Source: Kiritimatiellia bacterium (GTDB taxonomy: Bacteria > Verrucomicrobiota > Kiritimatiellia > RFP12 > UBA1067). Taken from it: 64,000 nt of DNA. Positions within the stretch are counted from its first letter, which is position 1, and each line of letters opens with the position of its first letter. The notes beneath the pieces are model-generated. The model saw nothing but the letters and a program-made list of their open reading frames with translations, was not told the DNA's origin and ran no database searches. The stretch spans positions 1,264-65,263 of the forward strand of contig JAZQBR010000203.1 in the NCBI GenBank assembly GCA_045545855.1. Reading direction: 5' to 3'. Position numbers and translations under genes: made by a program. This document shows positions 1-64,000 of the stretch, piece after piece.

Positions 1-561
1 CACGTCTGCGCGCGAAGCGAGATCGCACGCCGCCGAGAACGCGGCCTCGGGCAGGGATTCGCCGAAGAATGTTATGTCGGGCTTGTACACCCCGCCGCAG
101 CGGCAGACGGGCACATAGTCCTCGCCCAGTTTCGCGAGGCCGCCGTTCGCGGCGATCATGGCCATGATCCCATCGAACGTCTTTGCGTCGCCGCACCGCC
201 TGCAGTGGTGCATGATCGGCGAGCCGTGCACCTCGTAGACCTTCTTCGAACCGGCCTTCTGGTGCAGCATGTCTATGTTCTGGGTTATCACCCCGTCGAG
301 CAGGCCCGCGTCCTCGAGCGCCTTGAGCGCCAGATGCACCGGCCCCGGCGCGAAGTCGCCAAGCCCGTACACGAGTTCGCGGCAGCCGCGGTAGTAGACG
401 CGCGCGTCGCGGTCGAACCAGTCTATGTCGAAGATGCGCTCCGCGTCAGGATTCTTGTACAGCCCATTTGGTCCGCGAAAGTCCGGTATGCCGCAGAGCG
501 TGCTGACGCCCGCGCCGGTCATTGCGGCGACACGTTTCGCGCCCCGCACCGCCTCGATCAT
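1..561 (-). CDS. cobB: NAD-dependent protein deacylase, Sir2/CobB family (C-terminus beyond window start)
   Basis: Minus-strand translation (antisense of listed ORF 205..666) reads MIEAVRGAKRVAAMTGAGVSTLCGIPDFRGPNGLY...ITQNIDMLH...EVHGS...CRRCG...CRCGG...ITFFGESLP. These are the sirtuin GAGxS/GIPDFR, QNID, HG and Zn-ribbon Cys motifs. ATG at 561..559. Confidence 0.75.
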   Translation of the reverse strand, partial: MIEAVRGAKRVAAMTGAGVSTLCGIPDFRGPNGLYKNPDAERIFDIDWFDRDARVYYRGCRELVYGLGDFAPGPVHLALKALEDAGLLDGVITQNIDMLHQKAGSKKVYEVHGSPIMHHCRRCGDAKTFDGIMAMIAANGGLAKLGEDYVPVCRCGGVYKPDITFFGESLPEAAFSAACDLASRADV

Positions 562-673
562 TTCCTTCACTGCGACAGACCTCCTTCCTTTCTCGCCTGC
601 GCCGCCCAGGCCTTGCGGCACATTATACCAAAAATCGGCGCAACGCGGCGCGTCTTTTTGGTATAATACCCCC

Positions 674-2011
674 ATGAGGCAGATTCTCGAGAAACTTCAC
701 GCGCGCATGGGCGACTTCTGGTGGTATTCGCTCATGCTCTTCTGCGCCTGCCGTCTCGCGGACTGCCTGAATGTATTTGTCGGGCTGTGGCTCGTGCCGA
801 AGTGCGTCGACCCTGCCGAGCTTGGCGCCGTCATGCCGCTTGCGAACTTCGCGTCAGCGCTGGCGATCCCGGCCGCCGCGTTCGCCAACACGTTCAGAAA
901 CGAGCTTGTGCGCCTGTCGGCGGGCCGCGAGTTCGGGCGCCTCAGGTCGCTCATGCGCGGCGTCTTTCTGGCCGCCGCCGTTTTTCTCTTCGCCGCCATT
1001 GTAATCTCGCGCCTGCTCATGCCGCTTTTGCTGGAGAGGCTGCGCATAGTCGAGGGGTCTTTGGGGCTACTGATAATCGCGGCCTCGTTCTTCAGCGCCG
1101 TCGCGCCGGTCTACACGAACGCGCTCCAGGCTCTGAAGAAGTTCGGCCCGCAGTCTGCGATACACATACTCGGCGCGCCGGTGCGCCTCGCGGCCATGCT
1201 CGTCGCCATGCCCTTCAGGGCCCTTTCGGGCTACTTTGTCGGTCAGGCCGCGACACCGGCCTTCAGCATCGCCGCCTCGGTCTTGAGCCTCAAACGCGAG
1301 CTCGCCGTCCCGCCCGAGCCATACTGGACGCGCGCCGTCGCGAAACGCTTCGCCTCGCTCTTCGCCATCTTCGCCCTGAGCGGCGCCGCAGGCACCGGCT
1401 GCGGGCTCGTCGAAATGCTCGTCCTCCGCCAGCGTCTGCCTGACATGGATTCCGCCGGCTATTACATGGTCTCCAGATTCTCCGACATGGCCATCATTCT
1501 CTACACCGCTCTCAGCTACACGATATTCCCGTTCGCCGCCGACATGGCCAAAGACGCCGCCGCTCGCGCGCGCCTCATACTAAAGTCGTTTGGCGCGAAT
1601 ATCGCGTTCTGCGCCATGCTGGCGGCGCTTCTCGCGCTTGCGGCGAAACCGCTCCTGGCGATGCTGCCGCACGGCGAACTATACGCCGGCTACTGGTGGG
1701 CCGCCCCCTGGCTCGTCGCGACAACCGCCCTCTCGTCCCTCATCGGCCTCTACTCGGCCGCCGAAACGGCCGCCGGACGGTTCGGCTTCATGCGGTGGGC
1801 CGTGCCTCTAGACTTCGCCTACGCCGCCTCGCTCATGCTGGTGACGGGTTACGGATATTTCACCGGCTTTCTGCCCCGGGCGTGCACGGCCTTTCTCGAC
1901 GCCCACAATGTAAGATCGCTCGACGCGATGCTGTGGTGGATGACCGCCATCGCCGTCTTGCGCGCCGCATTCGCCCTCGCCGCCATTCTGAAAGACCGTA
2001 GAAAACAATGA
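674..2011 (+). CDS. Polytopic membrane protein, MOP/Wzx-like polysaccharide flippase family (445 aa from internal ATG of ORF 425..2011)
   Basis: About 12 hydrophobic segments. ATG at 674 (MRQILEKLHARMGDFWWYSLMLF) follows the sirtuin gene. The stop overlaps the next gene's ATG (ATGA), suggesting an operon. Confidence 0.5.
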   Translation: MRQILEKLHARMGDFWWYSLMLFCACRLADCLNVFVGLWLVPKCVDPAELGAVMPLANFASALAIPAAAFANTFRNELVRLSAGREFGRLRSLMRGVFLAAAVFLFAAIVISRLLMPLLLERLRIVEGSLGLLIIAASFFSAVAPVYTNALQALKKFGPQSAIHILGAPVRLAAMLVAMPFRALSGYFVGQAATPAFSIAASVLSLKRELAVPPEPYWTRAVAKRFASLFAIFALSGAAGTGCGLVEMLVLRQRLPDMDSAGYYMVSRFSDMAIILYTALSYTIFPFAADMAKDAAARARLILKSFGANIAFCAMLAALLALAAKPLLAMLPHGELYAGYWWAAPWLVATTALSSLIGLYSAAETAAGRFGFMRWAVPLDFAYAASLMLVTGYGYFTGFLPRACTAFLDAHNVRSLDAMLWWMTAIAVLRAAFALAAILKDRRKQ

Positions 2012-2775
2012 ATCGCGACTCTACAGTGCTTGTATGCTCGTGCGACGCCTATCACGATGTCGAGGCCCCTTTCATCGCGCTGTGGCGCCGGTTCTGGCCC
2101 GACTGTCCGTTCGAGACCGTGCTCTTGGGTGAGACCCTGTCAACCGAAGGCTTCGACCGCGCAATACTGACGGGGCGCGGCCTGACGTGGTGCGAGATGC
2201 TTTCGCGAGCGCTGGAGGCGATCGATACGCCCTATGTGCTGATGCTGATGAACGACTATTTTCTCGAAGCCCCCGTCGACACGGCGAAGATTCTCTCGCG
2301 CCTCGATGACGCCAGGCGCTTCGACGCCGCGAGCCTGAGGCTGAACCCGAACCCGCCCGGACGGCTGAAGCGGGCGGGCACCGACCTTCTCGAAATGCCC
2401 AAGAACGCCGCCTACTCGGTGACTTGCCAGACGAGCTTCTGGCGGCGCGAATTTCTTCTGTGGCTCGCCAGACGCAACAAAAGCGCCTGGGAGTTCGAGC
2501 GCCGCGGCTCGTTCATGACCGGCGGCGAGCCACGCCCGCTTCTCGTGACGCCGTCAAAGGAGTTCCCTTTTGTCGATGCCGTCCACAAAGGCTGCTGGGA
2601 ACGCTTCGGCCTCGAAGTCTGCCGCAGAAACGGCATCTCGCTCGCCCATTCGGCGCGCACCCTCCCGCCGTTCCGCACCCGGGTCGCCGAAGGACTGAAG
2701 GGGCTCGTCTTCAGACTCGCCCCCAAAACTCTTCTCGTGCGCCTGCAAAACCGCTTCAACATCGGCGCGCGGTAG
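2008..2775 (+). CDS. Hypothetical protein, translationally coupled to the upstream flippase-like gene
   Basis: 255-aa ORF with coding-like composition. The start overlaps the previous stop. No motif recognised. Confidence 0.45.
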   Translation: MNRDSTVLVCSCDAYHDVEAPFIALWRRFWPDCPFETVLLGETLSTEGFDRAILTGRGLTWCEMLSRALEAIDTPYVLMLMNDYFLEAPVDTAKILSRLDDARRFDAASLRLNPNPPGRLKRAGTDLLEMPKNAAYSVTCQTSFWRREFLLWLARRNKSAWEFERRGSFMTGGEPRPLLVTPSKEFPFVDAVHKGCWERFGLEVCRRNGISLAHSARTLPPFRTRVAEGLKGLVFRLAPKTLLVRLQNRFNIGAR

Positions 2776-2787
2776 TCTGATTTCGCG

Positions 2788-4407
2788 TCAAGCCTGCGCG
2801 AGCTCTTCCTGGAGCAGCCGTCTCGCGGCCCCCGGGCCCGACAGAAGCCTCAAGAAGAACCCCTCGATTTTCGCGGCGAGCGGCGTCGCGGCAAGGTCGC
2901 TGCCGAATATGGAGGCGTTCGAAAGAATGTCTTTCAGCTGCCCGCCGTAGCTCGAGGGGTCGTTCCAGACAATTCCTCCAAGCTTCGCCTGAAGCTCTTC
3001 CTTGAGCGGGTCTGCGCTGACCTCCATCGGTTCGCCCTTGTCGTCCACGGCGAGAAGATAGCGCATCCACCCCGCTATGGCGAGCGGTATTGCGACAAGC
3101 GTGTTCAAGTCGCGGCCCTCTGCCATGTAGCTCTTTATGGTCTCGCCGAAGCGTATGCCGACCTTCTGCGACGTGTCGGTCGCGATGCGCCTCGGGTCGT
3201 CGGGCATGAACGGGTTGGGCAGACGCTCGCCGACAACTTCGTCGATGAACGCCTTTGGCGAGAGTATCTTCGGGTCGACAACTACAGGCAGGTCCTCGAC
3301 ATAGCCGAGCCGCCTGACGAGCTTCACGATATCGGGGTCTTTCATCTCCTCGCAGATAAGCGTGTACCCCAGCAGACAGCCGTACATCGACATCGCCGTA
3401 TGTAGCGGATTGAGGCATGTCGTCACCTTCATGCGCTCCGTCTTGTTGACCGTCGCGCGGTCGGTCATGTAGACCCCGGCCTTTTCGAGCGCGGGCCGTC
3501 CGTTCGGGAACCGGTCTTCGACGACCAGATACTGCGGCTTTTCGGCGTTGACAAAAGGCGCGATGAACGTCTTTTTGGACGTGACGATAGGCGTCATGCC
3601 CTCGATGCCGTCCTTCTTCAGCGACTCTTCGACTATTGGATGAGGCCTTGGGGTGATCTTGTCTATCATCGACCAGGGGAAGGATACCACCGTCTCGTCC
3701 GTCACGTAGTCGAGATACTCCCGGCTGGCGAAACCGCTTTCGACCCAGGCCTTGGCGATCTCGACGACGGACGCCTTGAGTTTCTCGCCGTTGTGCGAGC
3801 AGTTGTCCATAGAAACGACAGCCAGCGGCAGACGGCCGGCCTTGAAGCGCTCCAGAAGGAGCGCGGCGACAATGCTCATCGCGTGGCGCGAGGCGGACGG
3901 GCCTTCTTTCATGTCGGCCTCTACGACCGGCATGAGCGAACCGTCTGGCCGGCGCAGTTGATAGCCTTTCTCGGTGATTGTGAAAGAAATCATCTTGAGC
4001 GAGGGCGAGCGGAACACCGCCTTGAGGCGCTCGACCGACGCCGCATCAGAGAAATCGGCCTTGACGCCTTCTGCGACGCCGGCGAGCACTTCGCGCGACG
4101 TCGTGCCGTCGGGGTTCAGCAGCACGTTCAGCGTCAGGCAGTCGAACGGCGCGTATATCTTGTCTATCACATCGTAGTCGAACGTATCGCAGGCGATGAT
4201 GCCCGTCTCGGCGAGCCCCGCGTTAAGCAGAGTCTGGCTTATCGAGCCAATGAAGCCGCGAAAGATGTTGCCGGCGCCGAAGTGCACCCACTCCGGGGCC
4301 TTGGCCGTCGCCTCGCGCATCTTGGCGATGTCGAATTTCGGCAGATTCACGCCGGCCTTCTGCCACGCGGCCGCGTCTTTGGTTATCGATTCGAGTGTGA
4401 GTTTCAT
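2788..4407 (-). CDS. Mannitol dehydrogenase family oxidoreductase (mannitol 2-dehydrogenase / D-mannonate-fructuronate reductase-like)
   Basis: 539 aa. N-terminal Rossmann motif WVHFGAGNIFRGF plus a long C-terminal domain typical of the long-chain mannitol DH family (UxuB/MtlK-like). Confidence 0.7.
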   Translation of the reverse strand: MKLTLESITKDAAAWQKAGVNLPKFDIAKMREATAKAPEWVHFGAGNIFRGFIGSISQTLLNAGLAETGIIACDTFDYDVIDKIYAPFDCLTLNVLLNPDGTTSREVLAGVAEGVKADFSDAASVERLKAVFRSPSLKMISFTITEKGYQLRRPDGSLMPVVEADMKEGPSASRHAMSIVAALLLERFKAGRLPLAVVSMDNCSHNGEKLKASVVEIAKAWVESGFASREYLDYVTDETVVSFPWSMIDKITPRPHPIVEESLKKDGIEGMTPIVTSKKTFIAPFVNAEKPQYLVVEDRFPNGRPALEKAGVYMTDRATVNKTERMKVTTCLNPLHTAMSMYGCLLGYTLICEEMKDPDIVKLVRRLGYVEDLPVVVDPKILSPKAFIDEVVGERLPNPFMPDDPRRIATDTSQKVGIRFGETIKSYMAEGRDLNTLVAIPLAIAGWMRYLLAVDDKGEPMEVSADPLKEELQAKLGGIVWNDPSSYGGQLKDILSNASIFGSDLAATPLAAKIEGFFLRLLSGPGAARRLLQEELAQA

Positions 4408-4491
4408 TCTAGTGCCTCCATGATTGACCCATATTTTCTCATAAAGGCGCGGCTTGCGCTAGAGCAAAGTTGCGACTTCTGCGCCGTATTT

Positions 4492-5460
4492 TTACGACTT
4501 TACGGCCGTGACCAGCCAATGGGGCATGGGCGGCGGCGCCGGGCGCGTCTCCTCAGGCGAGAGCCCCGCCTCGCGCATCCATCCCTTCAGCTCGCCGTCC
4601 GCGAAAACCCAGCCGTTCTCCGTTGTAAGCGCCATATTGACGGCGAAGAGCGCCGAAAACTTCGGGGCCGTGCGTGTCGCGTCGGTCATCATGTCGAGCA
4701 CATACACCCGCCCGCCCTTTTTCAGAGCGCGCGCCGCGCGGCCGAGTATGGCGACTATCGCCTCGGGCGACTCCTGGTGAAGCGCTCCGAAGATCGTGAC
4801 GGCGTCGTAGGCCGCCTGCTCGTATTCGTCGACATGGTAGTCTCCCGCACGGCATTCTATTCTGTCCGACAGGCCGAACTGCTCCACGTATGCGGCGGCT
4901 TCGGCGCTGATCGCCTTGAGATCGACCGTGACCGCCGAAAGCCCCGCGTTCGCCTGGCACATGAGTATCGCGTACGCGCCGGGGCCGCCGGCGAGATCCA
5001 GGACGCGCCCGCCGAGCGCGCCGAGCATTGGCACCACGCCGCGGCCTATGCCCATCGCGCGCCCGAACATCGCCGCCGCAAACGCCTTGGTGCGCGCGGC
5101 GTCTTCGCCCAGGTGCAGCGAGGGACGCTCCACCGGGCGGCCCGTGCGGGCGAAGTCTGCCAGACGCCCCCACGCCGGGTAGACATCGCGGTTGTACCTG
5201 ATCGCCTTTGTCAAATCGGCCGGCCCGCCCGGCAGCAGCGCCGCCTTCCCGGCCGGTGTGTTCATGTAGACGCCTTCGCTCTTCTTGATCAGAAGCCCTT
5301 CCGCCACGCATGCATCCGCCAAAAGACGCATGCCGCGCCCGCTCGCGTCAAACTCGCCCGACTCGACTTTCGAGAATATGTCCAGATCTATCGCCGCGAA
5401 AAGAACCGCGCTGCCGTAATATGCGCTCGCGAGATCCACGATCTCCTGCACTGACTTCAT
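4492..5460 (-). CDS. SAM-dependent O-methyltransferase (class I, family 2-like with N-terminal dimerisation domain)
   Basis: 322 aa. SAM-binding LDLAGGPGAYAI (motif I) and downstream VYVLDMM acidic motif. The N-terminal winged-helix-like region is typical of plant/bacterial OMTs. Confidence 0.65.
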   Translation of the reverse strand: MKSVQEIVDLASAYYGSAVLFAAIDLDIFSKVESGEFDASGRGMRLLADACVAEGLLIKKSEGVYMNTPAGKAALLPGGPADLTKAIRYNRDVYPAWGRLADFARTGRPVERPSLHLGEDAARTKAFAAAMFGRAMGIGRGVVPMLGALGGRVLDLAGGPGAYAILMCQANAGLSAVTVDLKAISAEAAAYVEQFGLSDRIECRAGDYHVDEYEQAAYDAVTIFGALHQESPEAIVAILGRAARALKKGGRVYVLDMMTDATRTAPKFSALFAVNMALTTENGWVFADGELKGWMREAGLSPEETRPAPPPMPHWLVTAVKS

Positions 5461-6785
5461 TCCTTCTCCTCCCCTGCCATTCGCCTGAGGCGCCGGTCCG
5501 CCAGCTTGAAAAGCTCCAGAAGAACTTCATCGTCGCCCATCGACACGTACTCCGGCCCCCAAAGCTCGTCGGCCTTGTCGGAGGCGAGCTTTCGCCGCAT
5601 CCCGGCGATTATGTCGGCCGCCTTGCCTATGGTAATGGCGTCCGTCGCGAGGCTCTCGAACACCCCGCGCGTCGCGACCCACGCGTCTATCTGCGAGAGC
5701 TCGATCGACGACTGGCTCATCATCGCGTCGGACATGTCGACCCGCTCTGCGACGCTGGGCTCGGCGAATATCTCCTCGAAGCGCGGAATGGCGAGCCGTC
5801 TTTCGGCCTCCGTCAGCCGGGCGTGCGTGGCGGCGAGCCTGTAGCCCAGCGCCCCCGCGGCCAGCGCGGCGGCGATCGCCACGCCCCCCACGTACCGCGC
5901 GACATGGCGTGCCGCGTGCCCGCGCCCCTTCTCGCGCAGATAGCGCTTCTCGGCCTCGGCCTCCGCACGCTCGCGCGCCGCCGCTTTTTCCGCCGCGTAC
6001 GAGAGGCACTCGCGCCCCTCCGGATTGGAGTGCAAGAGCTTCGGCACGATAACCTTCCAGACCGGATCGTACGTCTCAAGCGTCGTCACGACATCAGTGC
6101 GCGAGTCGCACCATGTGCCCGTCAGAAGCTTGTACACGATCACCCCCAGTGCATACCAGTCGGACTGCGGCGAGGCCGCGACCCCGAGCTCTATCTCCGG
6201 CGCCATGTACCCTATCGAGCCCATCACCGGCCGCCGCCCGTCGCGCAGGTTCACTATCGTGTTTACCGTGGATATCACCGACGCCTTGCCGTCGCCTGGC
6301 TCGAACGCCTTTGATATGCCGAAATCCATCAGAACCGCGTGCGAATCGGGCCCGACCATTATATTCTGCAGCTTCAGGTCGCGGTGGACGACCCCCTGCG
6401 CGTGGATGTACGCGAGGGCGTCGCGTATGTCGTCGTACCACATGCCAATCGTCTCTTCGTCGACCGAGCCTTCTTCGACGTCGGCGAGACTTTGCGGCAC
6501 GCCATCGGGGTTGCGCACGAGGTCCATTACGAAATACATGCGCCCGGCGTCTTCGCCCATGTCGGTTACACGCACTATGCGCGGGTGGCTGAGGCGCGCG
6601 AGAAGGAGCCCCTCGGTTTGAAAGCGCCGCCTTACCTCCTCGTCGTCCTTCGGGTAGGCGTAGACCTTGACCGCATGCCGCGAGCCGAGACGCGTATTCT
6701 CGGCCTCGTACACTTCGCTCATGCCGCCCTTGCCCAGAAGCCGCACTACCTTCAGCCCGCCGATGCTCTCGAGTTCGCCTGCCAT
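5457..6785 (-). CDS. Hanks-type serine/threonine protein kinase with C-terminal transmembrane/coiled region
   Basis: GKGGMSEVY (Gly-loop), AVKV (Lys), HRDLKLQNIMV (catalytic loop), DFGISKA (DFG), APE motif. C-terminal hydrophobic helix follows. The stop overlaps the start of the upstream-adjacent gene. Confidence 0.8.
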   Translation of the reverse strand: MAGELESIGGLKVVRLLGKGGMSEVYEAENTRLGSRHAVKVYAYPKDDEEVRRRFQTEGLLLARLSHPRIVRVTDMGEDAGRMYFVMDLVRNPDGVPQSLADVEEGSVDEETIGMWYDDIRDALAYIHAQGVVHRDLKLQNIMVGPDSHAVLMDFGISKAFEPGDGKASVISTVNTIVNLRDGRRPVMGSIGYMAPEIELGVAASPQSDWYALGVIVYKLLTGTWCDSRTDVVTTLETYDPVWKVIVPKLLHSNPEGRECLSYAAEKAAARERAEAEAEKRYLREKGRGHAARHVARYVGGVAIAAALAAGALGYRLAATHARLTEAERRLAIPRFEEIFAEPSVAERVDMSDAMMSQSSIELSQIDAWVATRGVFESLATDAITIGKAADIIAGMRRKLASDKADELWGPEYVSMGDDEVLLELFKLADRRLRRMAGEEKE

Positions 6786-6786
6786 A

Positions 6787-7482
6787 TCACTGCCTCTTCC
6801 CGGGCAATTCGCCCGTTACGTCGAGAATCCACGCCGTGTCGGCCCAGCAGGGATGGCTCTTGTCCTTGAATATCTGCTGCATGATCGGCTTCTTGACTTC
6901 GTCGGCCCGGTTCAGTATGTCGTTGAACACCAGTTCGACAAGATCTTTCTCCTGCGTCTTGTCCATCAAGATGCCGGCGAGCAGCATGACATTCTCGTCC
7001 GGCACGAGATTCAGCGCCCTTTGCAGGCACTCTTCGCGCCGCGCCTTGGGCACCTTTCTGAACTGCTCTGAAAAAGCTTCTATATCCTCCATCGAGACTC
7101 CGGCCTTGGCGGGCTCCATCCACTTGTCGGTCAGCGAATCGAACGCATCCACGAGAGCCGTCTCTTCGCGCTCGGCGCGCGCCGCCTCGTCCTCTGCAGG
7201 CGCCTCTTCGGCCGCGCCCGCCAGGATTTGAGCACCGGCAGCCTCTCCGCTCTCCCGGCCCTGAGCCGCGCCAGCGACCGCACGGCCTTTTGCCGCCTCG
7301 CCAACGGACCCTTGAACCTCGAATGTCTCGCCTTCAGCCGCCTCGCTTGACGCGCCCGTCTCGCCTTCAGCCGCCCGCCCGCTCAAAAAAAAGTGCACGG
7401 CGACCGCGGCGACCGTCGCCGCAATCGCCGCAATGGCGACGAGAAGCGTTGCCCTTCTTCTACTCTCAGCTTTCTGAGTCAT
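6787..7482 (-). CDS. Hypothetical membrane-anchored protein (operon with Ser/Thr kinase)
   Basis: 231 aa. N-terminal TM helix (LLVAIAAIAATVAAVAV), low-complexity Gly/Ala/Glu region with GE(T)GASSEAAEGE repeats, and a C-terminal structured domain. Confidence 0.5.
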   Translation of the reverse strand: MTQKAESRRRATLLVAIAAIAATVAAVAVHFFLSGRAAEGETGASSEAAEGETFEVQGSVGEAAKGRAVAGAAQGRESGEAAGAQILAGAAEEAPAEDEAARAEREETALVDAFDSLTDKWMEPAKAGVSMEDIEAFSEQFRKVPKARREECLQRALNLVPDENVMLLAGILMDKTQEKDLVELVFNDILNRADEVKKPIMQQIFKDKSHPCWADTAWILDVTGELPGKRQ

Positions 7483-8311
7483 CGCTGCTGCCGCCGTAGA
7501 ACTCTTCGTCGTCTTCGTCGTCCGGATTCTCCTTCAGCCATTCGTCCAGCTGCTCGGCTGTAGTGATCTCTTCCTCGCCTGTGTAGAACTCGATGTTGTC
7601 GGGCAGCACAGACTTCGTCGCGTCGCTGCCCGAGACCATCAGCTCCTTTATTGTCTCGACGGCGACCGAGTGTCGCATGTTGTTGAGCTCGAAAAGCATC
7701 GAGTCCATCGCGTCCGCGTCAGTTATAACCTTGGCCGCCTGGATAAGTATGAGCGAACGCTCGCGGTCGCTCAGATCGAAATCTGAAAGCGCCTCTTCAT
7801 ACTTCTCGACCGCCGTCTGCAGAACTTCGGCGTCAGCATCGGCGAGAAAACCGGCTATCTCCGGCAGGCACGAGACGCCAAACCAGCCCAGCGCCTCGAT
7901 CGCGGCCATCCTTATCGACTTCGGTATGCCGTCGGGCCACTCGTCAGAGGCCTGCATCCTCTGCACCAGCCTGACTACCGTCTTCTTGTCCTCCATATCG
8001 AGAGCCTTGCGGATCTCCTCAATGAGCTTGCGCTGCTCTTCGGTCAAGTTCAATTCTTCTTCGTCTTCGACCGCGAACGTCGGCTTCTGGCGGGCGGCCT
8101 CGTCCCCGCCGATCGGCACCGGCTTTCTGCTCTCGAGCCTCTTTCTCGCCGCTGCCAGGTTGGCGCTTTTGGCAGGCTTTTCCTGCGCTTTCTTAACGAC
8201 TATCGCCTCGGCCGCCGGCTTTGGTTCATGCCCTTTGTCTATAAAGAACATGGATAGCGCGCCAAGCCCGGCCGCCACGACAGTCACCAATATCAACTTC
8301 CATGTATTCAT
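7466..8311 (-). CDS. Hypothetical membrane-anchored protein with acidic C-terminal tail
   Basis: 281 aa. N-terminal TM helix, central helical region, and a C-terminus of DDEDDEEFYGGSSDDSES. Overlaps the downstream gene by 17 bp. Confidence 0.5.
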   Translation of the reverse strand: MNTWKLILVTVVAAGLGALSMFFIDKGHEPKPAAEAIVVKKAQEKPAKSANLAAARKRLESRKPVPIGGDEAARQKPTFAVEDEEELNLTEEQRKLIEEIRKALDMEDKKTVVRLVQRMQASDEWPDGIPKSIRMAAIEALGWFGVSCLPEIAGFLADADAEVLQTAVEKYEEALSDFDLSDRERSLILIQAAKVITDADAMDSMLFELNNMRHSVAVETIKELMVSGSDATKSVLPDNIEFYTGEEEITTAEQLDEWLKENPDDEDDEEFYGGSSDDSES

Positions 8312-8368
8312 TTATTTATTATATGCGGGAATCGCCCTCCAATGACAAACTTTGTCGCGCTACGCCGC

Positions 8369-8578
8369 TCAAAGCCCGAGCTTCGCTTTCGTCGCCGCCG
8401 CCACTCCGCCGGCCGCCTCGGCGCCGCTGTGCGACAGCGCGTTGAGCTGCGGAACCTCCGTCGGCCCGATCCACCCAGCCTTCACGCCCACATAGCCGTA
8501 CAGCCACATCCCGCCGCAGACCACGACCGCCAGCACGATTACCGGCAGAACCACCTTCTTTAAAACGAGCTTCATCAT
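8369..8578 (-). CDS. Small membrane protein (69 aa)
   Basis: Single strong TM helix (VVLPVIVLAVVVCGGMWLYGYV). Position is consistent with the start of the kinase operon. Confidence 0.3.
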   Translation of the reverse strand: MMKLVLKKVVLPVIVLAVVVCGGMWLYGYVGVKAGWIGPTEVPQLNALSHSGAEAAGGVAAATKAKLGL

Positions 8579-8699
8579 GATTTAACCCTCCTTGTCTTTT
8601 TGGGCGCCGCCCGGCCGGGCCGGACGCTTCGCGCTTGTCGCCGCATATATTACCATATTTCCGCCCGTCTGCCTACCCTGAATTTTCACGCGAGACGGA

Positions 8700-10169
8700 C
8701 TACTTGCCAAGCCAGTCGTTGATGTTGAGGTTCTGGGTGAGGTCGTCTTGGTGTCCGCTATCAATCTCCTCCATGACTTTATCGATAGAATTGACAACCT
8801 TGGTGGTGAAAGCAAGCTTTATCTCGTCGATGAGTTCCTTGCGATTGATTGTCGTGTCGCCGCTCAGCGCGCTGCGCACCTTGTTCACGAGCAGGACATT
8901 CTTGTTGTCCAATCCGCGGACTTTGTCCAATTCCTGCTGGAGAGGCTCGACGATGTTTGTGATTACATTGGAACGCACATTATCTTTGGCTTTCGCCTCC
9001 ATGAGGTCCTGGAACTTTTTGTCGGCCAGTATTTCTTCCTTCGTCTTCACCCTTGTGTCGCCGGCGTTCGGGTTGTTCGCCAGAGCCTTTTTGGCCTTCT
9101 TCTCGATTTTTTCCAGGCTTTCTTTGATAATGGTCTTCTTCGCACTGTCAACCTTCGCGTTGAACACCTGCTTGTCATTCGGGTTCAAAAGGGCAAATGC
9201 ACTCTCCAAATCGTCGATAAGCGCTTCCTGGCTGGCGGTGAGCGTTATTTTCTGCTGATTGACCTTGCCGGCGCCGTTATTCACGGCCTTGCCGCTTTTG
9301 TCTTTCGGGTCTTCAGCCACGCGCTCTTCGCCCGCCGGCTTGCCGGCGCCCATGGCCTTCCCGGCCTGGGCCTTGTTCACCTGGGCGAGGAGTTCCTCCC
9401 TTTCCATGCCCGTATTGACCGAGAATGTGTTGCCGCCGTCCAGCATGAAAGTTACCACTATACTCGCGTCGTCCGCTTCGTGAAGAGAGGCGAGCGCGGT
9501 ATTCAACTGGATGGGATTGTTCTTGCCGGGCAGATTGCCCGGCCGATTCATGATTATCGCGATCTCGTTTGCAATCCCCTTCTGGAGGTTGCTGAGCGTC
9601 TCGGTTTCGCCTTCGCCCGTGTATTGAAGAATGCCCAGAATCGTATTCACCGACTGGTCCGCCTCTGACACCATGCTGTCGATCGTCCGGCTGTTAATCT
9701 CGTTGCGCTTCGTCTCGCGCGCTTCCATCGTCTCCTTGCTCACGCCTTTGTAGATATCTTCGCCGGTCTTAAGCGTCGCGGTGCCGTCGATTTCACGCTT
9801 TGTGTTGATTATGCCGGCATACTCGTCGATAATCTGGCGGACATCTGCGGCTGAGAGAGGCTTTATGCCGCCGGCCCTTATGACGTCGACCGACTTGCCG
9901 GCGATGCCGAGTTTCTCCTTGACGGACGCAATATCGTCGGGGGAGAGGCCCTCGCTCGCGAGCGCCCGGCAGAACGCGGTCTTGAGCGCCAGCGATTCCT
10001 CGGGCGATATGGGCGTATTGTTGAATATCGTCCACGTCTTGTGGTTGTTCGTGCGGTAGACGCTCGAACCGTCCTCGCTGAGCTTGAGCTGACCGATATT
10101 GTACTTGCCGCTGGCTGCGGCGCTGAACTGGTCGAGTGTCAAGTGCAAGTTGTCTAGATTTACGCCCAT
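8700..10169 (-). CDS. Hypothetical protein; candidate secreted effector encoded immediately downstream of a T3SS-chaperone-like gene
   Basis: 489 aa from ATG at 10169 (MGVNLDNLHLTLDQFS...). Polar, Ser/Thr/Asn-rich N-terminus, no TM segments, Lys/Glu-rich helical body, no recognisable enzymatic motif. Confidence 0.5.
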   Translation of the reverse strand: MGVNLDNLHLTLDQFSAAASGKYNIGQLKLSEDGSSVYRTNNHKTWTIFNNTPISPEESLALKTAFCRALASEGLSPDDIASVKEKLGIAGKSVDVIRAGGIKPLSAADVRQIIDEYAGIINTKREIDGTATLKTGEDIYKGVSKETMEARETKRNEINSRTIDSMVSEADQSVNTILGILQYTGEGETETLSNLQKGIANEIAIIMNRPGNLPGKNNPIQLNTALASLHEADDASIVVTFMLDGGNTFSVNTGMEREELLAQVNKAQAGKAMGAGKPAGEERVAEDPKDKSGKAVNNGAGKVNQQKITLTASQEALIDDLESAFALLNPNDKQVFNAKVDSAKKTIIKESLEKIEKKAKKALANNPNAGDTRVKTKEEILADKKFQDLMEAKAKDNVRSNVITNIVEPLQQELDKVRGLDNKNVLLVNKVRSALSGDTTINRKELIDEIKLAFTTKVVNSIDKVMEEIDSGHQDDLTQNLNINDWLGK

Positions 10170-10274
10170 CTCGAAATCCCTTGTTTGTCTTGTACCGGCG
10201 GCGGCTCCGCACACCTGTGCTGAACATGCCGACCATGCCTCTACATCATATATACACGCGACAACATCAAAAGG

Positions 10275-10730
10275 TTACACCTGCATCATGCGAAAATCTT
10301 CGTGTGATGCATCCTCCCGGACCTCAGACGGACGATAATCGGCGATTGCGCGGCTCCAGAACAGTGCCGTTTCGATGAAAGAGACGATTTTCTTCTCGAC
10401 ATCGTTGGCCAGTTCATCCGGAGATTCGTACTTTTGCAGGCGAAAGCGCTGCGCTGCGCTGTCGAGAGCGAGCGTGGCCCCTGCGGTCTGCGAAAAGAGG
10501 TTGTTGGCTTCCAGCAAGATCCGGCAAAGCCTTTCAGCGCCTTCCGGGGGCAGCCCGCCGAGGTCCGCCGACATCAGAACCAGATTCCTCTCGTCCTCGC
10601 TTTGAATCAGCACTCGCACCTTTGTACCGCCATCCTCGCTCGCCACCTCGAATGCTGTCGAATCTTCCACGACCTTGAGTTCAAGGTGGAATGCATTCTC
10701 CAATATTGATGCTATTTCTTCGAAAATCAT
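10275..10730 (-). CDS. Type III secretion class I chaperone-like protein (CesT/Tir-chaperone or YbjN-like fold)
   Basis: 152 aa from internal ATG (MIFEEIASILENAF...). Small acidic protein with the CesT-like pattern ...LCRILLEANNLFSQTAGATLALDSAAQRFRLQKYESPDELANDVEKKIVSFIETALFWS. Sits directly upstream of the candidate effector. Confidence 0.45.
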   Translation of the reverse strand: MIFEEIASILENAFHLELKVVEDSTAFEVASEDGGTKVRVLIQSEDERNLVLMSADLGGLPPEGAERLCRILLEANNLFSQTAGATLALDSAAQRFRLQKYESPDELANDVEKKIVSFIETALFWSRAIADYRPSEVREDASHEDFRMMQV

Positions 10731-10952
10731 GGTTTTGGTCTGGTTCTGTCTTGTTTCTCGCCTGCTCTTGCCTGCCAAGCGCGTATTATACCATAACTTG
10801 CGCCTGTTTGTCCATGTGCCGTAGATTATAGCTACGAATAATCAGACATATAAACACATTTATCCAATGAATAAATCAATCTTAAAGCACCTTATCCAAA
10901 CGAATCAACGCCGAAGCCCCGCTCGGTCAAACCAAACGGGGCTTCTTGATAC

Positions 10953-11030
10953 AGCAAAGGCCGCCCTCTCGGACGGCCCTCAAATGCAATCAGGTAAAAC
11001 TCACACCTCTCTCCAACTCCAACTCATCTC
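10953..11030. repeat. Left copy of ~78-bp direct repeat (AGCAAAGGCCGCCCTCTCGGACGGCCCTCAAATGCAATCAGGTAAAACTCACACC...)
   Basis: Near-identical copy at 12856..12932. The two copies bracket the Abi_2 gene and mark the high-GC to low-GC transition. Confidence 0.6.
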
Positions 11031-11300
11031 TCCAACTCCCAACTCCTCCACTCCTAACTCCCTCACTCCCACACTTCGCTACTCCCTCACGCCCCCACTC
11101 CTTCACGTCTCTCCACGCTTTCACCAAATTGACAAGTCCCTTCTTCCTCTGCACCCGGCTCACAAACAACAATACCTTCTTACCATCTGCACGCTCTACA
11201 CGGCTCAAACTCCCCCACTCCCTCTCTCCCACACTCTCAACTCTACATGTTTCTACACGTTCTACACGGCTATTTATATTCACCCCCAGCGGAGCGGCAA
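11000..11300. repeat. Strand-asymmetric CT-rich microsatellite-like array (AACTCC/CACTCC units)
   Basis: Runs of ctccaactccaactcatctctccaactcccaactcctccactcctaactccctcactcc. Overlapping ORFs (10946..11368, 10867..11424) are low-complexity artefacts. Confidence 0.6.
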
Positions 11301-11741
11301 ACGGCCAAGCGGCAACGCCCACGCGCCACCTCTTGCGCCCAGGCGCAAAAAGGCCCGGCTGGAGATGAATCCAACCGAGCCTCTTTACACCTGTTGCCAA
11401 TGGCAACAGCCAACGCCTTTTTAAGCAACTTTCTTCTCATCCCCCCTTGCGCCGCAAGAGATAATTCCGTACAATTACAACCAGCACGCCCTCGTAAGCC
11501 TCTGGAACTTCGGTTTCAAGCTCAAATTTCGAGGGTTTTCCATTATGCACAACATAATCCCACTACACTCGTCCGACACAATGATTGCACCCTGACACAA
11601 AGTCTCCACGCCACCCGATGGGCACATAGACAAATGCCTCGCGGGGCACTGAAACAGACCGACAAGAGACACATGACATCCTCATAACCAGCCGAAAGAA
11701 TCAAAAAACGCCCAACTTCTCACTTTTTCAAAGGCACCCCC

Positions 11742-11770
11742 TTGCGCCCAGCAAAAATTTTTGCTACAAT
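11742..11770 (+). promoter_or_regulatory. Candidate sigma70-type promoter for the Abi_2 gene (-35 TTGCGC, 17-bp spacer, TG-extended -10 TGCTACAAT)
   Basis: Read directly: cttgcgcccagcaaaaatttttgctacaat, located 37 bp upstream of the first ATG of ORF 11807..12856. Confidence 0.35.
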
Positions 11771-11806
11771 ACACTCAACATACGCGCCGGACCGCTTGCC
11801 CGCCTT

Positions 11807-12856
11807 GTGCGGGGAATGTCCATAAAGGGCGCGTTTCTTTCTATGCAGATAACAGTCAAATCATCATACCCCAAGGGCTGGCTTGACTATGACGGCCAAG
11901 TCGAGAAACTGAAGAAGCGAGGTCTGAAAATTGACGATGTGGAATTTGCCAAGCAGTTCCTTGCGTATTCCAACTACTACCGATTTACTGGCTACTGCCT
12001 CCGATTCCAGCACAAGGACGAATCCGGCGAGCGCGTGTTCAATGACGGTGTTTCCGTCTCCGACATAATCGACATCTACAAAATTGACAAAGGCCTCCGA
12101 GATTGTGTTTCAGATGCACTCGGAGCGATTGAGATTAGTTTCCGTTCCGCCGTTGCATACCATTTTGCGGAGGCACACGGGGCTTTTGGACATACGATAA
12201 AGGAAAATTTCGTCCGTCCATTCATAATGCGCCGGACAGATGCAAATGGTCGAGAGCAGCCATCCCCTTATGACGAGTGGCATGAGGGTCTTGTCTCTGA
12301 AACGCGGCGTTCAAATGAATTGTTCGTCAAACATTTTGAGGCGAAATATCTCCAGTTCCCCGATCTTCCTATCTGGACTGCGCTTGAGATATGCTCCTTC
12401 GGAACACTCTCCAAGATGTTCAAGAATATGCTGCGGTTTGACATGAGACCTATCGCCGCAAGATATTCTCTTCAACCTTCGACGCTGGATTCATGCATGC
12501 ATTCCTTCGTCTATGTCCGCAACATATGTGCGCACCATAGCAGACTGTGGGACAAGGAATTCGCCATATCTCCACAACTGCCGCCCGGCAGGAAATGGGA
12601 TGTCGTGCGCAATGCGAACAAAAAGTTGTATGCGGTAGCGATGTTGGTAAATTGGATGCTCGCGCATGATTTCTTCGGGAAAGCGATGCATTCAAACTGG
12701 AAGAAACGTTTTGAGACCGTCGTCGACTCTCTCTTCGATAGATTCCCAGAACTAGCACACCACACAGGTATTCCCGCCGACTGGAAGAACCAAGAAATTT
12801 GGTCTTCCATCAAGCCGGCTCAACCGCCCACGGAACCTAACCCATCTTCACTATAG
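11807..12856 (+). CDS. Abortive infection protein, Abi_2 family (AbiD/AbiF-like)
   Basis: Conserved Abi_2 block LEICSFGTLSKMFKNM and the signature VRNICAHHSRLWDKEF. Alternative start at 11843 (MQITVKSSYPKGW). Confidence 0.75.
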   Translation: MRGMSIKGAFLSMQITVKSSYPKGWLDYDGQVEKLKKRGLKIDDVEFAKQFLAYSNYYRFTGYCLRFQHKDESGERVFNDGVSVSDIIDIYKIDKGLRDCVSDALGAIEISFRSAVAYHFAEAHGAFGHTIKENFVRPFIMRRTDANGREQPSPYDEWHEGLVSETRRSNELFVKHFEAKYLQFPDLPIWTALEICSFGTLSKMFKNMLRFDMRPIAARYSLQPSTLDSCMHSFVYVRNICAHHSRLWDKEFAISPQLPPGRKWDVVRNANKKLYAVAMLVNWMLAHDFFGKAMHSNWKKRFETVVDSLFDRFPELAHHTGIPADWKNQEIWSSIKPAQPPTEPNPSSL

Positions 12857-12932
12857 AGCAAAGGCCGCCCTCTCGGACGACCCTTAAAAGCAATCAGGTG
12901 ATACTCACACCACTCTACAACTCCAACTCAAA
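12856..12932. repeat. Right copy of ~78-bp direct repeat
   Basis: GAGCAAAGGCCGCCCTCTCGGACGACCCTTAAAAGCAATCAGGTGATACTCACACC... matches 10953..11030 with a few substitutions. Confidence 0.6.
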
Positions 12933-13020
12933 ACTCATCCACTCCTAACTCCCCCACTCCTAACTCCCCCACTCTCAACTCCTCCACTCTCAACTCCCCC
13001 ACTCACTCACTTTATACTTC
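12900..13020. repeat. Second CT-rich microsatellite-like array (AACTCC/CACTCT units)
   Basis: ctccaactcaaaactcatccactcctaactcccccactcctaactcccccactctcaactcctccactctcaactcccccactcactcac. Confidence 0.6.
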
Positions 13021-13160
13021 CGCTCCTGCTCCTTGCGCTGCTCGTCGGGCGGGAGGGAGTCGAAGCGTCTGCACCAACGGCGATAGGCGATCGCGCCGGC
13101 AATCTCGATGCCAATGATAGCAACAACTACAACGCCAACTACAATCAGCACAATCTTCAT
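12990..13160 (-). CDS. Small single-pass membrane peptide (56 aa), translationally coupled to an upstream 37-aa peptide
   Basis: Manual translation gives MKIVLIVVGVVVVAIIGIEIAGAIAYRRWCRRFDSLPPDEQRKEQERKYKVSEWGS. Its ATG overlaps the stop of the preceding peptide (ATGA). Below the 60-aa cutoff of the ORF track. Confidence 0.35.
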   Translation of the reverse strand: MKIVLIVVGVVVVAIIGIEIAGAIAYRRWCRRFDSLPPDEQRKEQERKYKVSEWGS

Positions 13161-13273
13161 TTGGCTCCCTTATACTCCTTCGGCGGATTCAGAACGGCCA
13201 CAATTACGAAAACCACGCCAAGAAGCGCAACGCCCCCTAGCGCGACCTCAATGACATGAAATGCAAGTTTCAT
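13160..13273 (-). CDS. Small single-pass membrane peptide (37 aa)
   Basis: Manual translation gives MKLAFHVIEVALGGVALLGVVFVIVAVLNPPKEYKGAK. The stop overlaps the start of the 56-aa peptide. Confidence 0.3.
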
Positions 13274-13376
13274 GGTTAGACATCCTCTATGGATTCATTC
13301 CAAATATTATCGCCCTTACGCCTACGATTACGGGAACGGCCCCAAAGCAGAAGAAGGATAGGCCTAGGCAATTTAG

Positions 13377-13426
13377 AAATGATAAAACAGGTCAGACCTA
13401 TTTTATCATTTTAGTCTTCGCGGGGC
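13377..13426. repeat. 50-bp direct repeat copy 1 containing a 13-bp perfect-arm palindrome (GATAAAACAGGTC/AGACCTATTTTATC)
   Basis: aaatgataaaacaggtcagacctattttatcattttagtcttcgcggggc. A second copy lies at 13551..13600. Confidence 0.55.
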
Positions 13427-13550
13427 TTGACGCGATTGCGGCTCCCGCTGAAGGCTGCCGACAAAGAAGAGATAACGAAGATTTGATGTAGCGATATACG
13501 CCAAAAAAGCCGCGCGATGCGGGAGATTTCTGGATAATTGCGTATAGGAG

Positions 13551-13600
13551 AAATGATAAAATAGGTCAGACCTATTTTATCATTTTAGTCTTCGCAGGGC
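13551..13600. repeat. 50-bp direct repeat copy 2 with internal palindrome
   Basis: aaatgataaaataggtcagacctattttatcattttagtcttcgcagggc, 174 bp from copy 1. Confidence 0.55.
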
Positions 13601-13703
13601 GTGGCTGCATGGCGGCGTCTGTTGCGGCCCCAAAGAGAGGCTATGGTCACAAGCGTTGAATCGATCGTGAGGATAATTGCACCTAACACAAGAGCGATGA
13701 TCT

Positions 13704-14576
13704 TCATCGTGTGCATATCAAATCCTTTATTGCCGAACTGAGCATTGCAACTCTTTGGGCGGAAGTTCCATCCCTATAGCCACGCAAGTAAGTCAACCTG
13801 CCGCCATATGTATTGCCATCGCCCCACGCTGGGGCTCCGTCAGTGGTTATCACGCGCTTGTCGCGCTCAAGTGCCTCGGCGATGACGAGTCCAAAGTTCT
13901 CCGACAACGTTGGGAGAACAAGCACGTCACACCATTGATACGCCGCCTCTTTATCGGCATCACTGACAACACCTTTGAATTCTACGTTAAGACCACGGCG
14001 AGTGACAATCTTCTTGAGCTTCTTCCCTTCGCCCTCGTCTTTACCGATGATGACAAGTTTGCAATCAGTCGGCATCGCCTCAAGCAGATATTCAACACCC
14101 TTCAACGGATGCAACCGTCCAACATAAAGCAACTTTGCTTTGGAGGATTGCTCATATCCTGAACAAACTATCGGTGCTGAAAACGAGTCCATCTCGTCTG
14201 ATTTGTGTGCCAACCGGACAATCTCCACTCTCTTCACTTTTGGCTCGAACGCCTTGATCCATTCTACTTCATCCTCGCATGTTGCAACAATTCGATCTGC
14301 ATGGCGAAACAACCAACGCTCAATAGGCGCAACCCAGCGCTTCTTGTGCCAATGGTATCTCAGTTTCGTCGGGTCTGTGCAGCCATGCGGCATACGGACG
14401 AGTTTTTTACCTGTTAGCAACGTCTTGATGCTTGCTCTTATAACCAGCGGCGTCCACATGGAATGCACCCACACCTCGCCATCCTCGCCGACGCCACGCG
14501 CAACCAATTGTTTCGCCGCCACCGCAATCCCGCACGTCGGATCGTCAACTCCTGGTATTACATGATAAGCACTCAC
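13704..14576 (-). CDS. Glycosyltransferase, GT4 family (short form)
   Basis: C-terminal GT-B motifs LLYVGRLHPLKGVEYLL...CDVLVLPTLSENFGLVIAEALERDKRVITTD. Confidence 0.65.
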   Translation of the reverse strand: MSAYHVIPGVDDPTCGIAVAAKQLVARGVGEDGEVWVHSMWTPLVIRASIKTLLTGKKLVRMPHGCTDPTKLRYHWHKKRWVAPIERWLFRHADRIVATCEDEVEWIKAFEPKVKRVEIVRLAHKSDEMDSFSAPIVCSGYEQSSKAKLLYVGRLHPLKGVEYLLEAMPTDCKLVIIGKDEGEGKKLKKIVTRRGLNVEFKGVVSDADKEAAYQWCDVLVLPTLSENFGLVIAEALERDKRVITTDGAPAWGDGNTYGGRLTYLRGYRDGTSAQRVAMLSSAIKDLICTR

Positions 14577-15553
14577 TTTGCCGTCTCCGTCATCTCCATC
14601 GCCTTCTGTACCAGTTCTCCGACATCGCCGCTTTTGAAAAGCGTGATGCGCCCCGCGTGCCGTTCCGCCACAGCGACATTACCGGGATTGTCGCTGGCAA
14701 GAACAGGACGTCCGATTTGCAGATACTCAAACAGCTTGAGCGGATAATTCCATTTGAAGGCATATGTTGCCAAATATGGGACGACAAGCACATGACACCG
14801 CCTCAGCATCTCAAACGCCTCATTCTGCGGCATACGACCGGCAAAGACAATCGGGTCGCCTGCATTGCCGCTCGGAGGATTGCCAATCCACAAACATTTT
14901 TTGTCTGGCATACGCTTCATCGCTTCTGCCATCAACTGCCCCCCCTTGCCGATTTCCCAATTCGCAAGAACACCGAAATCAAACTCAAAACCATCTTCTT
15001 CTGCATGTTCCGACTTCTCAACATAATTCAAATCTATTTCTTCAAAAGCGTCCTGCATCCGCAATTCAACCTGTCCTTCACGCGGCTTGTAGCCGATTTC
15101 ATCCAAAAGGCCAGGATGAATATTCAAAACAAGTTTGTCGCACCGCTTGGCAAAAAATCTGAACGCAGCATCTATCGCCCAACGGATCGGCCGGAAACCG
15201 TCACGCCATCTCAGGCTCGGCGGATCCCAAAGAAACACCGTCCAATGGCAACCATAGCGTCGCTTCAATCGCCACCCGACAAGCATACACGGGAAATCAA
15301 ACCCTGTGAAAACCTTAACATCCCCCTGCGATTCAGCACCTCTGCGCTTCTGCGTTAAAACGTCGAAGACGTTGGCAAACCGAACAATCTCAACACACTT
15401 TTCTGCGATCTCCATTGGGACACGGCAATGCTCTGGCACATACAGCGTCGCAGCGTACCGCGTCGCCACCTCCAACGGCTTGCGATAGGCATTGGCATTT
15501 TTGGAATACCAGCCGATGTCGCAACGCGTAATGTAGACAGCCCGCTCTTTCAT
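14573..15553 (-). CDS. Glycosyltransferase, GT4-like
   Basis: 326 aa. C-terminal LKLFEYLQIGRPVLASDNPGNVAVAE resembles the GT4 EX7E region. Overlaps neighbouring genes by 4 bp on both sides. Confidence 0.55.
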   Translation of the reverse strand: MKERAVYITRCDIGWYSKNANAYRKPLEVATRYAATLYVPEHCRVPMEIAEKCVEIVRFANVFDVLTQKRRGAESQGDVKVFTGFDFPCMLVGWRLKRRYGCHWTVFLWDPPSLRWRDGFRPIRWAIDAAFRFFAKRCDKLVLNIHPGLLDEIGYKPREGQVELRMQDAFEEIDLNYVEKSEHAEEDGFEFDFGVLANWEIGKGGQLMAEAMKRMPDKKCLWIGNPPSGNAGDPIVFAGRMPQNEAFEMLRRCHVLVVPYLATYAFKWNYPLKLFEYLQIGRPVLASDNPGNVAVAERHAGRITLFKSGDVGELVQKAMEMTETAK

Positions 15554-15556
15554 TGG

Positions 15557-16369
15557 CTATATCCGCGCAACGCCATCCCACCTGGGATTCTTCCAGTACT
15601 TTCCGCCGCGCGTCAAAAGATGCCACAGGCCCCAACACTTCGGGCGCTTCCGGATGTTCGGCACCACTTGCCCGTCGGACAGCAACGTGTGCGTTGCGTC
15701 AAGAACATTCGGGCCGAAGTCGCGCAATCGATTGTTGCGCCTGTTCGCCAGGGCCTCTTCACCGGTCCATACCTGCCGCCGACCGCCCGCGACGTGCCCA
15801 TAATCATGGAACTGGTGTTCAACCCGAATCGCATAACTCGCATCAATAACCGGGATGCCCTTGCGCAGGCAATAGGCGACCAAAGCGTTATCGCAATACG
15901 CCCGACCCATCAGCGTCCGCGGCAAATCATGAAACATTCCGCGCCGGAAAACGAAATAATCCATACCGCTCGGCCGGTGCAATCGCTTGGCACCATCTTC
16001 CAGAATATCAATCCTCTGTCCTGTCAAAAGAAACTCGTGATCAAACACCTCTTGCCGCCACGCATCCATCTGCATCAGCAGCTGCCTGATTTGCCCTTTG
16101 TCAAAAAGAATATCGGCATTCGCATACATAAAGATGTCCGCATCGGAATCGCCCTCGACAGCCTGAACCATTTCGCTAAACGGAACCAGCGGCCCATCGA
16201 ATTCGATAATATCTGAAAGCATAAAGGCGTCATGCCAGTTCGCAAGCGAACGCGACTGAATATCATCCAAACGTTTCGATGGCCGCTTGAGAGACGTGAA
16301 AAGAGCAATCACCATTATCTTCGCTCCAAGGTTCTTTCGTTCGCAATCAGGCAATAATATAGTCATCAT
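15557..16369 (-). CDS. Putative nucleotide-sugar-dependent glycosyltransferase (GT-A-like) / hypothetical
   Basis: 270 aa with the acidic motif DSDADIFMYANADILFD (DxD-like). Sits within the GT operon. Confidence 0.4.
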   Translation of the reverse strand: MMTILLPDCERKNLGAKIMVIALFTSLKRPSKRLDDIQSRSLANWHDAFMLSDIIEFDGPLVPFSEMVQAVEGDSDADIFMYANADILFDKGQIRQLLMQMDAWRQEVFDHEFLLTGQRIDILEDGAKRLHRPSGMDYFVFRRGMFHDLPRTLMGRAYCDNALVAYCLRKGIPVIDASYAIRVEHQFHDYGHVAGGRRQVWTGEEALANRRNNRLRDFGPNVLDATHTLLSDGQVVPNIRKRPKCWGLWHLLTRGGKYWKNPRWDGVARI

Positions 16370-16384
16370 TCACATTCCGTCATT

Positions 16385-19054
16385 TCAAAGCAGAGCTTTA
16401 TTCTTATATCGATAAACAATTCTCTCAACATCGGACTTACATTCATTATCGTGCAGATATTCTCGCATCGTATAACGCCGATTTTCAGAACCAATCTTAT
16501 CTCGTGCCCTTAACAAGTATTTGCCTACCAATTCCCAAGCAGGCGGCAGTAGGAATCCATGTTCCTCAAAATATTTCACCACATCATCAAAACACTGCAT
16601 GCTTTTAAGTTCATGATAATTTACATCGACAACCCACGGATAATCTTCGTCTCTCAAGTTTTTCAAAAATGGCAACATCCAATGCAAAACCGGATCCAGA
16701 GATTTTCGCATTACAGCTTCCCAACGCGCATTGTACGAACCATAAATCTTTTCATTCCATTCACACACTTTAGAGAGCCACAGCCACTTCTCTCGCAAAA
16801 GCGTTTCATTGGGGTGCGCGTCCAACGGCATTTTTTGCACCTGTCTTGCAAACACTGTCAGTAGTCTATCATAATCAGCATCATTGCAAATGAGATGCAT
16901 ACCGTCATCTTCTCTATGATGCACCATGGGGCGATGATGGCCCCCGTCCTCTTTTTCCAACAACAACACCTGCAGTAGCAATAGCCCGTCATCGCAATCC
17001 TGATCCGCAAACATGCGATAGAGGAACGAACCTCTTTCGTGCTGATCTGGATAATATTTCCAAGTCAGCGTAACAAGGCACTCAAGCAGGTCGGCAAACA
17101 AAGCCCTCTCCAGATTCAAATAAGTAACAGGGTTCTCAATGTCGCTTATTTTATCGCCAAGCCTTGCAACCGCTATCTTTGCAAACGCCAAGAATACATT
17201 CGAGAGACGCACCATACTTTTCTTTTGCAGAAGATCCATATCGCTTTGAAGAGCATAAAAGAGCGGTCGCAGATAACCATTACCATAGAACTTCTGGATC
17301 AACTCTTCAATGCGCGGACCACACGGCTCGCTTGCGACCATCTGTACAAACTCTTCAACCTGTGCTTTGGGAATGGCGACGGACCGCTCGGTATACCCTG
17401 TAAAATAATTATCATAATACGACGAAACTACCATTCTGTAATCGCGCATCGCATCAATAGACTTATAAGTCACAGCCCAATATTCTTGCATCGAGTCGTT
17501 AGTGTCTTGTCGATAACTTGATTTGAAATGCAAGACATGTGTCAGAAACAGCCATGTCGCCTTCTTCTTGAACTTATCCCGCTCGCAAGAGAATAACGCC
17601 AATAATTCTTCTTCCTGCCGTTTTCCCTCAGCAAGCAACTCATCTTTCTCACGATACAGAGTCTCATACGTATCTGGATAAAAATATCCCAACAACGTCA
17701 ACGAGATAAAGTCATCCTCGCAAATGCAAGGCCGAGAGTGATTTTGAGGATTTGTGTACAGATAATATAACTGCGTGCCTACATAATCTGCACACTGCCG
17801 GACGTGACGCATTGTCTTTACGAGCAGCGGAATCATCTTGGCCGCGCATGAATTCTCGTCCAGCGCAGCCAGTCGTCTATCTTTAAGCATTTTCGAGATC
17901 AACTCCATCAGAAGATTCGGCAAGCGCTCTTTGGGCAGTTGCGGCAATTTAAAAGCAACTGGAAATATTTTCTCCAAGTACTCGTGCCCCGCGCCAATCT
18001 GATTGTCTTTGCAATCGCCAACGATCTCCCGCCCCAACGCCATCTCGACATGCTGCTGATCAGCCAAAACAAGATAGGTTACTCTCGGGAAGTCGCAGTT
18101 TGTCCGAATGAGTCGGATAAGCTCAATTATTTCTTTGTGCATCAGTCGATCTACGTCATCTATCACAACCACCAACCGCTGGTTTTCAGGCAGCATACAC
18201 AACATCTCTCTGACGCGCGACTCGAGCGCCGCCGTTCCTGAAAAAGCACGGACGCAAGAATTTAAAAAGTTGATACAACCAGATTGGGCCGTCAACGCCT
18301 CCCATAGGCTCGAACTAGAAAGTTTCGCACCCAGAAGTCGCAAATCCATCGCACCACCCGGCAATCCCAGGTTAACGACAGTGCTGGCAAGAGTATCGCA
18401 CAACTCAGCCGCATACCCTTCTTTGGCCCTACTCCCCCAGGGCGCAAAGCGCACGAGAAAGAAGTTTTGCTCAAAATTGCGCAGCCGATCATCCAGAATA
18501 TTCACGACACTCGTCTTACCTTCACCCCATGCGCCATAAAGTGCAATAAACGCCGCCTGCGGTTGCCGACACGATTCTTTGATGGCATGGATAATCGCAT
18601 CCACAAAAGGCAATCGGTCAAGACGGTCTTCCGATGCTTGCGTAATGGGCGCATCAATTCCTTGTGACTCCCCGACCAACAGACACTTATATGGATGAGA
18701 TGCCCTCAATCGTTTGATAGCTTGGATGATGCTAGAGGCCATCCATGTGATCGCTAGCACCAGTATTATGGCCATGGCGCATTGCAGCAAAAGGCTGTTG
18801 CCCATTTGCTGACACACGGTGACATAGCACGAAGACAGACGGCTAAGGAGCGCGTGGCAGGTGGCAACCGCCAGAAAGGCGCCCGCCGCGACACCGGCAT
18901 ACAGAACGATGAAGCCGAAATGCACGACTATAAATTTCAGTATAGCACACATTGTCTTTCCATAGCTAACGATGTAATGCATCATGGTCGCGATAAACTC
19001 ACACGCACAGCATCTCCACCCCATATTGCAAGAAGATTTCATCAACCAATCCAA
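16385..19054 (-). CDS. KAP-family P-loop NTPase with N-terminal transmembrane segments
   Basis: Walker A IALYGAWGEGKTSVVNIL (KAP-type GxWGxGKS/T), Walker B VVVIDDVDRL, and 3-4 N-terminal hydrophobic helices. A large 889-aa protein of lower GC than the flanks. Confidence 0.65.
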   Translation of the reverse strand: MDWLMKSSCNMGWRCCACEFIATMMHYIVSYGKTMCAILKFIVVHFGFIVLYAGVAAGAFLAVATCHALLSRLSSCYVTVCQQMGNSLLLQCAMAIILVLAITWMASSIIQAIKRLRASHPYKCLLVGESQGIDAPITQASEDRLDRLPFVDAIIHAIKESCRQPQAAFIALYGAWGEGKTSVVNILDDRLRNFEQNFFLVRFAPWGSRAKEGYAAELCDTLASTVVNLGLPGGAMDLRLLGAKLSSSSLWEALTAQSGCINFLNSCVRAFSGTAALESRVREMLCMLPENQRLVVVIDDVDRLMHKEIIELIRLIRTNCDFPRVTYLVLADQQHVEMALGREIVGDCKDNQIGAGHEYLEKIFPVAFKLPQLPKERLPNLLMELISKMLKDRRLAALDENSCAAKMIPLLVKTMRHVRQCADYVGTQLYYLYTNPQNHSRPCICEDDFISLTLLGYFYPDTYETLYREKDELLAEGKRQEEELLALFSCERDKFKKKATWLFLTHVLHFKSSYRQDTNDSMQEYWAVTYKSIDAMRDYRMVVSSYYDNYFTGYTERSVAIPKAQVEEFVQMVASEPCGPRIEELIQKFYGNGYLRPLFYALQSDMDLLQKKSMVRLSNVFLAFAKIAVARLGDKISDIENPVTYLNLERALFADLLECLVTLTWKYYPDQHERGSFLYRMFADQDCDDGLLLLQVLLLEKEDGGHHRPMVHHREDDGMHLICNDADYDRLLTVFARQVQKMPLDAHPNETLLREKWLWLSKVCEWNEKIYGSYNARWEAVMRKSLDPVLHWMLPFLKNLRDEDYPWVVDVNYHELKSMQCFDDVVKYFEEHGFLLPPAWELVGKYLLRARDKIGSENRRYTMREYLHDNECKSDVERIVYRYKNKALL

Positions 19055-19082
19055 CCTCTCTTCTAGTGCATGTCAATCGCCT

Positions 19083-19850
19083 TTAGTGACGGTGCAATAC
19101 CCGCACTCTCGTAAACTCATATACCAATATCCATGCCGCGCGGGGAACACACCAGAGGTCGCGCTTTAGGACCCTCCATCCGCCCGTCAACATCCTCCAC
19201 AGCCAGCAGATGCCGTATTTGTGAACCCACTGCGGAACCGGCTTCTGCGTTCCGGCGTGAAAATCGAATGCCGCGCCAACGGGCAGAACAGCAGCCGCAT
19301 TGAACTCGCCCAAATGACGAGCGCACCACTTCTCCTGCTTCGGGCTGCCAAGCGCGACCCAGAGAAAATCGCACTCCATATTTTTCGGCACTTTAGGATC
19401 GGGCGAATACTCAGGAGCGAATGTCCCGACGATTTTCACACCGGTAAATCTCGCCTCCATGTTTGCCTTCAATTTCGCCAATGTCTCTTCATTCGTACCG
19501 CAAAATGCGTGCCGCCAACCACGGCCAATGCCGTATTTCATAGCCTTCTCGAAAAATACGGGACCGATGACGCGTCCCGGCAACTTGCCACCGCTTATCG
19601 CCGCCAACTTGACCATGACGATTCCATCCGACATGACGGCATCCGCCTTGCGATAGGCAGCAGCCAACTCCTCGTCCCGCCATCCATGCGCCAATCCATT
19701 CGCATCGCAGAAGCACACCAACCTACAATCCCCTTTTCGTGTATTTAGTGGTTCCATACTCCGCCACGAATCCATCTCCGCGAGCAGCGACTCATAGCCA
19801 ACTGCTGCCATGTCCCAATAGCGAGTTTTTACTTTCTCAATCATAAACAA
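19083..19850 (-). CDS. WecB/TagA/CpsF family glycosyltransferase (GT26; N-acetylmannosaminyl/glucosyl transferase-like)
   Basis: Signature LWVALGSPKQEKW and overall length 255 aa. Confidence 0.7.
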   Translation of the reverse strand: MFMIEKVKTRYWDMAAVGYESLLAEMDSWRSMEPLNTRKGDCRLVCFCDANGLAHGWRDEELAAAYRKADAVMSDGIVMVKLAAISGGKLPGRVIGPVFFEKAMKYGIGRGWRHAFCGTNEETLAKLKANMEARFTGVKIVGTFAPEYSPDPKVPKNMECDFLWVALGSPKQEKWCARHLGEFNAAAVLPVGAAFDFHAGTQKPVPQWVHKYGICWLWRMLTGGWRVLKRDLWCVPRAAWILVYEFTRVRVLHRH

Positions 19851-19946
19851 TGAATAGGGAATATAAGCCGATATCGATTGCGCATCAAATACGCAATCAA
19901 CACGAGCTTCAGCTCAATATATTACAGGAAACTTAGTGCTGTATCA

Positions 19947-20633
19947 TCATCTACGCCGCCAAGACTTAGTCTCAACAAACGGCGCTTTGATTATCTTTTC
20001 CACCAACGGATAAATACCGGCATAATGCGAAGCGTTCAGACATTCGGGGAATTGGCCATGCGTTGCAGCCCATGCCTTGGCTCGCCTAATTGCAACCTCT
20101 GTTTGCGTCATCTTCCCTACATCGAACTGTGCTCCGCTCTTGTGATCATACTTCGGCATCAACTTGTGCAACAGACCATGCAGTTCATGCCTATCGAGAG
20201 GGAAGTTGTCCATTTTAGAACCATCCTCTGTGCAGAGGACTCCCCAGATTTCTATACACGGCGACATGAACGCCACATGGATACGATAAAAAACATCACG
20301 CGATTCGCATCTAGCTATATCGCGGACCTTGCAATCATCATCGCATCTTTCCGGGCACTTCGTCAAAACCGACCTGACCTCCAACATCTCCTTAGCCTTC
20401 GCATCGTGGTCGAAAACAACCCATATTTCCGCATTGGGATTATGACGCAAGTCCTTGGCAACTTCGACAGCAAACCTCAAAGCTCGTTCCAACAGGACCA
20501 CGGGCGACGAGACGGATGGCTTCTGCACAATCCTAATGTCGCGATTCTTCGCCAAAGCCTGCAAGTAGCCCAGCTCCGTCTTGCCCTCATGAAAGAGGTA
20601 GATGACAGGCGAAACAGCATAATCATTCGCCAT
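19947..20633 (-). CDS. RloB-like protein (AbiLii-like partner of AAA_21 ATPase)
   Basis: N-terminal VIYLFHEGKTELGYLQAL resembles the RloB ilvcEGekTEpnYf motif. Overlaps the 3' end of the upstream ATPase gene. Internal ATG at 20633. Confidence 0.5.
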   Translation of the reverse strand: MANDYAVSPVIYLFHEGKTELGYLQALAKNRDIRIVQKPSVSSPVVLLERALRFAVEVAKDLRHNPNAEIWVVFDHDAKAKEMLEVRSVLTKCPERCDDDCKVRDIARCESRDVFYRIHVAFMSPCIEIWGVLCTEDGSKMDNFPLDRHELHGLLHKLMPKYDHKSGAQFDVGKMTQTEVAIRRAKAWAATHGQFPECLNASHYAGIYPLVEKIIKAPFVETKSWRRR

Positions 20634-21900
20634 ACACCATCTCCCCTCCCAAGCTAGGCAACGCGCCATACAACCCCTGCAGATAGCCCTTCTCTAGATT
20701 CTTGTCGTGCCTTGGCTGAAACTGGTAAAGCGAATAGAGGTCTGACGAACCATCAACACGCTTCTCGGCGAACCAAATCTCATCGGTCCGCCAAATGTCG
20801 TGCGTCATCAGGTTTGTATCATGCATGGTTATCACAAGTTGTGCGCCATCGGCCCTGCGTTCCATGAAAGACTTAAGGAGGTACTTCATCAATACAGGAT
20901 GAATATGACAATCAGCCTCGTCTATAAACCATGTTCCAGTGCCACGATGCAACTGATACAGCATCGGCGAGAGATGGATCAACCGCACAGTCCCGTCAGA
21001 TTCGGACTCCGCCCGCAACGGAACGCCATTGTGCTGCAGGCGAAATTCCTCACCACTAATTCCGTTGGCATCCTTTTTAATCAAATAAAATCCTCGGCTA
21101 ATGCCCAATACACGAGCACCATCCCCTTTGAAAGGATTCATATTGAATATAATCTCGGCTTCCTTGCTGGACAAAGGCTCCCACGAGAGATCCGTGACGC
21201 CCAAGTCCGCACGCTTCAACAGCTCAAGCAGAAACGTCTTGAAGTCTTCTTGTTTGATAAAGGTGTAGAACGCCGCTGGATTCGGACGCGACTCCGTGCC
21301 TAACACGAACATTTGACTAAGCCCGACATAAGCCGACAGGATTACATCGGCCATCGCGATATCCAATTTGTTTTCCCTCAAACCATCGGAAATCAACTTA
21401 GGCAGATATAGCAGATTATCCGCCAATGTCCGTTGCCTATACCACTCAGCCTTATCAAGTCGCTCATCAAGTCCAAGGCGAGTTCCATTCTCCCTGTCGA
21501 ACAGAATTGATTCCCGTTCGCCACTGACCTGCCAAAGGGTTTCCCTCTTGACCGCAAGTCCATCCGTAGCGACTGCATACCTGAACATCAAGCCTTCATT
21601 GGAAAAAACAATGTCGAATCTCATTTCCGGTCTAATAGATTCAGACAAAGCAAACTGCATCCCACGCACTACAGAGCAATCGCCACGAAAAACCATCTGC
21701 TGAAATAAATCGACAGCCTTAAGGAGATTGGACTTGCCAGATGCATTAGCACCATATATTGCAGCCCCTCGCAAGACTGAAATACCATTCACATCGCGAA
21801 TATGGTTCTCATGCCGCGAAGTCTTGCGACCAGCCTCCATTGAGAAAGAGACAGGCGCATCAAACGACAAGAAGTTCTCGATTGTGAGATTTATAAGCAT
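20623..21900 (-). CDS. AAA_21/ABC-type ATPase (AbiLi/RloA-like)
   Basis: Walker A GANASGKSN, Walker B/D-loop WFIDEADCHIHP, H-loop ITMHDTNLM. 425 aa. Confidence 0.7.
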   Translation of the reverse strand: MLINLTIENFLSFDAPVSFSMEAGRKTSRHENHIRDVNGISVLRGAAIYGANASGKSNLLKAVDLFQQMVFRGDCSVVRGMQFALSESIRPEMRFDIVFSNEGLMFRYAVATDGLAVKRETLWQVSGERESILFDRENGTRLGLDERLDKAEWYRQRTLADNLLYLPKLISDGLRENKLDIAMADVILSAYVGLSQMFVLGTESRPNPAAFYTFIKQEDFKTFLLELLKRADLGVTDLSWEPLSSKEAEIIFNMNPFKGDGARVLGISRGFYLIKKDANGISGEEFRLQHNGVPLRAESESDGTVRLIHLSPMLYQLHRGTGTWFIDEADCHIHPVLMKYLLKSFMERRADGAQLVITMHDTNLMTHDIWRTDEIWFAEKRVDGSSDLYSLYQFQPRHDKNLEKGYLQGLYGALPSLGGEMVYGE

Positions 21901-22028
21901 CTTCTACCTCCAACGGCGTGTATTATACCATATCTCACTCACCCAACGCAATAGAACTTGTGAAAAAATCTCATAATCATATCTACCCGCAGAAAACTCG
22001 CCAATAGCAAAATACCAATAACTACCCC

Positions 22029-22844
22029 TCACCTAAACCACTTATAGCCGTAATAGCCGATGTACTCGTGGATGAACGAGTTATTGCGGGCGAAGGCGTC
22101 GAAGCTCGGCAACAGACCACGCCATTTGAAAGGTTCATCCTTCCACGGCAATGCCTGATAATCCGTCGCGGCCGGGATGCACTCTATCTCAGGCGCATAC
22201 TTTTTGAACATGTACAAGCTTCGTTTCATGTGACATGCGCTCGTCACCAACAATATACTTGGCTTCTTTGCGACCTCTGCTCCTTTGAGCCTCTGCGTTA
22301 CAATTTCTCCAACAAATTTTGCGTTCTCCTCGGTGTTCACCGCCTTGTCCTCCAACACAACAGCCTCACGCGGAACACCCAAATCCACAAGCAATTTCAC
22401 ATCCCCGAACTCGGCACCGACATTGCTTGAAATGACGATAGGCGCTTTCCCAGCCTTCCAGAGCCTTGCCGCATGCCATGGCCGGTCCGCCGCCTCATTC
22501 ATGCAGGCGTAGGGATAGCATTCGTCACCCCAAACGCCTCCGCCCATCAAAACAATCGCATCAGCTTTCGTCATATCCTCCGCCAACTGTACAGGGTAAT
22601 CCTCTTCAAGCGGCAACGCCAGCCAACCGCCGACAATCGGCATCGACCAAAACCAGAACCATGACAAGGCCGTTCCCAAAGTCCACATCACTGCTTTACG
22701 CTTTTTGAGCAGGGCAAACGTCTGCCCCAAGGCAACAGCCACAATGCCTACAAACAGCGGATTGGCGACAAAACCGACAATCTTATTTATCGTGTTCACA
22801 ATTTCATGCAACCATGTAGAACATGTAGAACGTATAGAAACCAA
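22029..22844 (-). CDS. YdcF/ElyC-like DUF218 family protein (start uncertain)
   Basis: ILLVTSACHMKRSLYMF and VLMGGGVW motifs of DUF218 with an N-terminal TM segment. The listed N-terminal residues STCSTWLHE are encoded by a CATGTAGAA repeat arm, so the true start is probably downstream. Confidence 0.55.
   Translation of the reverse strand: MVSIRSTCSTWLHEIVNTINKIVGFVANPLFVGIVAVALGQTFALLKKRKAVMWTLGTALSWFWFWSMPIVGGWLALPLEEDYPVQLAEDMTKADAIVLMGGGVWGDECYPYACMNEAADRPWHAARLWKAGKAPIVISSNVGAEFGDVKLLVDLGVPREAVVLEDKAVNTEENAKFVGEIVTQRLKGAEVAKKPSILLVTSACHMKRSLYMFKKYAPEIECIPAATDYQALPWKDEPFKWRGLLPSFDAFARNNSFIHEYIGYYGYKWFR
22812..22840. repeat. Solo arm of TGTAGAA-unit element (ccatgtagaacatgtagaacgtatagaa)
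   Basis: Three tandem (C/A)TGTAGAAC units with no inverted partner nearby, between the GT4 stop and the ydcF-like gene. Confidence 0.5.
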
Positions 22845-22864
22845 TCACCAACCACCAAAGACTA

Positions 22865-24130
22865 TCAACTGACCACTTCCCCGTAAATCTCCATTAGTCG
22901 CTTGTAGTTCGCTTCTTCTGAATATTTAGTTTCAGCCTCGTGCTTTGCCGCTGCACATACTTCGTCATAATCTGAACGCGACAGAAACCGCTTTATCGCC
23001 GCCGCACATGCCTCTGCATTGCCAGCCTCAAACACTTCACCGAAACGGTTTTCCTGCACGATCTCTGGCAAGGCACCAAGATTGCTCGTCACAACAGGCG
23101 TTCCCTCTAGCATTGATTCCACGACCGTCAATCCAAATGTCTCCCACCATTCACTTGGAAGGACAGTAGCCTTGGATTTAGCCATAAGACGGAGTACTTC
23201 AGCGGCTGATTTCAGGCCGACAAACTCAACATCCCCCCCGTCGGCAAGTTTCTCAAGCTCCTGCCGATCAACACCATCGCCGACTATTATCAGCTTGAGG
23301 TTATTTAACCATGTAGAACATGTAGGAGCATGTAGATGTTCTTTATGACAAATAATCTTGAAAGCCTTTATAAGAGTTTCGACACCTTTCTCTTTCGATA
23401 GCCGCCCAACATAAACTATCTGATCTTTCTTAAGGATGGGGGATGAGGGATGTGGGATGGGGGATGGGGGTGTTATTCTCATCCCTCCTATCTCATCTCG
23501 CATCCCTATCACAAAATTGCCCTTCACAGCAATTTTGTGTTCTGGCCAGCCATATTCAACCATCTTCCGCTTCTGGAACTCGCTCAGTACAATAAACCTT
23601 GAAACCCACTTTGGCAACCGCCTTCGATAAAGCGCAATGTTGATTGCAAGCGGCAATGTTGCCGCCAGACTTCCGCGATAGCAACGATACTTGATTCCAT
23701 CACATACACATCTCTTATCCAAACACAGCGAGCACACTTTCCCGTCCCTCGTCGGCACGCCTGCCGCACAAGCCATTCGATAGTTGTGTAGAGTCATCAC
23801 GACCTGCGCATACTTGCTCGCCGCACGAACCGCCAACGGGCTGATAAGCGGGAAGGTGTTATGGAAGTGAACGACATCCGGCTTGAATTCTCTACATTTC
23901 TTCGCAACCGCCCGCGCCGCGAACGGATTGCCGACCGTACACAGCGCCCCTTTGATTTTACCCAAGATCCTTTTAATTGCATTGCCGCACCGTATTTCAT
24001 CACTATGCCGGGCATATACAGCGACCTCATGTCCATGCTTCTCCAGCATGGCCTTCTCTGCCTCGAAGACCTTGTTCTCGCCTGACGGCGCCGATGAGCC
24101 ATAGTAGTTATGGACAAGGAGAATCCTCAT
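22865..24130 (-). CDS. Glycosyltransferase, GT4 family, carrying two in-frame repeat-element insertions
   Basis: MRILLVHNYYGSSAPSGENKVFE... N-domain and ...ETFGLTVVESMLEGTPVVTSNLGALPEIV C-domain. The segments HLHAPTCSTWLNN and ITPPSPIPHPSSPIL are encoded by repeat elements at 23301..23337 and 23435..23510. Confidence 0.7.
   Translation of the reverse strand: MRILLVHNYYGSSAPSGENKVFEAEKAMLEKHGHEVAVYARHSDEIRCGNAIKRILGKIKGALCTVGNPFAARAVAKKCREFKPDVVHFHNTFPLISPLAVRAASKYAQVVMTLHNYRMACAAGVPTRDGKVCSLCLDKRCVCDGIKYRCYRGSLAATLPLAINIALYRRRLPKWVSRFIVLSEFQKRKMVEYGWPEHKIAVKGNFVIGMRDEIGGMRITPPSPIPHPSSPILKKDQIVYVGRLSKEKGVETLIKAFKIICHKEHLHAPTCSTWLNNLKLIIVGDGVDRQELEKLADGGDVEFVGLKSAAEVLRLMAKSKATVLPSEWWETFGLTVVESMLEGTPVVTSNLGALPEIVQENRFGEVFEAGNAEACAAAIKRFLSRSDYDEVCAAAKHEAETKYSEEANYKRLMEIYGEVVS
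23301..23337. repeat. TGTAGAA-unit element arm inside GT4 CDS (tatttaaccatgtagaacatgtaggagcatgtagatg)
   Basis: Shares the TTTAACCATGTAGAAC terminus with the elements at 28984 and 34190 and is read in-frame. Confidence 0.55.
23435..23510. repeat. G-rich palindromic element (GGGATGAGGGATGTGGGATGGGGGATGGGGG ... CTCATCCCTCC...CATCCCTATC) inside GT4 CDS
   Basis: Tandem GGGATG units on the left and complementary CATCCC units on the right. Read in-frame (PPSPIPHPSSPI). Confidence 0.5.
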
Positions 24131-24600
24131 GTTTAATTAGCCGTGTAGAACGTGTAGATCGTGTAGAATTATGCGGTGATGGTACGACGCTCGAATTTAT
24201 AGGAACCAAAATTTACAAGAAGTCCAACAGGATGCCGCGTGATCTTCAAGTAGTTTATAATCTGGGCAAAGTGTTCAGGAGCAAACGTTTTAACGGCCTT
24301 AAGCTCAACTATCAAGCTATCATTTACAAACATGTCTACAAAATACTCCCCGACACAATATCCGTCCCTGTCGAACACTTTAAGCGGTTTTTGTCGTTCG
24401 ACTTTATAGCCCGCAATTACAAGCCTATGCTCCAAGGCCGCCTCATAAACCTTTTCCAGCAATCCCGTGCCAAAGTATTCATGCACCCCATACGCAATCT
24501 GACCTACATCAGCTGCCAGTTTCCTTAATTCATCAGCGCAACCATCCATACTTCCCACCTTCTGCACGTTTCTACACGTTCTACACGGTTAGAACCCTTC
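24131..24600. mobile_element. ~470-bp cassette bounded by inverted arrays of CGTGTAGAA units, carrying a GxxExxY gene
   Basis: Left terminus ttaattagCCGTGTAGAACGTGTAGATCGTGTAGAA (24133..24168). Right terminus cacgTTTCTACACGTTCTACACGGttagaacc (24561..24600) is its inverted complement. The left end abuts the GT4 start codon and the right end overlaps the 3' end of the kinase-like gene. Confidence 0.55.
24169..24549 (-). CDS. GxxExxY family protein (PD-(D/E)XK-like small protein)
   Basis: MDGCADELRKLAADVGQIAYGVHEYFGTGLLEKVYEAALEHRL... contains the GLLEKVY = GxxExxY motif. About 126 aa from ATG at 24549 (the ORF track begins at an upstream GTG). Confidence 0.65.
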   Translation of the reverse strand: MDGCADELRKLAADVGQIAYGVHEYFGTGLLEKVYEAALEHRLVIAGYKVERQKPLKVFDRDGYCVGEYFVDMFVNDSLIVELKAVKTFAPEHFAQIINYLKITRHPVGLLVNFGSYKFERRTITA

Positions 24601-25465
24601 CCCTCCTTCTACACGGATATGCATCAATTCCCAACAGCCCTTTGACCTGCTTCTTAAACCAGGATTCATCCTTGCCCTCGACCCACTGCCCTGCGTCTTC
24701 CCAATCCCAGACATACAATTTGCCATCCACGATAGAACAGTTCCACGGAGCAAAGTCGCCGTGCGACAAACCCGCCCTTCTCAATTCGTCCAGAAATACA
24801 TAATGCTCCTTCTGCATCCGAACAGGGCTTTTGCCTTTCGGCAATACCGACTGCGCACTCCATGTCCATGCCCCATCATGCCCGACATCGCCTATGGCAA
24901 CAGGTACTTGCGCACACAAAGGCGTCATCATCAGCCTTTTCAGCACGTCCACCTCTTCCCTGATCGCCTCTGCCGCCTTATCTGTCCTTCCCAACTTCAA
25001 TATGATTTCATTTGTGTTTAACACAGAGTCACAGAGACGCAGAGGATTGGGAGAGTCAGAAGAAATCTCTGTGCCTCTGTGCCTCTGTGTTAAAACCTTC
25101 ACCAGCACCGTCAACTTGGACTTCGCCGAATCGTTTCCCATATAAAGCGTTATCCACTCTATCTTCTTTGCGAACTTTGCGTTCTTTGCGGCTAAATCAT
25201 CTATCGCTTTCCCTATTACCTCGTGTCCATCCAGTTCATCAAACCGCTTGATTGGCCCATGAACCATCTTCTCGATGGGCAGCCATGCGAACCATCCCAG
25301 AACCTTTACAGCCCACTTCAGCACCTTGCGCCCTGGCGTGTGCATCGCCAGCCCTGCCCGCTTGCTTGCGGCAGATGAAAGGTCAATCCACACGCGCGGT
25401 TTCGGAGACGGAAGGCCAAGGAATCTGTGCATAGATATTTTCATGTGCACCTCATGATACAACAT
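24581..25465 (-). CDS. Phosphotransferase-family kinase-like protein (APH/choline-kinase fold)
   Basis: Brenner motif LSHGDFAPWN and DWE motif VWDWEDAG. An in-frame palindromic element lies at 25019..25092. The C-terminus overlaps the cassette TIR. Confidence 0.5.
   Translation of the reverse strand: MLYHEVHMKISMHRFLGLPSPKPRVWIDLSSAASKRAGLAMHTPGRKVLKWAVKVLGWFAWLPIEKMVHGPIKRFDELDGHEVIGKAIDDLAAKNAKFAKKIEWITLYMGNDSAKSKLTVLVKVLTQRHRGTEISSDSPNPLRLCDSVLNTNEIILKLGRTDKAAEAIREEVDVLKRLMMTPLCAQVPVAIGDVGHDGAWTWSAQSVLPKGKSPVRMQKEHYVFLDELRRAGLSHGDFAPWNCSIVDGKLYVWDWEDAGQWVEGKDESWFKKQVKGLLGIDAYPCRRRGRVLTV
25019..25092. repeat. Palindromic element built from CACAGAG units (cacagagtcacagagacgcagagg ... cctctgtgcctctgtg) inside CDS
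   Basis: Tandem 7-mers on the left, their complement on the right, and a ~25-bp loop. Translated in-frame within the kinase-like protein. Confidence 0.5.
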
Positions 25466-26390
25466 GCTTTAATCCCATTTTGAACAACCCACAAGAATTC
25501 CGTCTACCAATATCCAAAACGAGGCAAATCAAGTATGTAATCACCGATGTCGCACAGAACGCCGCCAAAATCCCCCAACCTTGTTTTTCGACAAGGCACA
25601 ACTCCAATCGCGACATCAAGGATAGGCCTCCAGAAGTGATGTGAAGAAGATACACCGCAAATGCTGATGGCGCAAGAAATAACACTATTCGTTCCATTGT
25701 CGATGGCATCTTCAACCGCCTAAAGAACTCAAAGGCGAAACAGGAAACGACAAACGCCGGGATCCACCAGTACCACCAGAATCCGGCCAGCATCGCTATC
25801 ACACATATCGGCAGCATCCAGATGGCGTTGCGCATCGTGCAGAAACGTCCCAAGTCCAATGACTTGTATAGCCGCACTGCTATATAAATACCGACAAGTG
25901 AAAGGAATGTGCATCCATCGAGTCCGCGCGGCGACGGAATCCAATCCCTGACATAAGGTATTGCACACATAACACCCCACGCATAAACAGCGAACAATAC
26001 AGGGGCTGACAAGATAAAAATCGTGCGCCCAACTTTACCGGCAAATGCGGCATCAATAAGTGGAGCAAGCATCATAAGCAACAGATAAGCCCACAGGAAC
26101 CAATAGCCGCAAATGCCTTTAATGGCATATAATGCCCCCGCCCCCCCTGCAATGTTTGACACAATAGCACACCAGATGCAGAGCGCGACCATATTCAGAC
26201 ACTTACGCACGTTGAACTTCACACCGAAATATCCAGATATAAACACAAACCCACATACGCACCAGTCAAGAATTGTCCAATGCGAACCGTCTTGTGGATA
26301 TGCACACTGCACTGCAGCATGCATGGCGACAATGCCAAACATCATCAAGAGCCGCATAAGCTCAAGCCCTGCGTTACGTTTCCCGTTCAT
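25452..26390 (-). CDS. Acyltransferase family 3 membrane protein (O-acyltransferase)
   Basis: N-terminal LELMRLLMMFGIVAMHA and a C-terminal SAFAVYLLH-type block, with about 10 TM helices. Confidence 0.7.
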   Translation of the reverse strand: MNGKRNAGLELMRLLMMFGIVAMHAAVQCAYPQDGSHWTILDWCVCGFVFISGYFGVKFNVRKCLNMVALCIWCAIVSNIAGGAGALYAIKGICGYWFLWAYLLLMMLAPLIDAAFAGKVGRTIFILSAPVLFAVYAWGVMCAIPYVRDWIPSPRGLDGCTFLSLVGIYIAVRLYKSLDLGRFCTMRNAIWMLPICVIAMLAGFWWYWWIPAFVVSCFAFEFFRRLKMPSTMERIVLFLAPSAFAVYLLHITSGGLSLMSRLELCLVEKQGWGILAAFCATSVITYLICLVLDIGRRNSCGLFKMGLKHVVS

Positions 26391-26417
26391 TTACGACCTC
26401 CGCATATATCTCATTAA

Positions 26418-26666
26418 TTAAAGCGCCGCAGTTCGCCCATGTGTATTGCGCTTTGATGCGTGCTTGCCCAGTTCCGCCTTGTGTTTTGAGTATCTCGAAA
26501 TCACGAAAATAACGCCCAAGCACCGCAACGAGGCCGTCAACAGAATCCGAATTGCCGCATCAACATTCACAGGCACGGTCATTCCGCAAAACGCAAGCCC
26601 AAATCCCGTCGCATCGCCATGCATCCACAGAATCATCGACTGGCAATGGATACCGACAACCATCAA
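26418..26666 (-). other. Possible N-terminal fragment of an acyltransferase-3 paralogue (remnant)
   Basis: MMVVGIHCQSMILW... resembles the N-terminus of the acyltransferase at 32861..33907 (LLVVAIHCQSMAPW). Only 82 aa between two acyltransferase genes. Confidence 0.2.
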
Positions 26667-26725
26667 TGCGCATGCAAAGGCCGCCGCACCAAGACGCTTG
26701 CTTGTTTCTACGTCGCCTTCATTTG

Positions 26726-27692
26726 CTAAATCAGTCTGAACATCGTCTTATAGTCGTATGCACAATCACAGAATGTCTGACTTAAGAATCTCGCTGCACA
26801 GCGCGCCAGCCACGAAACGGCAAGAGATGCAATAAAACCGCAAATATAGCACAATGGGAAATACGAGGTAAACATGAATGTCTTTGCGAGCCAGCCGACG
26901 AGATACATCTCCAGTGAAAGTCCTCCTACGAACATCACAAGAAAATTGACGACTGGATGTCTCATTGCACGAATGCAGAAATCCGACATGCAAAGCCTAT
27001 ATAGGCCCCAAACGCCAACCAAAAGCGGCACGCCCATTAGAATCTGCAATCTGGCAATTAGCTGGACTCGACCTGCCAGATAATATATTGCATAAAATAG
27101 CACAATCCCCCCCCCCCCCGAATAAAAGCGGCAAAGAGATTGTTCTTTCGACCTCGTCTTTTCTCTGTGCCATATATGCGCCCTCTATGAAAAACACAAA
27201 GAACAGCAAGTATTTCAAACTGTTATCGCCAAAGAGCCATGCACCACAGTCAACATCCTGACATCCCCATCCGAATGCATATGCTATTAATGTCATCCCC
27301 AAAGAAATCCAAACCAGCAACCCAAGCCGATTTGACATCAATCTAACTATAAAATAATAAACACCATAATAAACAAGCAAACACGTCACAAACCAACCAC
27401 TCCCGGCAAGCGCAAACGCAACCGAACAGCCAAGGCCCAGAAAACCCTTAACGAACGCCGCAACCAAGCAGGTTGGCCACAGTCTAGCCAGCCTACGCTT
27501 CATCCATAGATCAAAGCGGACCATCCTCCCTAATTGGCAGAGATAACCAGAAACGAAATAGAACAGTGCGCATCCAATACCACCGCCCGTGGCCAGGAAA
27601 GAGTATTTTCCATAGTAAGGCCCAGCCAAGTGATTGAATATCATCATGGTGGCAATGAACTTAAGGATATCTATACCTACTATTCTATTCAT
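26726..27692 (-). pseudogene. Acyltransferase family 3 gene split by a frameshift at a poly(C)13 tract (candidate phase-variable gene)
   Basis: The N-terminal part (ORF 26997..27692: MNRIVGIDILKFIATMMIFNHL...LFGGGGD) and the C-terminal part (ORF 26726..27103: LFYAIYYLAGRV...) overlap in different frames across C13 at 27107..27119. A 12-C or 15-C tract fuses them into a ~315-aa protein matching the 312-aa paralogue. Confidence 0.6.
27107..27119. repeat. Homopolymeric C13 (G13 on coding strand) tract
   Basis: cacaatCCCCCCCCCCCCCgaataaaag, read directly. Confidence 0.8.
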
Positions 27693-27768
27693 AGTCGTTT
27701 CAATTCGTTTAGTACCTTTAGCAAAATCGGCAAAACCTTTCTTTGCTCAAACACTCCGCTCCATGCGA

Positions 27769-28980
27769 TTACAATACCCTCCTAATATTGCTATAATCGC
27801 AGGAATCAACTCCGATTTCACACAAAACAGTCGAATCCACGCCCCACAATTTACGTGCCTCTCTTTGGTTTTCCCCAGTGGCGACAATCAAGCGATTTGT
27901 TTCGGCGGCACGTCTTGCTGCCATTCGAGGACGCAGAAGGAAATGAGAATGACACCAGTTTATTATATTCCTTGCAGCAAATTCAAGCACACCAAACATA
28001 CCCATAAGGGGCAAGAGCCGCCAAGCAGTATAGCCCAGTCCACCGATAGGCCCCCAGGCAAAAGGGACTTTAAGTTTCCAAAGATAACCCGGCTCGCGAA
28101 AGCCCACCATATTCAACTGATGCACAAGATCGAATCCAACAATTTTGTGCAAATCACACGCTTTCTTATATGCACGCCATTGCCAGACGCGATAGAACCA
28201 ATAGTAGCTTGGGGGCCATATCTTGCGAAGCAACCGCGCTCTTGGCTTGCGAATGAATGTCCAGTGGACGTTCTGCATTTCGTCGGGATGATCGGCAAGA
28301 TATTTTTCAATATCCGGACGCCACTTCTCTTCTTCGACAATTGCCCACACTTCGTTCTCCTTGGCAATCATCTTTAGGAAATGCCACCCCATGCCCGGCT
28401 CCGACCCCCTGTATGGGGAACAGGCGTAAACTGAAACCAAAACTTTTTTGCCGCCACCGCCATAAATATCTTTCAAGACTTTTGCTTTTTCCGTCCAAAG
28501 ATACCGCTTGGCCTTTTCAATTGCGCCCCTTGACAATTTTTCACGCAATTCCCGATTCTTCAACCTGCAAATTGCCTTTCCGAACCCGGCAATCACTTCT
28601 CTGGGGAGCCCAATCGGGATTTTTATTCCGCAAGTATCATCAACTACATCTGAAAAGCCGCAGTGGTCGAGGCAGATGACAGGCTTACCCGCAGACAACG
28701 CTTCGATCAGAACCGTAGAGGTCAAATCCCTTAGACTTGTAATTACAAAGACATCTGAGTCCGCGACTACTTTCTGCGCTTCGGCCTTCGGCAGCCAACC
28801 ATGCCACGTGATTTTGTCGTTGACGCCAAGCCGCGACGCCAAACGCTGATAATACTTGCGCAACTTGCCGTCACCCAGCACATCAACCCGTATAGAACTG
28901 TTTTCGATACCGGCAACGGCATTCTCAAGAACAGACAAAGCCTTGCCGCGCGTATATTGTCCTGACCAAGCAATCTTCAT
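27769..28980 (-). CDS. GT4-like protein with inverted domain order (C-terminal Rossmann domain first, N-terminal domain second); possibly a rearranged gene
   Basis: The first ~160 aa carry C-domain motifs (VDVLGDG...DVFVITSLRDLTSTVLIEALSAGKPVICLDHCG). After GGGGKK comes an N-domain (KVLVSVYACSPYRGSEPGMGWHF...FDLVHQLN...IVATGENQREARKLWGVDS). Confidence 0.45.
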   Translation of the reverse strand: MKIAWSGQYTRGKALSVLENAVAGIENSSIRVDVLGDGKLRKYYQRLASRLGVNDKITWHGWLPKAEAQKVVADSDVFVITSLRDLTSTVLIEALSAGKPVICLDHCGFSDVVDDTCGIKIPIGLPREVIAGFGKAICRLKNRELREKLSRGAIEKAKRYLWTEKAKVLKDIYGGGGKKVLVSVYACSPYRGSEPGMGWHFLKMIAKENEVWAIVEEEKWRPDIEKYLADHPDEMQNVHWTFIRKPRARLLRKIWPPSYYWFYRVWQWRAYKKACDLHKIVGFDLVHQLNMVGFREPGYLWKLKVPFAWGPIGGLGYTAWRLLPLMGMFGVLEFAARNIINWCHSHFLLRPRMAARRAAETNRLIVATGENQREARKLWGVDSTVLCEIGVDSCDYSNIRRVL

Positions 28981-28983
28981 TTT

Positions 28984-29228
28984 ATTTAACCATGTAGAGC
29001 GTGTAAAGTTATGCCGTAATTGTGCGACGCTTTAATTTGCACGAACCAAAGTTTACGAGAAGACCTGCAGCGTTATGAAGAGTCGATTCATAAGCCTTTT
29101 CAAATAAGTCATTCTCAAAATATTCGTATACATCATACGCCACTTGCCCTACTCCCGAAGCGAGTTCTCTCAATTCATCTACTTCATCCATGCACCACCT
29201 CCACTCTACACGATCTACACGGCTATAC
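28984..29228. mobile_element. Degenerate second copy of the CGTGTAGAA-TIR cassette with a decayed GxxExxY gene
   Basis: Termini tttatttaaccATGTAGAGCGTGTAaag (28984..29008) and cacctccactCTACACGATCTACACGGctatac (29195..29226). The internal sequence is homologous to 24165..24330 but carries a deletion. Confidence 0.5.
29009..29191 (-). pseudogene. GxxExxY gene remnant (internal deletion)
   Basis: MDEVDELRELASGVGQVAYDVYEYFENDLFEKAYESTLHN...AGLLVNFGSCKLKRRTITA parallels the intact copy (…VGLLVNFGSYKFERRTITA) but lacks ~35 central residues. The listed ORF 29009..29305 reads through the flank. Confidence 0.5.
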
Positions 29229-30569
29229 ATACCTTTCCTCCATTCGTCCCATAATGAATGCAAGCGCAGCATCGACGCTTCCTTGCAGCAACATTGTCGT
29301 GTCAATCCATACTGCTCGCCTATTGCCGTCGCAAAACTTCTTCAAGTCCGTTACTTGCCGCCGCACTTCTTCCAACGACGTTTCCGGCTTGCGCGCATAT
29401 ATCTTTTCCGGGTCGCCGCCAAGGCATAAAATCAAGTCCGGCTTTGGTATGAACCACGAAAAGAAGCGCGCCATGCCAGTCGGCAGCTTGACGGCGCACC
29501 GTCTGGGATCGATCATATACTCGTAATAGTAGCGGTCGCAAATGACTATAGTAGGACGCTTCACAAGCCACGGGAATATTTTGACATAATAGCCAAGCGT
29601 ATAGTCGATGTAGTAATAGAAGAATCTAAACACCGACGCAATCCAGCCCGACGTCTTGCCTCCATGCGGATTGGTGACCGGTCCGATCATCGCGGGTTTC
29701 CCCGCCAACCGCGCCAGACTCGGCAAAAGCCCTGGGCGCAGATGGCGATATTCGACAGGATGGTGCATCATCTGATACAGCACGGGCGTCACTTTCTCGA
29801 TAAGCGTCGATTTGCCGCTGCCATCCGTCCCCAGAAACGCAACACAATATCCGGGATATTTGAGAAGCCGTCTATAGCGTTGCTTGATGTTGTTCAATTT
29901 TATTCTTGCAAGCGACAGCCAATGGAATCCGGCAATCTGCCGTATCCAAAGCGCACGGACAAGTCGTTTTGAATCGCGGAAGATCTCCTTGTCCGAACAT
30001 TCCCCTGAAAGCAGCTTCTCCACAAGCGCCCATCCCTTTGCGCCGTAGCACCCAATCATAGCCGCCTTCACGCCATTGGGATTCGCCGCATAAGCCGCCC
30101 TCGCCCGTGGATAATAATCTTTCTTGGTCCGACGGTTCGGCATAATCTCCTTGATGAAACTCGCCACATCGGAAAGCCCGCCAAGTCTGTAAAACGAATC
30201 TTTCTCCAACACCCGCTCCGAAAATGCTCTGGCGGAATCCATATACGGAATGCCAAAATACATAAAGCCGGGGAAGAGGTCGATGTGAAGCCCCCACCAC
30301 GTTCCGTCCGCATGCCGCCCGCCGAGGCAGGTAATCGTCGCCTCCACCGTGTACTTTACGGTAAATCCGCCATTGTATTTTTTCGCTATTTCATCTGCAG
30401 TGGCGAGAACCTTCCCGACCTCGCACGGCCCGTCGGCGAACAGATCGAGATCGCTGCCGCCAAGCGATTCCGGCAGCGTTTCGTTGTTGCGCATCACGGC
30501 GTACCGGACGCCGCGCTCCTTCAGCACCGCAAAGAAATCAAGCAAAAATAGGGTTTCTGGTGTTTTCAT
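29223..30569 (-). CDS. Two-domain protein with a C-terminal P-loop NTP-binding domain (nucleotide/sugar kinase-like), function unknown
   Basis: Walker A FLGTDGSGKSTL at aa ~245. The N-terminal ~200 aa contain GGSDLDLFADG (a possible nucleotidyltransferase-like GS...D.D motif). 448 aa, in the GT operon. Confidence 0.45.
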   Translation of the reverse strand: MKTPETLFLLDFFAVLKERGVRYAVMRNNETLPESLGGSDLDLFADGPCEVGKVLATADEIAKKYNGGFTVKYTVEATITCLGGRHADGTWWGLHIDLFPGFMYFGIPYMDSARAFSERVLEKDSFYRLGGLSDVASFIKEIMPNRRTKKDYYPRARAAYAANPNGVKAAMIGCYGAKGWALVEKLLSGECSDKEIFRDSKRLVRALWIRQIAGFHWLSLARIKLNNIKQRYRRLLKYPGYCVAFLGTDGSGKSTLIEKVTPVLYQMMHHPVEYRHLRPGLLPSLARLAGKPAMIGPVTNPHGGKTSGWIASVFRFFYYYIDYTLGYYVKIFPWLVKRPTIVICDRYYYEYMIDPRRCAVKLPTGMARFFSWFIPKPDLILCLGGDPEKIYARKPETSLEEVRRQVTDLKKFCDGNRRAVWIDTTMLLQGSVDAALAFIMGRMEERYV

Positions 30570-31657
30570 CTACTCTCCTTGACCAATCTCTCAACCGACA
30601 ACCTCAGGTCATATTTGAGCAACGATTCGTTGCTACGGGCAGGCAGACGGTCAATGGCCGCCTTGAAGTCAACCATATCGTTACAAGCAAAAACAGTACC
30701 GCTTATGCCATCCTCTATCATAACCGCCGCGCCCAAATGGCTGGCGACCACACACGGAGTTCCCCACTGCAAAGCCTCTGCGACAACTGCTCCGAATGTT
30801 TCTGAATGACTGCACAATACAAGACCGTCCGCCATTGCCATCATCGCGTAGAGGGAATCACCCTCCTTCCTGCCAGCGAACACCACCCGATCATCAAGTT
30901 TCAACGCGGCTACCATCGCTTTTAATTCCGTATCCAATACTCCGTCGCCAACTAAAACAAGTCCCGTTGTTTTAGGTTGCTCTCGCATCTGCTCTATTAG
31001 CCAAGGCAGATTCTTGACTTTCGCAAAGCGCCCTACGAACACAAGTACACGGTTCCATACCTTGGGGCAGTTCGCTTCTCGCCATGCACGCCCCGCCGCA
31101 TAGATTTTGTCTGCGTTCTTTCGCATTGTCGCCGTATCATGGATTATGGGCACGACAGAGTAGTTGTTGGTGGTTAGTCGATAGTCGTCGGTTGATAGAG
31201 AGCGATAAGCGTCAGCGGCGGCTTGACTGGGAACGATTATCTTTTCGACATTTCGCAGAACCCAATCGCGCATGATACGTCGCAATCCTCTCCGTGACCT
31301 AATCTGTTCGGCGCTGTCATCCATGCTCGTCCATATTTTGGCGCTAACGAGCCCAAGCTTCTTCAACAGAACCAGTTCAAGCGTGAGCGGGCTTGCTTCG
31401 TAGGCAAGAATGATGTCTGGACATTCACGACGGACAATCCCAAGGATGCCAGTGCGGATGCATCGTCCGCGTATGCAAACGCCGTTTGTCAAATGCTCAT
31501 ACGGCACTCTAAGCCTTTCCAGCAATGCTTTCTGGTCGAACTTCTGAGTCTGCAAATTCTCCTGAAGGAATACCATTTTCAATTCCGCCAGCTCACCGAG
31601 CAGATTGAAGAAATCAACCCGGTATGGCGCAAGAGCAGGATGGAAGCAGATAATCTT
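30566..31657 (-). CDS. Glycosyltransferase, GT4 family
   Basis: Starts at MKIICFHPALAPYRVDFF (ATG at 31657, overlapping the upstream stop). C-terminal ETFGAVVAEALQWGTPCVVASHLGAAVMIEDGISG. Confidence 0.65.
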   Translation of the reverse strand, partial: KIICFHPALAPYRVDFFNLLGELAELKMVFLQENLQTQKFDQKALLERLRVPYEHLTNGVCIRGRCIRTGILGIVRRECPDIILAYEASPLTLELVLLKKLGLVSAKIWTSMDDSAEQIRSRRGLRRIMRDWVLRNVEKIIVPSQAAADAYRSLSTDDYRLTTNNYSVVPIIHDTATMRKNADKIYAAGRAWREANCPKVWNRVLVFVGRFAKVKNLPWLIEQMREQPKTTGLVLVGDGVLDTELKAMVAALKLDDRVVFAGRKEGDSLYAMMAMADGLVLCSHSETFGAVVAEALQWGTPCVVASHLGAAVMIEDGISGTVFACNDMVDFKAAIDRLPARSNESLLKYDLRLSVERLVKESR

Positions 31658-32859
31658 CATTGACCGCGAACTACTCCTTCCATCCATTGATACATTCCGC
31701 CGACAAGAACATCCCACTGCTTGCGGGCAAGGAACCACTTCTTTATCGTCCCGAACTTCGCTCGTTTACGCTCTTCGTCCCAAGCAAGCACTTCACGGAT
31801 CTTGGCGACATAATCTTCCGCCGTGTCGCCTTCCGCAAACTCCACGACCTCGGCATAGTCAGGCGACAAGCTTTCAAGTCGCGTACTGACGACCGGGCGA
31901 CCGAAACTAAGGTAGTGCGGCAGCTTGCTTGGGTAGTTTAATATGTTGTCGGGATGATGGGGATCGCGTACATTCAGCAATACATCCGCGTTACGGCATA
32001 TGCGGTTCATCTCTTCCTCTTCCACGAAGCCTGGCAACTCAACGTATGGGTTGTCGCCAAACAACTTCGCAAGGATACGGCAACTGGACTTGCCGCAGAA
32101 TATGAACTTTATGTCGGGCGCAGCCATTTTGCGGACAACCTCAACCATGAAATCAAGTCCGCGCCACTGATCGAGCGCTCCTGTATGGACAAGTGTCTTA
32201 GTCGTTAGCCGCTGGTCGTTAGCCGTTAGCTTGTGGTCATCAACACCACTATCGACTAACGACTGACGACTATCGACTTCTTCTCCTCCACACCAACCAT
32301 CCGCCCCGCCGTCCATATGGTATTTTGGCACATCAACAGGGCAATGCGTATGCACCCACCACGAAAGCGAGACGATGCCGCTTGAATATTGCCCAGCCCG
32401 TTTCACCCAACCCCAGTCATCCTTGCGCGGATCGTCGCCATCAAGAATTATGGGGAAACACGGAACACCCATGCCGCGCAGGATTTTCATTGTGCGCACA
32501 AGGTAGGGCAAATGGCAATTGTAAAATATGGCCACATCGATTTTCTTCTGGCGAGCGATTTTCCTTGCCTCGACCGGGTATCGCCATACATACCACCAGT
32601 CGCGGAAATATTTGATTACAGGATATGAAAGTGCCACGCAATCCCACCCGTCAGGGTAGAGACGCTTATCGTATCCACGCCACAACACCTTGCCCTTCGG
32701 CCATGACACTTCGTATGTGTGGGTGAGTGCCGTCACATTGGATATCTTCGAGAGTGCAGTCAGGAACCCTCGCGCCCATTTCGCCGCCGCAAGCGAGACC
32801 GGGCGGTTCATCTGCGCCCATTCGCTGTCGTTCGGGCCTATGTAGAGTATGTTCAGCAT
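31657..32859 (-). CDS. Glycosyltransferase, GT4 family, with in-frame palindromic insertion
   Basis: MLNILYIGPNDSEW... and a GT4 C-domain (VLLNVRDPHHPDNILNYPSKLPHYLSFGRPVV). The segment VDSRQSLVDSGVDDHKLTANDQRLT is encoded by the GTCGTTAG-unit element at 32198..32278. Confidence 0.65.
   Translation of the reverse strand: MLNILYIGPNDSEWAQMNRPVSLAAAKWARGFLTALSKISNVTALTHTYEVSWPKGKVLWRGYDKRLYPDGWDCVALSYPVIKYFRDWWYVWRYPVEARKIARQKKIDVAIFYNCHLPYLVRTMKILRGMGVPCFPIILDGDDPRKDDWGWVKRAGQYSSGIVSLSWWVHTHCPVDVPKYHMDGGADGWCGGEEVDSRQSLVDSGVDDHKLTANDQRLTTKTLVHTGALDQWRGLDFMVEVVRKMAAPDIKFIFCGKSSCRILAKLFGDNPYVELPGFVEEEEMNRICRNADVLLNVRDPHHPDNILNYPSKLPHYLSFGRPVVSTRLESLSPDYAEVVEFAEGDTAEDYVAKIREVLAWDEERKRAKFGTIKKWFLARKQWDVLVGGMYQWMEGVVRGQ
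32198..32278. repeat. Palindromic element of GTCGTTAGCC units (tagtcgttagccgctggtcgttagccgttagc ... cgactaacgactgacgactatcgac) inside CDS
   Basis: Tandem units and their complements. A partial copy of the unit (accaacgactaacgacc) also occurs intergenically at about 49078..49100. Confidence 0.5.
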
Positions 32860-32860
32860 A

Positions 32861-33907
32861 TTACGCCCTTCCCCCTGTCAACAAATTGAATATCCTCGGC
32901 GAACAACGCTTTGAAAGGAGGCCGACAAGGAGCGCCCCCCCCATCCCAGACAAGATTTTAAGGAGATACATCGTCAACGTTTGCAGATGAAACGCCAGCC
33001 CAACCCGTAACGCCACGGAAATCATCAATGTGTGGATTGCATAGATAAAGAACGTTAATCCGACAAATCTCCTGCTCAATGGCGATACACGATCAACCAT
33101 TTGCAGATTGGCAAACACTGCACACACGCCAGAGAAGACAAGCACTTTGTCTGCAATGTCAAACGCCATTTTGTTGCGATACACGCCGAACAAGACCTTG
33201 CAAACAATACTTGTGCAGAATATGGCAAGCACAAGATGTCTTCTATCGACAAGTGTTTTTCGCAATTCTAAGAAACTGTCGGCATCGCGCATTCTGAATC
33301 CAACCCATGATCCAACTGCGAGCCACAAGAAATTACCTGCGGCAAGCGGCAACGGCAGATAGTACCAGAACGTGCCTATCCACCCGGCAAGGAAGACGCA
33401 AATCAATACCACCCCATGCAATTTGTTCCGCAATAACGGAAGAATCAGGGGCGCAGCAAGCACATATATGAAAACTGTCTGCAAATACCAGAACTGCATG
33501 CAGCCAAGGCGGACATATGGGTCATAACCAAAAATCTTCGCCATAATTGACAAACCTTCATGCAATTCCCCAGACAGAAGCGCAAGCGCAAGATAAATGG
33601 CGTTCCATAGAACGAATGGAACATACAGCGTGATGAGTCGCTTCCTTATTTCATTGGTAAACCATGTGAACCATCCATTGCCCGGATATCCCTTGACAAG
33701 GAAGAACCCCGTGATCGTGAAGAAGATCGGTACGGCTATTCGTGGAACCGTGTATGTCCCCAGAAAATAGAACGCCGCCTCCAATTTGCCGACAGGCATC
33801 TCCCCAGCGAACCACGGCGCCATAGACTGGCAATGGATCGCGACAACAAGCAATGCGCACAGGAAAGCCACCGTGCGCAGACGCTCGCTTGTCTTGGCGG
33901 ATATCAT
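32861..33907 (-). CDS. Acyltransferase family 3 membrane protein
   Basis: N-terminal RTVAFLCALLVVAIHCQSM, with about 10 TM helices. A homopolymeric G-run encodes MGG near the C-terminus. Confidence 0.7.
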   Translation of the reverse strand: MISAKTSERLRTVAFLCALLVVAIHCQSMAPWFAGEMPVGKLEAAFYFLGTYTVPRIAVPIFFTITGFFLVKGYPGNGWFTWFTNEIRKRLITLYVPFVLWNAIYLALALLSGELHEGLSIMAKIFGYDPYVRLGCMQFWYLQTVFIYVLAAPLILPLLRNKLHGVVLICVFLAGWIGTFWYYLPLPLAAGNFLWLAVGSWVGFRMRDADSFLELRKTLVDRRHLVLAIFCTSIVCKVLFGVYRNKMAFDIADKVLVFSGVCAVFANLQMVDRVSPLSRRFVGLTFFIYAIHTLMISVALRVGLAFHLQTLTMYLLKILSGMGGALLVGLLSKRCSPRIFNLLTGGRA

Positions 33908-35196
33908 TTGCCTCGCTCCTGTTTGACAACGTTTTCAAGCGCGGCAATGTAACGCTTCACGACAGCGGTCATCATGAATCGTTCTTTCACGTTCCTTACG
34001 GCATTGCCAGACATCTTTGCCCTCGCCGAATAATCAAGCATCAAGTTCTCGATGCATTCCGCCAACTTCTCTGGTCTTGTTACGTTGCATACGACACCGC
34101 CCGCAACGGATGATTCCGATCTTTCCTTTTCATTTAGCCGTGTAGAACAGGGAGAACATGAAGGATTTTCTACACGCTCTACATTTTCTACATGGTTAAA
34201 TCCATCGATTCCCAACACCCACGGCACCGCGCCACTCTTCTCGCCGCCGACGCACGGGACTCCATGCGCCATCGCCTCTATGAAAACCATGCCAAAACTC
34301 TCTTCCAAGGACGGACTGCAAAATACATCCGCCTCTTTCTGCAACGCTCGCCGTATCATCTCCGAAGAGCCATAACCTCGCAACTCTATGCACCCGGAAT
34401 CGATGAGACGACCCATGCCATTCTGCCGCATCCAAGGATCGGCACCGCGTTGATCCATATAATGTCCATACACCACCAGCCGCCATTCCGGGTGTCTCGC
34501 ATGGAGCAGCGCAAATGCCTTGAAAAGCGTCTTAGAGTTCTTGAGGCGACCCCACTGCGTGACACACAATATCGTCCGCGCTTCGAGGCGGATTTCAATC
34601 CTGCCGGCCTGGGCGGTTTCTTCCTTAATGGCATTTGGAATAATCTCCACCGGCTTGCGATAGAAGTTGAAGTTTCGCAGATCTTCCGCCATGTGCGGAG
34701 AAACGGTAGCCATGTGCTTGACATGTGGAAAAACAAAGAACTGTGAATATATCGCCTTGAAAAGCGATGCGGCATTGCGCATTGTCCATACGACCCGCCA
34801 AGGAGAGTCATGCGCCACAACAAGCGTTGGAACGCCACTTTTCAGAGCAGCACGTGCATACTGATATGTCCAGTTCGCCAGTATGACATCCGGCTTTGCC
34901 TTATGTATTTCGTCAACCATACATGACACTTCTTTTGAATAGAACGTCATGTATTGATAGCGGCAACGTCTTTCGGGAACAATCCTGATCTCCAGACGGC
35001 CAGCCGTATAGGTGGTTGCCGCGGAATGGTTCATGTCTGTGACGACTACAGAAACCTCATGCCCGGAATCAACCAATGCAGCGACCAGATCGCTTCCGTA
35101 GTTGAAATCCCATCTGACGGACGGCAATTGCCTGTCGAACTTGAATCGTTCTGCAAGACAAGACAGCGTGACACGCCCTAAAAACGCTATCTTCAT
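33904..35196 (-). CDS. Glycosyltransferase, GT4 family, with an in-frame miniature CGTGTAGAA-TIR element
   Basis: Starts at MKIAFLGRVTLSCL (ATG at 35196). C-domain ...ADVFCSPSLEESFGMVFIEAMAHGVPCVGGE... The segment GFNHVENVERVENPSCSPCSTRLNEKERSE is encoded by the element at 34133..34202. Confidence 0.65.
   Translation of the reverse strand: MKIAFLGRVTLSCLAERFKFDRQLPSVRWDFNYGSDLVAALVDSGHEVSVVVTDMNHSAATTYTAGRLEIRIVPERRCRYQYMTFYSKEVSCMVDEIHKAKPDVILANWTYQYARAALKSGVPTLVVAHDSPWRVVWTMRNAASLFKAIYSQFFVFPHVKHMATVSPHMAEDLRNFNFYRKPVEIIPNAIKEETAQAGRIEIRLEARTILCVTQWGRLKNSKTLFKAFALLHARHPEWRLVVYGHYMDQRGADPWMRQNGMGRLIDSGCIELRGYGSSEMIRRALQKEADVFCSPSLEESFGMVFIEAMAHGVPCVGGEKSGAVPWVLGIDGFNHVENVERVENPSCSPCSTRLNEKERSESSVAGGVVCNVTRPEKLAECIENLMLDYSARAKMSGNAVRNVKERFMMTAVVKRYIAALENVVKQERGK
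34133..34202. mobile_element. Miniature (~70 bp) cargo-less copy of the CGTGTAGAA-TIR element (MITE-like) inside a CDS
   Basis: tttagCCGTGTAGAACagggagaacatgaaggattTTCTACACGCTCTACATTTTCTACATGGTTAAAtcc. Both termini match those of the 24131 and 28984 cassettes, with only ~20 bp between arms. Confidence 0.55.
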
Positions 35197-35606
35197 CTCT
35201 TGCCTCCAAGCAATGCAGGACAAAATCTCAATATTGCGACAGAAGCAACCCAGCTGACGCATATAGTCGCAAACATAATGCCGCAAAGCAGAATCGCAAG
35301 ACTTCCGCCAGTCAGGATGCATCCAGATGGCAATAAGCGGACGGACGCGACGATGATGAATTTATGCAATAGCATTATTCCGAGCGAACATTCCCCTATG
35401 CGCTTCCAAAGTGGATTCGAGAGGCATCCCGCGATGCCGGCAGACAGCGCAGCGCCGACAAGTCCGGACATCCATGCGATGTAACTGAACATAATCCTGT
35501 TAGACCAACCATTATCGTGCAACCAGTTAACCGACATGGCCACAGCCACAATGACAGGCACCCCAAGCATGCTCCACATCCCCCGGCAAACGACTTGCAT
35601 CATATC
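35193..35606 (-). CDS. Possible small polytopic membrane protein downstream of wzy (start uncertain; may be an acyltransferase C-terminal remnant)
   Basis: The listed ORF 35193..35912 overlaps the wzy-like gene by ~190 bp. Its distal 135 aa (MMQVVCRGMWSMLGVPVIVAVAM...IMLLHKFIIV...) are strongly hydrophobic. Confidence 0.25.
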   Translation of the reverse strand, partial: DMMQVVCRGMWSMLGVPVIVAVAMSVNWLHDNGWSNRIMFSYIAWMSGLVGAALSAGIAGCLSNPLWKRIGECSLGIMLLHKFIIVASVRLLPSGCILTGGSLAILLCGIMFATICVSWVASVAILRFCPALLGGKR

Positions 35607-35722
35607 CTTCTCGTCAGACGCGATTGCGGTAATTCGTCCAACGAAGTAGAAGGACAGCCACCTCGGCAGCACCACAAGCGTGATGAGCAATCCTTTATAT
35701 GCGTCTATCGAAGCATTCTTCT

Positions 35723-37069
35723 TCACAACACGCCCCCAGTCCCATACTTCGGCGGAAACCGCCACGCTTCCTGGGTGAATGGCCGGAATGGCACAACGCA
35801 CGGCAATTGCCTGAACTTCCGCGAACAGAGGGCCACGGCAAGGCCAAGAAGGACTTTGGTGCTGCCGCCACGCAGAATCGGTTGCGCCTCGCCTACGCCT
35901 GTAAGCGCCCATACGCCGAACAGCATCAATGCAAGCCGTCCCATCGTCCCCATGCGTACGCTACGCACCATGAGTCCAATGGCAAACAGCGCGAACAGCA
36001 GCGACCCGACATATCCCGACTGCCTGAATATCTGGAAATACACACTATGATAATTTCCTAGTACAATTTGTCCCGTCTCGGTAATGTCGACATATCCGCC
36101 AGAACCAAACCAACGCTCTCCCACCTTGGCAGAGTTGTAATAATTGATATACCAATCAATTCTTCCCGACGAGAACTGGTTTAGATCAGTGCCTTTCTCG
36201 TAGGAAAACACGCGCAGATTTGAGATAGAACTTGTAGTGAGCACAATCAGCAGACCGAGAAAAATCACAAGAACGCTGAAAATCGCCATGCGCTTCGCGC
36301 GGTTTCCGCCAGATTTGGCGAAGATGAAATACCATGCAATCGGCAGAAGTCCGAGACAGGCGTTTCGTGCACCAGTGCGTATAAGAAGAAGAGTCAAGAC
36401 GAGCACATTGACGACTCCGACTATCTTCATCCACTTCATCCGCGTATATTGCTGTTTGCCGAGCACATAGAGGAACAGATAAGGCAAAAGACCAATCATC
36501 GAAAGCCCGATCCAGTTCACGTTGCTCTTTCTGTCCGCTATGTCGGCAGAAAGACCTTCCACGTTCACTCCGGCGCGCATGTTCGCATCCATCGCTTCCG
36601 GCGAGAGACTGCCCGTCACAATATAGAAGAACGTAACAAGCGTGAAGCAAACCGCAGCAGCCCGCACGATGCGTTCCATCCCTCCAGGCGTTCGCAACGC
36701 CCACATGCCGACGAAATACCCTACGCTGATCAACTCAAACAGAATAATCAGATACTGCGAGAAGCAGATCATTGCGTATTTGCCGAAAAACATGCTTACG
36801 AGCATCCACCCCCAGAAAAGGAGAAACAACAGCAGAACGCCATTGCGACTGCACATTCTAAGCGAATAGCCGTCGGTCAGAAACGAAATCGCCAGATAGT
36901 AGAAAAGCACCCCGAAGAAGAATATTCGCGTCGGGACAAAAGGCGTTATGGCCGTCCATGTAAGCAATCCGGCAAGTACCCAAGGCGTGATTTTGTCACG
37001 AATCCTTTGCGGAATCGTTGCCTTGAATATCCAACTGAATATGATTTCCGCTATCAGTCTGCTAAACAT
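35723..37069 (-). CDS. wzy: O-antigen polymerase/ligase-like (Wzy family) polytopic membrane protein
   Basis: More than 10 TM helices and a large periplasmic loop with NYHSVYFQIFRQSGYVG (Wzy_C-like). 448 aa. Confidence 0.55.
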   Translation of the reverse strand: MFSRLIAEIIFSWIFKATIPQRIRDKITPWVLAGLLTWTAITPFVPTRIFFFGVLFYYLAISFLTDGYSLRMCSRNGVLLLFLLFWGWMLVSMFFGKYAMICFSQYLIILFELISVGYFVGMWALRTPGGMERIVRAAAVCFTLVTFFYIVTGSLSPEAMDANMRAGVNVEGLSADIADRKSNVNWIGLSMIGLLPYLFLYVLGKQQYTRMKWMKIVGVVNVLVLTLLLIRTGARNACLGLLPIAWYFIFAKSGGNRAKRMAIFSVLVIFLGLLIVLTTSSISNLRVFSYEKGTDLNQFSSGRIDWYINYYNSAKVGERWFGSGGYVDITETGQIVLGNYHSVYFQIFRQSGYVGSLLFALFAIGLMVRSVRMGTMGRLALMLFGVWALTGVGEAQPILRGGSTKVLLGLAVALCSRKFRQLPCVVPFRPFTQEAWRFPPKYGTGGVL

Positions 37070-38220
37070 CTGTCATGCCCTCCATCTACAAATCTGCACA
37101 GATTCTCCACGCCCATGCGAGAATTCCACTTGTCAACGATTTTGCAGGCGTTTTGCTTCATCCTCTCCAGAAGAGAATTGTCGCCCAATATTTCAGCAAG
37201 GTGACCGCACAGCTCGTCAGGATGCCGTGCCGCCACCTTAAAGCCGTTCACGCCGTCCTCGACCAATTCGGCAGCCCCGATTGCATTCGTGCATATCACG
37301 GGAAGACCCATGGACAACGCTTCGTTTACGACAAGCCCCCAGATGTCGCCCTCGCTCGGAAAGAGAAACACGTCCGCCGCCGAATAGTAGGACATCACTT
37401 CGCCGTATGGCATATCCTTGACAAAGTGAACCTTGATTGTCTTGAGCGACTTCAATATCGGCTCATGGGCACGCCATTCCCCTTGTCCGATCAAGACATA
37501 TTCGACATTGGCAGCAATATCTGGATGCGTTTTTTCCAACAGGGCCAAGGCGTTTGAAGCGTCTTCCAGACGCTTCAAACAGAGCCATCTACTGATTGTC
37601 AGGACAACCGTCTTCCCTTCTGAAATGCCAAGGCGTTTGCGTATCAGCATCCGCGCCGCCGCTCCTTTCTCCATGCGAAACTTCCCGAACGCATCGACGT
37701 CATGCGAAAAACAGGCGTTGATCATCTGCGCATTATGAAAGCCAAACTTGCCTGAATAACGCCGCCCCATTTCGCCAGGAGTGAACACACCGCAGCATCC
37801 TATTCGCCATAGGCGCTTCCAAAGCATTGCATCCTTTTGCCGTATTGCATCAACAAACCCTGCGTCATTCCATTTTACAACCTTGGCAAGACGCATAACC
37901 CCCAACAGCCACACGAGAAGCCAGTCGCCAGAATGTATGCCTGCACCAACCAAATGGACGCTGCCGCGTCGCTGCCGGAAAAATGTGCGAAGCATGTTCA
38001 CTGAGAATATACGTCCCAGAAAATGAAATGTCTTTTTAGCCACGACTACATCCATGCCGCCTAAAACTTCACTTGCCGGTTTCCAAGTCTTATGCTCAGG
38101 TCTATCCGTATAAAAAATGAACTGTGCATGGCGGAAGCTTCTGTCAAACATCTTAAACAGGTGCACCCGGTAAGGCGCTGCAACATTCGTATGCACATAC
38201 AAGTCGCGTTCTACATGCAT
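37054..38220 (-). CDS. Glycosyltransferase, GT4 family
   Basis: C-domain VFLFPSEGDIWGLVVNEALSMGLPVICTNAIGAAELVEDGVNGF. Confidence 0.7.
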   Translation of the reverse strand: MHVERDLYVHTNVAAPYRVHLFKMFDRSFRHAQFIFYTDRPEHKTWKPASEVLGGMDVVVAKKTFHFLGRIFSVNMLRTFFRQRRGSVHLVGAGIHSGDWLLVWLLGVMRLAKVVKWNDAGFVDAIRQKDAMLWKRLWRIGCCGVFTPGEMGRRYSGKFGFHNAQMINACFSHDVDAFGKFRMEKGAAARMLIRKRLGISEGKTVVLTISRWLCLKRLEDASNALALLEKTHPDIAANVEYVLIGQGEWRAHEPILKSLKTIKVHFVKDMPYGEVMSYYSAADVFLFPSEGDIWGLVVNEALSMGLPVICTNAIGAAELVEDGVNGFKVAARHPDELCGHLAEILGDNSLLERMKQNACKIVDKWNSRMGVENLCRFVDGGHDRCLAD

Positions 38221-39332
38221 AGCGCCTCCTTCAAATAGTCAATTCCGCATTGCCTAAACCGAACTGTTTCCATATCAACGGAATCCCAGTCGATGTGCTT
38301 CCCGGCTATGTCATCCAGCCTGTTCCCTTCTGCGACCACTCGCTCCATCAGCGAGCATCTCTCCATGATGGCAAAAGCCCTCGCATTCAACCCGCTGGTC
38401 GCTCCTGAGATCGGGATGTAGGCAAACGGGCGATGGAACAGCAGCGAAAACATGACGCCATGAAATGAATTCGTCACGACAAATGCCGCATTCCAAACAA
38501 AACCCAGCCACTGGACGGGCGTCGGGAAGCAGGCGTAATTCCTCGCCGCCCATATCTTACGCGGGAAGGGAATGCGCACAGCCAAATCTTTCCGCCTGGC
38601 AAATTCTTTGCAGGCGGAAAGAACGGAGATCGCGCCAGGATGCCCCAGATCATATCCAAACACATACGATCCATGTTCCCGGGGTGGCATTTCCGTTATC
38701 TGTCGCCATTCGTCCGCATCAAGCAGCAATGTAGGATCGGGCGCAAGAACGGCCTGAATGCCGCGTTCTCTCAAGAAATCGGCATTGCTCTGCTCTCGGC
38801 AGGATATCCGCTGGAATCCTCCGCACTTTATCCGCTCAACAACCGCATCCTTCCTGTCATAGCCGGTCAACGCCGCACCCGTGCTGGCGGCATAGACGAT
38901 CTTTCGAGAATGCGTTATCCCATCGCCGAAAAACACTTTCGCCATGACTGAATCAAGCCCTACCGCCCACGGACTCCAGATGTTATCGCTGCCGAACACA
39001 AGATAATCGGCATCATGCTTCATCTTAAGCGCCTTGGCGAAACTGCAGTGCTGTTTATTGCCATAGTCAAAATAGATCTGGCGAAACTTTTCAAATCCAT
39101 CATGCCATCGACTGCCACGCTCCCGGCAAAAGCGCTCAAGCTTCGAGCAAGTTCCACGCAGAGTCTTCGAGAAGACTCTGCGAACCCCTGTGTCTCGCGC
39201 TACTTCCATAGGAACAATGTGGGCAGCAATGCCAAGTCTGCGAAGCGCCGTCTGCAATGCGTAGGCCTGTAAGACTGTACCGTAATTGTCGTACCACTGG
39301 AACGTGATTATTTCGGCGGTCTTCATCTTCAT
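38211..39332 (-). CDS. Polysaccharide pyruvyl transferase family protein (WcaK/CsaB-like)
   Basis: N-terminal ITFQWYDNYGTVLQAYALQTAL matches the PS_pyruv_trans hallmark (Y..N.GA.LQAYAL). 373 aa. Confidence 0.7.
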   Translation of the reverse strand: MKMKTAEIITFQWYDNYGTVLQAYALQTALRRLGIAAHIVPMEVARDTGVRRVFSKTLRGTCSKLERFCRERGSRWHDGFEKFRQIYFDYGNKQHCSFAKALKMKHDADYLVFGSDNIWSPWAVGLDSVMAKVFFGDGITHSRKIVYAASTGAALTGYDRKDAVVERIKCGGFQRISCREQSNADFLRERGIQAVLAPDPTLLLDADEWRQITEMPPREHGSYVFGYDLGHPGAISVLSACKEFARRKDLAVRIPFPRKIWAARNYACFPTPVQWLGFVWNAAFVVTNSFHGVMFSLLFHRPFAYIPISGATSGLNARAFAIMERCSLMERVVAEGNRLDDIAGKHIDWDSVDMETVRFRQCGIDYLKEALCM

Positions 39333-40507
39333 AAGCGGACCATCCTTTTTAGTTTCCCCTCCATCCGTTTGAATAGGGTCGGGCGAGGATCAAGTTTCGC
39401 GCAGATATTGCGGACTGACATCCCCGCCTTGACAAGTTCGACCGTATTCGATCTGTTCGGCGGACGGCTCAACGATTCACACATGGAGGGATTTACTTTC
39501 AATGCCGTTTCCATGTTTGATTCGCGCCATATCGTATCGCCGACAATTTTCTTCCACATGGTGCGTCCTGATTCCGTATGGACGACAACAAGCGATACAC
39601 CCTTGTCATCGTCAAAATCGGGCATCGAGCGATGAACGTTCCAGAAATCGCCGAGCGTGACGTCTGCGCCGCTTCCACCGCCTTCCTTGGCGGCACAACG
39701 GTAACACGATTCACGCTGCCACAAATGGCTCATCATTGCTCGGTAGAACACGGCTGATTTCGTGCTGTTGCCATTCTCATCGACATATTGGACTCGAGCC
39801 GTCGAACGTGCACAACATCCAGCATTCCATCCGTTGTCCTTGTTGCGAAACACAACTTCGCCGTGTCCATTCCACCCGCATTCTTCTCCGGCGAGCGCAA
39901 GCGTCTTTGAAGAAAGGCATCCCATGCAGATTACCTCCGCAAGGAGAAGCCGTTTAGGCTTGCATCCGAGAAAAGCCAACAACCCGGCTATTTGGCACGG
40001 CGTTCCGGTAAACAATACGTCGCGGCCCTCGACAATACGTTCTTTCACACGTCCGTATATCGCCCCGGCAAACGCCTGTACGTACTTAGAACCTCGCATC
40101 GATGCTATTCCATTGGAATCCGTCGTCTGCGCATAAACGGCTTTGCCAGAAACGGCATCCCAGACCACGCCGAAAACAACCCCGCCATTTCGCAAAGTCT
40201 CCTCCGCCATCAGAGAAAACACACCACCAGAAGAACTCTTCAGGCGCAATAAATCGTCGTTAGCCTTAACGGCATATACATGACATGGGGCATCTGCGGT
40301 TTCGTTCTGAGTCGGAGGTTTGTGCAGAACCGGGCAAGACTTTGCGCATCGCCCGCAATTGATGCAACGGCTTTCATCGATGGCTGGATAGGCAAACCCC
40401 AGTTCATCTTCAACCCACTTGGTTGCAGCTTGCGGACATACAGCAGAACAGACCCCGCATCCTGTGCAGTGCAGATTGTCGGCAAGTTGTATCGTCGTTT
40501 TGTTCAT
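39329..40507 (-). CDS. Coenzyme F420 hydrogenase/dehydrogenase beta-subunit-like Fe-S protein (usual partner of pyruvyl transferases)
   Basis: Two 4Fe-4S ferredoxin motifs (CTGCGVCSAVCP and CINCGRCAKSCP) in the N-terminus. About 390 aa from MNKTTIQLAD. Overlaps the pyruvyl transferase start. Confidence 0.55.
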   Translation of the reverse strand: MNKTTIQLADNLHCTGCGVCSAVCPQAATKWVEDELGFAYPAIDESRCINCGRCAKSCPVLHKPPTQNETADAPCHVYAVKANDDLLRLKSSSGGVFSLMAEETLRNGGVVFGVVWDAVSGKAVYAQTTDSNGIASMRGSKYVQAFAGAIYGRVKERIVEGRDVLFTGTPCQIAGLLAFLGCKPKRLLLAEVICMGCLSSKTLALAGEECGWNGHGEVVFRNKDNGWNAGCCARSTARVQYVDENGNSTKSAVFYRAMMSHLWQRESCYRCAAKEGGGSGADVTLGDFWNVHRSMPDFDDDKGVSLVVVHTESGRTMWKKIVGDTIWRESNMETALKVNPSMCESLSRPPNRSNTVELVKAGMSVRNICAKLDPRPTLFKRMEGKLKRMVRL

Positions 40508-40526
40508 GACTGTAAACCGCTTCTCT

Positions 40527-41807
40527 TCAACTCTCCAGCAACGATACCTTGCGGTTACCATGCGTAAGCAAATTCAGCAGATGGATGAAACGCATTTTCC
40601 ATTTCCTGTACCATAAAATGCGTGGCAGATGATGTGCGACAAAGAAACCCTCGCCTCTGCGCAGTTCGCGGATGAGGCGGTCATAATTCTCTTTCGTCTC
40701 AAATTGTCGTGCATGTTCTTCAGCATAGGGGAGCAGATTGCCACCATCATCTTTCTCCAGTACGGCAAAGAACGACCTCCACCTCCCGCTGAGATTCAAT
40801 GACGTGGCTTTTTCCGTCACGGATTGCCGAGCCGCACTTCCCAGCTTTAAAATCCGTTCTGGATTCTTTAGCAGCGCAATTGTTGCATCGGCAAGTTTCT
40901 TGGCATCATCTGCAAGCACCACACCGTCCGAATCGGACAGCCCTTCCAAAACAGGCATCCGCAAAGCCACGGTCGGCACACCGCAAGCTTGCGCCTCAAG
41001 AATTACCTGCGGTACGGTTACTTCCAGCAAGGACGTGAAAATGTGCAACGCGGACTTGCCTAGTCTATCTCGCACGTTCGGTTCATATCCAACAATGTCT
41101 ATCACCTTGCGCACTTCTGCAGGGACGAAAGCAAGATACCGATTCTTCTGTTTAGGCGTAATGGTACCCAAGACTGTCAGTCGTGCATCAGGGCATTGTT
41201 CGTAGATTAGGACAAATGCCTCCAACGCCAGCTGAAAACGCTTGGCTTCATCCGTCGGCCGTCCAACCCAGACAATATTTCTGCCATGCCCGTAAGAATG
41301 TATGCCCTGCATTTCGTCCGCGACTGGATTTGGGATAAAGAACGTCTCGCGCTTGACACGCCGCCACCATATCGCCTGCATCGGGTCGACGCAAACAAGA
41401 GCGTCAATCATCGGCATATAGGCATCCATGTCATAATCGGAATGATTGCAAAGCGAGTACGTCCAGTTGTTCACCACATGGTGCAGAATTACGCAGACAC
41501 GAACATTTTTTAGCGTATGAACCAATTTTATGGCATTTTTGAACCGAGGTATCGCCCATGAGCCATTGAAAACCGCGATGTCAAATCCATATTTCTGGTG
41601 TAAGACACCAATTGTCTTGGCATCCAGCCGCTCATAATCAAGATGTTCCCGTGCGATGCACGAATGGTCAAATTCACCATCAAACTTCGGCTGCATCGTG
41701 AAGAACACGCATTTCATCCCCAATGTCGACCAGAGGCGCGAAAGCGTGGTTATGACACGTTCCGTTCCTCCATTATGCAGACAGCGGGTAAAGATCGCTA
41801 CGTTCAT
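40527..41807 (-). CDS. Glycosyltransferase, GT4 family
   Basis: MNVAIFTRCLHNGGTERVITTL... N-domain and ...LEVTVPQVILEAQACGVPTVALRMPVLEG C-domain. Confidence 0.7.
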   Translation of the reverse strand: MNVAIFTRCLHNGGTERVITTLSRLWSTLGMKCVFFTMQPKFDGEFDHSCIAREHLDYERLDAKTIGVLHQKYGFDIAVFNGSWAIPRFKNAIKLVHTLKNVRVCVILHHVVNNWTYSLCNHSDYDMDAYMPMIDALVCVDPMQAIWWRRVKRETFFIPNPVADEMQGIHSYGHGRNIVWVGRPTDEAKRFQLALEAFVLIYEQCPDARLTVLGTITPKQKNRYLAFVPAEVRKVIDIVGYEPNVRDRLGKSALHIFTSLLEVTVPQVILEAQACGVPTVALRMPVLEGLSDSDGVVLADDAKKLADATIALLKNPERILKLGSAARQSVTEKATSLNLSGRWRSFFAVLEKDDGGNLLPYAEEHARQFETKENYDRLIRELRRGEGFFVAHHLPRILWYRKWKMRFIHLLNLLTHGNRKVSLLES

Positions 41808-42004
41808 TTACTTCTCTCGTTTTTCAATCTACATATTGCGCCAGAGCAACAACTAACGACAAGCGCCTTGGCTAAACGATCGCTACGGCTGGCGTTTCTA
41901 TGACATGGCGTCAAAGACACAATGCCACAAGGCTTGCTCAAAGGGTGCGCAGGGTTTGTGGTAAAGGGTACGCAGGTTTTACATCAAACACTGCGCAGGG
42001 ATAG

Positions 42005-43714
42005 TCAATTGTTTAGGGCTTCCATCTTCGGCTTTATGCGCTTCCAATGGCGGTTGACGACATTTGTAAACGTGTGAAGATTCTTGTACGCCCCGCGATT
42101 GGGATGTTCGGACTTCCAGCCGTCGTACACCTGTTTTGCAATGGCATTGACGTCAATGCCGCCAGGGTTTTTCTTTGCCTTTTCTTCAAGCTTGTCCATC
42201 GCGAACTTAAGCATTTCAGGATACTTGACCATCGGTCCCCGCCTTTTGGAATCAACCTGGGATGGCGTATCTTGCTCTGCCTTGATGAACTTGATGTCCT
42301 TGCCTTGCTGAAGCTGGGTGCGCCGTATCATGTCCTGCTTGTCGGCCATGCGGGAAACCATTGCATGGGTCTTGAAGCAAATCTCCGCAATCTCAGGATC
42401 TATTGCCGATCCGACGGAACTGTTGCCGAGAGACGGTTCTTTGCCCCTCGCATGAAGCCCGTTTTCATAATATCCAAGGCTCAAGTCAAACTCCGTCATG
42501 CTGCCCATGAATCTGTCATAGGCATCGCCGACAGGCTCCATCATGAAATACCCTTGCCCGACGACTCCCATCATCTTTCCAAAATAGCCGTTGCAACTGC
42601 ATTGCAACGAACGCAGCCACGACAACACTTCCGCAGGGAGATTGAAGTGCTCAAGCAATTCAAGGAGGTTGGAGAAAAGACCATGCGCGCTTTCGACAAG
42701 GTTCCCGTGCATTGATGAGAAGTCATTATCCATCTCATAGAAAGAAGCGTGCAACACCTCTATTGCCCTGCGCAAGAAGGAACACTTGTCAAACACATTG
42801 AACAGACGAATCTTGGGAATCTGCAAGTCCTCGCCTCTAAAGAACTTTTCCGTATTCTTTACGTCCTCAATGGCAAGACATGTCGAGAACTGCAAAACTA
42901 TTGCCGACAGCTCCATGCAACGGATTGCCGCATCGCCGCTGAACTCCGCTTCAAGCAGCCGCTCTTCAACCATTGCATAGCGATTTGAATGTGGCGTTTC
43001 CCGTAAGCGATTCTTGCGGAAATCATCAAAAGAACCGTATGCATAGGCAGAATCCAGTTCATCCTCATAGTCTCGCATGGCTTTGTTCATCTTGCCAAGC
43101 GACTCGTTTACGACGAATGCCCACACTCTGAAAATGATGGGGACTTCGCTCTCATGCACCCATTCCCATTCGCAGAACAGCGTGACAAGAAACCGCAAAT
43201 GGCAGAATGCCCTCCTGATCATGGACGGCGGATACCAATATCCAAGCCACATTTGCAATTCCTGAAGCAAAGAATCGGTCAACATATAAAGCCGATTGGG
43301 ATTGTCTGCGTAACGCTTTTTCGCAATTTGAAACTCCGCTTGCGACGATTCATCGGCGAGAAGCCATATCGCCTTGCCAACAATCCCCTGCGGAGCGAAC
43401 AAATCACTTGGGCGTTCCTCTCCCATATTAAACGGCCCCGCGCCAACAAGCGGTCTATGCGCCGTCAAAAGATTCTCCTCGAAACTGCGCAGAACGGCAA
43501 GCGCAAAACCTTCCAACCCGTGTTTCGCCACACCGCCGCCGGTTTTGCAGCAGGAGTTTATTCCAGCCCGCAACTTGGCAAAATCCGAATCCGCAGACCG
43601 AATCGTCCTCTCGAACGCAGTCACGCCAGCCGGCTCCATGTCCGTAGCAATCATTTTACAGTCATGTCGGCAAGTGCGGCCCGACATAGCCGATGTATAA
43701 CTTCTTGGCGTCAA
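42005..43714 (-). CDS. Hypothetical protein (569 aa), last gene of a four-gene defence-like operon
   Basis: Long ORF with coding composition and no recognised motif. Overlaps the upstream gene by ~50 bp. Confidence 0.5.
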   Translation of the reverse strand: MTPRSYTSAMSGRTCRHDCKMIATDMEPAGVTAFERTIRSADSDFAKLRAGINSCCKTGGGVAKHGLEGFALAVLRSFEENLLTAHRPLVGAGPFNMGEERPSDLFAPQGIVGKAIWLLADESSQAEFQIAKKRYADNPNRLYMLTDSLLQELQMWLGYWYPPSMIRRAFCHLRFLVTLFCEWEWVHESEVPIIFRVWAFVVNESLGKMNKAMRDYEDELDSAYAYGSFDDFRKNRLRETPHSNRYAMVEERLLEAEFSGDAAIRCMELSAIVLQFSTCLAIEDVKNTEKFFRGEDLQIPKIRLFNVFDKCSFLRRAIEVLHASFYEMDNDFSSMHGNLVESAHGLFSNLLELLEHFNLPAEVLSWLRSLQCSCNGYFGKMMGVVGQGYFMMEPVGDAYDRFMGSMTEFDLSLGYYENGLHARGKEPSLGNSSVGSAIDPEIAEICFKTHAMVSRMADKQDMIRRTQLQQGKDIKFIKAEQDTPSQVDSKRRGPMVKYPEMLKFAMDKLEEKAKKNPGGIDVNAIAKQVYDGWKSEHPNRGAYKNLHTFTNVVNRHWKRIKPKMEALNN

Positions 43715-44645
43715 AATCAGGCAGAAAATGCATTCTTTCTTTGATATTCAATCTCAAATGGGGCCAACAATCGCGGCGCACTCCATTCCAATGGAATGTA
43801 CGGGAATTGGGATATTGATGTTTTGTTGAATCGCTCTCATCCATTATCAAAGACTTTGTCGAACCGTATTCTTTCCGCAAATCGCGAGATCCGCCATTCA
43901 GGCATATCTCAAATGCAGAATGCAATCTTATCAGGTCGCCGACCAGATGCCCGTTGGCTACATCAAAAGCAGGCAATTGCGCTATCACTTCGTCAGAAAA
44001 CGACAGATACGGCCACAAGTTTTCGCAGACATCCAATATTGCCTGTCCGGAATGAACTTCTTTGACAATCCTTTGGGTTACAGGATCGCTAAATAATTCT
44101 GCTCCCGCCCCAGTGGCAACGACATCGACAGCCTCCTGCCTTATGTCAATTTCGCCACTCTCGAGCAACTCGTGCTTTTCGAGCAAAAACCCGCCCCCCA
44201 TGGAAAAGCGTCCGACATTGAGAGCAATGGACGGCAAGCGATTTAGATACGACAACAAGAATGCAGGTATATATGTTGATCCGCCGCCATATATCTGCTC
44301 GCCTTCAAAAAACAAATCAAAATCGCAATAGCCGACAAAAGAATCCGGAGCCTCTTCGAACGCAGGCGTTTTTGACATTGCAATCTTGAAGAAGCCCTTG
44401 AGCATTCGTTCTTGCGAATTCAATGCATTTTTGTCAAACAGCCACTTTCGAAATGTAGTTCCCGAATAACACACCCGTTCATATATGCCATGCGATTTGG
44501 CTACAGCGTACGAAAAACCGATTCTATTCATGGCGTCCATCACACACTTAAGCTCCTGCATCCTGGACAGAAACTCTTCGTGCGAGACACAAGCCACAAA
44601 GGACAACTCATTCAAAATCTGAGGATATGGAATCCTTAACGCCAT
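43662..44645 (-). CDS. Hypothetical protein (327 aa)
   Basis: Long ORF, 17 bp downstream of the ATPase gene. Gly-rich loops (YGGGSTYIP, SMGGGF). No family recognised. Confidence 0.5.
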   Translation of the reverse strand: MALRIPYPQILNELSFVACVSHEEFLSRMQELKCVMDAMNRIGFSYAVAKSHGIYERVCYSGTTFRKWLFDKNALNSQERMLKGFFKIAMSKTPAFEEAPDSFVGYCDFDLFFEGEQIYGGGSTYIPAFLLSYLNRLPSIALNVGRFSMGGGFLLEKHELLESGEIDIRQEAVDVVATGAGAELFSDPVTQRIVKEVHSGQAILDVCENLWPYLSFSDEVIAQLPAFDVANGHLVGDLIRLHSAFEICLNGGSRDLRKEYGSTKSLIMDESDSTKHQYPNSRTFHWNGVRRDCWPHLRLNIKERMHFLPDFDAKKLYIGYVGPHLPT

Positions 44646-44661
44646 CTATAAACCCTGAATA

Positions 44662-45801
44662 TCAAATCAACTCGGCAATCGTATTCTCGTATTCATCAAA
44701 GAACCCCTCCGGCCAAACATCTATCGCGCCCGACTGAAGTATGCGCGGAGTGGCGATTTCGACATCCCTCTCGCTATCGCCCTTGGCGACAAAATTCAAT
44801 CTGACATCCGTGCCGCGCACGATGTCCTTCTTCACGGCAAGCCTCATGCCATTCAAAATATGATCGCTATGCGTCTCTACAACAACCTGTATGCCATTTG
44901 CCGCAACTTTTGAAAGGAACATTCCCATGGCTACCTGTCCCTTAGGATGAAGATGCGCCTCTGGATTTTCAATCAGCGCCAGACCTCCTTTCGGCAATGC
45001 AAGCAGAGCGACAAATATGGGGAGCGAATATGTCAATCCAAAACCTACATTTGAGGGACTATAGTCCAGTCCATAACCGTCTTCGCCCTCAAGAAAGGAA
45101 AAGGCCAGCCATGCACTCTGCTGCCGTTCGTTCATATCGGCAGACACTCTCATCTGCCGTCCCATCTTGCTCATCCATGCAGACACTTGCTGGATGAGCG
45201 AGTCGCCGTAAATGCCGTCCTGATCTGCAAGCAATTCCGGTATATGGAGTTTCGACAACTGTCTGTCGGCGAGATGCCATGCGCAAAACTCTCCCTGATT
45301 GCCAAGAAAGTTAAGGCGGGCCTCTTCCGGCGTTGGTGCTTTGAAGTTCGTCCGAGGACCGACTCGATCAGCGCACAGGTAGGCGAAATCTTCTGAGAAC
45401 AGGGGAAGCGACCTGTCTGTCGCCGACAACGTCTCGATTTCAAGAATCTGCTTCTGGATACGCATAGGCGCGTCGGTTTCATGCCGATACGCAGACAATT
45501 CCGCTTGTGCGGCCCCGCAATCGAACTCCACTGAAACCGCCACATTGCCATGTGCGCTGTTTATTCTGCCATAGGCATACAACAAATCATCGACCTGTCC
45601 GAACGAAACAAGACGCCCGTTTACAGGAAGCAGGGAATCGCCTTCGCGCCGTTCAAGCATCGACTGCCGCAAAAACAACAAGGCCTGCAACACCGTGCTC
45701 TTTCCTACTGCATTCATGCCAGCGAAAACGGTCAATGGAGCAAAATCCAATTCCGCCTCACGATAACATTTGAAGTTGCGCAGCTTAAGCTTGCTAACCA
45801 T
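44662..45801 (-). CDS. AAA_15/AAA_21-type ATPase (SMC/ABC-like split Walker motifs; DUF3696-like C-terminus)
   Basis: Walker A AGMNAVGKSTVLQAL. Walker B/H-loop LALIENPEAHLHPKGQ...VVVETHSDHIL. Overlaps the DUF262 gene by 8 bp. Confidence 0.7.
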   Translation of the reverse strand: MVSKLKLRNFKCYREAELDFAPLTVFAGMNAVGKSTVLQALLFLRQSMLERREGDSLLPVNGRLVSFGQVDDLLYAYGRINSAHGNVAVSVEFDCGAAQAELSAYRHETDAPMRIQKQILEIETLSATDRSLPLFSEDFAYLCADRVGPRTNFKAPTPEEARLNFLGNQGEFCAWHLADRQLSKLHIPELLADQDGIYGDSLIQQVSAWMSKMGRQMRVSADMNERQQSAWLAFSFLEGEDGYGLDYSPSNVGFGLTYSLPIFVALLALPKGGLALIENPEAHLHPKGQVAMGMFLSKVAANGIQVVVETHSDHILNGMRLAVKKDIVRGTDVRLNFVAKGDSERDVEIATPRILQSGAIDVWPEGFFDEYENTIAELI

Positions 45802-47074
45802 TTAAAGTCTCCTCTATGATCTGACGAACAGCACCAAACCGCTTGTGAACGCGTGCGACGGAACCCGTCCCCTGTGTTACAGATTGCAGAAATTCATTGT
45901 CGTTGGACATCTTCGCCCTGAAGCGTTCTATCAAGACATCTTTGCGCGCCAGAAGAACTTCCCGCTCTGTCGGCGTCAACCGGTGCAGATTCACGCTCCA
46001 CGCCTCAAACAGCGACTTGTTTACCGGGCTGCGCGTCTGCCGGCCGACATCCATCTTTCTGAAAGCCAACTTCCCCAGAAGGTCATGCGCATAGCGCATC
46101 GTGCATGTAAACTCGTCTATTATCGCACGAATGGGCGCACTGTCCAATGTCTGTCCGGCATGGACTTCATTGAATGAACGCATCGCGTCGTTGAGAAAAC
46201 TGTTGTAGTCGTTCTTCCTGTAATCGGAAATGTCTATGTCTTTGAAGGCGAGATACCGCATGATACACTCTCTGTCTGCCATGCGCTTTGCCTGAATGCC
46301 GTTCATTGTCGCTTCTTTGAAGGCGTCGCTTTCAGAAAGATGCTTGAGCAACATCGTGCATATGCCCATGTTCAAGGCATGGCGAATTTCCTGCGGGCTC
46401 AAGGGTTCGCCTCCTGTATTGATGCGCCGGAAGATATCGAATTTGACTCGTGGCGGCGTTCCTGGCAATATGATGTAGCATACGACCTCCGTCTCGTCGA
46501 TTCGTCGTTGCAGGGATGGCGGAAGCTGTGAATAAGTTTTGCCCTCCATGTTGTGAAGGAATTCAAGCCCGGTCAACTTCAGTTCCCCGTTGACGAAATC
46601 GCGTATCGTCGAAAGTCGCTGCAAACCATCGATGACAAGCCAGCGGTCGTCGTCCGATGCGTCAAAGTAGAAAGCCGGTATCGGTATGCGGATCAGCAAC
46701 GATTCTATAAGCCGGCTTTTGGCGACCTTGGACCAAACGCCTTCGTTCCGCTGAAAATCGGGATGTAGTTCAATCGCATTGGATTTTATCCTGCGCAGCA
46801 ACAAATCCAGAACCGTTGTCTTTGGCTGCACCTGTATGAACGCTGGATTGAACGGTTCGTCTATTCGCGTACCGCCCTCCGAATCATCTTCGATGGACTC
46901 GTCCTCTTCCTGAAAAGAAACGGCTGCTTTCCCCTTTTCTTCATCTGTTTCAAGATATTCCATAAATCTGCTCCCGCTATCGTTTTTCTTGGACTTGGAT
47001 TCTGTGGTCAGGACAAGCCATTTGTCAGTAACATCCTTTTTCCGCATTCCAAGTCCGTTGTCTCGGATATGCAA
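45794..47074 (-). CDS. DUF262 (ParB/GmrSD-N-like) domain protein; likely 3' portion of a frameshifted GHKL-DUF262 fusion gene
   Basis: DUF262 hallmarks PDFQRNEGVWSKVAKSRLIESLLIRIPIPAFYF...VIDGLQRLSTI. The N-terminus begins HIRDNGLGM, a GHKL G1-box. The ORF track start is TTG. Confidence 0.65.
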   Translation of the reverse strand: MHIRDNGLGMRKKDVTDKWLVLTTESKSKKNDSGSRFMEYLETDEEKGKAAVSFQEEDESIEDDSEGGTRIDEPFNPAFIQVQPKTTVLDLLLRRIKSNAIELHPDFQRNEGVWSKVAKSRLIESLLIRIPIPAFYFDASDDDRWLVIDGLQRLSTIRDFVNGELKLTGLEFLHNMEGKTYSQLPPSLQRRIDETEVVCYIILPGTPPRVKFDIFRRINTGGEPLSPQEIRHALNMGICTMLLKHLSESDAFKEATMNGIQAKRMADRECIMRYLAFKDIDISDYRKNDYNSFLNDAMRSFNEVHAGQTLDSAPIRAIIDEFTCTMRYAHDLLGKLAFRKMDVGRQTRSPVNKSLFEAWSVNLHRLTPTEREVLLARKDVLIERFRAKMSNDNEFLQSVTQGTGSVARVHKRFGAVRQIIEETLNG

Positions 47075-47292
47075 AAAACAAAACTTCGCTCTTTAGTCCC
47101 ATCATTTTCAGCAGGGAGTGTATAGTTTATCCAAACGTCACTTGCCCCGGCGCCCAATGAATTCTTGAACAATTCGCCCTCCGCCGTCGGCGCATCAGCT
47201 ATCTGCTGACGTCCCAACAGGTCTATCACGCGCGCACGGCTTCTAAAATGGGCAGTTGCCATTTGCTCCAACCTTTTCCAATAGAGATGCAA
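47008..47292 (-). pseudogene. 5' fragment encoding a GHKL/MutL-MORC-like ATPase N-box, out of frame with the DUF262 ORF
   Basis: ...IADAPTAEGELFKNSLGAGASDVWI... matches the GHKL N-box (ELVENSLDAGA in MutL) about 37 aa upstream of the IRDNGLGM G1-box in the next ORF. The frames differ by 1 nt across an A6 run at about 47073..47078. A7 would give ...SFVFLHIRDNGLGM... Confidence 0.4.
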
Positions 47293-47641
47293 AATATTAT
47301 ACCATTTCGCTGAAGTCCGGTCAATGGGACGCGAAACAGTTTATTGCTTCAAACTGTTGCATTGTTTTCCCGCACAAGATCAATCTCTAACTTGTTCAAC
47401 GCACATTCCCACGAGAGCATAATCCCTCCCGAAAACTTTCCGCAACAGTTTTCCTGTTGCATGGCGCGACAATGACGCATGGTCAGGCAGATTGTCGCGC
47501 GTTGCAGATGTGACACATTTTCCGTTCTCCACGACTTTCCAATGACCGCCTCGGGGCTGGCCGGGAAAGTCTCGGTTGACGCTGTCGGCCAGACCTGACG
47601 GCAATGAACAGAACAACACAATCCCGAAAGGAACCCGGAAA

Positions 47642-48106
47642 ATGGAAACAACACGGAACAAAGACAATCGCGGCTATGAGCTTGACGCCCTTGCCCGAAA
47701 AATGGAACGCGCCGCAGAAGTTGATTATATCCGCTGGGCGAACGCAAAGAAACGCCGCGCATGGACTGCCGGGGCATTGCGTCTCGACGACTGCCTGTTC
47801 GATGAAAACGGGGATGAGAGGGAAAACTCCCTGCTTTCCGACAACGGCAGAGGTGCCGAGTTGATTCGCCGCTGCGGGGAACCTGCGCCAAAGGCGAACA
47901 ATGCTTGGCGTAAGGAGTTCCGCCGCGTATTTTCGACCCTGAACGCTGTCGAGCAAGGCATTGTCCTCGCGTTGTCGAAGGATTCCCGCCCTCAAGTCGC
48001 CGCCCGCATGGCCTGGACGAACCGCATGCGCGTATATCGCACCATCGCGAAATTGCGCAAATTGCTCGCAACCGCCCATTCCCTCTGGCTGCGCCGCTGG
48101 GAATAA
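47642..48106 (+). CDS. Putative DNA-binding regulator with sigma-70 region-4-like HTH
   Basis: Internal ATG of ORF 47576..48106 (METTRNKDNRGYELDALARKMERAA...). C-terminal EQGIVLALSKDSRPQVAARMAWTNRMRVYRTIAKLRKLL resembles a region-4/LuxR-type HTH. Higher GC than neighbours. Confidence 0.35.
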   Translation: METTRNKDNRGYELDALARKMERAAEVDYIRWANAKKRRAWTAGALRLDDCLFDENGDERENSLLSDNGRGAELIRRCGEPAPKANNAWRKEFRRVFSTLNAVEQGIVLALSKDSRPQVAARMAWTNRMRVYRTIAKLRKLLATAHSLWLRRWE

Positions 48107-48242
48107 AAAACTTTCGCAGATGCCGCGTTGCACATCTCTCGGTTTCTGCGATTGTCAAATGAACACCTCTGTCGGCGATGCAGGACGCCAGGTGGCATCC
48201 CGCCGGCGAGGTTGAAGAAAGCACAAATAAAGGAATAAAGTT

Positions 48243-48977
48243 ATGGCTGCTGTTAAGCCTCAATTGAAATACCGCGTCGTCAATGGCTACAACCCAAAGA
48301 CGCGCGGAACCTGCAAGCGCCCCCAGATCACGGAACGCGAAACCTACTACCTCGATCAGGTGGTGCAATTCGCGCTGGACAACGGATTCGTCCGTGGCCA
48401 GTTCCAGGACATGAAGGGTGCGCTCAACGGGTTCATCGAATGCATCCAGTACCTCGGGCTGACCGGCAAGGCCGTCTCGCTCAACGACTGGCTCAGAGTC
48501 CATTCCGAACTCACGGGAACGGTCGGCGAAGACTACCAGCTCACGTCCGGCAACGACTTGCGCGTCCGCATCCAGGCTCTCAAGGAACTGAAGACGAGCG
48601 TGGACAAGTTCAGCTGGACGAACGTGAGCGACACGGGCGTTCTGCCGAAGATCGATTCGCTCATGTACGTTGGCGCTCCGAAAAGCGGTGAAATCAAGAA
48701 GTCTCTGGCCATCATCGCCACGGGACGCAATCTTGCGTTCAACGCCGCCTTGGGCGACACCGTGACGCTTATCTGGACGGAAGGCGACGAGGCCAAAACC
48801 GTTACCCTCACGCCTGCCGAGAGCGACTATTCGCACATGAAGTTCAACTGGCCGTCTGCATTGGCTGACGTGCCGGACGGAACCGAAATTACGTTCACCT
48901 TCACTCTCCACGGCGGAGTGGAAGGAGGCGCGGCCCATACGGCCACGAAAAGCGTGAAGCTTCTCGCTGCCGCATAA
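48243..48977 (+). CDS. Hypothetical protein (244 aa)
   Basis: Clean ORF with strong codon bias. The antisense 579-aa ORF 47349..49088 is an artefact of this high-GC block. Confidence 0.55.
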   Translation: MAAVKPQLKYRVVNGYNPKTRGTCKRPQITERETYYLDQVVQFALDNGFVRGQFQDMKGALNGFIECIQYLGLTGKAVSLNDWLRVHSELTGTVGEDYQLTSGNDLRVRIQALKELKTSVDKFSWTNVSDTGVLPKIDSLMYVGAPKSGEIKKSLAIIATGRNLAFNAALGDTVTLIWTEGDEAKTVTLTPAESDYSHMKFNWPSALADVPDGTEITFTFTLHGGVEGGAAHTATKSVKLLAAA

Positions 48978-48986
48978 GCTAATTAT

Positions 48987-49061
48987 CTCACGCAAAGTCC
49001 GTGACGTACGCAAAGTTTCATCCCTCAGGCGCCTTTGCGTCTTTAGCGGACTTTGCGTGAG
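48987..49061. repeat. Palindromic element of ACGCAAAG units (tctcacgcaaagtccg...cgcaaag ... ctttgcgt...cggactttgcgtgag), 10 bp after the stop codon
   Basis: Perfect 15-bp outer inverted repeat and inner CGCAAAG/CTTTGCG pairs. No downstream U-tract. Confidence 0.5.
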
Positions 49062-49100
49062 CGATCTATCCATACCACCAACCACCAACGACTAACGACC

Positions 49101-49784
49101 ATGAAAACTATCGTCAAAAAAGTAAAGTTGCTTCCCTGGTCCAACCCCTATATCACCGACGGCCTCATCGCCATGTGGGATGGCGAATGGAACGCAGGCA
49201 TCGCCAAGCATGATCCCACTGCAACGACTTGGACCGACCTCGTCAACGGGTGCGTCGGCATCAAGGCCGCTGACACTGTGCAATGGCTCGACAAGGCCTG
49301 TTTTGTCGATAACGGATACTTCATTGTCGAAACGCTCCCTGATTCCATCAAAGACGCCATGAACGCCGACAACTTCACATGGGAAGTCTGCAGATACTAC
49401 AGAGGCGGCAACGGCCAATACACGGCCCTCGGCTCGGCTGCGGTGCGAAACGAGTTCTGGGCGAGCGGCCCGAACAACGCCAACTCCTACCTTTCGTGGC
49501 ATTCGCCATCTTTTACGAGCTACTGCGGCGGTGGCGGAGGAAAAGTCAAAACTACGCATTCTTTCACTGTTTGCGGCGATACAATCATTGGCTACAGCAG
49601 GGGTGTTCCGTATGCAACCCAGACTTTCACTGCAATCGGTTCTATCGACGCGGCAAGACTCCTGCTCGGCGGCAAGCGCGGCATCGTTGCCGACATCTAC
49701 TGCATTCGCATATACAACCGCGCCCTCTCAACCGCCGAAATCGCAGCCAACTTCGCTATCGACAGAATGAGGTTCGACCTGTGA
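49101..49784 (+). CDS. Hypothetical protein (227 aa)
   Basis: Internal ATG (MKTIVKKVKLLPWSNPYITDG...) of ORF 49053..49784, consistent with a beta-rich secreted or structural protein. No motif recognised. Confidence 0.5.
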   Translation: MKTIVKKVKLLPWSNPYITDGLIAMWDGEWNAGIAKHDPTATTWTDLVNGCVGIKAADTVQWLDKACFVDNGYFIVETLPDSIKDAMNADNFTWEVCRYYRGGNGQYTALGSAAVRNEFWASGPNNANSYLSWHSPSFTSYCGGGGGKVKTTHSFTVCGDTIIGYSRGVPYATQTFTAIGSIDAARLLLGGKRGIVADIYCIRIYNRALSTAEIAANFAIDRMRFDL

Positions 49785-49789
49785 GCAAA

Positions 49790-50356
49790 TCACCACTGCT
49801 TTGCCAATACAAAATCTTCGAACTCGGCAGGCGTATATATTTCGAAATTTTTAACCACCTGACCGACTACCGTTCTAGGGTCGTTATTAACGTCAGAGCA
49901 AGATGAATTCATACAATCTGCGACCGACTTCTTCCTAATCTGTTCAAGTCGCTTTTCTACTTCGGCTCCAACAAGAACAAAAGTCAGATGGTGTCTGCAT
50001 TGATCCCATGTGAGAACATTATGTTCGACCAGAGCCATTGCGGAGTCGCATGCCTTGCGAAACGTGTCGGCAATATTAACACCTCCAGTTTTGAACTCAA
50101 TCAAGTAATATTCCAAACCATCGACAATCAATGCATCAGCAGATTTACCCTTAAACACGAATTTACCATCGCGCCAATAATCTTTTACTAAATCAAAATC
50201 AATTGCTTGCACCTTTCCGGCATTTGATGTCGGTGCAACACAATATTTCTTCTCTGCCCCTGGTTTGGCCTTGGTCGCAGACAACTCCGCCAGTGACTTG
50301 CGGAAGTCCTCATTCCGCAAGTCATCAGAAAGTCCATCAAAATCGCTCGGTTTCAA
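49790..50356 (-). CDS. Hypothetical protein (188 aa), third gene of an ATPase operon; possible PD-(D/E)XK-like core
   Basis: Start overlaps the ATPase stop by 4 bp. The segment ALIVDGLEYYLIEFK has a D...ExK-like arrangement (weak). Confidence 0.5.
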   Translation of the reverse strand: MKPSDFDGLSDDLRNEDFRKSLAELSATKAKPGAEKKYCVAPTSNAGKVQAIDFDLVKDYWRDGKFVFKGKSADALIVDGLEYYLIEFKTGGVNIADTFRKACDSAMALVEHNVLTWDQCRHHLTFVLVGAEVEKRLEQIRKKSVADCMNSSCSDVNNDPRTVVGQVVKNFEIYTPAEFEDFVLAKQW

Positions 50357-51684
50357 TTTTGAACTCCATCATCAGCAGAAGACTTTTCCAATTCAGCAAC
50401 ATTCATGCGTTCTAATTCCAGCTCGCGCATGGTTTTTGCGAATTTGCGATACATGCTTGACGTGTCATTTGAAATATCATCAAATTCCACACGCCCTGAA
50501 TCATCAATTTTCTTCGGTTGATAGACCTTGAGAGTTTCGCCTTCGCCATTCTCCGCTCTCTTTTTACGCGCAGAAAGCTCAAGCGACTGCAGAAAATAAG
50601 GACTGTGTGTGGTCACTAGAACAGTCAAATCATATATTCGCTGAAGTTCAACGATTACATCGGCGAACAAAACCTGCAATTCAGGATGAAGATGGTTTTC
50701 CGGCTCATCCAAAATCAAAACGTCCTTCCGCTTCAACAAATTGGCATCTATCATCAAACGCAGCAACGCCAACATTTTTATGCCCATTGAAAGATTGGCT
50801 GAATTAAGAGGCTTCTGCATTCCGGGAATGCCAACTTCCAGTTCTCCGTTTTTGCCTAATGAGAATTCACCGGAGAAATATCCATCAATCATTTCATAGA
50901 TTGTCGCTAATTCCTTATCTGCGACACGACGAGCAATACTACTTCTTGGTCTTGCACGACGAATTCTCGACGCTAATTCTCTGCTTATTGGATCCCCAAT
51001 CGTCCACGAAGACATCCTGAACGATGTTCCCAAGGCATCCATAATTAATGGTGTTCCAATAAACCAAGCATCATTGCGCAAAAACTCTTCAACCACCATA
51101 GGCTGCGCATTGGTATTCCATTTTGCGACAATCTTTCGGCCCTTGACAGTAATCGATATCTCACTCTCACCGGTAAAATCAAAATAGTTGGGAAGAAATT
51201 GATTGTTGAAATAACGATTTAGGTCGGCCTGAACAGCATCGTGAAAGAGAACCATCTCCGAAATTCCACGGGCCTTTTTGATTTGTAATTTTATATCAGC
51301 AACTATATCACGCTCGGAATCCTGCCTCAAGCGCGAAGATTCATCTGCCAAAAAGGAACTCTGCCTGAGGGTTCCAGGCCGATAATAAAAACGCAATCTC
51401 CGCCACAACTCATCATCATCAATAGAGGAATCAGAAGAAAACCATTCATCACGAAATATCCTACGGGTGAGATTTGTATTGCGCAAATTGAGCGATTCAA
51501 GCACAAATCCCGCACGAGCATCGAAAAATCCTTCTTTGAGATTTGCAAAGGTATGAAAAATGGAATACAATACTTTCCCGACCGTGCTTTTGCCCCTGTC
51601 ATTGTCGCCAATGATTGCTGTAAGTCCCTGGCAGACCAAATTTGCATTGCTTATTTTCGCGATATTGTTTATGGTCACATTCAT
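50353..51684 (-). CDS. AAA_15/AAA_21-type ATPase (ABC/SMC-like)
   Basis: Walker A IIGDNDRGKSTVGKVL. Walker B/D-loop VLILDEPENHLHPELQ. H-loop VLVTTHSPYFL. 443 aa. Confidence 0.7.
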   Translation of the reverse strand: MNVTINNIAKISNANLVCQGLTAIIGDNDRGKSTVGKVLYSIFHTFANLKEGFFDARAGFVLESLNLRNTNLTRRIFRDEWFSSDSSIDDDELWRRLRFYYRPGTLRQSSFLADESSRLRQDSERDIVADIKLQIKKARGISEMVLFHDAVQADLNRYFNNQFLPNYFDFTGESEISITVKGRKIVAKWNTNAQPMVVEEFLRNDAWFIGTPLIMDALGTSFRMSSWTIGDPISRELASRIRRARPRSSIARRVADKELATIYEMIDGYFSGEFSLGKNGELEVGIPGMQKPLNSANLSMGIKMLALLRLMIDANLLKRKDVLILDEPENHLHPELQVLFADVIVELQRIYDLTVLVTTHSPYFLQSLELSARKKRAENGEGETLKVYQPKKIDDSGRVEFDDISNDTSSMYRKFAKTMRELELERMNVAELEKSSADDGVQN

Positions 51685-51687
51685 GTC

Positions 51688-52287
51688 TCACCTCCAACCA
51701 TTTTTCGCGACGAAAGCAGCAACTTCATCGTCAAAGAGGACATAAGCCTTCTCACAAATCAACCCTGATAATCGATACTCTTGGGGCGCTCTTTTCTTTC
51801 TTTTTATATCGGAATATTCCCGCAAATCATACTCCCATGCATCTTCTACGAGTCGATCAAGCGATCCTGCCATAAAACTTGTAGGATCCAAAGTCTCAGA
51901 CCGCGCGAACTTGCCGGCATCACGCGAACCAGATTCCCTAATCTGCAGATAGAAGAATCCATGGCGCAATGCACCAACGCGGCATTGCCCAGTTTGGCAC
52001 ATACCTATGACCAAATTGTAGAATCGACGCAACCTATGTATTTGATTGACTGTAGAACAATAGGATTCCACAGCATAAACACCCGCACTGTTTGAATGAA
52101 TTGCCGGGACAGTTTCTCGATGAAATTGATGCGCTGACGGCACCAAGCCCTTAAGATACCCTGATGCATTAATACAGGAAATGGTTGCCAATGCTGCATG
52201 GGACTGCACCCCCAGCGCACCAAATGTCGATGCCAATATTGGGTTTGACAATCCGTACGGAGCCGCACTGAAATCGTTAGGAGTCAT
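51688..52287 (-). CDS. Hypothetical protein (199 aa), first gene of an ATPase operon
   Basis: Ends 4 bp before the ATPase start. Contains Cys at GMCQTGQC. No family recognised. Confidence 0.5.
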   Translation of the reverse strand: MTPNDFSAAPYGLSNPILASTFGALGVQSHAALATISCINASGYLKGLVPSAHQFHRETVPAIHSNSAGVYAVESYCSTVNQIHRLRRFYNLVIGMCQTGQCRVGALRHGFFYLQIRESGSRDAGKFARSETLDPTSFMAGSLDRLVEDAWEYDLREYSDIKRKKRAPQEYRLSGLICEKAYVLFDDEVAAFVAKNGWR

Positions 52288-52585
52288 TGCATTCCACCTT
52301 CAACCTTTTTAGCAATTGCACAGCATACGCCCACAGCGACTGCAATACCACCCCCAAAAAGATGCCAACGCATCCTTCCCACTAACATTTGTCCACATGA
52401 TTGTGGCTCTGCTATGCATATACTCTATCATTGCCAATTGATTTGCCGCATAGTTTACCATTTTTCGTTTTCGCTGACAAGTGGGGCATCGGTTTTTTTT
52501 GCATCCGCGATTGCCACCGAAATCGCTATAACCTCTACCAGCGACGGGATGTGGTTGGCTCTGGCACTTTGACTTATCCATCCGC

Positions 52586-54730
52586 TCACTCCAAGTGACC
52601 TCCAGGCAACAAGTGCAAAGTATCAAGGAAAAACTTGAAGCCGCTGAGCAGGAAGTGGATGTTGTACTTGTCTCCGGCGAGGTAGAAGCGCGGAAGGAAA
52701 TATCGATCAGGCGACATGACTGAATACTCCATGTTAGATACGGCACATGGATATCCCGACTGTTTAACCATGTCGATGTTTGCATCAGACACCGACATCC
52801 TTTCGCCAAAGGGAAAACTGAACGGCAGTCCGACAAAGTCGTCTGGTGGCGTAACTTCAGTATTCACCTCTTCACGAGACAAGCCCGAAAGCGGGAAATG
52901 GCTTTGGGTATGCCAACAGACAAGCCACCCCGCTTTTCGCATTTCATCAAGCTGTTCGCCTGAAATGCCGCAAAGTCGCTGCCTTAAGTATTCCTCCGGC
53001 AATTCGCTCCAAATTTTTGCAAACGGATAAAGCGCATCAAGCCGCTTTACGACATTAGCGCCTTTGGCTTCCGTATCGGCTGCGTATTCAGGGCGGATAA
53101 ACTTCGACCATACCTCATTCCTTGTCAATCCTGCGCCAAACTCCCTGTCAAGGATTTCTTGCGGCGCATACGACTTCCAGAAAAGCAGGCGATCGACAAT
53201 CAGCGCTTCGGCAGGAGTCTTGGCCTTTAGCGCATCGCCGCTTGCGAAAACAATTCCAGGTATGCCCATCTCTTTAAGACACCTGAATGCACAATCATAC
53301 TGGTTGCAATATCCATCGTCAAAAGTGATGGTCGCCGTATTCGCATCAAGCAGATCATTTGAGAATCTGTACTTCTTGGCGATATCGCCTACAATCATCC
53401 TGAACTGTGATTCACTGCAGGACACGCCATTCGTGCCATCATTTCTGAATATCTCGTCTGGCAAGACATTGTGAAATGTCACAATCCGTTTCGCCTTCCG
53501 ATTGAGGCGATAGAATAATGAATCAATGCCAAGATAATACCCGACAACCGCGAGCAGCCGCTGAACTTTGCCGCGACTGAATACGGAGGCCCAAATCTTC
53601 TTTAGCACCATTTTTGACAATCGCCCTGCATCACGTTTAAAAGCGACCAAAAACGGTTTTCTATCTTTTCTGTTCCGCACAAAGTACGCATCAACAGCCA
53701 TATACTCGCGTATCCATTGGAGCACCGGGACTTTACCTTCCAGCATATTCTTATGGTCTTCCCAGTTCATCAAATAATATGGTGTCTTGAATTGTATACG
53801 CTCCAACTCATCCTTGCTCAATTCATCCCGACAATACTTCACCCACAAAGCCGGATAGTTAATTCCAGCTGCCGTGTACAAATACCCACACGCATCATTG
53901 CGCAAATTGACTTCAAGGAAATAATACTTTCCACCACTCTTTATAACCTCTACACTAAATATCCCCTCATAATGCAACTCTTTTATGAAATCTTTTACCC
54001 ACTCGATGTTAAAGTCGCGATATTTCCTAATATCGTCCAGCCGGATATATACCGATTGTCTGTGCAAATCATCCCTTATTTTTCTGACAACCGCCGGAAC
54101 ATACGAACCCTTCCCATGATTCCATGCCAGCCCCACAAAGTTAAGTTCATAGTCCTTTATTAAATATTCTTGCACAAGATAATCGACATCTACACAAAGA
54201 GACTGTTTTAGTTCTAGCTCATTCTGGCATATTCGCATGTGTCCCTTATTACTGGTTGTGCTATTGGCACCCTTTATAAGACACGGATATGTTACATCCG
54301 ATGGAATTTCACATCCACCTAAAACATGCCAAGTTTTGATTAGGCTGAATCCACATTTTTCTGCAACAGGGAATGTGTTCATTTTGTCTAGAAAACGGCT
54401 TATCCTACCCTGTTCGCCAGCATTGAAAAATAAAAATCGCTCTTTAAGTTCATTATAGTGACTATCAACCAAACAGACAGGCGGATCGCCTCCAAAAAGC
54501 AGAATCGGTTTCTCCCGCTCGTCCCAATATTCACGGCGAAGAACTTCCAACCCCTCTTCTTGTGTATGGCAATAGTGGGTTGCCGCAATATATTTGCTGT
54601 ATTGAACATAGCAACGATGAGGATCCTTGCTCACCAGCAGCAAATATACAGGCATACCCGCCTCACCAATGCTGCGGATCAGCCCTAATGTATTATTAAG
54701 GCCATTGCCAAAGATGATTACCTTATTCAT
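52586..54730 (-). CDS. Fusion protein: N-terminal ATP-grasp ligase domain plus C-terminal polysaccharide deacetylase (NodB-like) domain
   Basis: ATP-grasp features (…YPCLIKGANSTTSNKGHMRIC…, …KYYFLEVNLRNDACGY…) in the first ~400 aa. NodB motif ITFDDGYCNQYDCAF at aa ~475, followed by …WHTQSHFPL…. Confidence 0.6.
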   Translation of the reverse strand: MNKVIIFGNGLNNTLGLIRSIGEAGMPVYLLLVSKDPHRCYVQYSKYIAATHYCHTQEEGLEVLRREYWDEREKPILLFGGDPPVCLVDSHYNELKERFLFFNAGEQGRISRFLDKMNTFPVAEKCGFSLIKTWHVLGGCEIPSDVTYPCLIKGANSTTSNKGHMRICQNELELKQSLCVDVDYLVQEYLIKDYELNFVGLAWNHGKGSYVPAVVRKIRDDLHRQSVYIRLDDIRKYRDFNIEWVKDFIKELHYEGIFSVEVIKSGGKYYFLEVNLRNDACGYLYTAAGINYPALWVKYCRDELSKDELERIQFKTPYYLMNWEDHKNMLEGKVPVLQWIREYMAVDAYFVRNRKDRKPFLVAFKRDAGRLSKMVLKKIWASVFSRGKVQRLLAVVGYYLGIDSLFYRLNRKAKRIVTFHNVLPDEIFRNDGTNGVSCSESQFRMIVGDIAKKYRFSNDLLDANTATITFDDGYCNQYDCAFRCLKEMGIPGIVFASGDALKAKTPAEALIVDRLLFWKSYAPQEILDREFGAGLTRNEVWSKFIRPEYAADTEAKGANVVKRLDALYPFAKIWSELPEEYLRQRLCGISGEQLDEMRKAGWLVCWHTQSHFPLSGLSREEVNTEVTPPDDFVGLPFSFPFGERMSVSDANIDMVKQSGYPCAVSNMEYSVMSPDRYFLPRFYLAGDKYNIHFLLSGFKFFLDTLHLLPGGHLE

Positions 54731-54755
54731 TTATGATAGTCCACAAACCAGAGCC

Positions 54756-55862
54756 TCACTGCACAATATTTCTTAAGAAGCTTATTGATTCATCGCGTAG
54801 TTTCATTAAACGCGGCTCAACAACAGTATAGTCAACATTGAAACGACTCTCAATATGGTCATCATCCGGTATGTCATTATCCATAACTACCTGTTGAGGA
54901 ATCCCCAACCTTGTAAGCAAATCTGTAACACGCTCATTCAAGTCATATCCCACAGGCCGAATGACAATAAAAGGCTTACGATTAATCAATGCAAAAGCCG
55001 TTCCATGAAAAGATGTTGAGATGACAAACTTGGCATTTCGCATCAACCATAAAAACCTATCAGGGGGCATCCCTATCCAGTCGCCTTTACGCTGTCTAAA
55101 TCTGCTTAATGGCCATTGATTAATGAACACAACTCTCAGACCATGTTTTGCGGCCAATTTATGCGCAATTGCCCGCGCCTCTTCTCCACAACGCCCACCC
55201 CAGTAAATGACAATATATTCCCCACCCACATACGAGGGCGATTCAAACTCTTTATAGTCATCAGCCTCAAGTAATAGCGTCGGGTCAAGAACTGTTTTCG
55301 GTTTGACATTGATACCAAGTTCTTCACGGCAGATTTTCTCAGCCGAAGACTCCCTAAAACCTAAATATTCGAATTTCGCCAGTTCTGCCGCAAAGTCACC
55401 GCGATATTGTTCTGGCAACGTGGCTGAGCCAAAGCTGGCCGCATAACAACTCTTCTTTGAATTGTCCATGAAATCTTTTAGCAGAAATACGTTAGTCTGT
55501 GAACCAGTTATCATAGGATTGAACACCTGGTCACTGCCAACAATGATTCTGTCAAACTCATCAGGAAACTTTTTGCCAATACAATTTTGGGTAATAGGTA
55601 TAAGCCTACGGCGAAAAAGTTTGTAGTGACGGAAAAATTGACCAGCTATTCCGATTGACATTGCAAGACGAACTAAAAGCCCAACAAGACCGCGAATTGT
55701 TCTTACGCCTCTAAATTTGGGCCAATGCGACTCGCCTACATTGTTGCAATCGACGACCTTGACTGTATGCCCCATGCGTTGAAGAACCATAACTAATGCA
55801 GCACATTGCAACGCCGCCCCACAGTTATGTGCGCGATGGAATGTAACAACTCCTACTTTCAT
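54756..55862 (-). CDS. Polysaccharide pyruvyl transferase family protein
   Basis: MKVGVVTFHRAHNCGAALQCAALVMVLQRMG matches the pyruvyl transferase N-terminal hallmark. 368 aa. Confidence 0.7.
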   Translation of the reverse strand: MKVGVVTFHRAHNCGAALQCAALVMVLQRMGHTVKVVDCNNVGESHWPKFRGVRTIRGLVGLLVRLAMSIGIAGQFFRHYKLFRRRLIPITQNCIGKKFPDEFDRIIVGSDQVFNPMITGSQTNVFLLKDFMDNSKKSCYAASFGSATLPEQYRGDFAAELAKFEYLGFRESSAEKICREELGINVKPKTVLDPTLLLEADDYKEFESPSYVGGEYIVIYWGGRCGEEARAIAHKLAAKHGLRVVFINQWPLSRFRQRKGDWIGMPPDRFLWLMRNAKFVISTSFHGTAFALINRKPFIVIRPVGYDLNERVTDLLTRLGIPQQVVMDNDIPDDDHIESRFNVDYTVVEPRLMKLRDESISFLRNIVQ

Positions 55863-56860
55863 CAGTTCAGCTCCTTTAGAATCTCATCTGTGCTAATGCG
55901 TGGAGAAGACGCCACATCAAACTCACTGGGTGCTTCTCCACACGACAAAATAGCAATAACGCATTCAGAATCTTTGATTGAGATAATCTTGCGCAAGAGA
56001 ACGTCCTTATCTGGATATTGCGACCAATTGAGAACACAATGCGCTATCTCTTCATAGAAAAGAGCATAGCACAAATTCATCAAAAACATTCCGCCGTTAG
56101 TAAACACATCATCGCGCTCACACGGGACAACACCTTCAATGTCAACAGTTACAACCAGACATTTATCTGCAAGGTGCCCAAATCCACGATTTCCACCTTG
56201 AAGGGAAAGGACCTCCTCAATTCTTGCCTTGTCACTTAGGCAATAGACGCGGCAATACTGTTTATTGCATGCTGTCGGCGTTGTCCGAGCAATCTCTACC
56301 GCGCGTCGAATACGCTCAAGGGGAAGCGGTTCCGCCGCATAATTACGTATCGTATGTCGTGATTTGGCAAATTGCGGAAACGATGCGTCTTTATTAGCAT
56401 AGAAATCCTTTTTTTCGAAATGAAATTCTATTGCAGGTTCAACATCCTGATATTTAAGCAGAAAGTCATCAATCTCTTTGTCGTTAGATTCTGAATGAAG
56501 AACTTTGTATGTTTTGATGACTTGAATTGCATGAAGGATTTGAGGATCGGTGGCTCCGTATTTATTGCAGAAATCCGTTATCTGCCGCATCAGATTTGAG
56601 ACTTTTGCCCTGCCAAACCCTTTGCGCCGATTAGGCATTGTAAGCCCTTTCTCCAAAATATGATATGAGATGATTATTCCCGATCTCTCCATATTGCGGG
56701 TCTTTGGGCCGTCCCAACCTGAAAACTTTATAAAGCGTTCATGATCATAGTCAAAACATAGTTTCACTCTTTTTCTGAAAAGACGTTTTCTCCGCCACTC
56801 GCGAATACGCGAACACATTGACACGCCCAAAAGCATCTTCATAATTGAAGTCAATATCAT
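55862..56860 (-). CDS. Nitroreductase-family flavoprotein
   Basis: SRHTIRNYAAEPLP and CNKQYCRVYCL motifs in the C-terminal ~180 aa. 332 aa with a long N-terminal extension. Confidence 0.55.
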   Translation of the reverse strand: MILTSIMKMLLGVSMCSRIREWRRKRLFRKRVKLCFDYDHERFIKFSGWDGPKTRNMERSGIIISYHILEKGLTMPNRRKGFGRAKVSNLMRQITDFCNKYGATDPQILHAIQVIKTYKVLHSESNDKEIDDFLLKYQDVEPAIEFHFEKKDFYANKDASFPQFAKSRHTIRNYAAEPLPLERIRRAVEIARTTPTACNKQYCRVYCLSDKARIEEVLSLQGGNRGFGHLADKCLVVTVDIEGVVPCERDDVFTNGGMFLMNLCYALFYEEIAHCVLNWSQYPDKDVLLRKIISIKDSECVIAILSCGEAPSEFDVASSPRISTDEILKELN

Positions 56861-56878
56861 AATACCCCTTTCTTTCGT

Positions 56879-58441
56879 CTACCGTCTTGAACCTCTCATC
56901 TTTGCGGCAAACGCACTACATTTTGCGCGGACAAATTCACGCTCCGCGCAATCAAGCACAAGATACCATGCACACGGGAAAAGCGCGGCTTCGCAAAACA
57001 AAGTAGTCATGCAAATACGCTGAAACCCAGAAGCGACAAAACACGAAGGGACGAAGCCAATAGACAGCGCCACCACGGTTGTCAGTGCAAGCGGCACGAA
57101 AACCTTGCGCAACCACTCACGGATCGGCACACCCACATAAGCCCTCGTGAAAAACACCCGTCCCCATGCGCAGACTGCCGTTGTAATAACAAAAAGACAA
57201 CACAATGAATAAACGCCCAAGCCAAGATGAAATGAAATCCAGGCCAACGGCAGTGTAGCAACCAGAGAGCCGCCAAGCAACAACTGATATTTCGCGATTC
57301 GTCCTGTCGCATGGACAACTGACATATGTCCGATTGTTGTTTTGTCTATAATCAGCGCAATCATCATGCTCACACAAAGACCAGCCGTGTATTCCGGCGG
57401 CGTCACCAGCCACAATCTAAGGACTTCGCCTATCTCTATGCACAGCGGAAGTGTAAAGATGAACGAAAGAAGGACTCCAAACTTGCAAGCGCGATACATC
57501 AAGTTCCTCGTCTTCGCAATGTCGCCAGAGCCATACGCCGTTGTTATCGCGGGCATGAACGCGCCCTGCATTGCACTAGCAAGAGAGTTTGCCTGGCCAT
57601 TAACGGTATTGCCAATCGCCATCGCGGCATTTACGCTTGGCCCGAAATACTTGTTTACGAGAACCGCCATGCCTTGCCCGCGTGCCAGATTCCCAAGAGT
57701 CCCAAACATCTGCCAGCCTGTATATTTGAACAGAGAGCCAAAACGCGACCGATCAAACGCATAGTGCCATCTGAATCTGCATTCCTTGAAGATGAAACAC
57801 GCTCGAATCGATATTATCAACTGCGGCAGAACCACCATCAAGCAATGCCAGAACGCATACTTCGTCAGCCAGAACCCTGGATGGGTCACCATATAGTAGA
57901 GGAAAACGAAATTGCACAACGTCGTTACAAAGGCATACACCGTCAATTCGGCAATATATTGTTTCGCCGTGTACATGGCATTGAACGGAACACTGACCAT
58001 GCCCAAAAAACAAGAAACGCACACAAACCTGAATACCCAGACGCACGATGCAATCCGACCAGGAGGAATCGTCAGAAAGTTACGAACCGCCCATTCGCCA
58101 ATTGGATATCCAATAAGCAACAGCAGCGCGGGGACAATTGTATGGATCACAACCGCAATTGAAAACCATCGTCTGCACTCTTCAAGGCCCTCAACTTCGT
58201 TGCCTTTCTTCAGCGCCGCGCCGACCGACAACGCGTAGAAGCGGCCAATGGAATATGCAAGAACCGAGTTGAAAAACGAGATGAACATGGCCAGCCCACC
58301 GACAACACCATTCAACCCAAAGTCAACCTCACCCAACGCCTGCAATGCCCACCGCCCGGAAAACAGCCCGCACGCAAGAGCGAACAGACTCCGCCCGTAC
58401 GTGGCTAAAATGTTCAGTGCTATCCGCTTATTTGGGGACAT
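56879..58441 (-). CDS. wzx: Polysaccharide/O-unit flippase, Wzx (MOP superfamily)
   Basis: 520 aa with about 12-14 TM helices. N-terminal MSPNKRIALNILATYGRSLFALACGLFSGRWALQALG is typical of Wzx. Confidence 0.65.
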   Translation of the reverse strand: MSPNKRIALNILATYGRSLFALACGLFSGRWALQALGEVDFGLNGVVGGLAMFISFFNSVLAYSIGRFYALSVGAALKKGNEVEGLEECRRWFSIAVVIHTIVPALLLLIGYPIGEWAVRNFLTIPPGRIASCVWVFRFVCVSCFLGMVSVPFNAMYTAKQYIAELTVYAFVTTLCNFVFLYYMVTHPGFWLTKYAFWHCLMVVLPQLIISIRACFIFKECRFRWHYAFDRSRFGSLFKYTGWQMFGTLGNLARGQGMAVLVNKYFGPSVNAAMAIGNTVNGQANSLASAMQGAFMPAITTAYGSGDIAKTRNLMYRACKFGVLLSFIFTLPLCIEIGEVLRLWLVTPPEYTAGLCVSMMIALIIDKTTIGHMSVVHATGRIAKYQLLLGGSLVATLPLAWISFHLGLGVYSLCCLFVITTAVCAWGRVFFTRAYVGVPIREWLRKVFVPLALTTVVALSIGFVPSCFVASGFQRICMTTLFCEAALFPCAWYLVLDCAEREFVRAKCSAFAAKMRGSRR

Positions 58442-58446
58442 TGCAA

Positions 58447-59202
58447 TTAAATGCGCTCTTCAACTCCACGGAAGTGTACGTTCAACTCATGAAGCGGTGC
58501 AAGAAGTGTTCCCATTGAGGTCCCTTGCGTCATTTTGGCAAAGGCATTGACATCCTTCGGGAAGCACTTGCCCCCGTAACCGAACTTGCCGTCTGGACCG
58601 GGGACGTAGGTATGCGTGTCGTTGATGTAGCCAGAGAGCAATACGCCTGTGTGAACCTTCGCCCAATCGCCGCCCATTTTCTCGACATACTCCTTCGCCG
58701 CGTTGAAGTATGTGACCTTATATGCTCCGAACACATTGTGAATATACTTTGTAAGCTCGGCCTCCAGCGGCGACATAACTGTAAACTTCTTCCCTGGAAA
58801 CACCTTGATAAGAAGGTCGACCGCACCAGTGAACACCATCGTCTGCTTCTTGAAGTCTTCGATGTGCGTCCGCTCGGTCAGGAACTCCGGCATGTAGCAG
58901 ACCTGATGCCCCGTCTCTTTCGAGAGCATGTCACTCGTCCCCGGCAGAATCGTCGTCCTCACGAATACCGGCACATTCGGCAGTTTGCGAATCAGCTCTT
59001 TCATCAGCGTCAGATTCTGTGTCCCGTCATCTTCCGTCGGAACATGGATTTGCAGAAACGCGATATCGATTTGCGAAAGGTCGTCATTCATTCCCTTCGG
59101 CGGATCACTAACAAAGACTTTCGCGTCCTTGTTGTTCTCCTCCAGCCACGCTTTGAGGGCTCCACCCACAAAACCACAGCCAATGATACCTACGTTAATC
59201 AT
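58447..59202 (-). CDS. UDP-glucose/GDP-mannose dehydrogenase family protein, short form (251 aa; lacks the usual C-terminal UDP-binding domain)
   Basis: N-terminal Rossmann GIIGCGFVGGAL and catalytic-Cys motif GYGGKCFPKDV. The gene ends 6 bp from the wzx start. Confidence 0.6.
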   Translation of the reverse strand: MINVGIIGCGFVGGALKAWLEENNKDAKVFVSDPPKGMNDDLSQIDIAFLQIHVPTEDDGTQNLTLMKELIRKLPNVPVFVRTTILPGTSDMLSKETGHQVCYMPEFLTERTHIEDFKKQTMVFTGAVDLLIKVFPGKKFTVMSPLEAELTKYIHNVFGAYKVTYFNAAKEYVEKMGGDWAKVHTGVLLSGYINDTHTYVPGPDGKFGYGGKCFPKDVNAFAKMTQGTSMGTLLAPLHELNVHFRGVEERI

Positions 59203-59293
59203 TTCATTAAATCTCCTTATGTTCTATGCACTCGCAACAAGAACTTACTTGGGACAGCAATCCCTAATCCATTCCAACGGCACAACAAACAAG

Positions 59294-59563
59294 TTATAGA
59301 GAAGTCAATAATACGGGTTGCGCTTCATCGCGCACCCACAGTATCCGCCCCTTTTGCATATTGTGTTCATGACACATAGGTACAATTCTTATTTTAGTTC
59401 CCGAGCCAACACGAACATGAGCACCATCCGTTGCCCACTTATCGCAACCACGAACGCAGCACTTCACTGGTCCAGAGACACCCCTCGCATCCTTCCATAG
59501 ATCAATCATGGGCTCCGACCGATATGTTCGAGGATCTGTCCCAATATTCGTCACTTGCTTCAC
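59294..59563 (-). CDS. Small Cys/His-rich protein with HNH-like motif (89 aa)
   Basis: CCVRGC...GAHVRVG...IVPMCHEHN fits a CxxC...H...N...C-H-x-H-N HNH/zinc-ribbon arrangement. Confidence 0.35.
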   Translation of the reverse strand: MKQVTNIGTDPRTYRSEPMIDLWKDARGVSGPVKCCVRGCDKWATDGAHVRVGSGTKIRIVPMCHEHNMQKGRILWVRDEAQPVLLTSL

Positions 59564-59856
59564 TGTTCGCGTTCCTTTCTATTTACATTCCGTGATATAA
59601 AGTTTAAAAGGTCATTCTACCGAACAAACCGAATGCCTTTCCGCTCAAATAGGTTATTTATTCCACAATTTCCCTACAAGCCGATGATTTTGTCGCTCGC
59701 TACCACCCCCAACTTCCTGTAACCGGTTTATGGTAGCTTCATCAAAAAGTCGGACAACGACCCTTCGAACATCTGTCTTTTGCTTATTTAGGCCTTGATT
59801 GTTTTTCACTACCACCAACATGCCTTCCGAATAATCAGCTATTCTAAAGTTAATTT

Positions 59857-60735
59857 TCATTTTTTAGGTGTGTCTATAATTCTTATAAGTAATTCATACA
59901 AATTATCTATAATGCTCTCTATCACAGGAATATCATATCGTTTTTCATCAAATTTCTCTATTTTATCGCAATCAACACATAGAAAACCGCACATCACAGA
60001 ATCAGTTTCACCACGTTTCAACGGCATTATGGGATATACTATTTCACTCTTATAAGGCAATACCGTTTCTTCATTGATTTTACTAGTATTCAAATAATCC
60101 TTTGCTTCCGGTATGTTGTTATTGATATACGCCACTTTTGTGCTATGCCGAATCAACTGATTGACAACATGCTGATATGGAGTATTGCCAACCACGGTAT
60201 GCTCGGTCCGTAGGTATTCCTCTGTATCACGACAAGTGTTTTTGTCGTCTCGACATAGATTCCGGAATTTCCATGATGTAATTTCCTTGTCCTTCGACAG
60301 TGTGACTTTGATTGAAACACCACATTTTGCACTTGTCTTATCATCAAAAAACTGTTTCAACTCATTGCAAATTTTCTTCAACACCTTCATCAACCTGTCA
60401 TCGTCGATACTTTCGCCTCTTACGAGTTCTTTCAATTGCAAATTCAATTCTGTGAGACTAGTAATGACTTTCCCATATAGCGAATCCACAAAAGTATTAT
60501 GTATATACCGTAATAGGTTCTTCGCTGAAATAACACCAATGACAAATAAATACCAACCTAAGACGATAGTGATTACGAGTATCGCATTGTCTCGGTTGAT
60601 AGTAGACTTGTCATTTGCAGTTACAAACCAAGCAACCAGACTTCCAATGACTCCACTAATCAACCACCCCATTCTCACAAGCTGCGAATGTCTTATGTCC
60701 TTCCACGTATTCCTTAAAAAACAACTCTTTTTCAT
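59857..60735 (-). CDS. Hypothetical low-GC membrane protein (2 N-terminal TM helices plus cytoplasmic domain)
   Basis: 292-aa ORF with AT-rich codon usage distinct from the neighbours. TM helices LVRMGWLISGVIGSLVAWFV and AILVITIVLGWYLFVIGVI. Confidence 0.5.
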   Translation of the reverse strand: MKKSCFLRNTWKDIRHSQLVRMGWLISGVIGSLVAWFVTANDKSTINRDNAILVITIVLGWYLFVIGVISAKNLLRYIHNTFVDSLYGKVITSLTELNLQLKELVRGESIDDDRLMKVLKKICNELKQFFDDKTSAKCGVSIKVTLSKDKEITSWKFRNLCRDDKNTCRDTEEYLRTEHTVVGNTPYQHVVNQLIRHSTKVAYINNNIPEAKDYLNTSKINEETVLPYKSEIVYPIMPLKRGETDSVMCGFLCVDCDKIEKFDEKRYDIPVIESIIDNLYELLIRIIDTPKK

Positions 60736-61159
60736 ACCTTCGGTTTATTCATATACGACAATCTGCATCAAACATCAACTTGCCTTAAAAATAGGGCGAC
60801 GCTTCAGGTTCAACAGGGTCAGACTTGATTGCCACAGTAAATTGCCACAGTAGTTTTCGTTTCTCACTGCGGCATTCCCTCCGCACACCTACCTCATCGT
60901 ACAAGCCGTCAACTCAATCACCGTCATCCCACCAACCACGCTACACAATCCAAACTCACTCTTCCCCACCGCCGACACATTGAGAAGTTAAGAGTGGGTG
61001 AGTTAGCCTCTATTTTACAGCCTATTTCGATGCTTCCAACTTGTACATCAGCATACTGGCAAACGCCAATTTTCTAATGGCATCATCTTCGCTGATCGTC
61101 ATGTTTTCATGCGCCTTTGGAATCTGTGGGGAGAGGCCCCGCGAGGGGGAGATGTAAAT

Positions 61160-61560
61160 GCGGTTATTGAGCGAAATGGGAGGTGAATCTTCGCCTTTCA
61201 AGCGAGTTACTGACCCCAGTGGGCAAAAGCGCCACCCCCTCGGAGGGGGTGAAGCGAAGCGCCCCCACTACATCGCGACACCCCCTCTGGCAGGGTAGCG
61301 CGACCCTGCCAGGCAGGGTGTACCCGACCCTGCCGGGCGGGGTGGCGCGACCCCGTCCGGCACCCAAAGGCGACCCCGCCAGAGGGGGGCGAGGTTCTTG
61401 CCTCAAGGACGAAATCGTCGCAGGACCCACTACCGCTACCACTAAACCTACCGCTCGGGCCGCCCGGTGGTCGGCCCCTACCGTTTGGGGCACACCTCAA
61501 TCCTGTCAATCCTGTTAATCCTGTCAAAACCTCTACACCTCTACACGGCCAAAAATCCGC
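61160..61560. repeat. GC-rich repeat-dense intergenic region (CGACCCTGCC(A/G)GGC(A/G)GGGT units, CTACCGCT units, CAATCCTGT x3, CTCTACAC x2)
   Basis: Read directly. ORFs 61164..61493, 61183..61518 and 61207..61527 here are frame artefacts. Shares a ~30-bp block TCGGGCCGCCCGGTGGTCGGCCCCTACCG with 63360..63390. Confidence 0.5.
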
Positions 61561-61592
61561 TACCGCTTCTCAATCACTCCAAATAAGCAAAG

Positions 61593-61655
61593 CTCGTTTG
61601 TCTATTCGTAAAATTTTGTTCAAATAAGCAAAAAACGACCCCGCGCGTTGCTTAA
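61593..61655. repeat. ~60-bp direct repeat, left copy (gtctattcgtaaaattttgttcaaataagcaaaaaacgaccccgcgcgttgcttaatt)
   Basis: A near-identical copy lies at 63117..63180. The two bracket the DUF4143 ATPase gene. Confidence 0.65.
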
Positions 61656-63043
61656 TTGGCAAGCATCTCTCGACCTAGATTGTACGCAAAACGCGATGTT
61701 GAAACAAAAGTCAGCTCCACCGGACCCACGTGCTTCACGCCTTCTTGCGAACGCGATGTGACAACCATCCGGTTGAGACCGTTTCGTTCGGCAAAGTTGA
61801 CCGCCTCTTTGATCTCGGCTGGATGATCAAAAGGTCCGTCAGACCATTTCACTTCGAACATTGAATCGGCCCGCTGCGTGCCCGCGTCTATCCGCACAAA
61901 GTCGACCTCGCGATTTTCTCGGCCGACTTTCCAATTTGCATAGCGCCAGGACATGCGCTCTTCGCCAATACCCAGTTGCGCGGCTACGGCCGTCTCTATG
62001 ATATGCCCGAAATACACATCATCAACGGCTCTTGCCGGCTGGAACATGGCCGCTCTCAACGACGGATTTGTCAAATACAACTTGAACTGCATGGCGCGTT
62101 TGAGCGACAGAGCGTTCAAGTCAACCCTGTCATGCCGCACAATCAAGAAAGCTTCCTCCAGGTATCTAAGCAGATTTGCCACCGTGTGCTTTGTCAGGCC
62201 CGACCCTTGAGAAAGCCCCTCATACGACTGAACCATGCCGGAATGAAACGCCACATAAGAAAAAAAGGCCTGCAAATCACGAACATCGTCTATATGGTAA
62301 AGGCTCGGCAAATCGCGAAGCAGAACTTTATCGACTATATCGCGCTGGATGAACTGCCCGGGGTTGCCCCTCACCGTCTGGTTTGCGACAAGTTCAGGAT
62401 ATCCACCGTAGTTTACATAGTCTATGAAGCATTTGTTCGCCGCCTCCATCGACTCGAACATGCGCTCGTCTTCGCCAATCATCAAGCAGTATTCGTAAAA
62501 GCTCAACGGCGCCAGCTTAAGATCGGTAAAACGCCCGGCCCCGCTTTCTCTCGCGCCCTTCACAAGAACGGATGCCGCCGAACCCGATGCAGTGAAGCGT
62601 ATATTGGGATATGTATCGGTAAGCGTTTTCAGCGATGTCTCCCAATCCTTCATATACTGTATTTCGTCAAAGAAGACGAACAACCGGTCTAGCCTTGGGT
62701 CGCGCCCGGTGAATCTGCACGCTTCTCTTAACAGTTCTTCAAGTTCGCTGCCATGATATACAGGCACATCTATCGGCAGAAAGATTATGTTCTTGGCAGG
62801 TATATTATCCTTAGTAATAAGCCGATGGATGGCGTGTTGCATAAGCCAGGTTTTACCAACACGCCTGGGCCCCATGAGCAAGAGCGCCCTTTTAACCCCG
62901 TCAAGCTTCAGAAAGCTATAGAATTTGTCAAGAAACCGTCTTGGCGTGACTGAGGTATAGCCTTGATCGACAATCCCAGTCTCCCACCAGGGATTGTCCA
63001 GCTTGATGCGATCGACAAACATTTCTTTTGATAACATAATCAC
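61652..63043 (-). CDS. AAA-family ATPase with DUF4143 C-terminal domain (archaeal-ATPase-like, AAA_14)
   Basis: Walker A LLLMGPRRVGKTWLMQH, Walker B RLFVFFDEIQYMKDW, and the C-terminal DUF4143-like region. 463 aa. Confidence 0.7.
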   Translation of the reverse strand: MIMLSKEMFVDRIKLDNPWWETGIVDQGYTSVTPRRFLDKFYSFLKLDGVKRALLLMGPRRVGKTWLMQHAIHRLITKDNIPAKNIIFLPIDVPVYHGSELEELLREACRFTGRDPRLDRLFVFFDEIQYMKDWETSLKTLTDTYPNIRFTASGSAASVLVKGARESGAGRFTDLKLAPLSFYEYCLMIGEDERMFESMEAANKCFIDYVNYGGYPELVANQTVRGNPGQFIQRDIVDKVLLRDLPSLYHIDDVRDLQAFFSYVAFHSGMVQSYEGLSQGSGLTKHTVANLLRYLEEAFLIVRHDRVDLNALSLKRAMQFKLYLTNPSLRAAMFQPARAVDDVYFGHIIETAVAAQLGIGEERMSWRYANWKVGRENREVDFVRIDAGTQRADSMFEVKWSDGPFDHPAEIKEAVNFAERNGLNRMVVTSRSQEGVKHVGPVELTFVSTSRFAYNLGREMLAN

Positions 63044-63116
63044 CTACTTTCGCTCAAAACAAGCAAAAGTGTATCATATTATTTCGCCATTGTCAATAGC
63101 AACACCATTACGCACA

Positions 63117-63180
63117 TCGGTCTATTCGTAAAATTTTGTTCAAATAAGCAAAAAACCACCCCGCGCGTTGCTTAATTCAA
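63117..63180. repeat. ~60-bp direct repeat, right copy
   Basis: gtctattcgtaaaattttgttcaaataagcaaaaaaccaccccgcgcgttgcttaatt. Confidence 0.65.
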
Positions 63181-63283
63181 CATCGTGTAGAAGTTGACGG
63201 CATAGTCCCTGCGAAGGAGGTCTACAAGCGTCGACTTACCTGACCCGTTGGGGCCGGCAATCATTCTGAAACGCTTCGTCATA
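63181..63283 (-). pseudogene. 5' fragment of a P-loop ATPase gene truncated at the direct-repeat/cassette boundary
   Basis: Minus-strand MTKRFRMIAGPNGSGKSTLVDLLRRDYAVNFYTML... (Walker A GPNGSGKST) runs into the repeat at about 63180 with no further ATPase motifs. Confidence 0.4.
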
Positions 63284-63299
63284 TCGGCTCAAACTCCTT

Positions 63300-63560
63300 G
63301 ACAAAAGTTCTGGTACCATCGGGCTGCACCCCTGCTAGGGCATCCGCTTCGCGGCTCACTGCACTCGGGCCGCCCGGTGGTCGGCCCCTACCGCTACGCC
63401 TTTCCGCGACCGCTACACCTACCGCTCGGGCTGCACCCATGCTAGGGCATCCGCTTCGCGGACAGCCTTCGGCTGGGGGATACCAGTGATCGGCCCCTAC
63501 CGCTACGCCTACACCTACCGTGCGGGCTGCTCGGTGATCAGCCCCTACCGCTAAATCCTA
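63300..63560. repeat. Tandem ~105-bp GC-rich repeats (two-plus units containing GCTAGGGCATCCGCTTCGCGG and CCCCTACCGCTAC)
   Basis: Units at about 63320..63425 and 63416..63535 share long identical blocks. Related blocks lie at 61440..61490. Confidence 0.55.
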
Positions 63561-63563
63561 CCG

Positions 63564-64000
63564 CTAGCCCAGCATAATCATCTGGCCGCGGACGGAGAAG
63601 GCGTCGCGGACGAGCCCTTTCGCCGCAGAACGTTCGCGCTCGCCCAGCCAGCCGAACGGCGCGAGCCACACCACCGGGGCCGGGGCCGCGCCTTGGTTCA
63701 TCGCGCAGACAAACGCCGCCAGAAACATCATCTTCTCGCCGTTGTCGACCAGCGCGAACGGGGTGCCGCCGGGGGCGATGTCGCCCTGATGGCGAACTGT
63801 CAGAACGGGCGCGCCTTTCTCGCCGGGCTCGACCGCATAGCCCGTCAGCGACGGACACACCCGTTGGAGTGCCGCGCGCATCGCCGAGGCGACCTGCCCG
63901 TTCGAAAGCTGCGCCGCCATGCAGGTCGCAAAGTCCGAAAAATCCCCTTCTTCGCCCTTCGCCCCGGCGCGGCCGATTTCGCTTCTCATCGCGTTCGGGT
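63564..64000 (-). CDS. Hypothetical protein (partial; N-terminus may lie beyond window end), high-GC core-genome gene
   Basis: ORF 63564..63989 (141 aa) with GC-rich codon usage resuming after the island. No motif recognised. Confidence 0.35.
   Translation of the reverse strand, partial: PNAMRSEIGRAGAKGEEGDFSDFATCMAAQLSNGQVASAMRAALQRVCPSLTGYAVEPGEKGAPVLTVRHQGDIAPGGTPFALVDNGEKMMFLAAFVCAMNQGAAPAPVVWLAPFGWLGERERSAAKGLVRDAFSVRGQMIMLG

Follow-up and report, generated by a model that had tools for sequence, protein, structure and literature searches.

The question raised by this locus is how a single gene of the Abi_2 family came to lie between two direct copies of a non-coding sequence at the edge of a polysaccharide-biosynthesis cluster. 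The cluster occupies about 45 kb of the minus strand (~13.7-58 kb) of the window, by which is meant the whole stretch of DNA that was analysed (64 kb). In the initial annotation the repeat was taken for a duplicated attachment or recombination sequence that delimits a discrete gene cassette. Related loci, numbered here with the prefix L, were compared with the window.

The duplication is real. Within the window an exact 23-mer, AGCAAAGGCCGCCCTCTCGGACG, has its only two matches at 10953 and 12857, against a chance expectation of 0 matches from shuffled sequences, and a second box, GCAATCAGGTRAWACTCACACC, likewise has two occurrences in the window. The length of 78 bp first given for the repeat did not hold, as a repeat search returned 97 nt at 84% identity (10930-11026 versus 12834-12930) and BLAST stretched the direct repeat to 160 nt at 82.5% identity (10949-11106 versus 12853-13010). 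An assembly artefact was ruled out as the source of the duplication because identity between the copies is only 82.5%. Each copy runs, as had been described for the strand-biased AACTCC repeats, into a G-poor, C-rich array on the same strand, and copy 1 additionally possesses a second hairpin, B, at 10913-10945. The features of the two copies and their surroundings are as follows.

10785-10814: promoter of the CesT-chaperone gene.
10913-10945, minus strand: hairpin B, belonging to the outer, orphaned end module, 15 pairs as minus-strand RNA, GAAGCCCCGUUUGGU-UUG-ACCGAGCGGGGCUUC.
10955-10982, minus strand: hairpin A, copy 1, UGAGGGCCGUCC-GAGA-GGGCGGCCUUUG, a 12-bp stem with a GNRA tetraloop.
10996-11116, unstranded: array 1, an AACTCC/CACTCC-type microsatellite on the plus strand, 121 nt with 3 G and 53% C.
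12812-12856, minus strand: B', a probable decayed hairpin B left of copy 2, agreeing with B at 23 of 45 positions in a gapless alignment (shuffle p = 6.5e-4).
12859-12886, minus strand: hairpin A, copy 2, with the core GGUCGUCC-GAGA-GGGCGGCC in minus-strand RNA.
12903-13012, unstranded: array 2, 110 nt with 0 G on the plus strand and 52% C, with a period of 15 (CCACTCCCAACTCCC) at 92% matches.
12990-13160, minus strand: ORF for a single-pass membrane protein of 56 aa, with which the current cluster ends, with homologues in L025 and L049.
13704-14576, minus strand: conserved GT4 glycosyltransferase gene, a likely homology anchor, common to L005, L014, L025 and L026.

The repeat is the non-coding 3' terminal module of the minus-strand cluster, and the module is common to a sub-clade of organisms that are probably Kiritimatiellia. 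Along the direction of transcription the last gene is followed by a C-free, GGAGU-rich tract, hairpin A with its GNRA tetraloop, and hairpin B. The hairpins favor the minus strand. Hairpins B and A together fold to -55.4 kcal/mol (z = -6.6) as minus-strand RNA versus -35.2 kcal/mol (z = -3.7) as plus-strand RNA, and copy 2 folds to -23.9 versus -10.2 kcal/mol. Among six sequences, the minus strand has 95.7% of cells paired and 7 one-sided pairing-preserving changes, compared with 77.8% and 2 such changes on the plus strand. Hairpin B, which was found in the window (win1), L005, L014b, L025, L026 and L027a, has 94.4% paired cells on the minus strand versus 85.6% on the plus strand, and that of L027a carries one substitution better suited to the plus strand. 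The loop of hairpin A is GAGA or GAAA, both GNRA sequences, in all nine copies, and an invariant U.G pair of its stem exists on the minus strand only. Two-sided pair changes are absent, and the structural support therefore consists of G.U asymmetry in six to nine related sequences.

Judged from these predicted folds, hairpins A and B in the minus-strand RNA are most likely a tandem terminator and insulator, which would part the cluster from the next transcription unit, here the CesT-chaperone gene. Both have the stem-loop of an intrinsic terminator (12 bp in A, 15 bp in B) and lie 60-110 nt past the last stop codon. The canonical U tract is missing from both and neither was called by a consensus terminator scan; hairpin A is followed 3' by UUU only, partly within the extended stem, and hairpin B by GGCGUUGAUU. 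Like tandem or bidirectional inter-operon terminators, the module places two very stable GC-rich stem-loops 3' of the last stop codon, and it lies between convergent genes in three relatives and upstream of the next promoter elsewhere. In L005 and L026 the convergent plus-strand gene is part of a histidine-kinase operon; in L014 (copy L014b) it is an ATPase gene. Unlike such terminators, the module lacks a U tract, and its hairpins are preceded by a strand-asymmetric microsatellite with no G on one strand and no C on its complement, a feature which, to our knowledge, has not been described for a terminator.

The two arrays rank among the most G-poor tracts of the 64 kb. The minus-strand RNA of array 1 is C-poor and GGAGU-rich; homology of this array with the uninterrupted relative L025 stops at ~11076, and the copy 1 array extends as a degenerate G-poor tract to ~11290. 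Array 2 serves as 3' UTR to the small membrane ORF, whose last codons it overlaps. A coding reading of the array was rejected, as minus-strand stops occur in every frame and the overlap involves only those last codons. Array sequence and length vary among the nine copies. Rut sites, at which Rho is loaded, are C-rich, G-poor and unstructured, and the plus-strand arrays have the composition expected of them (at least ~70 nt, C-rich and G-poor), their RNA being predicted to be fully unpaired. It is possible, though doubtful, that the plus-strand array loads Rho and so halts outside transcription, in the window that of Abi_2, before it runs antisense into the cluster, which would make the module a bidirectional insulator and would account for the retention of both copies. 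The scarcity of G in array 2 (0 G in 110 nt, 52% C) and array 1 (3 G in 121 nt) agrees with this possibility, as do the persistence of a G-poor composition in 9 of 9 copies (0-5 G in 62-129 nt) despite varying length and sequence, the predicted lack of pairing, and the plus-strand genes that converge on the module in L005, L014b and L026. The entire window is C-skewed on the plus strand, however, and the selected property could instead be the C-poverty of the minus-strand 3' UTR, or slippage of one repeat unit could preserve composition without selection. The rho gene was not found within the 64-kb window.

Between the two copies lie the Abi_2 gene and its control elements.

11447-11475, plus strand: promoter-like copy P1, TTGCGC, 17-nt spacer, TACAAT, paralogous to the promoter of Abi_2.
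11490-11535, plus strand: candidate abiF RNA motif, a hairpin followed by UUUU (Rfam RF03085, 27.4 bits).
11742-11770, plus strand: Abi_2 promoter P2, conserved in L027, L029-L041 and L042.
11782-11842, plus strand: conserved structured leader of 18 pairs with the 3' end GGGCGCG-UUUCUUUCU.
11843-12856, plus strand: AbiD/AbiF-family (Abi_2) gene with the HEPN Rx4H motif RNICAH; alternative start at 11816.

Assignment of this single gene to Abi_2 was confirmed by a match to the full PF07751 profile (positions 1-184, E = 2.9e-47), and its product also matches PADLOC AbiD (E = 1.6e-65) and PDB 8VZ6, an 'Abi family protein' (E = 2.6e-24). The HEPN Rx4H motif in the translation, VRNICAHHSRLW, aligns to RNSCCHHARVW of 8VZ6 and contains the catalytic arginine and histidine known from PMC12373285. 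An ancestral stop codon at 12812-12814 is TAG in L027 and AAG in the window, which adds 14 codons. The sigma-70-like promoter that had been proposed for the gene is present as TTGCGC (11742-11747), a 17-nt spacer and TACAAT (11765-11770) with TGC upstream, and it is kept in all seven contexts compared (the window included), with constant hexamers and a variable spacer. A search of the window with the promoter pattern gave 2 matches versus 0.01 expected.

The leader is near-invariant across contexts in which identity of the ORF is only 72-80%, and it looks like an attenuator or a candidate antitoxin RNA of the module; it gave no RF03085 match at E <= 10. The abiF motif upstream is a sub-threshold match (27.4 bits, where gathering requires 37; local E = 0.0074, rising to 0.043 over 2.6 kb) in which the conserved loop nucleotides AAGCCUCU and GCUCAAAU agree exactly. 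It lies ~300 nt upstream of Abi_2 behind its own promoter, is absent from the 96%-identical locus L027, and may be an orphan or, alternatively, an antitoxin-type RNA with an auxiliary role. A shortened second Abi_2 gene was sought downstream of the motif and was not found, and at gathering thresholds Rfam had no match in the whole window. Given the candidate motif and the conserved structured leader, Abi_2 resembles a toxin module of the AbiF RNA-protein type, in which an RNA would neutralise toxicity and which may confer phage resistance.

AbiF-type RNA-protein modules are proposed relatives of the Cas13 ancestor. Like known AbiD/AbiF modules, the window gene combines an Abi_2 domain with the HEPN Rx4H motif, has a sigma-70-type promoter of its own, occurs as a single-gene unit in many contexts, and has a structured RNA with a U-rich tail directly 5' of the ORF as well as a candidate abiF motif upstream on the same strand. 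It differs in that the abiF match is sub-threshold, ~300 nt away and under a separate promoter, the leader being unrecognised by RF03085; in its host, which belongs to the PVC group and is probably a member of the Kiritimatiellia rather than of the Bacillota or Pseudomonadota; and in its location at the end of a polysaccharide cluster rather than in a prophage or plasmid. The abiF motif RF03085 was originally reported in PMC5737381, and an Abi_2 module with an abiF-motif antitoxin RNA is AbiFCd-RCd22 of C. difficile (PMC12373285).

Abi_2 is independent of the repeat. Homologues with 64-83% identity occur in at least four other contexts with promoter and leader present and the repeat absent; their neighbours are ParE/Phd, Dus plus an integrase, and PEP-CTERM gene arrays. 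The description of the locus as a discrete gene cassette thus holds for the promoter, leader and Abi_2 ORF, which form a mobile unit in at least five contexts in relatives, and fails for the repeat, which is not part of that unit.

The module itself was found on six contigs only. L005, L025 and L026 each have one copy, flanked by the final glycosyltransferase gene or small ORF on one side and by an unrelated neighbour on the other. L025 is colinear with the window over 10913-11069, then 12853-13162 and then GT4, and lacks everything between the two copies; the empty-site comparison proposed at the outset therefore reveals a gene-content polymorphism, although neither L025 nor any other module carrier is a same-strain empty site. 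In L027 the module is duplicated around the same Abi_2 gene over 221 nt (92.8% identity), including 135 nt of the 3' end of a GT2 gene, and the B' junction (12812-12856) recurs there. The L014 duplication encloses another gene, encoding a DUF4143 ATPase, and extends over 693 nt (85.9%), including 600 nt of GT2 coding sequence. All of the duplications begin at hairpin A and differ in how far they reach into the last gene (160 nt in the window, 221 nt in L027, 693 nt in L014). Hairpin B belongs to the inner copy in L014, whereas the intact B belongs to the outer copy in the window and L027, a discrepancy that weighs against the displacement account given below. A genome scan with a 20-mer of hairpin A returned 23 loci, 21 of them chance terminator-like hairpins in unrelated phyla; a metagenome scan returned 3 loci, one by chance (L024), and a viral-contig scan returned 5, all unrelated. 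Contigs with the GT4 orthologue P0140 have a single arrangement throughout and lack the module, which is therefore restricted to a sub-clade. The repeat is thus not a common intergenic element unrelated to gene-content polymorphism, the one circumstance named beforehand as refuting the cassette reading, since it is rare and tied to that polymorphism.

We lean towards an account, drawn from four loci only, in which the two copies are two cluster ends and Abi_2 has been trapped between a new end and an orphaned old end by 3'-end displacement. Trapping most likely occurred through ordinary recombination and not through a dedicated cassette system. Conserved distal cluster genes would probably have supplied the homology that anchored the incoming DNA. 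One such gene is GT4 (13704-14576), which is 72-86% identical in L005, L014, L025 and L026 and has hundreds of orthologues, no donor-recipient pair having been found. The donor DNA would have carried its own end module (the small membrane ORF, array 2, A2 and B') as well as the gene just past that module, a convergent, self-contained AbiD/AbiF unit with promoter, leader RNA and HEPN toxin, and an illegitimate joining would have closed the opposite side of the incoming DNA. What had been the cluster end of the recipient (glycosyltransferase fragment, array 1, A1 and B) would have moved outward as a decaying orphan, so that Abi_2 and the cluster would converge on one terminator module and the downstream operon would retain another. 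Two features lie in the interval just inside copy 1, of which the glycosyltransferase remnant belongs to the presumed old end.

11098-11193, minus strand: group-1 glycosyltransferase remnant of ~32 codons (GKKVLLFVSRVQRKKGLVNLVKAW), PF00534 profile positions 11-42.
11186-11290, unstranded: mosaic scar with two TCTACACGN tandem motifs (11186-11205 and 11252-11270) and an array piece (11205-11245).

Displacement that leaves orphan ends is known from Rhs loci and from Vibrio T6SS effector-immunity arrays, where it is ascribed to homology-facilitated illegitimate recombination (PMC5361080; PMC3240628). The window resembles these loci in having a putative conserved upstream anchor, a presumed new distal segment with extra genes, and an old truncated end that persists downstream in the form of a direct repeat, diverged and variable in length, with no need of a dedicated recombinase. 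It differs in that the displaced unit, which is a toxin tip or immunity gene in the Rhs and T6SS loci, is mostly non-coding (array and terminator hairpins, with or without a 3' fragment of a glycosyltransferase gene), and in that the trapped gene is convergent and functionally unrelated to the locus. The hallmark of an orphan end, a full distal end followed by 5'-truncated, diverged copies, is seen in L014 with GT2 and in L027 with a GT2 fragment. L014 has a full GT2 gene (3863-4690) and a shortened copy (1662-2258), each with an array and hairpin A; the array and hairpin parts of its copies are 97% identical and the coding parts ~84%, which requires gene conversion or a more complicated history. 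The orphan end of the window comprises array, A and B with a weak GT1 fragment only. That fragment, identified from a PF00534 match below the Pfam cut-off (E = 4.4e-4; 20.3 bits versus 26.4), is a putative remnant of an older cluster gene within the scar, and since it comes from mid-gene and offers no clean 3' end, additional deletions must be assumed.

A further role for the arrays in displacement is rather unlikely, namely that the strand-asymmetric microsatellite may be at once a selected insulator, loading Rho on antisense transcripts, and a breakpoint hotspot at which defence genes (Abi_2, the DUF4143 ATPase gene) are captured repeatedly. Breakage at the cluster end may then proceed via R-loops of the G-rich RNA or microhomology, for which immunoglobulin switch regions offer a loose analogy. 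The glycosyltransferase gene of L014 holds an inverted copy of the array, in frame and 30 nt from a duplication boundary, which fits arrays as breakpoint marks.

It is very unlikely that hairpin A and the array form an attachment site at which the Abi_2 cassette is inserted or excised by a recombinase encoded elsewhere, as in an integron or islet. A single gene is bracketed by direct repeats with a folded hairpin at the junction, L027 has the same gene flanked alike with the same right-hand junction, and many Abi_2 homologues lie on contigs of 1.4-1.9 kb, which suggests flanking repeats. The attachment reading is nevertheless unsupported because the repeat is absent from every other Abi_2 context, duplication lengths are variable (160, 221 and 693 nt) and take in coding sequence, there is no defined common core, and no recombinase was found in the window. 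The repeat is also present singly, without the cassette, in L005, L025 and L026; in L014 it flanks a different gene, trapped with 600 nt of glycosyltransferase sequence; and the inner boundary, which a site-specific islet would share, is different at each locus. The copies are only 82-93% identical (82.5, 92.8 and 85.9%) and, apart from a generic hairpin that occurs by chance in 21 unrelated genomes, have no invariant core for crossover. No window ORF of at least 100 aa matches an integrase or transposase Pfam family (PF00589 included), and no tRNA gene that could serve as an integration target occurs in the window. Integron cassettes with attC likewise place a single gene beside a folded imperfect palindrome with flanking repeats, but the window has neither IntI nor RYYYAAC/GTTRRRY boxes, Abi_2 has its own promoter, and the repeat varies in length, includes coding DNA and stays behind when the gene moves. 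A megablast search against plasmids gave no match, and exact-sequence look-ups of Abi_2 (with two start codons), the 56-aa ORF and the CesT protein returned nothing on record. Nor does the repeat lie exactly where GC content drops, as had been reported; GC falls gradually, from 0.60-0.68 up to 8 kb to 0.565 at 8-10 kb and ~0.50-0.52 from 10 kb, with no step at the repeat. A transposon or MITE was ruled out because the repeats are direct and a transposase is absent.

It is also very unlikely that (GGAGU)n and the two hairpins are freed as an sRNA derived from the 3' UTR, which would sponge a factor with affinity for GGA or Shine-Dalgarno sequences (such as 30S subunits or a protein like CsrA), the duplication being that of an sRNA gene, for although ~10-14 GGAG motifs per 100 nt lie directly 5' of a very stable terminator-like hairpin and array composition is conserved in relatives, there is no Rfam match or internal promoter, the GGA motifs fall outside hairpin loops, array sequence and length (62-129 nt) are poorly conserved, and copy 1 is preceded by a decayed scar alone and so would have no source transcript for processing.

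Displacement at a cluster end is an ordinary process in a new setting and does not overturn current views. On the reading preferred here, that Abi_2 was trapped between a new and an orphaned cluster end, the locus would be a worked case of displacement-made orphan ends beyond the toxin loci for which they were originally described, and the G-free array with its GNRA-capped hairpins is a compact candidate insulator. AbiF-type RNA-protein modules would be extended to the PVC group, with the highly conserved leader RNA as antitoxin candidate, and a single-gene anti-phage module could establish itself at the margin of a surface-polysaccharide locus with no help from mobile-element machinery.

The direct repeat proposed in the initial annotation is borne out: the 23-mer AGCAAAGGCCGCCCTCTCGGACG occurs at 10953 and 12857, with no third site in the 64 kb and no matches in shuffled sequences, and a second box lying 10 nt beyond it is likewise limited to two sites. 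Gapless extension of the two copies gives 84% identity over 97 nt, and BLAST aligns 10949-11106 with 12853-13010 (160 nt, 82.5% identity). Each copy leads, as had been described, into a CT-rich tandem array, and few tracts in the window are as poor in G as these two. The single Abi_2 gene between the copies was also recovered as one ORF (PF07751, E = 2.9e-47), and its promoter, TTGCGC-17-TACAAT, is kept in every homologous locus fetched. The fall in GC said to coincide with the repeat is real but gradual, extending over 8-11 kb with no sharp boundary. Overall, the observation stands and its interpretation is supported in part.

Elements of the repeat module in the window
10913-10945, minus-strand RNA, hairpin B of copy 1 (outer)
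10955-10982, minus-strand RNA, hairpin A of copy 1
10996-11116, array 1, CT-rich tandem array following copy 1, 3 G in 121 nt
12903-13012, array 2, CT-rich tandem array following copy 2 (cluster side), 0 G in 110 nt

The repeat is a minus-strand RNA element. Hairpins B and A of copy 1 fold at -55.4 kcal/mol (z = -6.6) on the minus strand and at -35.2 (z = -3.7) on the plus strand, and copy 2 folds at -23.9 versus -10.2, an asymmetry that arises because G.U pairs turn into C.A mismatches on the opposite strand. Among six B-plus-A sequences, minus-strand pairing holds in 95.7% of cells with seven one-sided pairing-preserving changes, and plus-strand pairing in 77.8% with two. All nine copies of hairpin A are capped by a GNRA tetraloop, either GAGA or GAAA. 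Since two-sided pair changes are absent from the six sequences and a U tract from both hairpins, terminator function is one that we infer, and A and B together are a candidate terminator. The 45 nt to the left of copy 2 look like a decayed hairpin B (p = 6.5e-4).

The module lies at the 3' end of a very large cluster of polysaccharide genes that spans 13.7 kb to about 58 kb. Nearly all of its ORFs are on the minus strand, and their products are GT4 glycosyltransferases, a WecG-family transferase, acyltransferases, a Wzy-like polymerase, pyruvyl transferases and a flippase-like protein. Defence-type genes occur within the cluster and at its edges (a KAP NTPase, three AAA_15/AAA_21 ATPases, a GmrSD nuclease and a DUF4143 ATPase; 16385-19054, 20623-21900, 44662-47074, 50353-51684 and 61652-63043), all on the cluster strand. 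The only gene on the plus strand, Abi_2, is convergent with the last cluster gene; the latter is a membrane ORF of 56 aa that has its stop codon within array 2. The interval that separates the GT4 gene from the small membrane ORFs holds a 68-nt direct repeat (13375-13442 and 13549-13616, 88% identity), each copy of which contains the 35-nt near-perfect palindrome AAATGATAAAAYAGGTCAGACCTATTTTATCATTT. The 9-bp motif TCTACACGN is found, mostly in intergenic tandems of two to three, in the low-GC cluster (11186-11205, 11252-11270, 24141-24167(-), 24562-24616, 29205-29222, 34138-34190 and 61540-61548); exact TCTACACGG occurs 8 times against 0.2 expected, the 24141-24167 site is immediately upstream of the start of a GT4 gene, and the motif may serve as a promoter element or a binding site for a regulator. 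To the left of copy 1, a type III secretion chaperone gene of the CesT family (PF05932, E = 3.3e-8) has a good minus-strand promoter at 10814-10785. It may form a chaperone-effector pair with the adjoining 504-aa protein, which has no Pfam match; the two together occupy 8700-10778(-).

Genome and metagenome scans plus protein-based look-ups yielded five other module-bearing contigs, two of them labelled Kiritimatiellia or Verrucomicrobia.

Module copies on the other contigs
L005 and L026, one copy, GT2 glycosyltransferase gene on one side and convergent histidine-kinase gene on the other
L025, one copy, in the order B, A, array, small membrane ORF, GT4
L014, two copies, the inner after a full GT2 gene and the outer after a GT2 gene truncated to its last 198 codons
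L027, two copies around Abi_2, with 135 nt of the GT2 3' end in each

L025 is colinear with the window except that it lacks the whole segment between the window's two copies. The copies of L014 enclose a DUF4143 ATPase gene on the opposite strand and form a duplication of 693 nt (85.9% identity); that of L027 is 221 nt (92.8% identity), its Abi_2 being 96% identical to the window's and its right-hand junction the same. In every case the duplication starts from the module's outer edge, but how far it reaches into the last cluster gene differs by locus. Copy 1 of the window adjoins a 32-codon fragment of a group-1 glycosyltransferase (PF00534, E = 4.4e-4, below the cut-off) and more array debris. 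In L014, an inverted AACTCC-type array (4466-4520) lies in frame within the full-length GT2 gene, 30 nt past the inner end of the duplication, where it encodes TPNSHTTNSNSNSKLQLS; it is missing from the L005 orthologue.

These variable, diverged duplications match the 3'-end displacement by homology-facilitated illegitimate recombination put forward to explain Rhs loci and the effector-immunity arrays of Vibrio T6SS (PMC5361080; PMC3240628), and the duplicated module around Abi_2 fits a product of that process. Incoming DNA would pair with conserved cluster genes while carrying its own end module and neighbouring convergent gene, and an illegitimate join, within the last gene of the recipient or past it, would leave the recipient's old cluster end as an orphan. 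Difficulties for displacement are that identity between the L014 copies is 97% in the array-plus-A parts and about 84% in the coding parts, that the intact hairpin B is on different copies in different loci, and that the orphan in the window comes from the middle of a gene. The same arrangement would result if a circular intermediate bearing the homologous end integrated by a Campbell-type single crossover. The site-specific recombination sequence envisaged by the initial annotation is disfavoured by the variable inner boundary, the 82-93% identity of the copies, the truncated last-gene fragment beside the outer copy, and the different trapped genes together with the lack of a recombinase, no integrase or transposase domain having been found in window ORFs of at least 100 aa.

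The Abi_2 unit is independent of the repeat. Its homologues are abundant (64-83% identity) and adjoin a ParE/Phd pair (L028) or Dus and a tyrosine recombinase (L029-L034), lie within PEP-CTERM gene arrays (L035-L042), or are flanked only by a short antisense ORF of 42 aa (L043). The stretch homologous to the window runs from the promoter (about 11703-11754) to the ancestral stop or just short of it (12677-12811; stop 12812-12814), and hairpin A and the array are absent from L028-L043. In the window this stop is mutated from TAG to AAG, prolonging the ORF to a TAG abutting hairpin A, so the seeming link between stop codon and repeat is incidental. Close homologues are mostly on contigs of 1.0-1.9 kb, which suggests that assemblies often break around the gene, via repeats or strain variation at its flanks. 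Downstream of the tyrosine recombinase, the order and orientation of PEP-CTERM-type genes differ among samples (L029 13216-19629, L032 10165-13252, L033 7372-8715), and this region looks invertible and shufflon-like.

AbiF-type proteins are toxins neutralised, in type III toxin-antitoxin fashion, by an upstream ncRNA with abiF motifs (PMC12373285). A sensitive Rfam scan gave one sub-threshold match (RF03085) at 11490-11535(+), scoring 27.4 bits (E = 0.0074) where the gathering score is 37, with all conserved loop nucleotides and UUUU next. A second Abi_2-type promoter copy lies upstream (11447-11475(+)), no ORF remnant was found after the motif, and the motif is absent from the otherwise near-identical L027; the 11447-11535 region is possibly an orphan antitoxin RNA. 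The likelier candidate for the cognate RNA of Abi_2 is the leader at 11782-11842(+), immediately 5' of the ORF, which does not match RF03085. It is almost invariant across contexts (also L027, L029, L035, L038 and L042) where the ORF is only 72-80% identical, and its predicted fold has 18 pairs and ends in a U-rich tract. The leader overlaps an upstream ATG (11816), and L042 has ATT in place of the downstream ATG, making the true start codon ambiguous.

The array following hairpin A varies in sequence and in length (62-129 nt) among the nine copies, all of which keep its G-poverty. Its plus-strand RNA is predicted to be unstructured and, judged by base composition, is a textbook Rho-loading sequence; a plus-strand gene converges on it in three relatives. 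A role as a Rho-insulator, compatible with 3'-end displacement, is rather doubtful, and it is possible that the array is a slippage product with no function. That it is a functional insulator or breakpoint hotspot is improbable. The minus-strand array is a C-free, GGAG-rich 3' UTR, and an sRNA or sponge is the least credible reading. We know of no earlier description of the cluster-end module. The Abi_2 protein has the HEPN Rx4H motif and matches both PADLOC AbiD (1.6e-65) and the solved Abi family protein 8VZ6, and the locus combines an established defence family with a recombination scar of an established type.

Follow-up and report, generated by a model that had tools for sequence, protein, structure and literature searches.

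The window, which is the whole 64-kb stretch of DNA that was analysed, contained an intact GT4 glycosyltransferase gene with two repeat tracts in its reading frame. Further cassettes, hairpins and single arms made of short tandem repeats were found in other genes and spacers. The coordinates of all features are shown in Table 1.

The host ORF showed Pfam matches to Glyco_transf_4 (1.4e-14) in its N-terminal part and to Glycos_transf_1 (3e-33) in its C-terminal part, which is the two-domain layout of the GT-B fold. The AF2 model had a pTM of 0.80, and its best Foldseek matches were MshA, BshA and PimA (E about 1e-19). A single-sequence search of the PDB with the host protein gave nothing at 1e-10, while a profile search succeeded and aligned the solved GT4 structure 2jjm gap-free. 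On these profile matches and the model, the gene was shown to encode a predicted functional GT-B glycosyltransferase, and on its dN/dS of 0.05-0.16 (against 7 orthologs) it is under strong purifying selection. The source organism is probably a gut Kiritimatiellia, as the nearest PDDEXK_3 loci were those of ruminant-gut Kiritimatiellae MAGs (up to 85% identity).

Table 1 Repeat elements and host genes in the window
Feature	Position	Strand	Context or content
Two TGTAGAA arms with GAGTGGG-type arrays	11187..11272	-	Spacer adjoining a GT4 gene fragment
Solo TGTAGAA arm with ACCAACC x2.7	22809..22858	.	Spacer from GT4 stop codon to DUF218 start
Host gene, GT4 (GT-B fold) glycosyltransferase, intact	22865..24130	-	421 aa
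Site 2, TGTAGAA 9-mer element	23301..23356	-	Residues 259-277, loop between helix 250-262 and strand 279-283
Site 2, full arm	23306-23337	+	TAACC ATGTAGAAC ATGTAGGAG CATGTAGATG
Site 2, opposite arm, decayed	about 23338-23356		
Site 1, complete GGGATGN heptamer hairpin	23432..23512	-	Variable interdomain linker, residues 208-233
Site 1, G-rich arm	23434-23470		
Site 1, loop	23471-23478		
Site 1, C-rich arm	23479-23507		
Full cassette	24138..24591	-	GxxExxY / PDDEXK_3 gene between inverted 3x9-mer TGTAGAA arms
Full cassette, mechanical ORF	24169..24567		Probable ATG at 24549
Full cassette, arms	24138-24169 and 24560-24591		
TTTAAC-(RCAGAGNC)n hairpin	25017..25094	-	In frame in APH-like gene 24581..25465; inverted repeat I2; missing in L001/L002
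Solo GCAAAGAAC 9-mer arm	25163..25194	-	In frame in the APH-like gene, encoding AAKNAKFAKK; missing in L001/L002
Truncated cassette	28982..29225	-	Intergenic; GxxExxY ORF with an internal deletion, between TGTAGAA arms
TTAGCCG heptamer hairpin	32198..32278	-	Inside GT ORF 31657..32859; inverted repeat I4; putative insert
ORF-less TGTAGAA hairpin	34134..34203	.	Both arms, short loop, in frame in GT4 ORF 33904..35322; peptide FNHVENVERVENPSCSPCSTRL

Two in-frame repeat tracts in the glycosyltransferase gene

An earlier, sequence-only reading of this DNA had proposed that the gene carries two different in-frame repeat insertions about 100 bp apart. Both of the peptides that it quoted, HLHAPTCSTWLNN and ITPPSPIPHPSSPIL, were present in the ORF, and the measured spacing of the tracts was 98 bp. 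That reading would have been wrong if the tracts were conserved parts of the glycosyltransferase family; instead, the 2jjm profile treated both as insertions. The L003 ortholog (392 aa) was shorter at both positions, with 54 nt against 102 nt in the window at site 1 and 63 nt against 105 nt at site 2. The GGGATG tract was thus 48 nt longer and the TGTAGAA tract 42 nt longer in the window, and each was missing from its shortest orthologs, so the tracts are lineage-specific. Such presence and absence among orthologs, in an intact host ORF under purifying selection, is that of an in-frame palindromic element. The same two tracts recurred in independent assemblies (L001/L002 and L212/L213) and are therefore not an assembly artefact. 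Surface or loop positions are predicted for both, as residues 213-228 and 264-270 appeared in the model as low-pLDDT coil (< 50), flanked by secondary-structure elements that were modelled well. The two inserts had also been called unrelated. In kind they are not, since both are inverted short-tandem arrays, the TGTAGAA tract with a 9-nt and the GGGATG tract with a 7-nt period.

Site 2, in the first helix-to-strand loop of the C-terminal domain, was shown to hold a foreign in-frame element. TRF reported CATGTAGAA x2.9 at 23310-23336. With up to 2 mismatches allowed, the window contained 13 copies of the pattern TGTAGAACRTGTAG (0.40 expected), a number reached by 0 of 100 shuffles, and TGTAGAA is by this count a multi-copy dispersed family. 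The 17-mer TTATTTAACCATGTAGA, a non-repeat outer end, occurred exactly at 23301 and 28982 (0 expected), the latter copy being the end of the truncated GxxExxY cassette; the sequence-only reading was right that the tract has the same terminus as the cassette. Because it shares the TA(A/G)CC head, the 9-mer unit and the identical 17-nt outer end, the tract is, judged by its sequence, a copy with one full and one decayed arm of the element whose full form surrounds the GxxExxY/PDDEXK_3 gene next to the host gene. As RNA it folded weakly (-10.3 kcal/mol, z = -1.5), as a decayed hairpin; the hairpin structure of the TGTAGAA family was seen in the full hairpins at 34134-34203 and at site 2 of L206.

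The cassettes have the layout TA(A/G)CC plus three 9-mers, followed further on by the reverse complement. The gene of the full cassette matched PF13366 (2.6e-32, 112 bits) and TIGR04256 (2.7e-33, 114.8 bits against a cut-off of 35). Its arms were recovered as inverted repeats I8/I18, in agreement with the arm detector, and the upstream APH-like gene uses the TAA at the outer end of the arm as its stop codon. At the position of the truncated cassette, L001 and L004 had 13 nt or 0 nt. The cassette is intergenic because both loci showed the same two genes adjacent to each other, and a single GT4 gene at 27769..30569 split by the cassette was accordingly rejected. The truncated cassette is an intermediate on the way to an ORF-less hairpin. 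In L004, the GT4-DUF218 spacer that holds a solo TGTAGAA arm in the window was 1 nt. Most arms were bordered by TA, but TA also belongs to the inverted end. The ortholog comparison demonstrated no target-site duplication, clean empty site or precise empty/filled pair, because the orthologs were too diverged, and Rfam covariance models gave 0 matches at gathering score across the whole window.

Site 1 was likewise shown to hold a foreign in-frame element, the GGGATG tract, for which TRF reported GGATGGG x5.3 at 23434-23470. The pattern GGGATGNGGGATG had 5 matches against 0.53 expected, all within the tract and one of them inverted (23494-23506, minus strand). The RNA of 23425-23515 (minus strand) formed a single hairpin of -28.1 kcal/mol (z = -3.9), and 0 of 200 shuffles were as stable. 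The L001 allele was exactly 21 nt shorter in this tract. Differences of 7 aa, that is 21 nt or 3 heptamers, were found in two independent cases (window against L001 and P0003 against P0006), and the reading frame is preserved because the copy number steps by 21 nt. This agrees with the earlier proposal that insertions are filtered for frame, with the proviso that the protein database in which only in-frame variants were seen would hide frameshifted alleles. The insert was kept in at least 6 alleles.

The sequence-only reading had looked to a census of GGGATG palindromes in coding and intergenic DNA. With one locus in the 64-kb window and 0 copies in the 84 loci compared, GGGATG was, unlike TGTAGAA, not seen as a dispersed family in this lineage, although the hairpin was common in metagenomes, where it was mostly intergenic. 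The tract has 4-5 units, and many metagenomic hairpins had about four per arm. No PDDEXK_3 gene was found near GGGATG arrays among 120 metagenome loci (local HMM); the cargo found was instead IVP and PIN, as GGGATGA arms surrounded a 23S_rRNA_IVP gene in one metagenome contig (L119) and a PIN_3 toxin pair in another (L169). Under long ORFs lay 45/100 of the metagenomic arrays, a figure that is unusable as a coding fraction because the contigs ranged from 21% to 74% GC and high GC yields spurious ORFs. Both tracts lie in a block of ~545 bp with about 99-100% identity across three otherwise diverged alleles, and from this identity the GGGATG tract may have come with a recombined gene segment.

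Insertion hot spots in orthologs and inserts in other genes

Among 120 orthologs of the host gene, both loops and a third loop (after R47) were filled by many different short-tandem-repeat hairpins, either full or half. The site peptides, as we read them, pointed to at least about 8 families at site 1 and at least 6 at site 2, and full in-frame hairpins were present at these sites in L206, L207 and L208. Most orthologs had a TGTAGAA arm (peptide HVEHVEHVE) at site 1 in place of the window's GGGATG hairpin. The peptide sequence at the sites was unconstrained and tracked the resident DNA repeat. By this ortholog comparison, the site positions are recurrent hot spots at which elements substitute for one another. 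In distant orthologs, a non-repeat linker equal in length to the TGTAGAA arm occupied site 1, and insertion and conversion are for this reason indistinguishable there.

At least one neighbouring gene, the APH-like gene, has inserts of the same kind that are verified as in-frame by comparison with its orthologs. The GCAAAGAAC unit of one of these inserts also flanks the PDDEXK_3 gene of L004. Two further glycosyltransferase genes contained in-frame hairpins (33904..35322 and 31657..32859); in the latter, the TTAGCCG hairpin lay directly upstream of the sole region matching a glycosyltransferase profile (residues 221-329). The suggestion that element insertion into coding DNA is frequent was thus upheld by the two inserts of the APH-like gene, the two other glycosyltransferases and the loops of the 120 orthologs.

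Origin of the tracts

Taken as a whole, the data are probably best explained by an intact GT4 gene with two in-frame foreign repeat elements, derived from cassettes and kept as passengers. As non-autonomous, MITE-like deletion derivatives, the tracts would descend from two sister classes of cassette, one with 9-nt arms and GxxExxY genes and the other with 7-nt arms and 23S_rRNA_IVP genes. They may have arrived by insertion or homing at the DNA level, favouring AT-rich TA sites or resident hairpins; in one locus (L007) a cassette was nested within another pair of arms. After arrival, slippage would alter the length and deletion would remove one arm, and selection would retain only copies that have a multiple-of-three length, are stop-free in the used frame and lie in disordered surface loops. 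The encoded peptides would be carried along as passengers and have no function in themselves. Among possible mobilising enzymes of the 9-mer family, the cassette-encoded PD-(D/E)XK nuclease is the leading candidate.

If short repeats present by chance in tolerant loops had slipped or expanded locally, with no mobile element, this would explain why copy number varies in place by three heptamers, and Borg tandem repeats do arise within ORFs and make disordered regions (PMC9879509). Such an origin is improbable, however, for a site 2 tract whose non-repeat outer end of 17 nt and TA(A/G)CC head recur in other cassette arms, for identical unit families at unrelated loci and genes, for inverted rather than simple tandem arrays, and for one site that is filled by many unrelated families in orthologs. 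Glycosyltransferases are classic phase-variable genes, and heptamers are not multiples of three. The tracts could then be switches, either as a heptamer slippage contingency locus or as an invertible 93-nt segment between 9-mer arms, and in L004 the arms were 28/32 complementary around 93 nt, where inversion makes stop codons and so a would-be OFF state. We give such switching a low probability, since the heptamers were imperfect with just two identical neighbours, the length variants seen were all in frame (although the protein database would mask frameshifts), and the window was without an inverted arm pair because the GGGATG hairpin replaces the partner arm at site 1. An intragenic inverton was rejected on the missing arm pair and on the stop codons produced by the L004 inversion.

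The sequence identity along the gene would fit tracts that are recombination joints, at which domains or segments of glycosyltransferases are swapped between alleles of a glycan locus. Compared with L001 and L212, the window was about 80-85% identical upstream and about 99-100% identical from roughly 23555 to 23010; compared with L004, it was about 98% identical through site 2 and about 60% from ~50 nt beyond; and identity was 72-95% for the N-domain and 50-93% for the C-domain. Joints at the tracts are nevertheless hardly to be expected, as they were unsupported by the segment distance-correlation test. Correlations were low everywhere (0.0-0.57), and those across the sites (N3 against C1, 0.26) were no lower than those within the N-domain (0.12-0.30), so that mosaicism is general. 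The breakpoints also missed the tracts by 20-50 nt, and no repeat stood at the right boundary (~23010). Still less probable is that selection acted on the inserted peptides themselves, for instance because they adjust interactions or the closure of the domains as flexible or proline-rich linkers. The recent spread of the block with both tracts among diverged alleles and the persistence of the GGGATG insert would suit such selection, but the peptides are dictated by the resident DNA repeat, the inserts are missing from the shortest orthologs, and the model gave the inserted segments low confidence.

Arm periods, known systems and significance

A 9-nt-periodic array was found on at least one flank of 49 of 79 PDDEXK_3 loci from several phyla, compared with 1 of 239 control segments. 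The best-scoring period around PDDEXK_3 was 9 in 62 of 159 flanks and 7 in none. Around IVP genes, 9 of 12 flanks (from 6 genes) scored at least 0.79 at period 7 and 0 of 12 did so at period 9. These flanks point to a split by period, with 9-nt arms accompanying PDDEXK_3 genes and 7-nt arms accompanying IVP genes, the IVP side comprising 6 genes. We know of no transposase-like activity for GxxExxY or IVP proteins. The function of PDDEXK_3 is listed as ‘Unknown’ (PMC3424549), and 23S_rRNA_IVP has been called uncharacterised (PMC11270868). These repeat-arm gene cassettes seem to be widespread in bacteria. In the literature searched on GxxExxY, PDDEXK_3, IVP, heptamer repeats and in-frame palindromes, tandem-repeat arms round these genes were not described, and the element class appears to be undescribed there.

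Rickettsia palindromic elements (RPEs) were reportedly found in frame in genes by Ogata et al. in 2000. Other MITEs, among them the QMITEs of Coxiella, also occur in frame within genes of bacteria, and MITEs are able to create in-frame fusions (PMC5896051). Both resemble the present tracts as short dispersed palindromes in functional genes, tolerated at the surface and variable among orthologs. The present elements differ in that their arms are arrays of 7-9-nt tandem units of many families with one architecture, insertion has recurred in the same two or three loops, and the full-length relatives encode GxxExxY or IVP and no known transposase; unlike that of the RPEs, the host belongs to the Kiritimatiellia/Verrucomicrobiota and is not an obligate intracellular bacterium.

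IVP genes occur at scattered places within rRNA insertions (PMC11270868) and also between cas genes (PMC3936711). The 23S rRNA intervening sequences are comparable as small inverted-end cassettes, with or without an ORF, at a tolerated site of an essential gene; the literature retrieved made no mention of tandem-heptamer arms round IVP genes. An rRNA intervening sequence is removed at the RNA level, whereas the insert here is translated as extra loop residues. REPs are single palindromes that are extragenic by definition, and RAYT is a relative of Y1 transposases. The REP/REPIN and RAYT system similarly has a single-copy gene between inverted short repeats that are also dispersed as hairpin doublets, but the present elements have tandem arrays as arms and carry PD-(D/E)XK or four-helix-bundle genes, and copies also lie within ORFs.

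The GGGNATC heptamers of Xanthomonas and Nostoc are dispersed G3N4 repeats, mostly intergenic and under-represented in coding regions, which prefer four units and form direct arrays and G-quadruplexes (PMC4692102). They share the G3N4 heptamer and the number of about four units with the GGGATG tract, in which the array is instead paired with its own complement as a hairpin and stands in frame in a gene. Borg repeats (PMC9879509) are likewise fast-evolving in-frame repeat DNA that adds disordered protein segments, but they are direct and arise in place, while the present arrays are inverted and belong to dispersed families with cassette relatives.

A more general proposal, which we regard as possible though rather unlikely, is that inverted short-tandem-repeat arrays are the termini of a widespread undescribed class of mobile cassettes. 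The cargo would recognise a family-specific period (9 bp for the GxxExxY PD-(D/E)XK proteins, 7 bp for the 23S_rRNA_IVP four-helix bundle), and ORF-less hairpins would spread and recolonise permissive protein loops, rRNA and operon spacers, preferring or overwriting resident hairpins. If this were true, GxxExxY/PDDEXK_3 and 23S_rRNA_IVP, which are very common function-orphan families, would gain a testable DNA partner in their period-specific arms and would be seen as having a selfish-element life style. It appears that enzymes of free-living or gut bacteria, and not those of Rickettsia alone, steadily gain new disordered loops from repeat hairpins. Low-complexity peptides in proteins of the PVC group (such as HVEHVEHVE, STCSTWL, SPIPHPSS or HKEHKE) may be footprints of such elements, and apparent gene fusions or extensions, such as those from an arm-supplied stop codon, may be effects of them.

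Two in-frame repeat tracts in the GT4 gene

The GT4 gene encodes a protein of 421 amino acids that includes the peptides HLHAPTCSTWLNN and ITPPSPIPHPSSPIL, and was assigned by the Pfam profiles Glycos_transf_1 (3e-33) and Glyco_transf_4 (1.4e-14). The AlphaFold model (47 input sequences, pTM 0.80) showed a GT-B fold, with MshA, BshA and PimA as the best Foldseek matches. Residues 213-223, 225-228 and 264-270 had a pLDDT below 50 and, in the model, lie within the interdomain linker (site 1) and the loop that connects helix 250-262 to strand 279-283 (site 2). The dN/dS against seven orthologs was 0.05-0.16, a sign of strong purifying selection on the gene.

The sequence-only reading had described one GT4 gene with two different in-frame repeat tracts, and this proved real, as both peptides were found in the ORF and both patterns occurred far above chance: TGTAGAACRTGTAG occurred 13 times in the window (0.40 expected) and GGGATGNGGGATG 5 times (0.53 expected). 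The GGGATG tract at site 1 is a complete heptamer hairpin, each arm of which has four to five units, and its mRNA region folded as a single hairpin (-28.1 kcal/mol, z = -3.9). The TGTAGAA tract at site 2 consists of one full arm and the decayed remains of the opposite one (TTATTTG.CAT.AAGAACAT), hence the weak fold of its mRNA region (-10.3 kcal/mol, z = -1.5).

The best 120 of 3573 relatives were aligned, and the extra loops that such an alignment was to check for were present. The shortest orthologs (392-397 aa) contained a 10-aa linker ahead of KKDQIVYVGRL and 5 aa from LIxAFK to KLxIVGDG. The DNA of the two sites measured 102 nt and 105 nt in the window vs 54 nt and 63 nt in the comparison locus L003, a difference of +48 and +42 nt, respectively. 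The solved GT4 structure 2jjm aligned without gaps to the family profile over both positions when both inserts were set as insertions, which argues against conserved parts of the GT family. Independent assemblies also contained both tracts. The inserts were shown to be foreign, in frame and located in predicted loops, their families occur in the form of cassettes with genes as well, their length changes in frame-keeping steps, and the sites are hit recurrently.

Insertion sites, frame keeping and probable segment exchange

Both loops were filled in many different ways among the 120 orthologs, as listed in the table. A third hot spot, empty in the window, was found in the N-domain after R47, between HSDEIR and RLWGKIKG (orthologs P0001-P0120), with fillings that include GTGNGEWGTVS and the start of the P0011 insert, GDGRVERVETCRLERELLAAKNAK. 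Where half hairpins occurred at site 1, the N-terminal-side half was retained (three loci: L004, L205 and L207), while at site 2 the C-terminal-side half was retained (four: window, L004, L205 and L208), the window still having decayed traces of its second arm. The GGGATG alleles were 7 aa, equal to 21 nt or 3 heptamers, apart in two independent pairs (window vs P0002; P0003 vs P0006). Such steps would be expected from slippage under a reading-frame filter, in support of the frame-preserving selection proposed earlier. The proposal of frequent insertion into coding DNA also held beyond GT4, as the APH-like gene carries two in-frame inserts that are both missing from its L001 and L002 orthologs.

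Table. Coordinates of repeat features in the window and fillings of the two GT4 loops
Feature	Position	Description
GT4 host gene	22865..24130 (-)	Contains sites 1 and 2
TGTAGAA tract	23310-23336 (plus strand)	CATGTAGAA x2.9
GGGATG tract	23434-23470 (plus strand)	GGATGGG x5.3; 8 nt on, complementary CATCCC-type array to 23507
Site 1 fillings		HVE/RVE x3, the TGTAGAA arm read on the sense strand at DNA level (L004); GGGATG hairpin; SGGVxSGGVE, half of the GAGTGGAGGAGTT hairpin, complete in L208; EEPRNTQNTR; SQNPVNPVQE; longer filling starting FRQDSQDLQDL; GCAGAGAC hairpin (L206); further fillings
Site 2 fillings		Empty in some orthologs; TGTAGAA element; SVSSVYSVVKN; GCAAAG arm (L208); GCAGAGA hairpin (L207); full TGTAGAA hairpin, complete and in frame (L206)
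APH-like gene	24581..25465	In frame: GCAAAGAAC arm (peptide AAKNAKFAKK); RCAGAGNC hairpin
APH-like C-terminal tail (AYPCRRRGRVLTV)	24581-24620	Continues via a partial TGTAGAA unit into the arm of the cassette
Second cassette	28982-29225	GxxExxY ORF internally deleted
TTAGCCG heptamer hairpin	in GT ORF 31657..32859	Just before the sole GT-profile-matching region
ORF-less TGTAGAA hairpin	34134-34203	Both arms and short loop; in frame in another GT4
Direct copies, ~60-100-nt unit	10960-11060; 12860-12960	GCCGCCCTCTCGGACG..CCCT.AAA.GCAATCAGGT...ACTCACACC...; continue into CCAACTC/CCACTCC arrays; 349-aa ORF 11807..12856 between
GT4 fragment GKKVLLFVSRVQRKKGLVNLVKAWR	11100-11190 (-)	Isolated, in spacer, flanked by a TGTAGAG arm and, opposite, by GGAGTGG-type arrays; the strand-helix piece that separates site 1 from site 2
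35-nt self-palindrome	13377-13411; 13551-13585	AAATGATAAAA(C/T)AGGTCAGACCTATTTTATCATTT; two copies 139 nt apart, surrounded by short ORFs
GCAAAG-type hairpin	48987-49061	29-nt arms, 83% complementary; 5' edge of ORF 47349..49088; then ACCACCA x4
GC-rich interlocking palindrome cluster	61229-61388; 61497-61546	24-nt period, then TCAATCCTG x3.4 and ACCTCTAC x2.2 arrays

The APH-like ortholog in L001 has a different C-terminal end from that of the window. The DUF218 protein of L004 (11700-11760) has NRVGHVEHVNGW in place of QRLKGAEVAK of the window, probably one more loop tract of the TGTAGAA type, in a gene other than GT4.

Identity among the GT4 orthologs was 72-95% in the N-domain and 50-93% in the C-domain. 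A block from ~23555 to ~23010 (~545 bp), with both tracts inside, was ~99-100% identical in the window, L001 and L212; the N-domains of the same three alleles differed by ~15-20% in nucleotides (dS ~1.5), and the neighbouring genes differ. This pattern points to a recent segment exchange between alleles. Between the window and L004, identity fell from ~98% to ~60% at ~50 nt past site 2. The GT4 gene is a mosaic. A role of the tracts as recombination joints was considered but not supported, as the segment pairwise-distance correlations were low throughout and did not drop further across the sites relative to those within the domains; no joint function is claimed for them.

Cassette relatives of the tracts

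The gene adjoining GT4 is a GxxExxY/PDDEXK_3 gene of 126-132 aa (PF13366, 2.6e-32; TIGR04256, 2.7e-33) bracketed by inverted arms, with TAACC GTGTAGAAC GTGTAGAAAC GTGCAGAAGG at one end and TTCTACACG ATCTACACG TTCTACACG GCTAA as the opposite arm. The stop codon of the upstream APH-like gene is the TAA of the outer cassette end. An arm detector (TA[AG]CC, then three similar 9-mers) found six arms in the window, the GT4 tract among them, vs 0.06 in shuffles. The 17-nt outer end TTATTTAACCATGTAGA was common to the GT4 tract and the end of the second cassette (0 expected). These forms make up a series in the window of full cassette, deleted cassette, bare hairpin and solo arm.

The GGGATG family occurred once in the window and in none of 84 further loci examined. 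A metagenome scan for GGGATGN x3.4 returned at least 120 stretches on contigs of 21-74% GC, and ~25 of the stretches listed had the same arrangement of G-rich array, 9-45-nt loop and C-rich array, in invariable order. Among the matches listed, the majority of these hairpins had no long ORF across them. Two GGGATGA arms enclosed a 23S_rRNA_IVP gene (PF05635, 1.3e-17) in L119, and a PIN_3 gene with a small upstream ORF in L169. G-rich heptamer arrays that form G-quadruplexes, and that reportedly favour four units, have been described in Xanthomonas and Nostoc (PMC4692102).

A scan with two GxxExxY proteins, one genome per species, gave 80 loci. The closest were from ruminant-gut Kiritimatiellae MAGs (85%, 77% and 76% identity), and the others chiefly from Verrucomicrobiota, with some from Nitrospirota, Hydrogenedentota, Chloroflexota and others. 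A 9-nt-periodic array (at least 14/18 self-matches) was present on at least one flank in 49 of 79 PDDEXK_3 loci vs 1 of 239 control segments, and the usual arm unit was RCARAGAAC with TTAACC ahead of it. Period 9 was best in 62 of 159 PDDEXK_3 flanks (L005-L084) and period 7 in none, while the flanks of six IVP genes (L039, L098, L119 and L209-L211) scored at least 0.79 at period 7 in 9 of 12 and at period 9 in 0 of 12. The arm period thus appears to track the cargo family, 9 nt for PDDEXK_3 and 7 nt for the six IVP genes, and the cargo proteins could recognise the arrays.

The GxxExxY gene of L004 has the same position as in the window, 52% identity and GCAAAGAAC arms; together with the solo GCAAAGAAC arm in the APH-like gene of the window, this indicates that unit types follow cassette lineages and not genomes. 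A nested cassette in L007 (1290-2360) has a GxxExxY gene enclosed by two TGTAGAA arm pairs, one inner and one outer. Three further repeats stand next to one another upstream of it: a TCGTTAG heptamer array, one more TGTAGAA arm and a GCAGAGAC hairpin. The nesting suggests insertion into resident hairpins.

Proposed mechanism, known systems and other repeats

The ORF-less hairpins may be deletion derivatives of the cassettes, and the hairpins would spread through insertion or homing at the DNA level. Selection would then remove all copies except those that preserve the frame, lack stop codons and lie in tolerant loops, and the inserted peptides would be passengers.

Bacterial genes are already known to harbour in-frame palindromic elements, such as the Rickettsia palindromic elements. 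In-frame MITE fusions in bacterial genes are a further precedent (PMC5896051). The elements described here are likewise palindromic and in frame in bacterial genes, but their arms are built of 7-9-nt units in tandem, one design is common to many unit families, the same loops are used repeatedly in one enzyme family, and the elements show a link to GxxExxY and IVP cassettes, whose arms are period-specific. No description of this last link was found in the literature, covered largely without subscription journals. PDDEXK_3 has been catalogued as a family of unknown function that was transferred multiple times (PMC3424549), and 23S_rRNA_IVP has been described as uncharacterised and scattered in rRNA insertions (PMC11270868) and is present between cas genes (PMC3936711). 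The GT4 repeat inserts are a real feature, and offer a lead towards a possibly undescribed class of mobile cassette.

Among the other repeats of the window, the isolated GT4 fragment looks like the remnant of a deleted GT4, and the GC-rich palindrome cluster with its arrays is of another repeat type than the families of the GT4 tracts.

Follow-up and report, generated by a model that had tools for sequence, protein, structure and literature searches.

The cassette at positions 24131-24600 of the window, the whole 64,000-nt stretch of Kiritimatiellia DNA analysed here, is probably a selfish nuclease unit whose terminal repeats are cognate to the enzyme and which has given rise to MITE-like forms, similar in its logic to REP-RAYT systems but built on a different enzyme (we put the probability of this reading at about 0.6). 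It carries an intact minus-strand GxxExxY gene bracketed by inverted arrays of CGTGTAGAA 9-mers, which can be read directly from the sequence. Such arrays also flank most homologous genes, with a repeat unit that follows the protein clade, and gene-less copies of the arrays far outnumber the gene.

Organization of the cassette

The original prediction described mirror-image 9-mer arrays around an intact GxxExxY gene of about 126 codons. This description is borne out by the sequence itself, by the excess of 9-mers in the window and by the profile HMM scores (see below). On the plus strand, the left array reads TTTAATTAGCC, then CGTGTAGAA CGTGTAGAT CGTGTAGAA, and touches the stop codon of the GxxExxY gene on one side and the ATG of a GT4 gene (24130) on the other. 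The right array, which reads TTCTGCACG T TTCTACACG TTCTACACG GTTAGAA, is its inverted counterpart and belongs to the repeat families D7 and I9/I18. A single ORF lies between the two arrays, on the minus strand, and it matches PF13366 only; a second gene is excluded because the unit spans only ~460 bp. An alternative GTG start at 24567, within the upstream array, would extend the protein to 132 aa. The extra unit upstream of the cassette falls within the 3' end of an ORF at 24581-25465 and is also present in an orthologous contig (L240). We found no sigma-70-like promoter or terminator within the cassette, and the Rfam search matched no rRNA or other family in the window; the neighbours of the cassette are protein-coding. 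Coordinates are given in Table 1.

Table 1. The cassette and the related arrays of the window.
Feature	Position	Strand	Description
3' (downstream) terminal array	24132-24168	-	Gene sense TTCTACACG ATCTACACG TTCTACACG GCTAATTAAA
GxxExxY / PD-(D/E)XK nuclease-like gene	24169-24549	-	126 aa, intact; ATG 24549, TAA stop 24169-24171
5' (upstream, gene sense) terminal array	24560-24594	-	Gene sense TTCTAACC GTGTAGAAC GTGTAGAAA CGTGCAGAA
Extra single 9-mer unit	24607-24616	-	Reads CCGTGTAGAA in gene sense; lies upstream of the cassette
Two solo modules	11182-11276	-	11182-11205 and 11242-11276; families D7, D12, I9, I18
Solo module	22806-22841	-	Between GT4 stop codon and DUF218 gene; families D6, D8, I2
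Solo module	23300-23335	-	In frame within GT4 gene 22865-24130, coding ...HLHAPTCSTWLNN...
Internally deleted cassette	28984-29225	-	Arrays 28984-29008 and 29195-29225 around GxxExxY remnant (about 29009-29200)
Gene-less inverted module pair, MITE-like	34133-34202	-	Families I2, I14, I20
Degenerate solo module	61532-61551	-	GGCCGTGTAGAGGTGTAGAGG in minus sense; family D12

The GxxExxY protein

The cassette ORF matches the TIGR04256 'GxxExxY' profile with 114.8 bits (cut-off 35; E = 2.7e-33) and the PF13366 (PDDEXK_3) profile with 112.1 bits (cut-off 22; E = 2.6e-32). Across 20 aligned sequences, down to 56% identity, residues G29, E32, Y35, D72, E82-L83-K84, Q96 and Y100 are invariant, and the core pattern E...D...ExK...QxxxY is kept in all the homologues aligned. 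The AlphaFold2 model (pLDDT 79, pTM 0.75) has the elements H-H-E-E-E-H-E-E, with a predicted alpha-alpha-beta-beta-beta-alpha-beta topology. The best Foldseek matches in the PDB are mostly PD-(D/E)XK proteins (Cas4 SSO0001, splicing endonucleases, lambda exonuclease, Hjc), albeit weak ones (E at least 1e-3, TM 0.4-0.5), and the catalytic domain of I-Bth0305I ranks 41st among them. The invariant residues, the model and the fold matches thus agree with the PD-(D/E)XK core that had been anticipated, and the 126-aa protein has an intact core in a predicted restriction-endonuclease-like fold.

Other searches were negative: the PDB sequence search gave no significant relative of the protein, the profile search no Y1_Tnp match for the flanked gene, and the viral contigs searched no close relative. 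PADLOC returned nothing significant (best E 0.0013, 16.6 bits, to an uncharacterised candidate model). The PF13366/TIGR04256 family comprises 9,680 clusters at 50% identity (E <= 1e-3), and a 2012 survey of the superfamily gave its function as 'Unknown' (PMC3424549).

The repeat module and its gene-less copies

Allowing at most one mismatch, we count 38 copies of the 9-mer in the window; shuffled sequences have 9.3 +/- 2.9, and none of 100 shuffles reached 38. In a logo of 273 instances, conservation is confined to positions -7 to +27, and the module is TTTA(A/G)CC followed by three tandem 9-mers (~34 nt). Hence, the terminal motif reported originally is indeed conserved, but TTTA(A/G)CC describes it better than TTTAA(TT/CC). 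The module lacks an internal dyad, and hairpins are formed by module pairs only; inverted pairs fold stably (z -4.7 to -6.8).

The termini had been said to recur at five other sites (22812, 23301, 28984/29226, 34133/34202 and 61536). All five are real, but some are better described otherwise. The termini at 28984/29226 bracket an internally deleted GxxExxY copy, which according to tblastn keeps only residues about 12-47 and 106-132 and is missing the catalytic core. Those at 34133/34202 form a gene-less inverted pair within a GT4 glycosyltransferase gene (33907-35322). The pair sits in frame, as 69 nt coding FNHVENVERVENPSCSPCSTRLN, breaks the Pfam GT4 match of that gene at residue 374, and folds into a predicted hairpin of -23 kcal/mol (z -4.7 to -5.1). 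The site at 23301 is a solo array in frame within the GT4 gene next to the cassette, and the degenerate solo near 61536 adjoins an array of ATCCTGTCA units. The earlier list missed the two intergenic modules at 11182-11276, which are surrounded by other short tandem arrays. Together, the copies in the window support a decay series from full copy to internal deletion, gene-less pair and solo module.

The gene-less modules of ~34 nt far outnumber the GxxExxY genes, and such a gene adjoins only 1 of 120 array loci. Pairs are less frequent than solo modules, which are the commonest form of array. We also observed hybrid pairs, in which the two arms come from different unit families, and orthologous sites that hold different array families. 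Further families of short tandem arrays, with no known partner, are abundant in these genomes.

We discarded several interpretations of the modules. They do not appear to supply a start context to the downstream gene: an ATG-initiated ORF lies within 25 nt of 14% of the 235 right-type modules, compared with 8.5% of random positions, and the abutment of the right array on the start codon of the next gene, seen in many gene-carrying cassettes, is not a property of the module. Intron-like RNA excision was rejected for modules in coding sequences, which are stop-free multiples of three and thus appear to be translated rather than excised. Finally, multiplied modules are not nested insertions, since copy numbers are unequal between the two sides (1-3 vs 1-3, independently per side).

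Association of genes and arrays in homologous loci

Elsewhere, almost every GxxExxY gene has flanks of this kind, and their units differ from clade to clade. The flanking inverted repeats were stronger than in all shuffles in 64 of 71 homologous loci, and the inverted-repeat score reached at least 15 in 83% of the 71, but in none of 203 control segments, which were offset segments out of the same loci (Mann-Whitney p = 7e-29). All the data compared derive from metagenome assemblies or MAGs; the module-bearing assemblies also include cultured Bacteroides.

The repeat unit tracks the protein clade (TGTAGA, CAAAGA, GCAGAG, ACGAAAT and GGGAGA, with ACAGAGG in Bacteroides). Loci with a protein identity of at least 71% have TGTAGA 9-mers (43/45). 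At 60-66% identity the units are GGGAGA, or TGTAGA at 8-nt spacing, and at 54-59% they are CA(A/G)AGA (18/21 loci). More distantly, a clade at 41% identity has the flanks TTTTAACGCAGAG.../...CTCTGCGTTGAAAA, a relative at 40% has ACGAAAT units, and the homologue of Bacteroides finegoldii, at 36%, has ACAGAGGAC units. For the 126-aa protein itself, GTGTAGAAC is the proposed cognate unit; GCAAAGAAC is an example of a non-cognate one. In many of 150 family representatives, the N or C terminus is extended by a translated array. A few relatives (L230, L016, L220) have direct instead of inverted flanking repeats, or arrays that face outward. The number of units differs between near-identical contigs (3 vs 4), and whole modules are multiplied locally in some loci.

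GxxExxY is the sole cargo that we found between closely spaced inverted arrays. A scan of ~1.4 Mb for ORFs of 70-260 codons with inverted flanks returned only GxxExxY, antisense ORFs and chance matches, no recurrent transposase-like gene was found beside the arrays in these loci, and no four-helix-bundle (23S IVS-type) protein turned up in a regex search. The proposed link between array and gene is upheld in one direction: a gene nearly always has its arrays, but an array seldom has a gene beside it (1 of 120 loci, see above), which goes halfway towards one of the outcomes that the original prediction had named as refuting it. MITEs and autonomous elements, or REPs and RAYTs, show a similar asymmetry.

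Genomic contexts and selection

Comparison of the copies shows the cassette as a discrete unit that lies in many unrelated contexts and ends at the outer array ends. Three cassettes that are 92-93% identical (L131, L135 and L138) have unrelated surroundings and cease to be homologous where the arrays end on the outside (TTTAGCC... and ...GGTTAAA). The flanks of 31-40 close cassettes fall into 20-21 distinct clusters, and in all we count about 40 contexts, including capsule or O-antigen-type operons, a restriction-modification operon, a pseudopilin operon, fabD-fabG and radA. The gene may also occur more than once per contig (L161). The discreteness, the many contexts and the decay series speak for a mobile or formerly mobile unit, as had been suggested, but no target-site duplication could be defined: we saw no consistent direct repeat, the filled/empty comparisons include no pair above 95% identity, and the TTAR beside the arrays can be read as part of an inverted repeat no less readily than as a duplication.

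Orthologous sites differ in whether they carry a module, both in DNA comparisons and in the alignment of the GT4 proteins. At the solo-array site 23300-23335, the GT4 orthologues P0393, P0417 and P0435 have no array and others carry a different, translated one. No exact empty site could be defined in the DNA comparisons of orthologous loci, because the closest GT4 orthologues (89-92%) have other upstream neighbours; no protein identical to the GT4 of the window is on record, and the 98% relative (P0001) is at the same site as in the window. Some cassettes occupy one site in several species despite saturated synonymous divergence, which resembles long vertical residence rather than frequent movement.

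Among the GxxExxY genes compared, identity is 0.85-0.95 at codon positions 1 and 2 and 0.37-0.39 at position 3; we give these values because the Nei-Gojobori dS is saturated for most pairs. Wherever dS could be estimated, dN/dS is below 0.1. The arrays are 88-100% identical in gene comparisons near third-position saturation (upstream arrays 88-94% and downstream arrays 90-100% against diverged cassettes). Judging from these substitution patterns, both the gene and the arrays are under purifying selection, which is strong for the protein. About 70-80% of the GxxExxY genes are co-oriented with their neighbours, and promoter-less, co-oriented cassettes fit a reliance on read-through transcription.

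A model for the cassette and its alternatives

In the model that we favour, the selfish unit would be a promoter-less gene for a PD-(D/E)XK protein of ~125 aa (PF13366/TIGR04256) between two inverted modules of ~34 nt. The modules would be the cognate recognition sites of the nuclease, with a clade-specific unit sequence matched at both ends of the element. The nuclease would cut at or near the modules, and the cassette would then be copied or moved by recombination or repair functions of the host, for which the arrays, of ~30 nt, may provide the homology. A lone PD-(D/E)XK nuclease cannot join DNA, so that mobility must lean on host functions. The activity of the nuclease would also sustain the much larger population of derivatives without an intact gene, be they copies with an internal deletion, inverted pairs or solo modules. 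Such derivatives would settle between the genes of operons and in frame within coding sequences, the latter because the units are 9 nt long and stop-free in some frames. We infer here the DNA binding of the protein, its cleavage site, the joining mechanism and the role of the nuclease itself as the mobilising enzyme. The spread of the predominant solo modules is not accounted for by this model. Further points against it are the lack of a definable target-site duplication or exact empty site, the hybrid pairs, the different array families at one orthologous site, the long residence of some cassettes, the direct or outward-facing flanks of a few relatives, and the origin of all comparison data in metagenome assemblies or MAGs.

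The arrays could instead form a MITE- or REP-like family of their own, which owes its movement to an unlinked enzyme or its origin to a host process. GxxExxY would then be a mere passenger, or a homing-type gene that targets arrays already in place, and would not mobilise them. Several observations point in this direction: most arrays have no GxxExxY gene anywhere near them, solo modules dominate, hybrid pairs occur, one array family can take the place of another at the same site, and these genomes have many other tandem-array families that are partner-less as far as known. Gene-less inverted pairs also resemble uninterrupted cassette flanks, as a homing site would. However, protein and unit remain paired clade by clade across at least six unit families, even where protein identity is as low as 36-41%, the arrays adjoining the gene have changed far less than synonymous sites, and the ~1.4 Mb of loci revealed neither another cargo nor a recurrent transposase-like gene. 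A pure passenger is also not expected to retain invariant catalytic residues, and we regard this explanation as rather unlikely.

Still less probable is that the inverted arrays work as hairpins, either as functional RNA or as cis-regulatory elements, which would help for example to process, stabilise or insulate a small ORF on a polycistronic transcript, and that the nuclease is a gene beneficial to the host. The template for this idea is the intervening sequences of rRNA, and the repeats would recur since hairpins are useful between cistrons. It would explain why cassettes lie between co-oriented genes with no promoter or terminator of their own, as well as the stable folding of inverted pairs, the long-term purifying selection on protein and arrays, and the stable residence at some sites. 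Yet the commonest form, the sharp-bordered solo module, cannot make a hairpin, hybrid pairs have non-complementary arms, and a stem does not need a tandem periodicity of 8-9 nt. Modules in coding sequences appear to be translated rather than excised, one type of cassette occurs in ~40 unrelated contexts, and no Rfam family was matched. As for the possibility that there is no biological unit at all, only low-complexity slippage or an assembly artefact, the variable unit number in near-identical contigs, the local multiplication of whole modules and the shortness of many contigs could raise the suspicion. This explanation is effectively refuted by the 9-mer enrichment, which no shuffle reached, by the sharp borders of a ~34-nt module with 273 distinct instances in many independent assemblies, including cultured Bacteroides, and by inverted flanks that are specific to one gene family (83% vs 0% of controls).

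Comparison with known systems

REP/REPIN-RAYT systems consist of repetitive extragenic palindromes and REP-associated tyrosine transposases (PMC3116915, PMC3337134). The cassette shares with them a protein gene flanked by inverted copies of a short, lineage-specific repeat, the dispersal of this repeat as singlets and inverted doublets that far outnumber the gene, and a long persistence under purifying selection. However, RAYTs are HUH/Y1 transposases of the IS200/IS605 type and the REP unit is an imperfect palindrome, whereas the cassette encodes a PD-(D/E)XK protein of ~125 aa (PF13366) and its module, TTTARCC plus three tandem 8-9-mers, is not palindromic. Modules are also found in frame within coding sequences, and the gene is sometimes present more than once per contig.

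The terminal inverted repeats, the internally deleted and miniature derivatives, the hairpin-forming transcripts and the insertion between operon genes that leaves the operon unbroken are reminiscent of bacterial TIR transposons. Those with MITE derivatives include IS630-Spn1/RUP, the Correia/NEMIS elements and Chunjie in Geobacter. As in such elements, the inverted repeats mark the unit ends in independent copies, and they flank 83% of the genes. In contrast, the cassette has no DDE, HUH, serine or tyrosine transposase and no target-site duplication was found; its ends are iteron-like tandem arrays, and solo half-elements predominate.

Homing endonucleases with a PD-(D/E)XK fold, whether free-standing or intron-borne (I-Ssp6803I, I-Bth0305I), are likewise small nucleases from selfish inserts, and the abutting gene-less inverted pairs resemble an uninterrupted target that is split by insertion of the gene. 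Here, however, there is no intron or intein, and the putative target is a dispersed repeat, not a unique site in a conserved gene; we detected no sequence relationship to the two enzymes. Rickettsia palindromic elements are selfish DNA inside protein-coding genes, where short palindromic repeats are translated in frame as peptide segments at tolerant loops. They are unrelated in sequence to the modules, which have a candidate partner enzyme and are mostly intergenic. TnsA of Tn7 is a PD-(D/E)XK nuclease that acts at transposon ends with multiple sub-terminal protein-binding repeats, but it needs the DDE protein TnsB and accessory proteins, whereas the cassette has a single gene. Unlike the ORF of 23S rRNA intervening sequences, which RNase III excises, the cassette does not lie in a helix of an rRNA gene. 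In line with the original prediction, which knew of no transposon family with this pairing, we found no prior description of a nuclease cassette with matching repeats in the searchable literature.

Implications

The PF13366/TIGR04256 family gains a concrete candidate role, that of a sequence-specific nuclease whose partner repeats flank its own gene. This role would add an enzyme class, PD-(D/E)XK, to the REP-RAYT and MITE logic. It would explain the small GxxExxY genes inside conserved operons (fabD-fabG, restriction-modification, polysaccharide loci) and account for a conspicuous share of the intergenic repeats and odd in-frame peptide insertions of rumen Kiritimatiellae and other phyla. A wider and more tentative reading, which we hold to be possible but not the better bet, is that GxxExxY proteins are the enzymes of a hitherto unrecognised, phylum-spanning class of prokaryotic mobile elements, in which a lone nuclease and host repair spread the ~460-bp cassette and a far larger number of 34-nt modules. 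This reading includes the recognition of clade-specific, iteron-like arrays of 8-9-mers, the colonisation of operons by modules and their insertion in frame into proteins. If it is true, ~10^4 sequence clusters would gain a function, and a further origin of peptide insertions in the proteins of bacteria would have been identified. The small, clade-specific protein-DNA pairs could also serve as programmable recognition modules. Finally, the arrays are a hazard for annotation, as they give rise to spurious ORFs and N-terminal extensions (peptides of the RVERVE, HVEHVE and LCVLCG type).

The cassette and its surroundings in the window

The ORF of the cassette clearly belongs to TIGR04256 ('GxxExxY') and PF13366 (PDDEXK_3) and lies within a polysaccharide-type gene cluster. 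The window has a G+C content of 51.5%. Its source is a rumen-type, Kiritimatiellia-like organism, and the nearest named relatives in our protein search came from Kiritimatiellae MAGs. Read in the sense of the gene, the 5' side runs TTCTAACC-GTGTAGAAC-GTGTAGAAA-CGTGCAGAA-GGTGGGAAGT-ATG, followed by 126 codons, and the 3' side TAA-TTCTACACG-ATCTACACG-TTCTACACG-GCTAATTAAAC-ATG, where the last ATG starts the GT4 glycosyltransferase gene; each cassette end thus consists of three 9-mers in an array with TTA(A/G)CC as its closing motif, and the two arrays are inverted relative to each other. Allowing one mismatch, the 9-mer occurs 38 times in the window against 9.3 expected, a count reached in 0 of 100 shuffles. 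Sequence, family membership and enrichment thus confirm the original prediction of an intact GxxExxY gene between inverted 9-mer arrays. The remaining copies in the window represent a decay series of the cassette, down to solo modules (one ~34-nt unit of motif and tandem 9-mers).

Features of the cassette, its gene cluster and the reduced copies in the window
Feature	Position	Strand	Remarks
Acyltransferase gene	25452-26390	-	polysaccharide-type cluster
APH-like ORF	24581-25465	-	same cluster, between acyltransferase gene and cassette
GxxExxY gene	24169-24549	-	126 aa; arrays at 24132-24168 and 24560-24594
GT4 gene (first)	22865-24130	-	cluster member, next after cassette
DUF218 gene		-	listed after GT4 gene in cluster
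Cassette-type arrays around GxxExxY remnant	28984-29225		catalytic core (~residues 48-105) gone
Gene-less inverted pair	34133-34202		in frame (69 nt) within second GT4 gene
Solo module	23300-23335		in frame within first GT4 gene
Solo module	22806-22841		intergenic
Solo module	11182-11205		intergenic
Solo module	11242-11276		intergenic
Solo module	61532-61551		intergenic

An AAA_21/AbiEii-like ATPase gene (20623-21900, minus strand; Pfam E 4e-20) lies immediately downstream of the cluster. In the closest relative, L240, the cassette is ~99% identical to that of the window (compared region 23700-24700); the GT4 5' region beside it falls to ~88-90% over ~200 nt and then recovers, which suggests a recombination mosaic adjoining the cassette.

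Arrays flank GxxExxY genes elsewhere and vary with the protein

Searching with the window protein retrieved over 4,000 relatives (E <= 1e-10), the best 120 of which are 77-98% identical to it, and a scan of 1.84 billion representatives gave 9,680 clusters for the family at E <= 1e-3. In the loci that we fetched (10 for one relative and 79 from a metagenome scan), a cassette-like architecture was visible by eye nearly everywhere. The flanking inverted repeat beat every shuffle in 64 of 71 testable genes, and 83% of genes had a flank score of at least 15, compared with 0 of 203 equal-size offset segments of the same loci (p = 7e-29), so that the arrays predicted beside GxxExxY genes elsewhere are indeed there. 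Many family representatives have N- or C-terminal extensions (such as TEHTEH, NPVNPV, LCVLCV, SVSSV and HVEHVE), which are evidently translated arrays.

The repeat unit differs by protein clade: unit families share TT(T)A(A/G)C(C) on the outer side and vary in the inner 3-4 bases of each unit.

Repeat units by identity of the encoded protein to that of the window
Protein identity	Source	Units	Loci
>= 71%		(G/A)TGTAGA 9-mers	43/45
60-66%		TGTAGA core at 8-nt spacing, or GGGAGA units
54-59%	soil and freshwater	TTTAACC-GCAAAGAAC-GCAAAGAAC.../...TCTTTGCGGTTAAA	18/21
41%	second large rumen clade	TTTTAAC-GCAGAGTC-GCAGAGGC-GCAGAG / CTCTGCGC-CTCTGCGC-CTCTGCGTTGAAAA
40%		ACGAAATAC units
36%	Bacteroides finegoldii (cultured)	TTCACC-ACAGAGGAC-GCAGAGGAC / GTCCTCTGTGGTGAA

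Sites of the second rumen clade include the methylase/restriction gene interval of an R-M operon and a pseudopilin operon. At the latter (L220), a ~70-nt direct duplication lies on both sides of the cassette (~1330-1500 and 1885-1990); the duplicated segment is the leader of the downstream gene, with a right-type array inside. Near-identical contigs from different samples (L210 and L213/L218) carry 3 and 4 copies of CTCTGCGC, respectively, in the downstream array (~1882-1920), so unit gain or loss is also a source of array variation. In a Fusobacteria plasmid (L230), the 24-nt flanking repeats are direct, not inverted (~1100-1190, 1590-1630).

Modules without the gene

Arrays lacking the gene are much more numerous than those with it. 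The expected co-occurrence of arrays and gene is strong in one direction and weak in the other: the gene predicts flanking arrays, whereas GxxExxY adjoins just 1 of the 120 CCRTGTAGAACRTGTAGA matches listed. The genome-collection scan found at least 120 loci with this sequence, those listed being mostly from rumen or gut Kiritimatiellia-type MAGs, with a handful of chance matches from unrelated groups. In a logo of 273 distinct instances, conservation is confined to positions -7 to +27, which defines a sharply bordered module of ~34 nt, TTTTAG-CC-GTGTAGAAC-RTGTAGAAC-GTGTAGA. Solos are the majority; abutting inverted pairs, which fold as hairpins, are a minority. Modules have also multiplied independently on either side of the gene. 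Hybrid pairs occur in L024 (~2880-3000, 3610-3720) and L099 (~2080-2200), with a TGTAGA left arm and a CTTTGCG or CTCTGCG right arm; since the unit families differ, these arms cannot base-pair. Among GT4 orthologues of 75-92% identity, aligned with the first GT4 gene of the window, two linker hot spots, after KGNFV and after AFKI, have translated arrays that vary by orthologue (HVEHVDHVE, RVEHVERVE, SVSSVYSVVKN, LEHAERAE...LHDLHVLHG) or are absent.

Evidence of mobility

Comparison of loci indicates that the cassette forms a discrete unit and has moved. Three cassettes (L131, L135 and L138) are 92-93% identical in nucleotides and lie in three unrelated contexts, their homology extending from the left-array TTTAGCC to the right-array GGTTAAA. 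Close cassettes (>= 71%) with enough flank fall into 20-21 distinct flank clusters, and all loci into ~40, housekeeping operons such as fabD-fabG (Sphingomonas) and radA (Bacteroides) being among the contexts. Between inverted arrays that lie close together, GxxExxY alone recurs as cargo. Occupied and unoccupied sites were also found: L097 has an in-frame module pair in a coding sequence and L074 a solo, with none at the orthologous positions of L010 and L011, respectively; L151 and L160 have the full cassette where L076 has a solo; and the TGTAGA pair of L081 is replaced by a different array family in L105. No target-site duplication was found in the orthologous-site DNA comparisons or in the alignment of the three cassettes.

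Protein fold, selection and expression

The residues E32 (of GxxExxY), D72, E82-x-K84, Q96 and Y100 are invariant. The E/D/E-x-K set is the canonical metal-binding core, and Q96 and Y100 form a QxxxY motif of the kind known from RecB/Cas4-type nucleases. The AlphaFold2 model (pLDDT 79, pTM 0.75) has an alpha-alpha-beta-beta-beta-alpha-beta order which, with the invariant residues, upholds the predicted PD-(D/E)XK core; the top Foldseek matches in the PDB are mostly PD-(D/E)XK proteins, albeit weak (E >= 1e-3, TM 0.4-0.5), and a PDB sequence search detected no solved-structure relative. When the window copy is compared with cassettes whose proteins are 84-89% identical to its own, identity is 0.85-0.95 at the first two codon positions and 0.37-0.39 at the third, which is close to saturation. 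The dN/dS is below 0.1 in every comparison with estimable dS, and across the same cassettes the non-coding arrays are 88-100% identical over ~30 nt. Hence, gene and arrays are both constrained, and jointly so. A scan that omits the promoter types of this phylum found no sigma-70-like promoter or intrinsic terminator within the cassette, and ~70-80% of the long ORFs that neighbour the gene share its orientation, which suggests that the gene relies on host operon transcription.

Possible mechanism and relation to known systems

The results agree with a selfish cassette in which the small nuclease would recognise the flanking arrays, given the specific protein-repeat pairing, the alike element ends and the joint conservation of gene and arrays. 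The original prediction of a mobile unit with its own nuclease thus stands for the mobile unit and the specific pairing, whereas we only infer that the nuclease is the mobiliser. Since a nuclease cannot itself join DNA, the likeliest route would be that it cuts modules or DNA close to them and that recombination or repair by the host follows; the ~30-nt arrays could provide the homology by which the gene is copied into gene-less pairs, in a homing-like manner. Transposon-like excision and insertion may be an alternative route. Cleavage plus host repair accounts neither for solo 34-nt modules reaching new sites, coding sequences included, nor for the independent multiplication of modules on each side of the gene, nor for hybrid pairs. 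That an unlinked enzyme moves the arrays, with GxxExxY as a passenger or homing gene, seems unlikely; RNA or regulatory hairpins flanking a host-beneficial gene are less probable still, and an artefact would be very surprising.

The nearest system in logic is REP/REPIN-RAYT (PMC3116915, PMC3337134), whose defining Y1 transposase and palindromic unit are absent here. TIR transposons with MITE derivatives are similar, but the cassette encodes no known transposase and no target-site duplication could be demonstrated; PD-(D/E)XK homing endonuclease genes are likewise similar, but the cassette has no intron, intein or unique target. The in-frame module insertions recall Rickettsia palindromic elements. 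The general arrangement, an enzyme gene with cognate dispersed inverted repeats, is of a known kind. A full-text search of open-access papers found no description of the nuclease-repeat association, and PF13366 was 'Unknown' in a 2012 superfamily survey (PMC3424549). There is a fair, though less than even, chance that the cassette represents a mobile-element class not recognised before and supplies the function that the GxxExxY family has long lacked.

Other repeat families in the window

The APH-like ORF, whose stop codon lies in the TGTAGA array, has two more in-frame inserts from other array families: an inverted pair TTTTAACACAGAGGCACAGAGGCACAGAG...CTCTGCGTCTCTGTGACTCTGTGTTAAA (25017-25094; hairpin -40 kcal/mol) and a solo GATTTAGCCGCAAAGAACGCAAAGTTCGCAAAGAAG (~25191-25226). 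An inverted pair of CGCAAAG-type units, CTCACGCAAAGTCCG.../...CGGACTTTGCGTGAG, lies at 48987-49061 (hairpin -40 kcal/mol, z -6.5). Two related intergenic array fields (10930-11280 and 12834-13012) consist of minus-strand purine-rich tandem units of GGAGTT and GGGAGT types, each adjoining a 97-nt segment (84% identical) with hairpin GGCCGCCCTCTCGGACGGCC. CTACCGC-type units surround hairpin GGGCCGCCCGGTGGTCGGCCCC at 61427-61497 and 63337-63564, and a 58-nt repeat of 98% identity occurs twice, 1.5 kb apart (61600-61657 and 63120-63177). Finally, the near-identical 35-nt AAATGATAAAACAGGTCAGACCTATTTTATCATTT is found at 13377-13411 and 13551-13585, 174 nt apart, each copy being itself palindromic.
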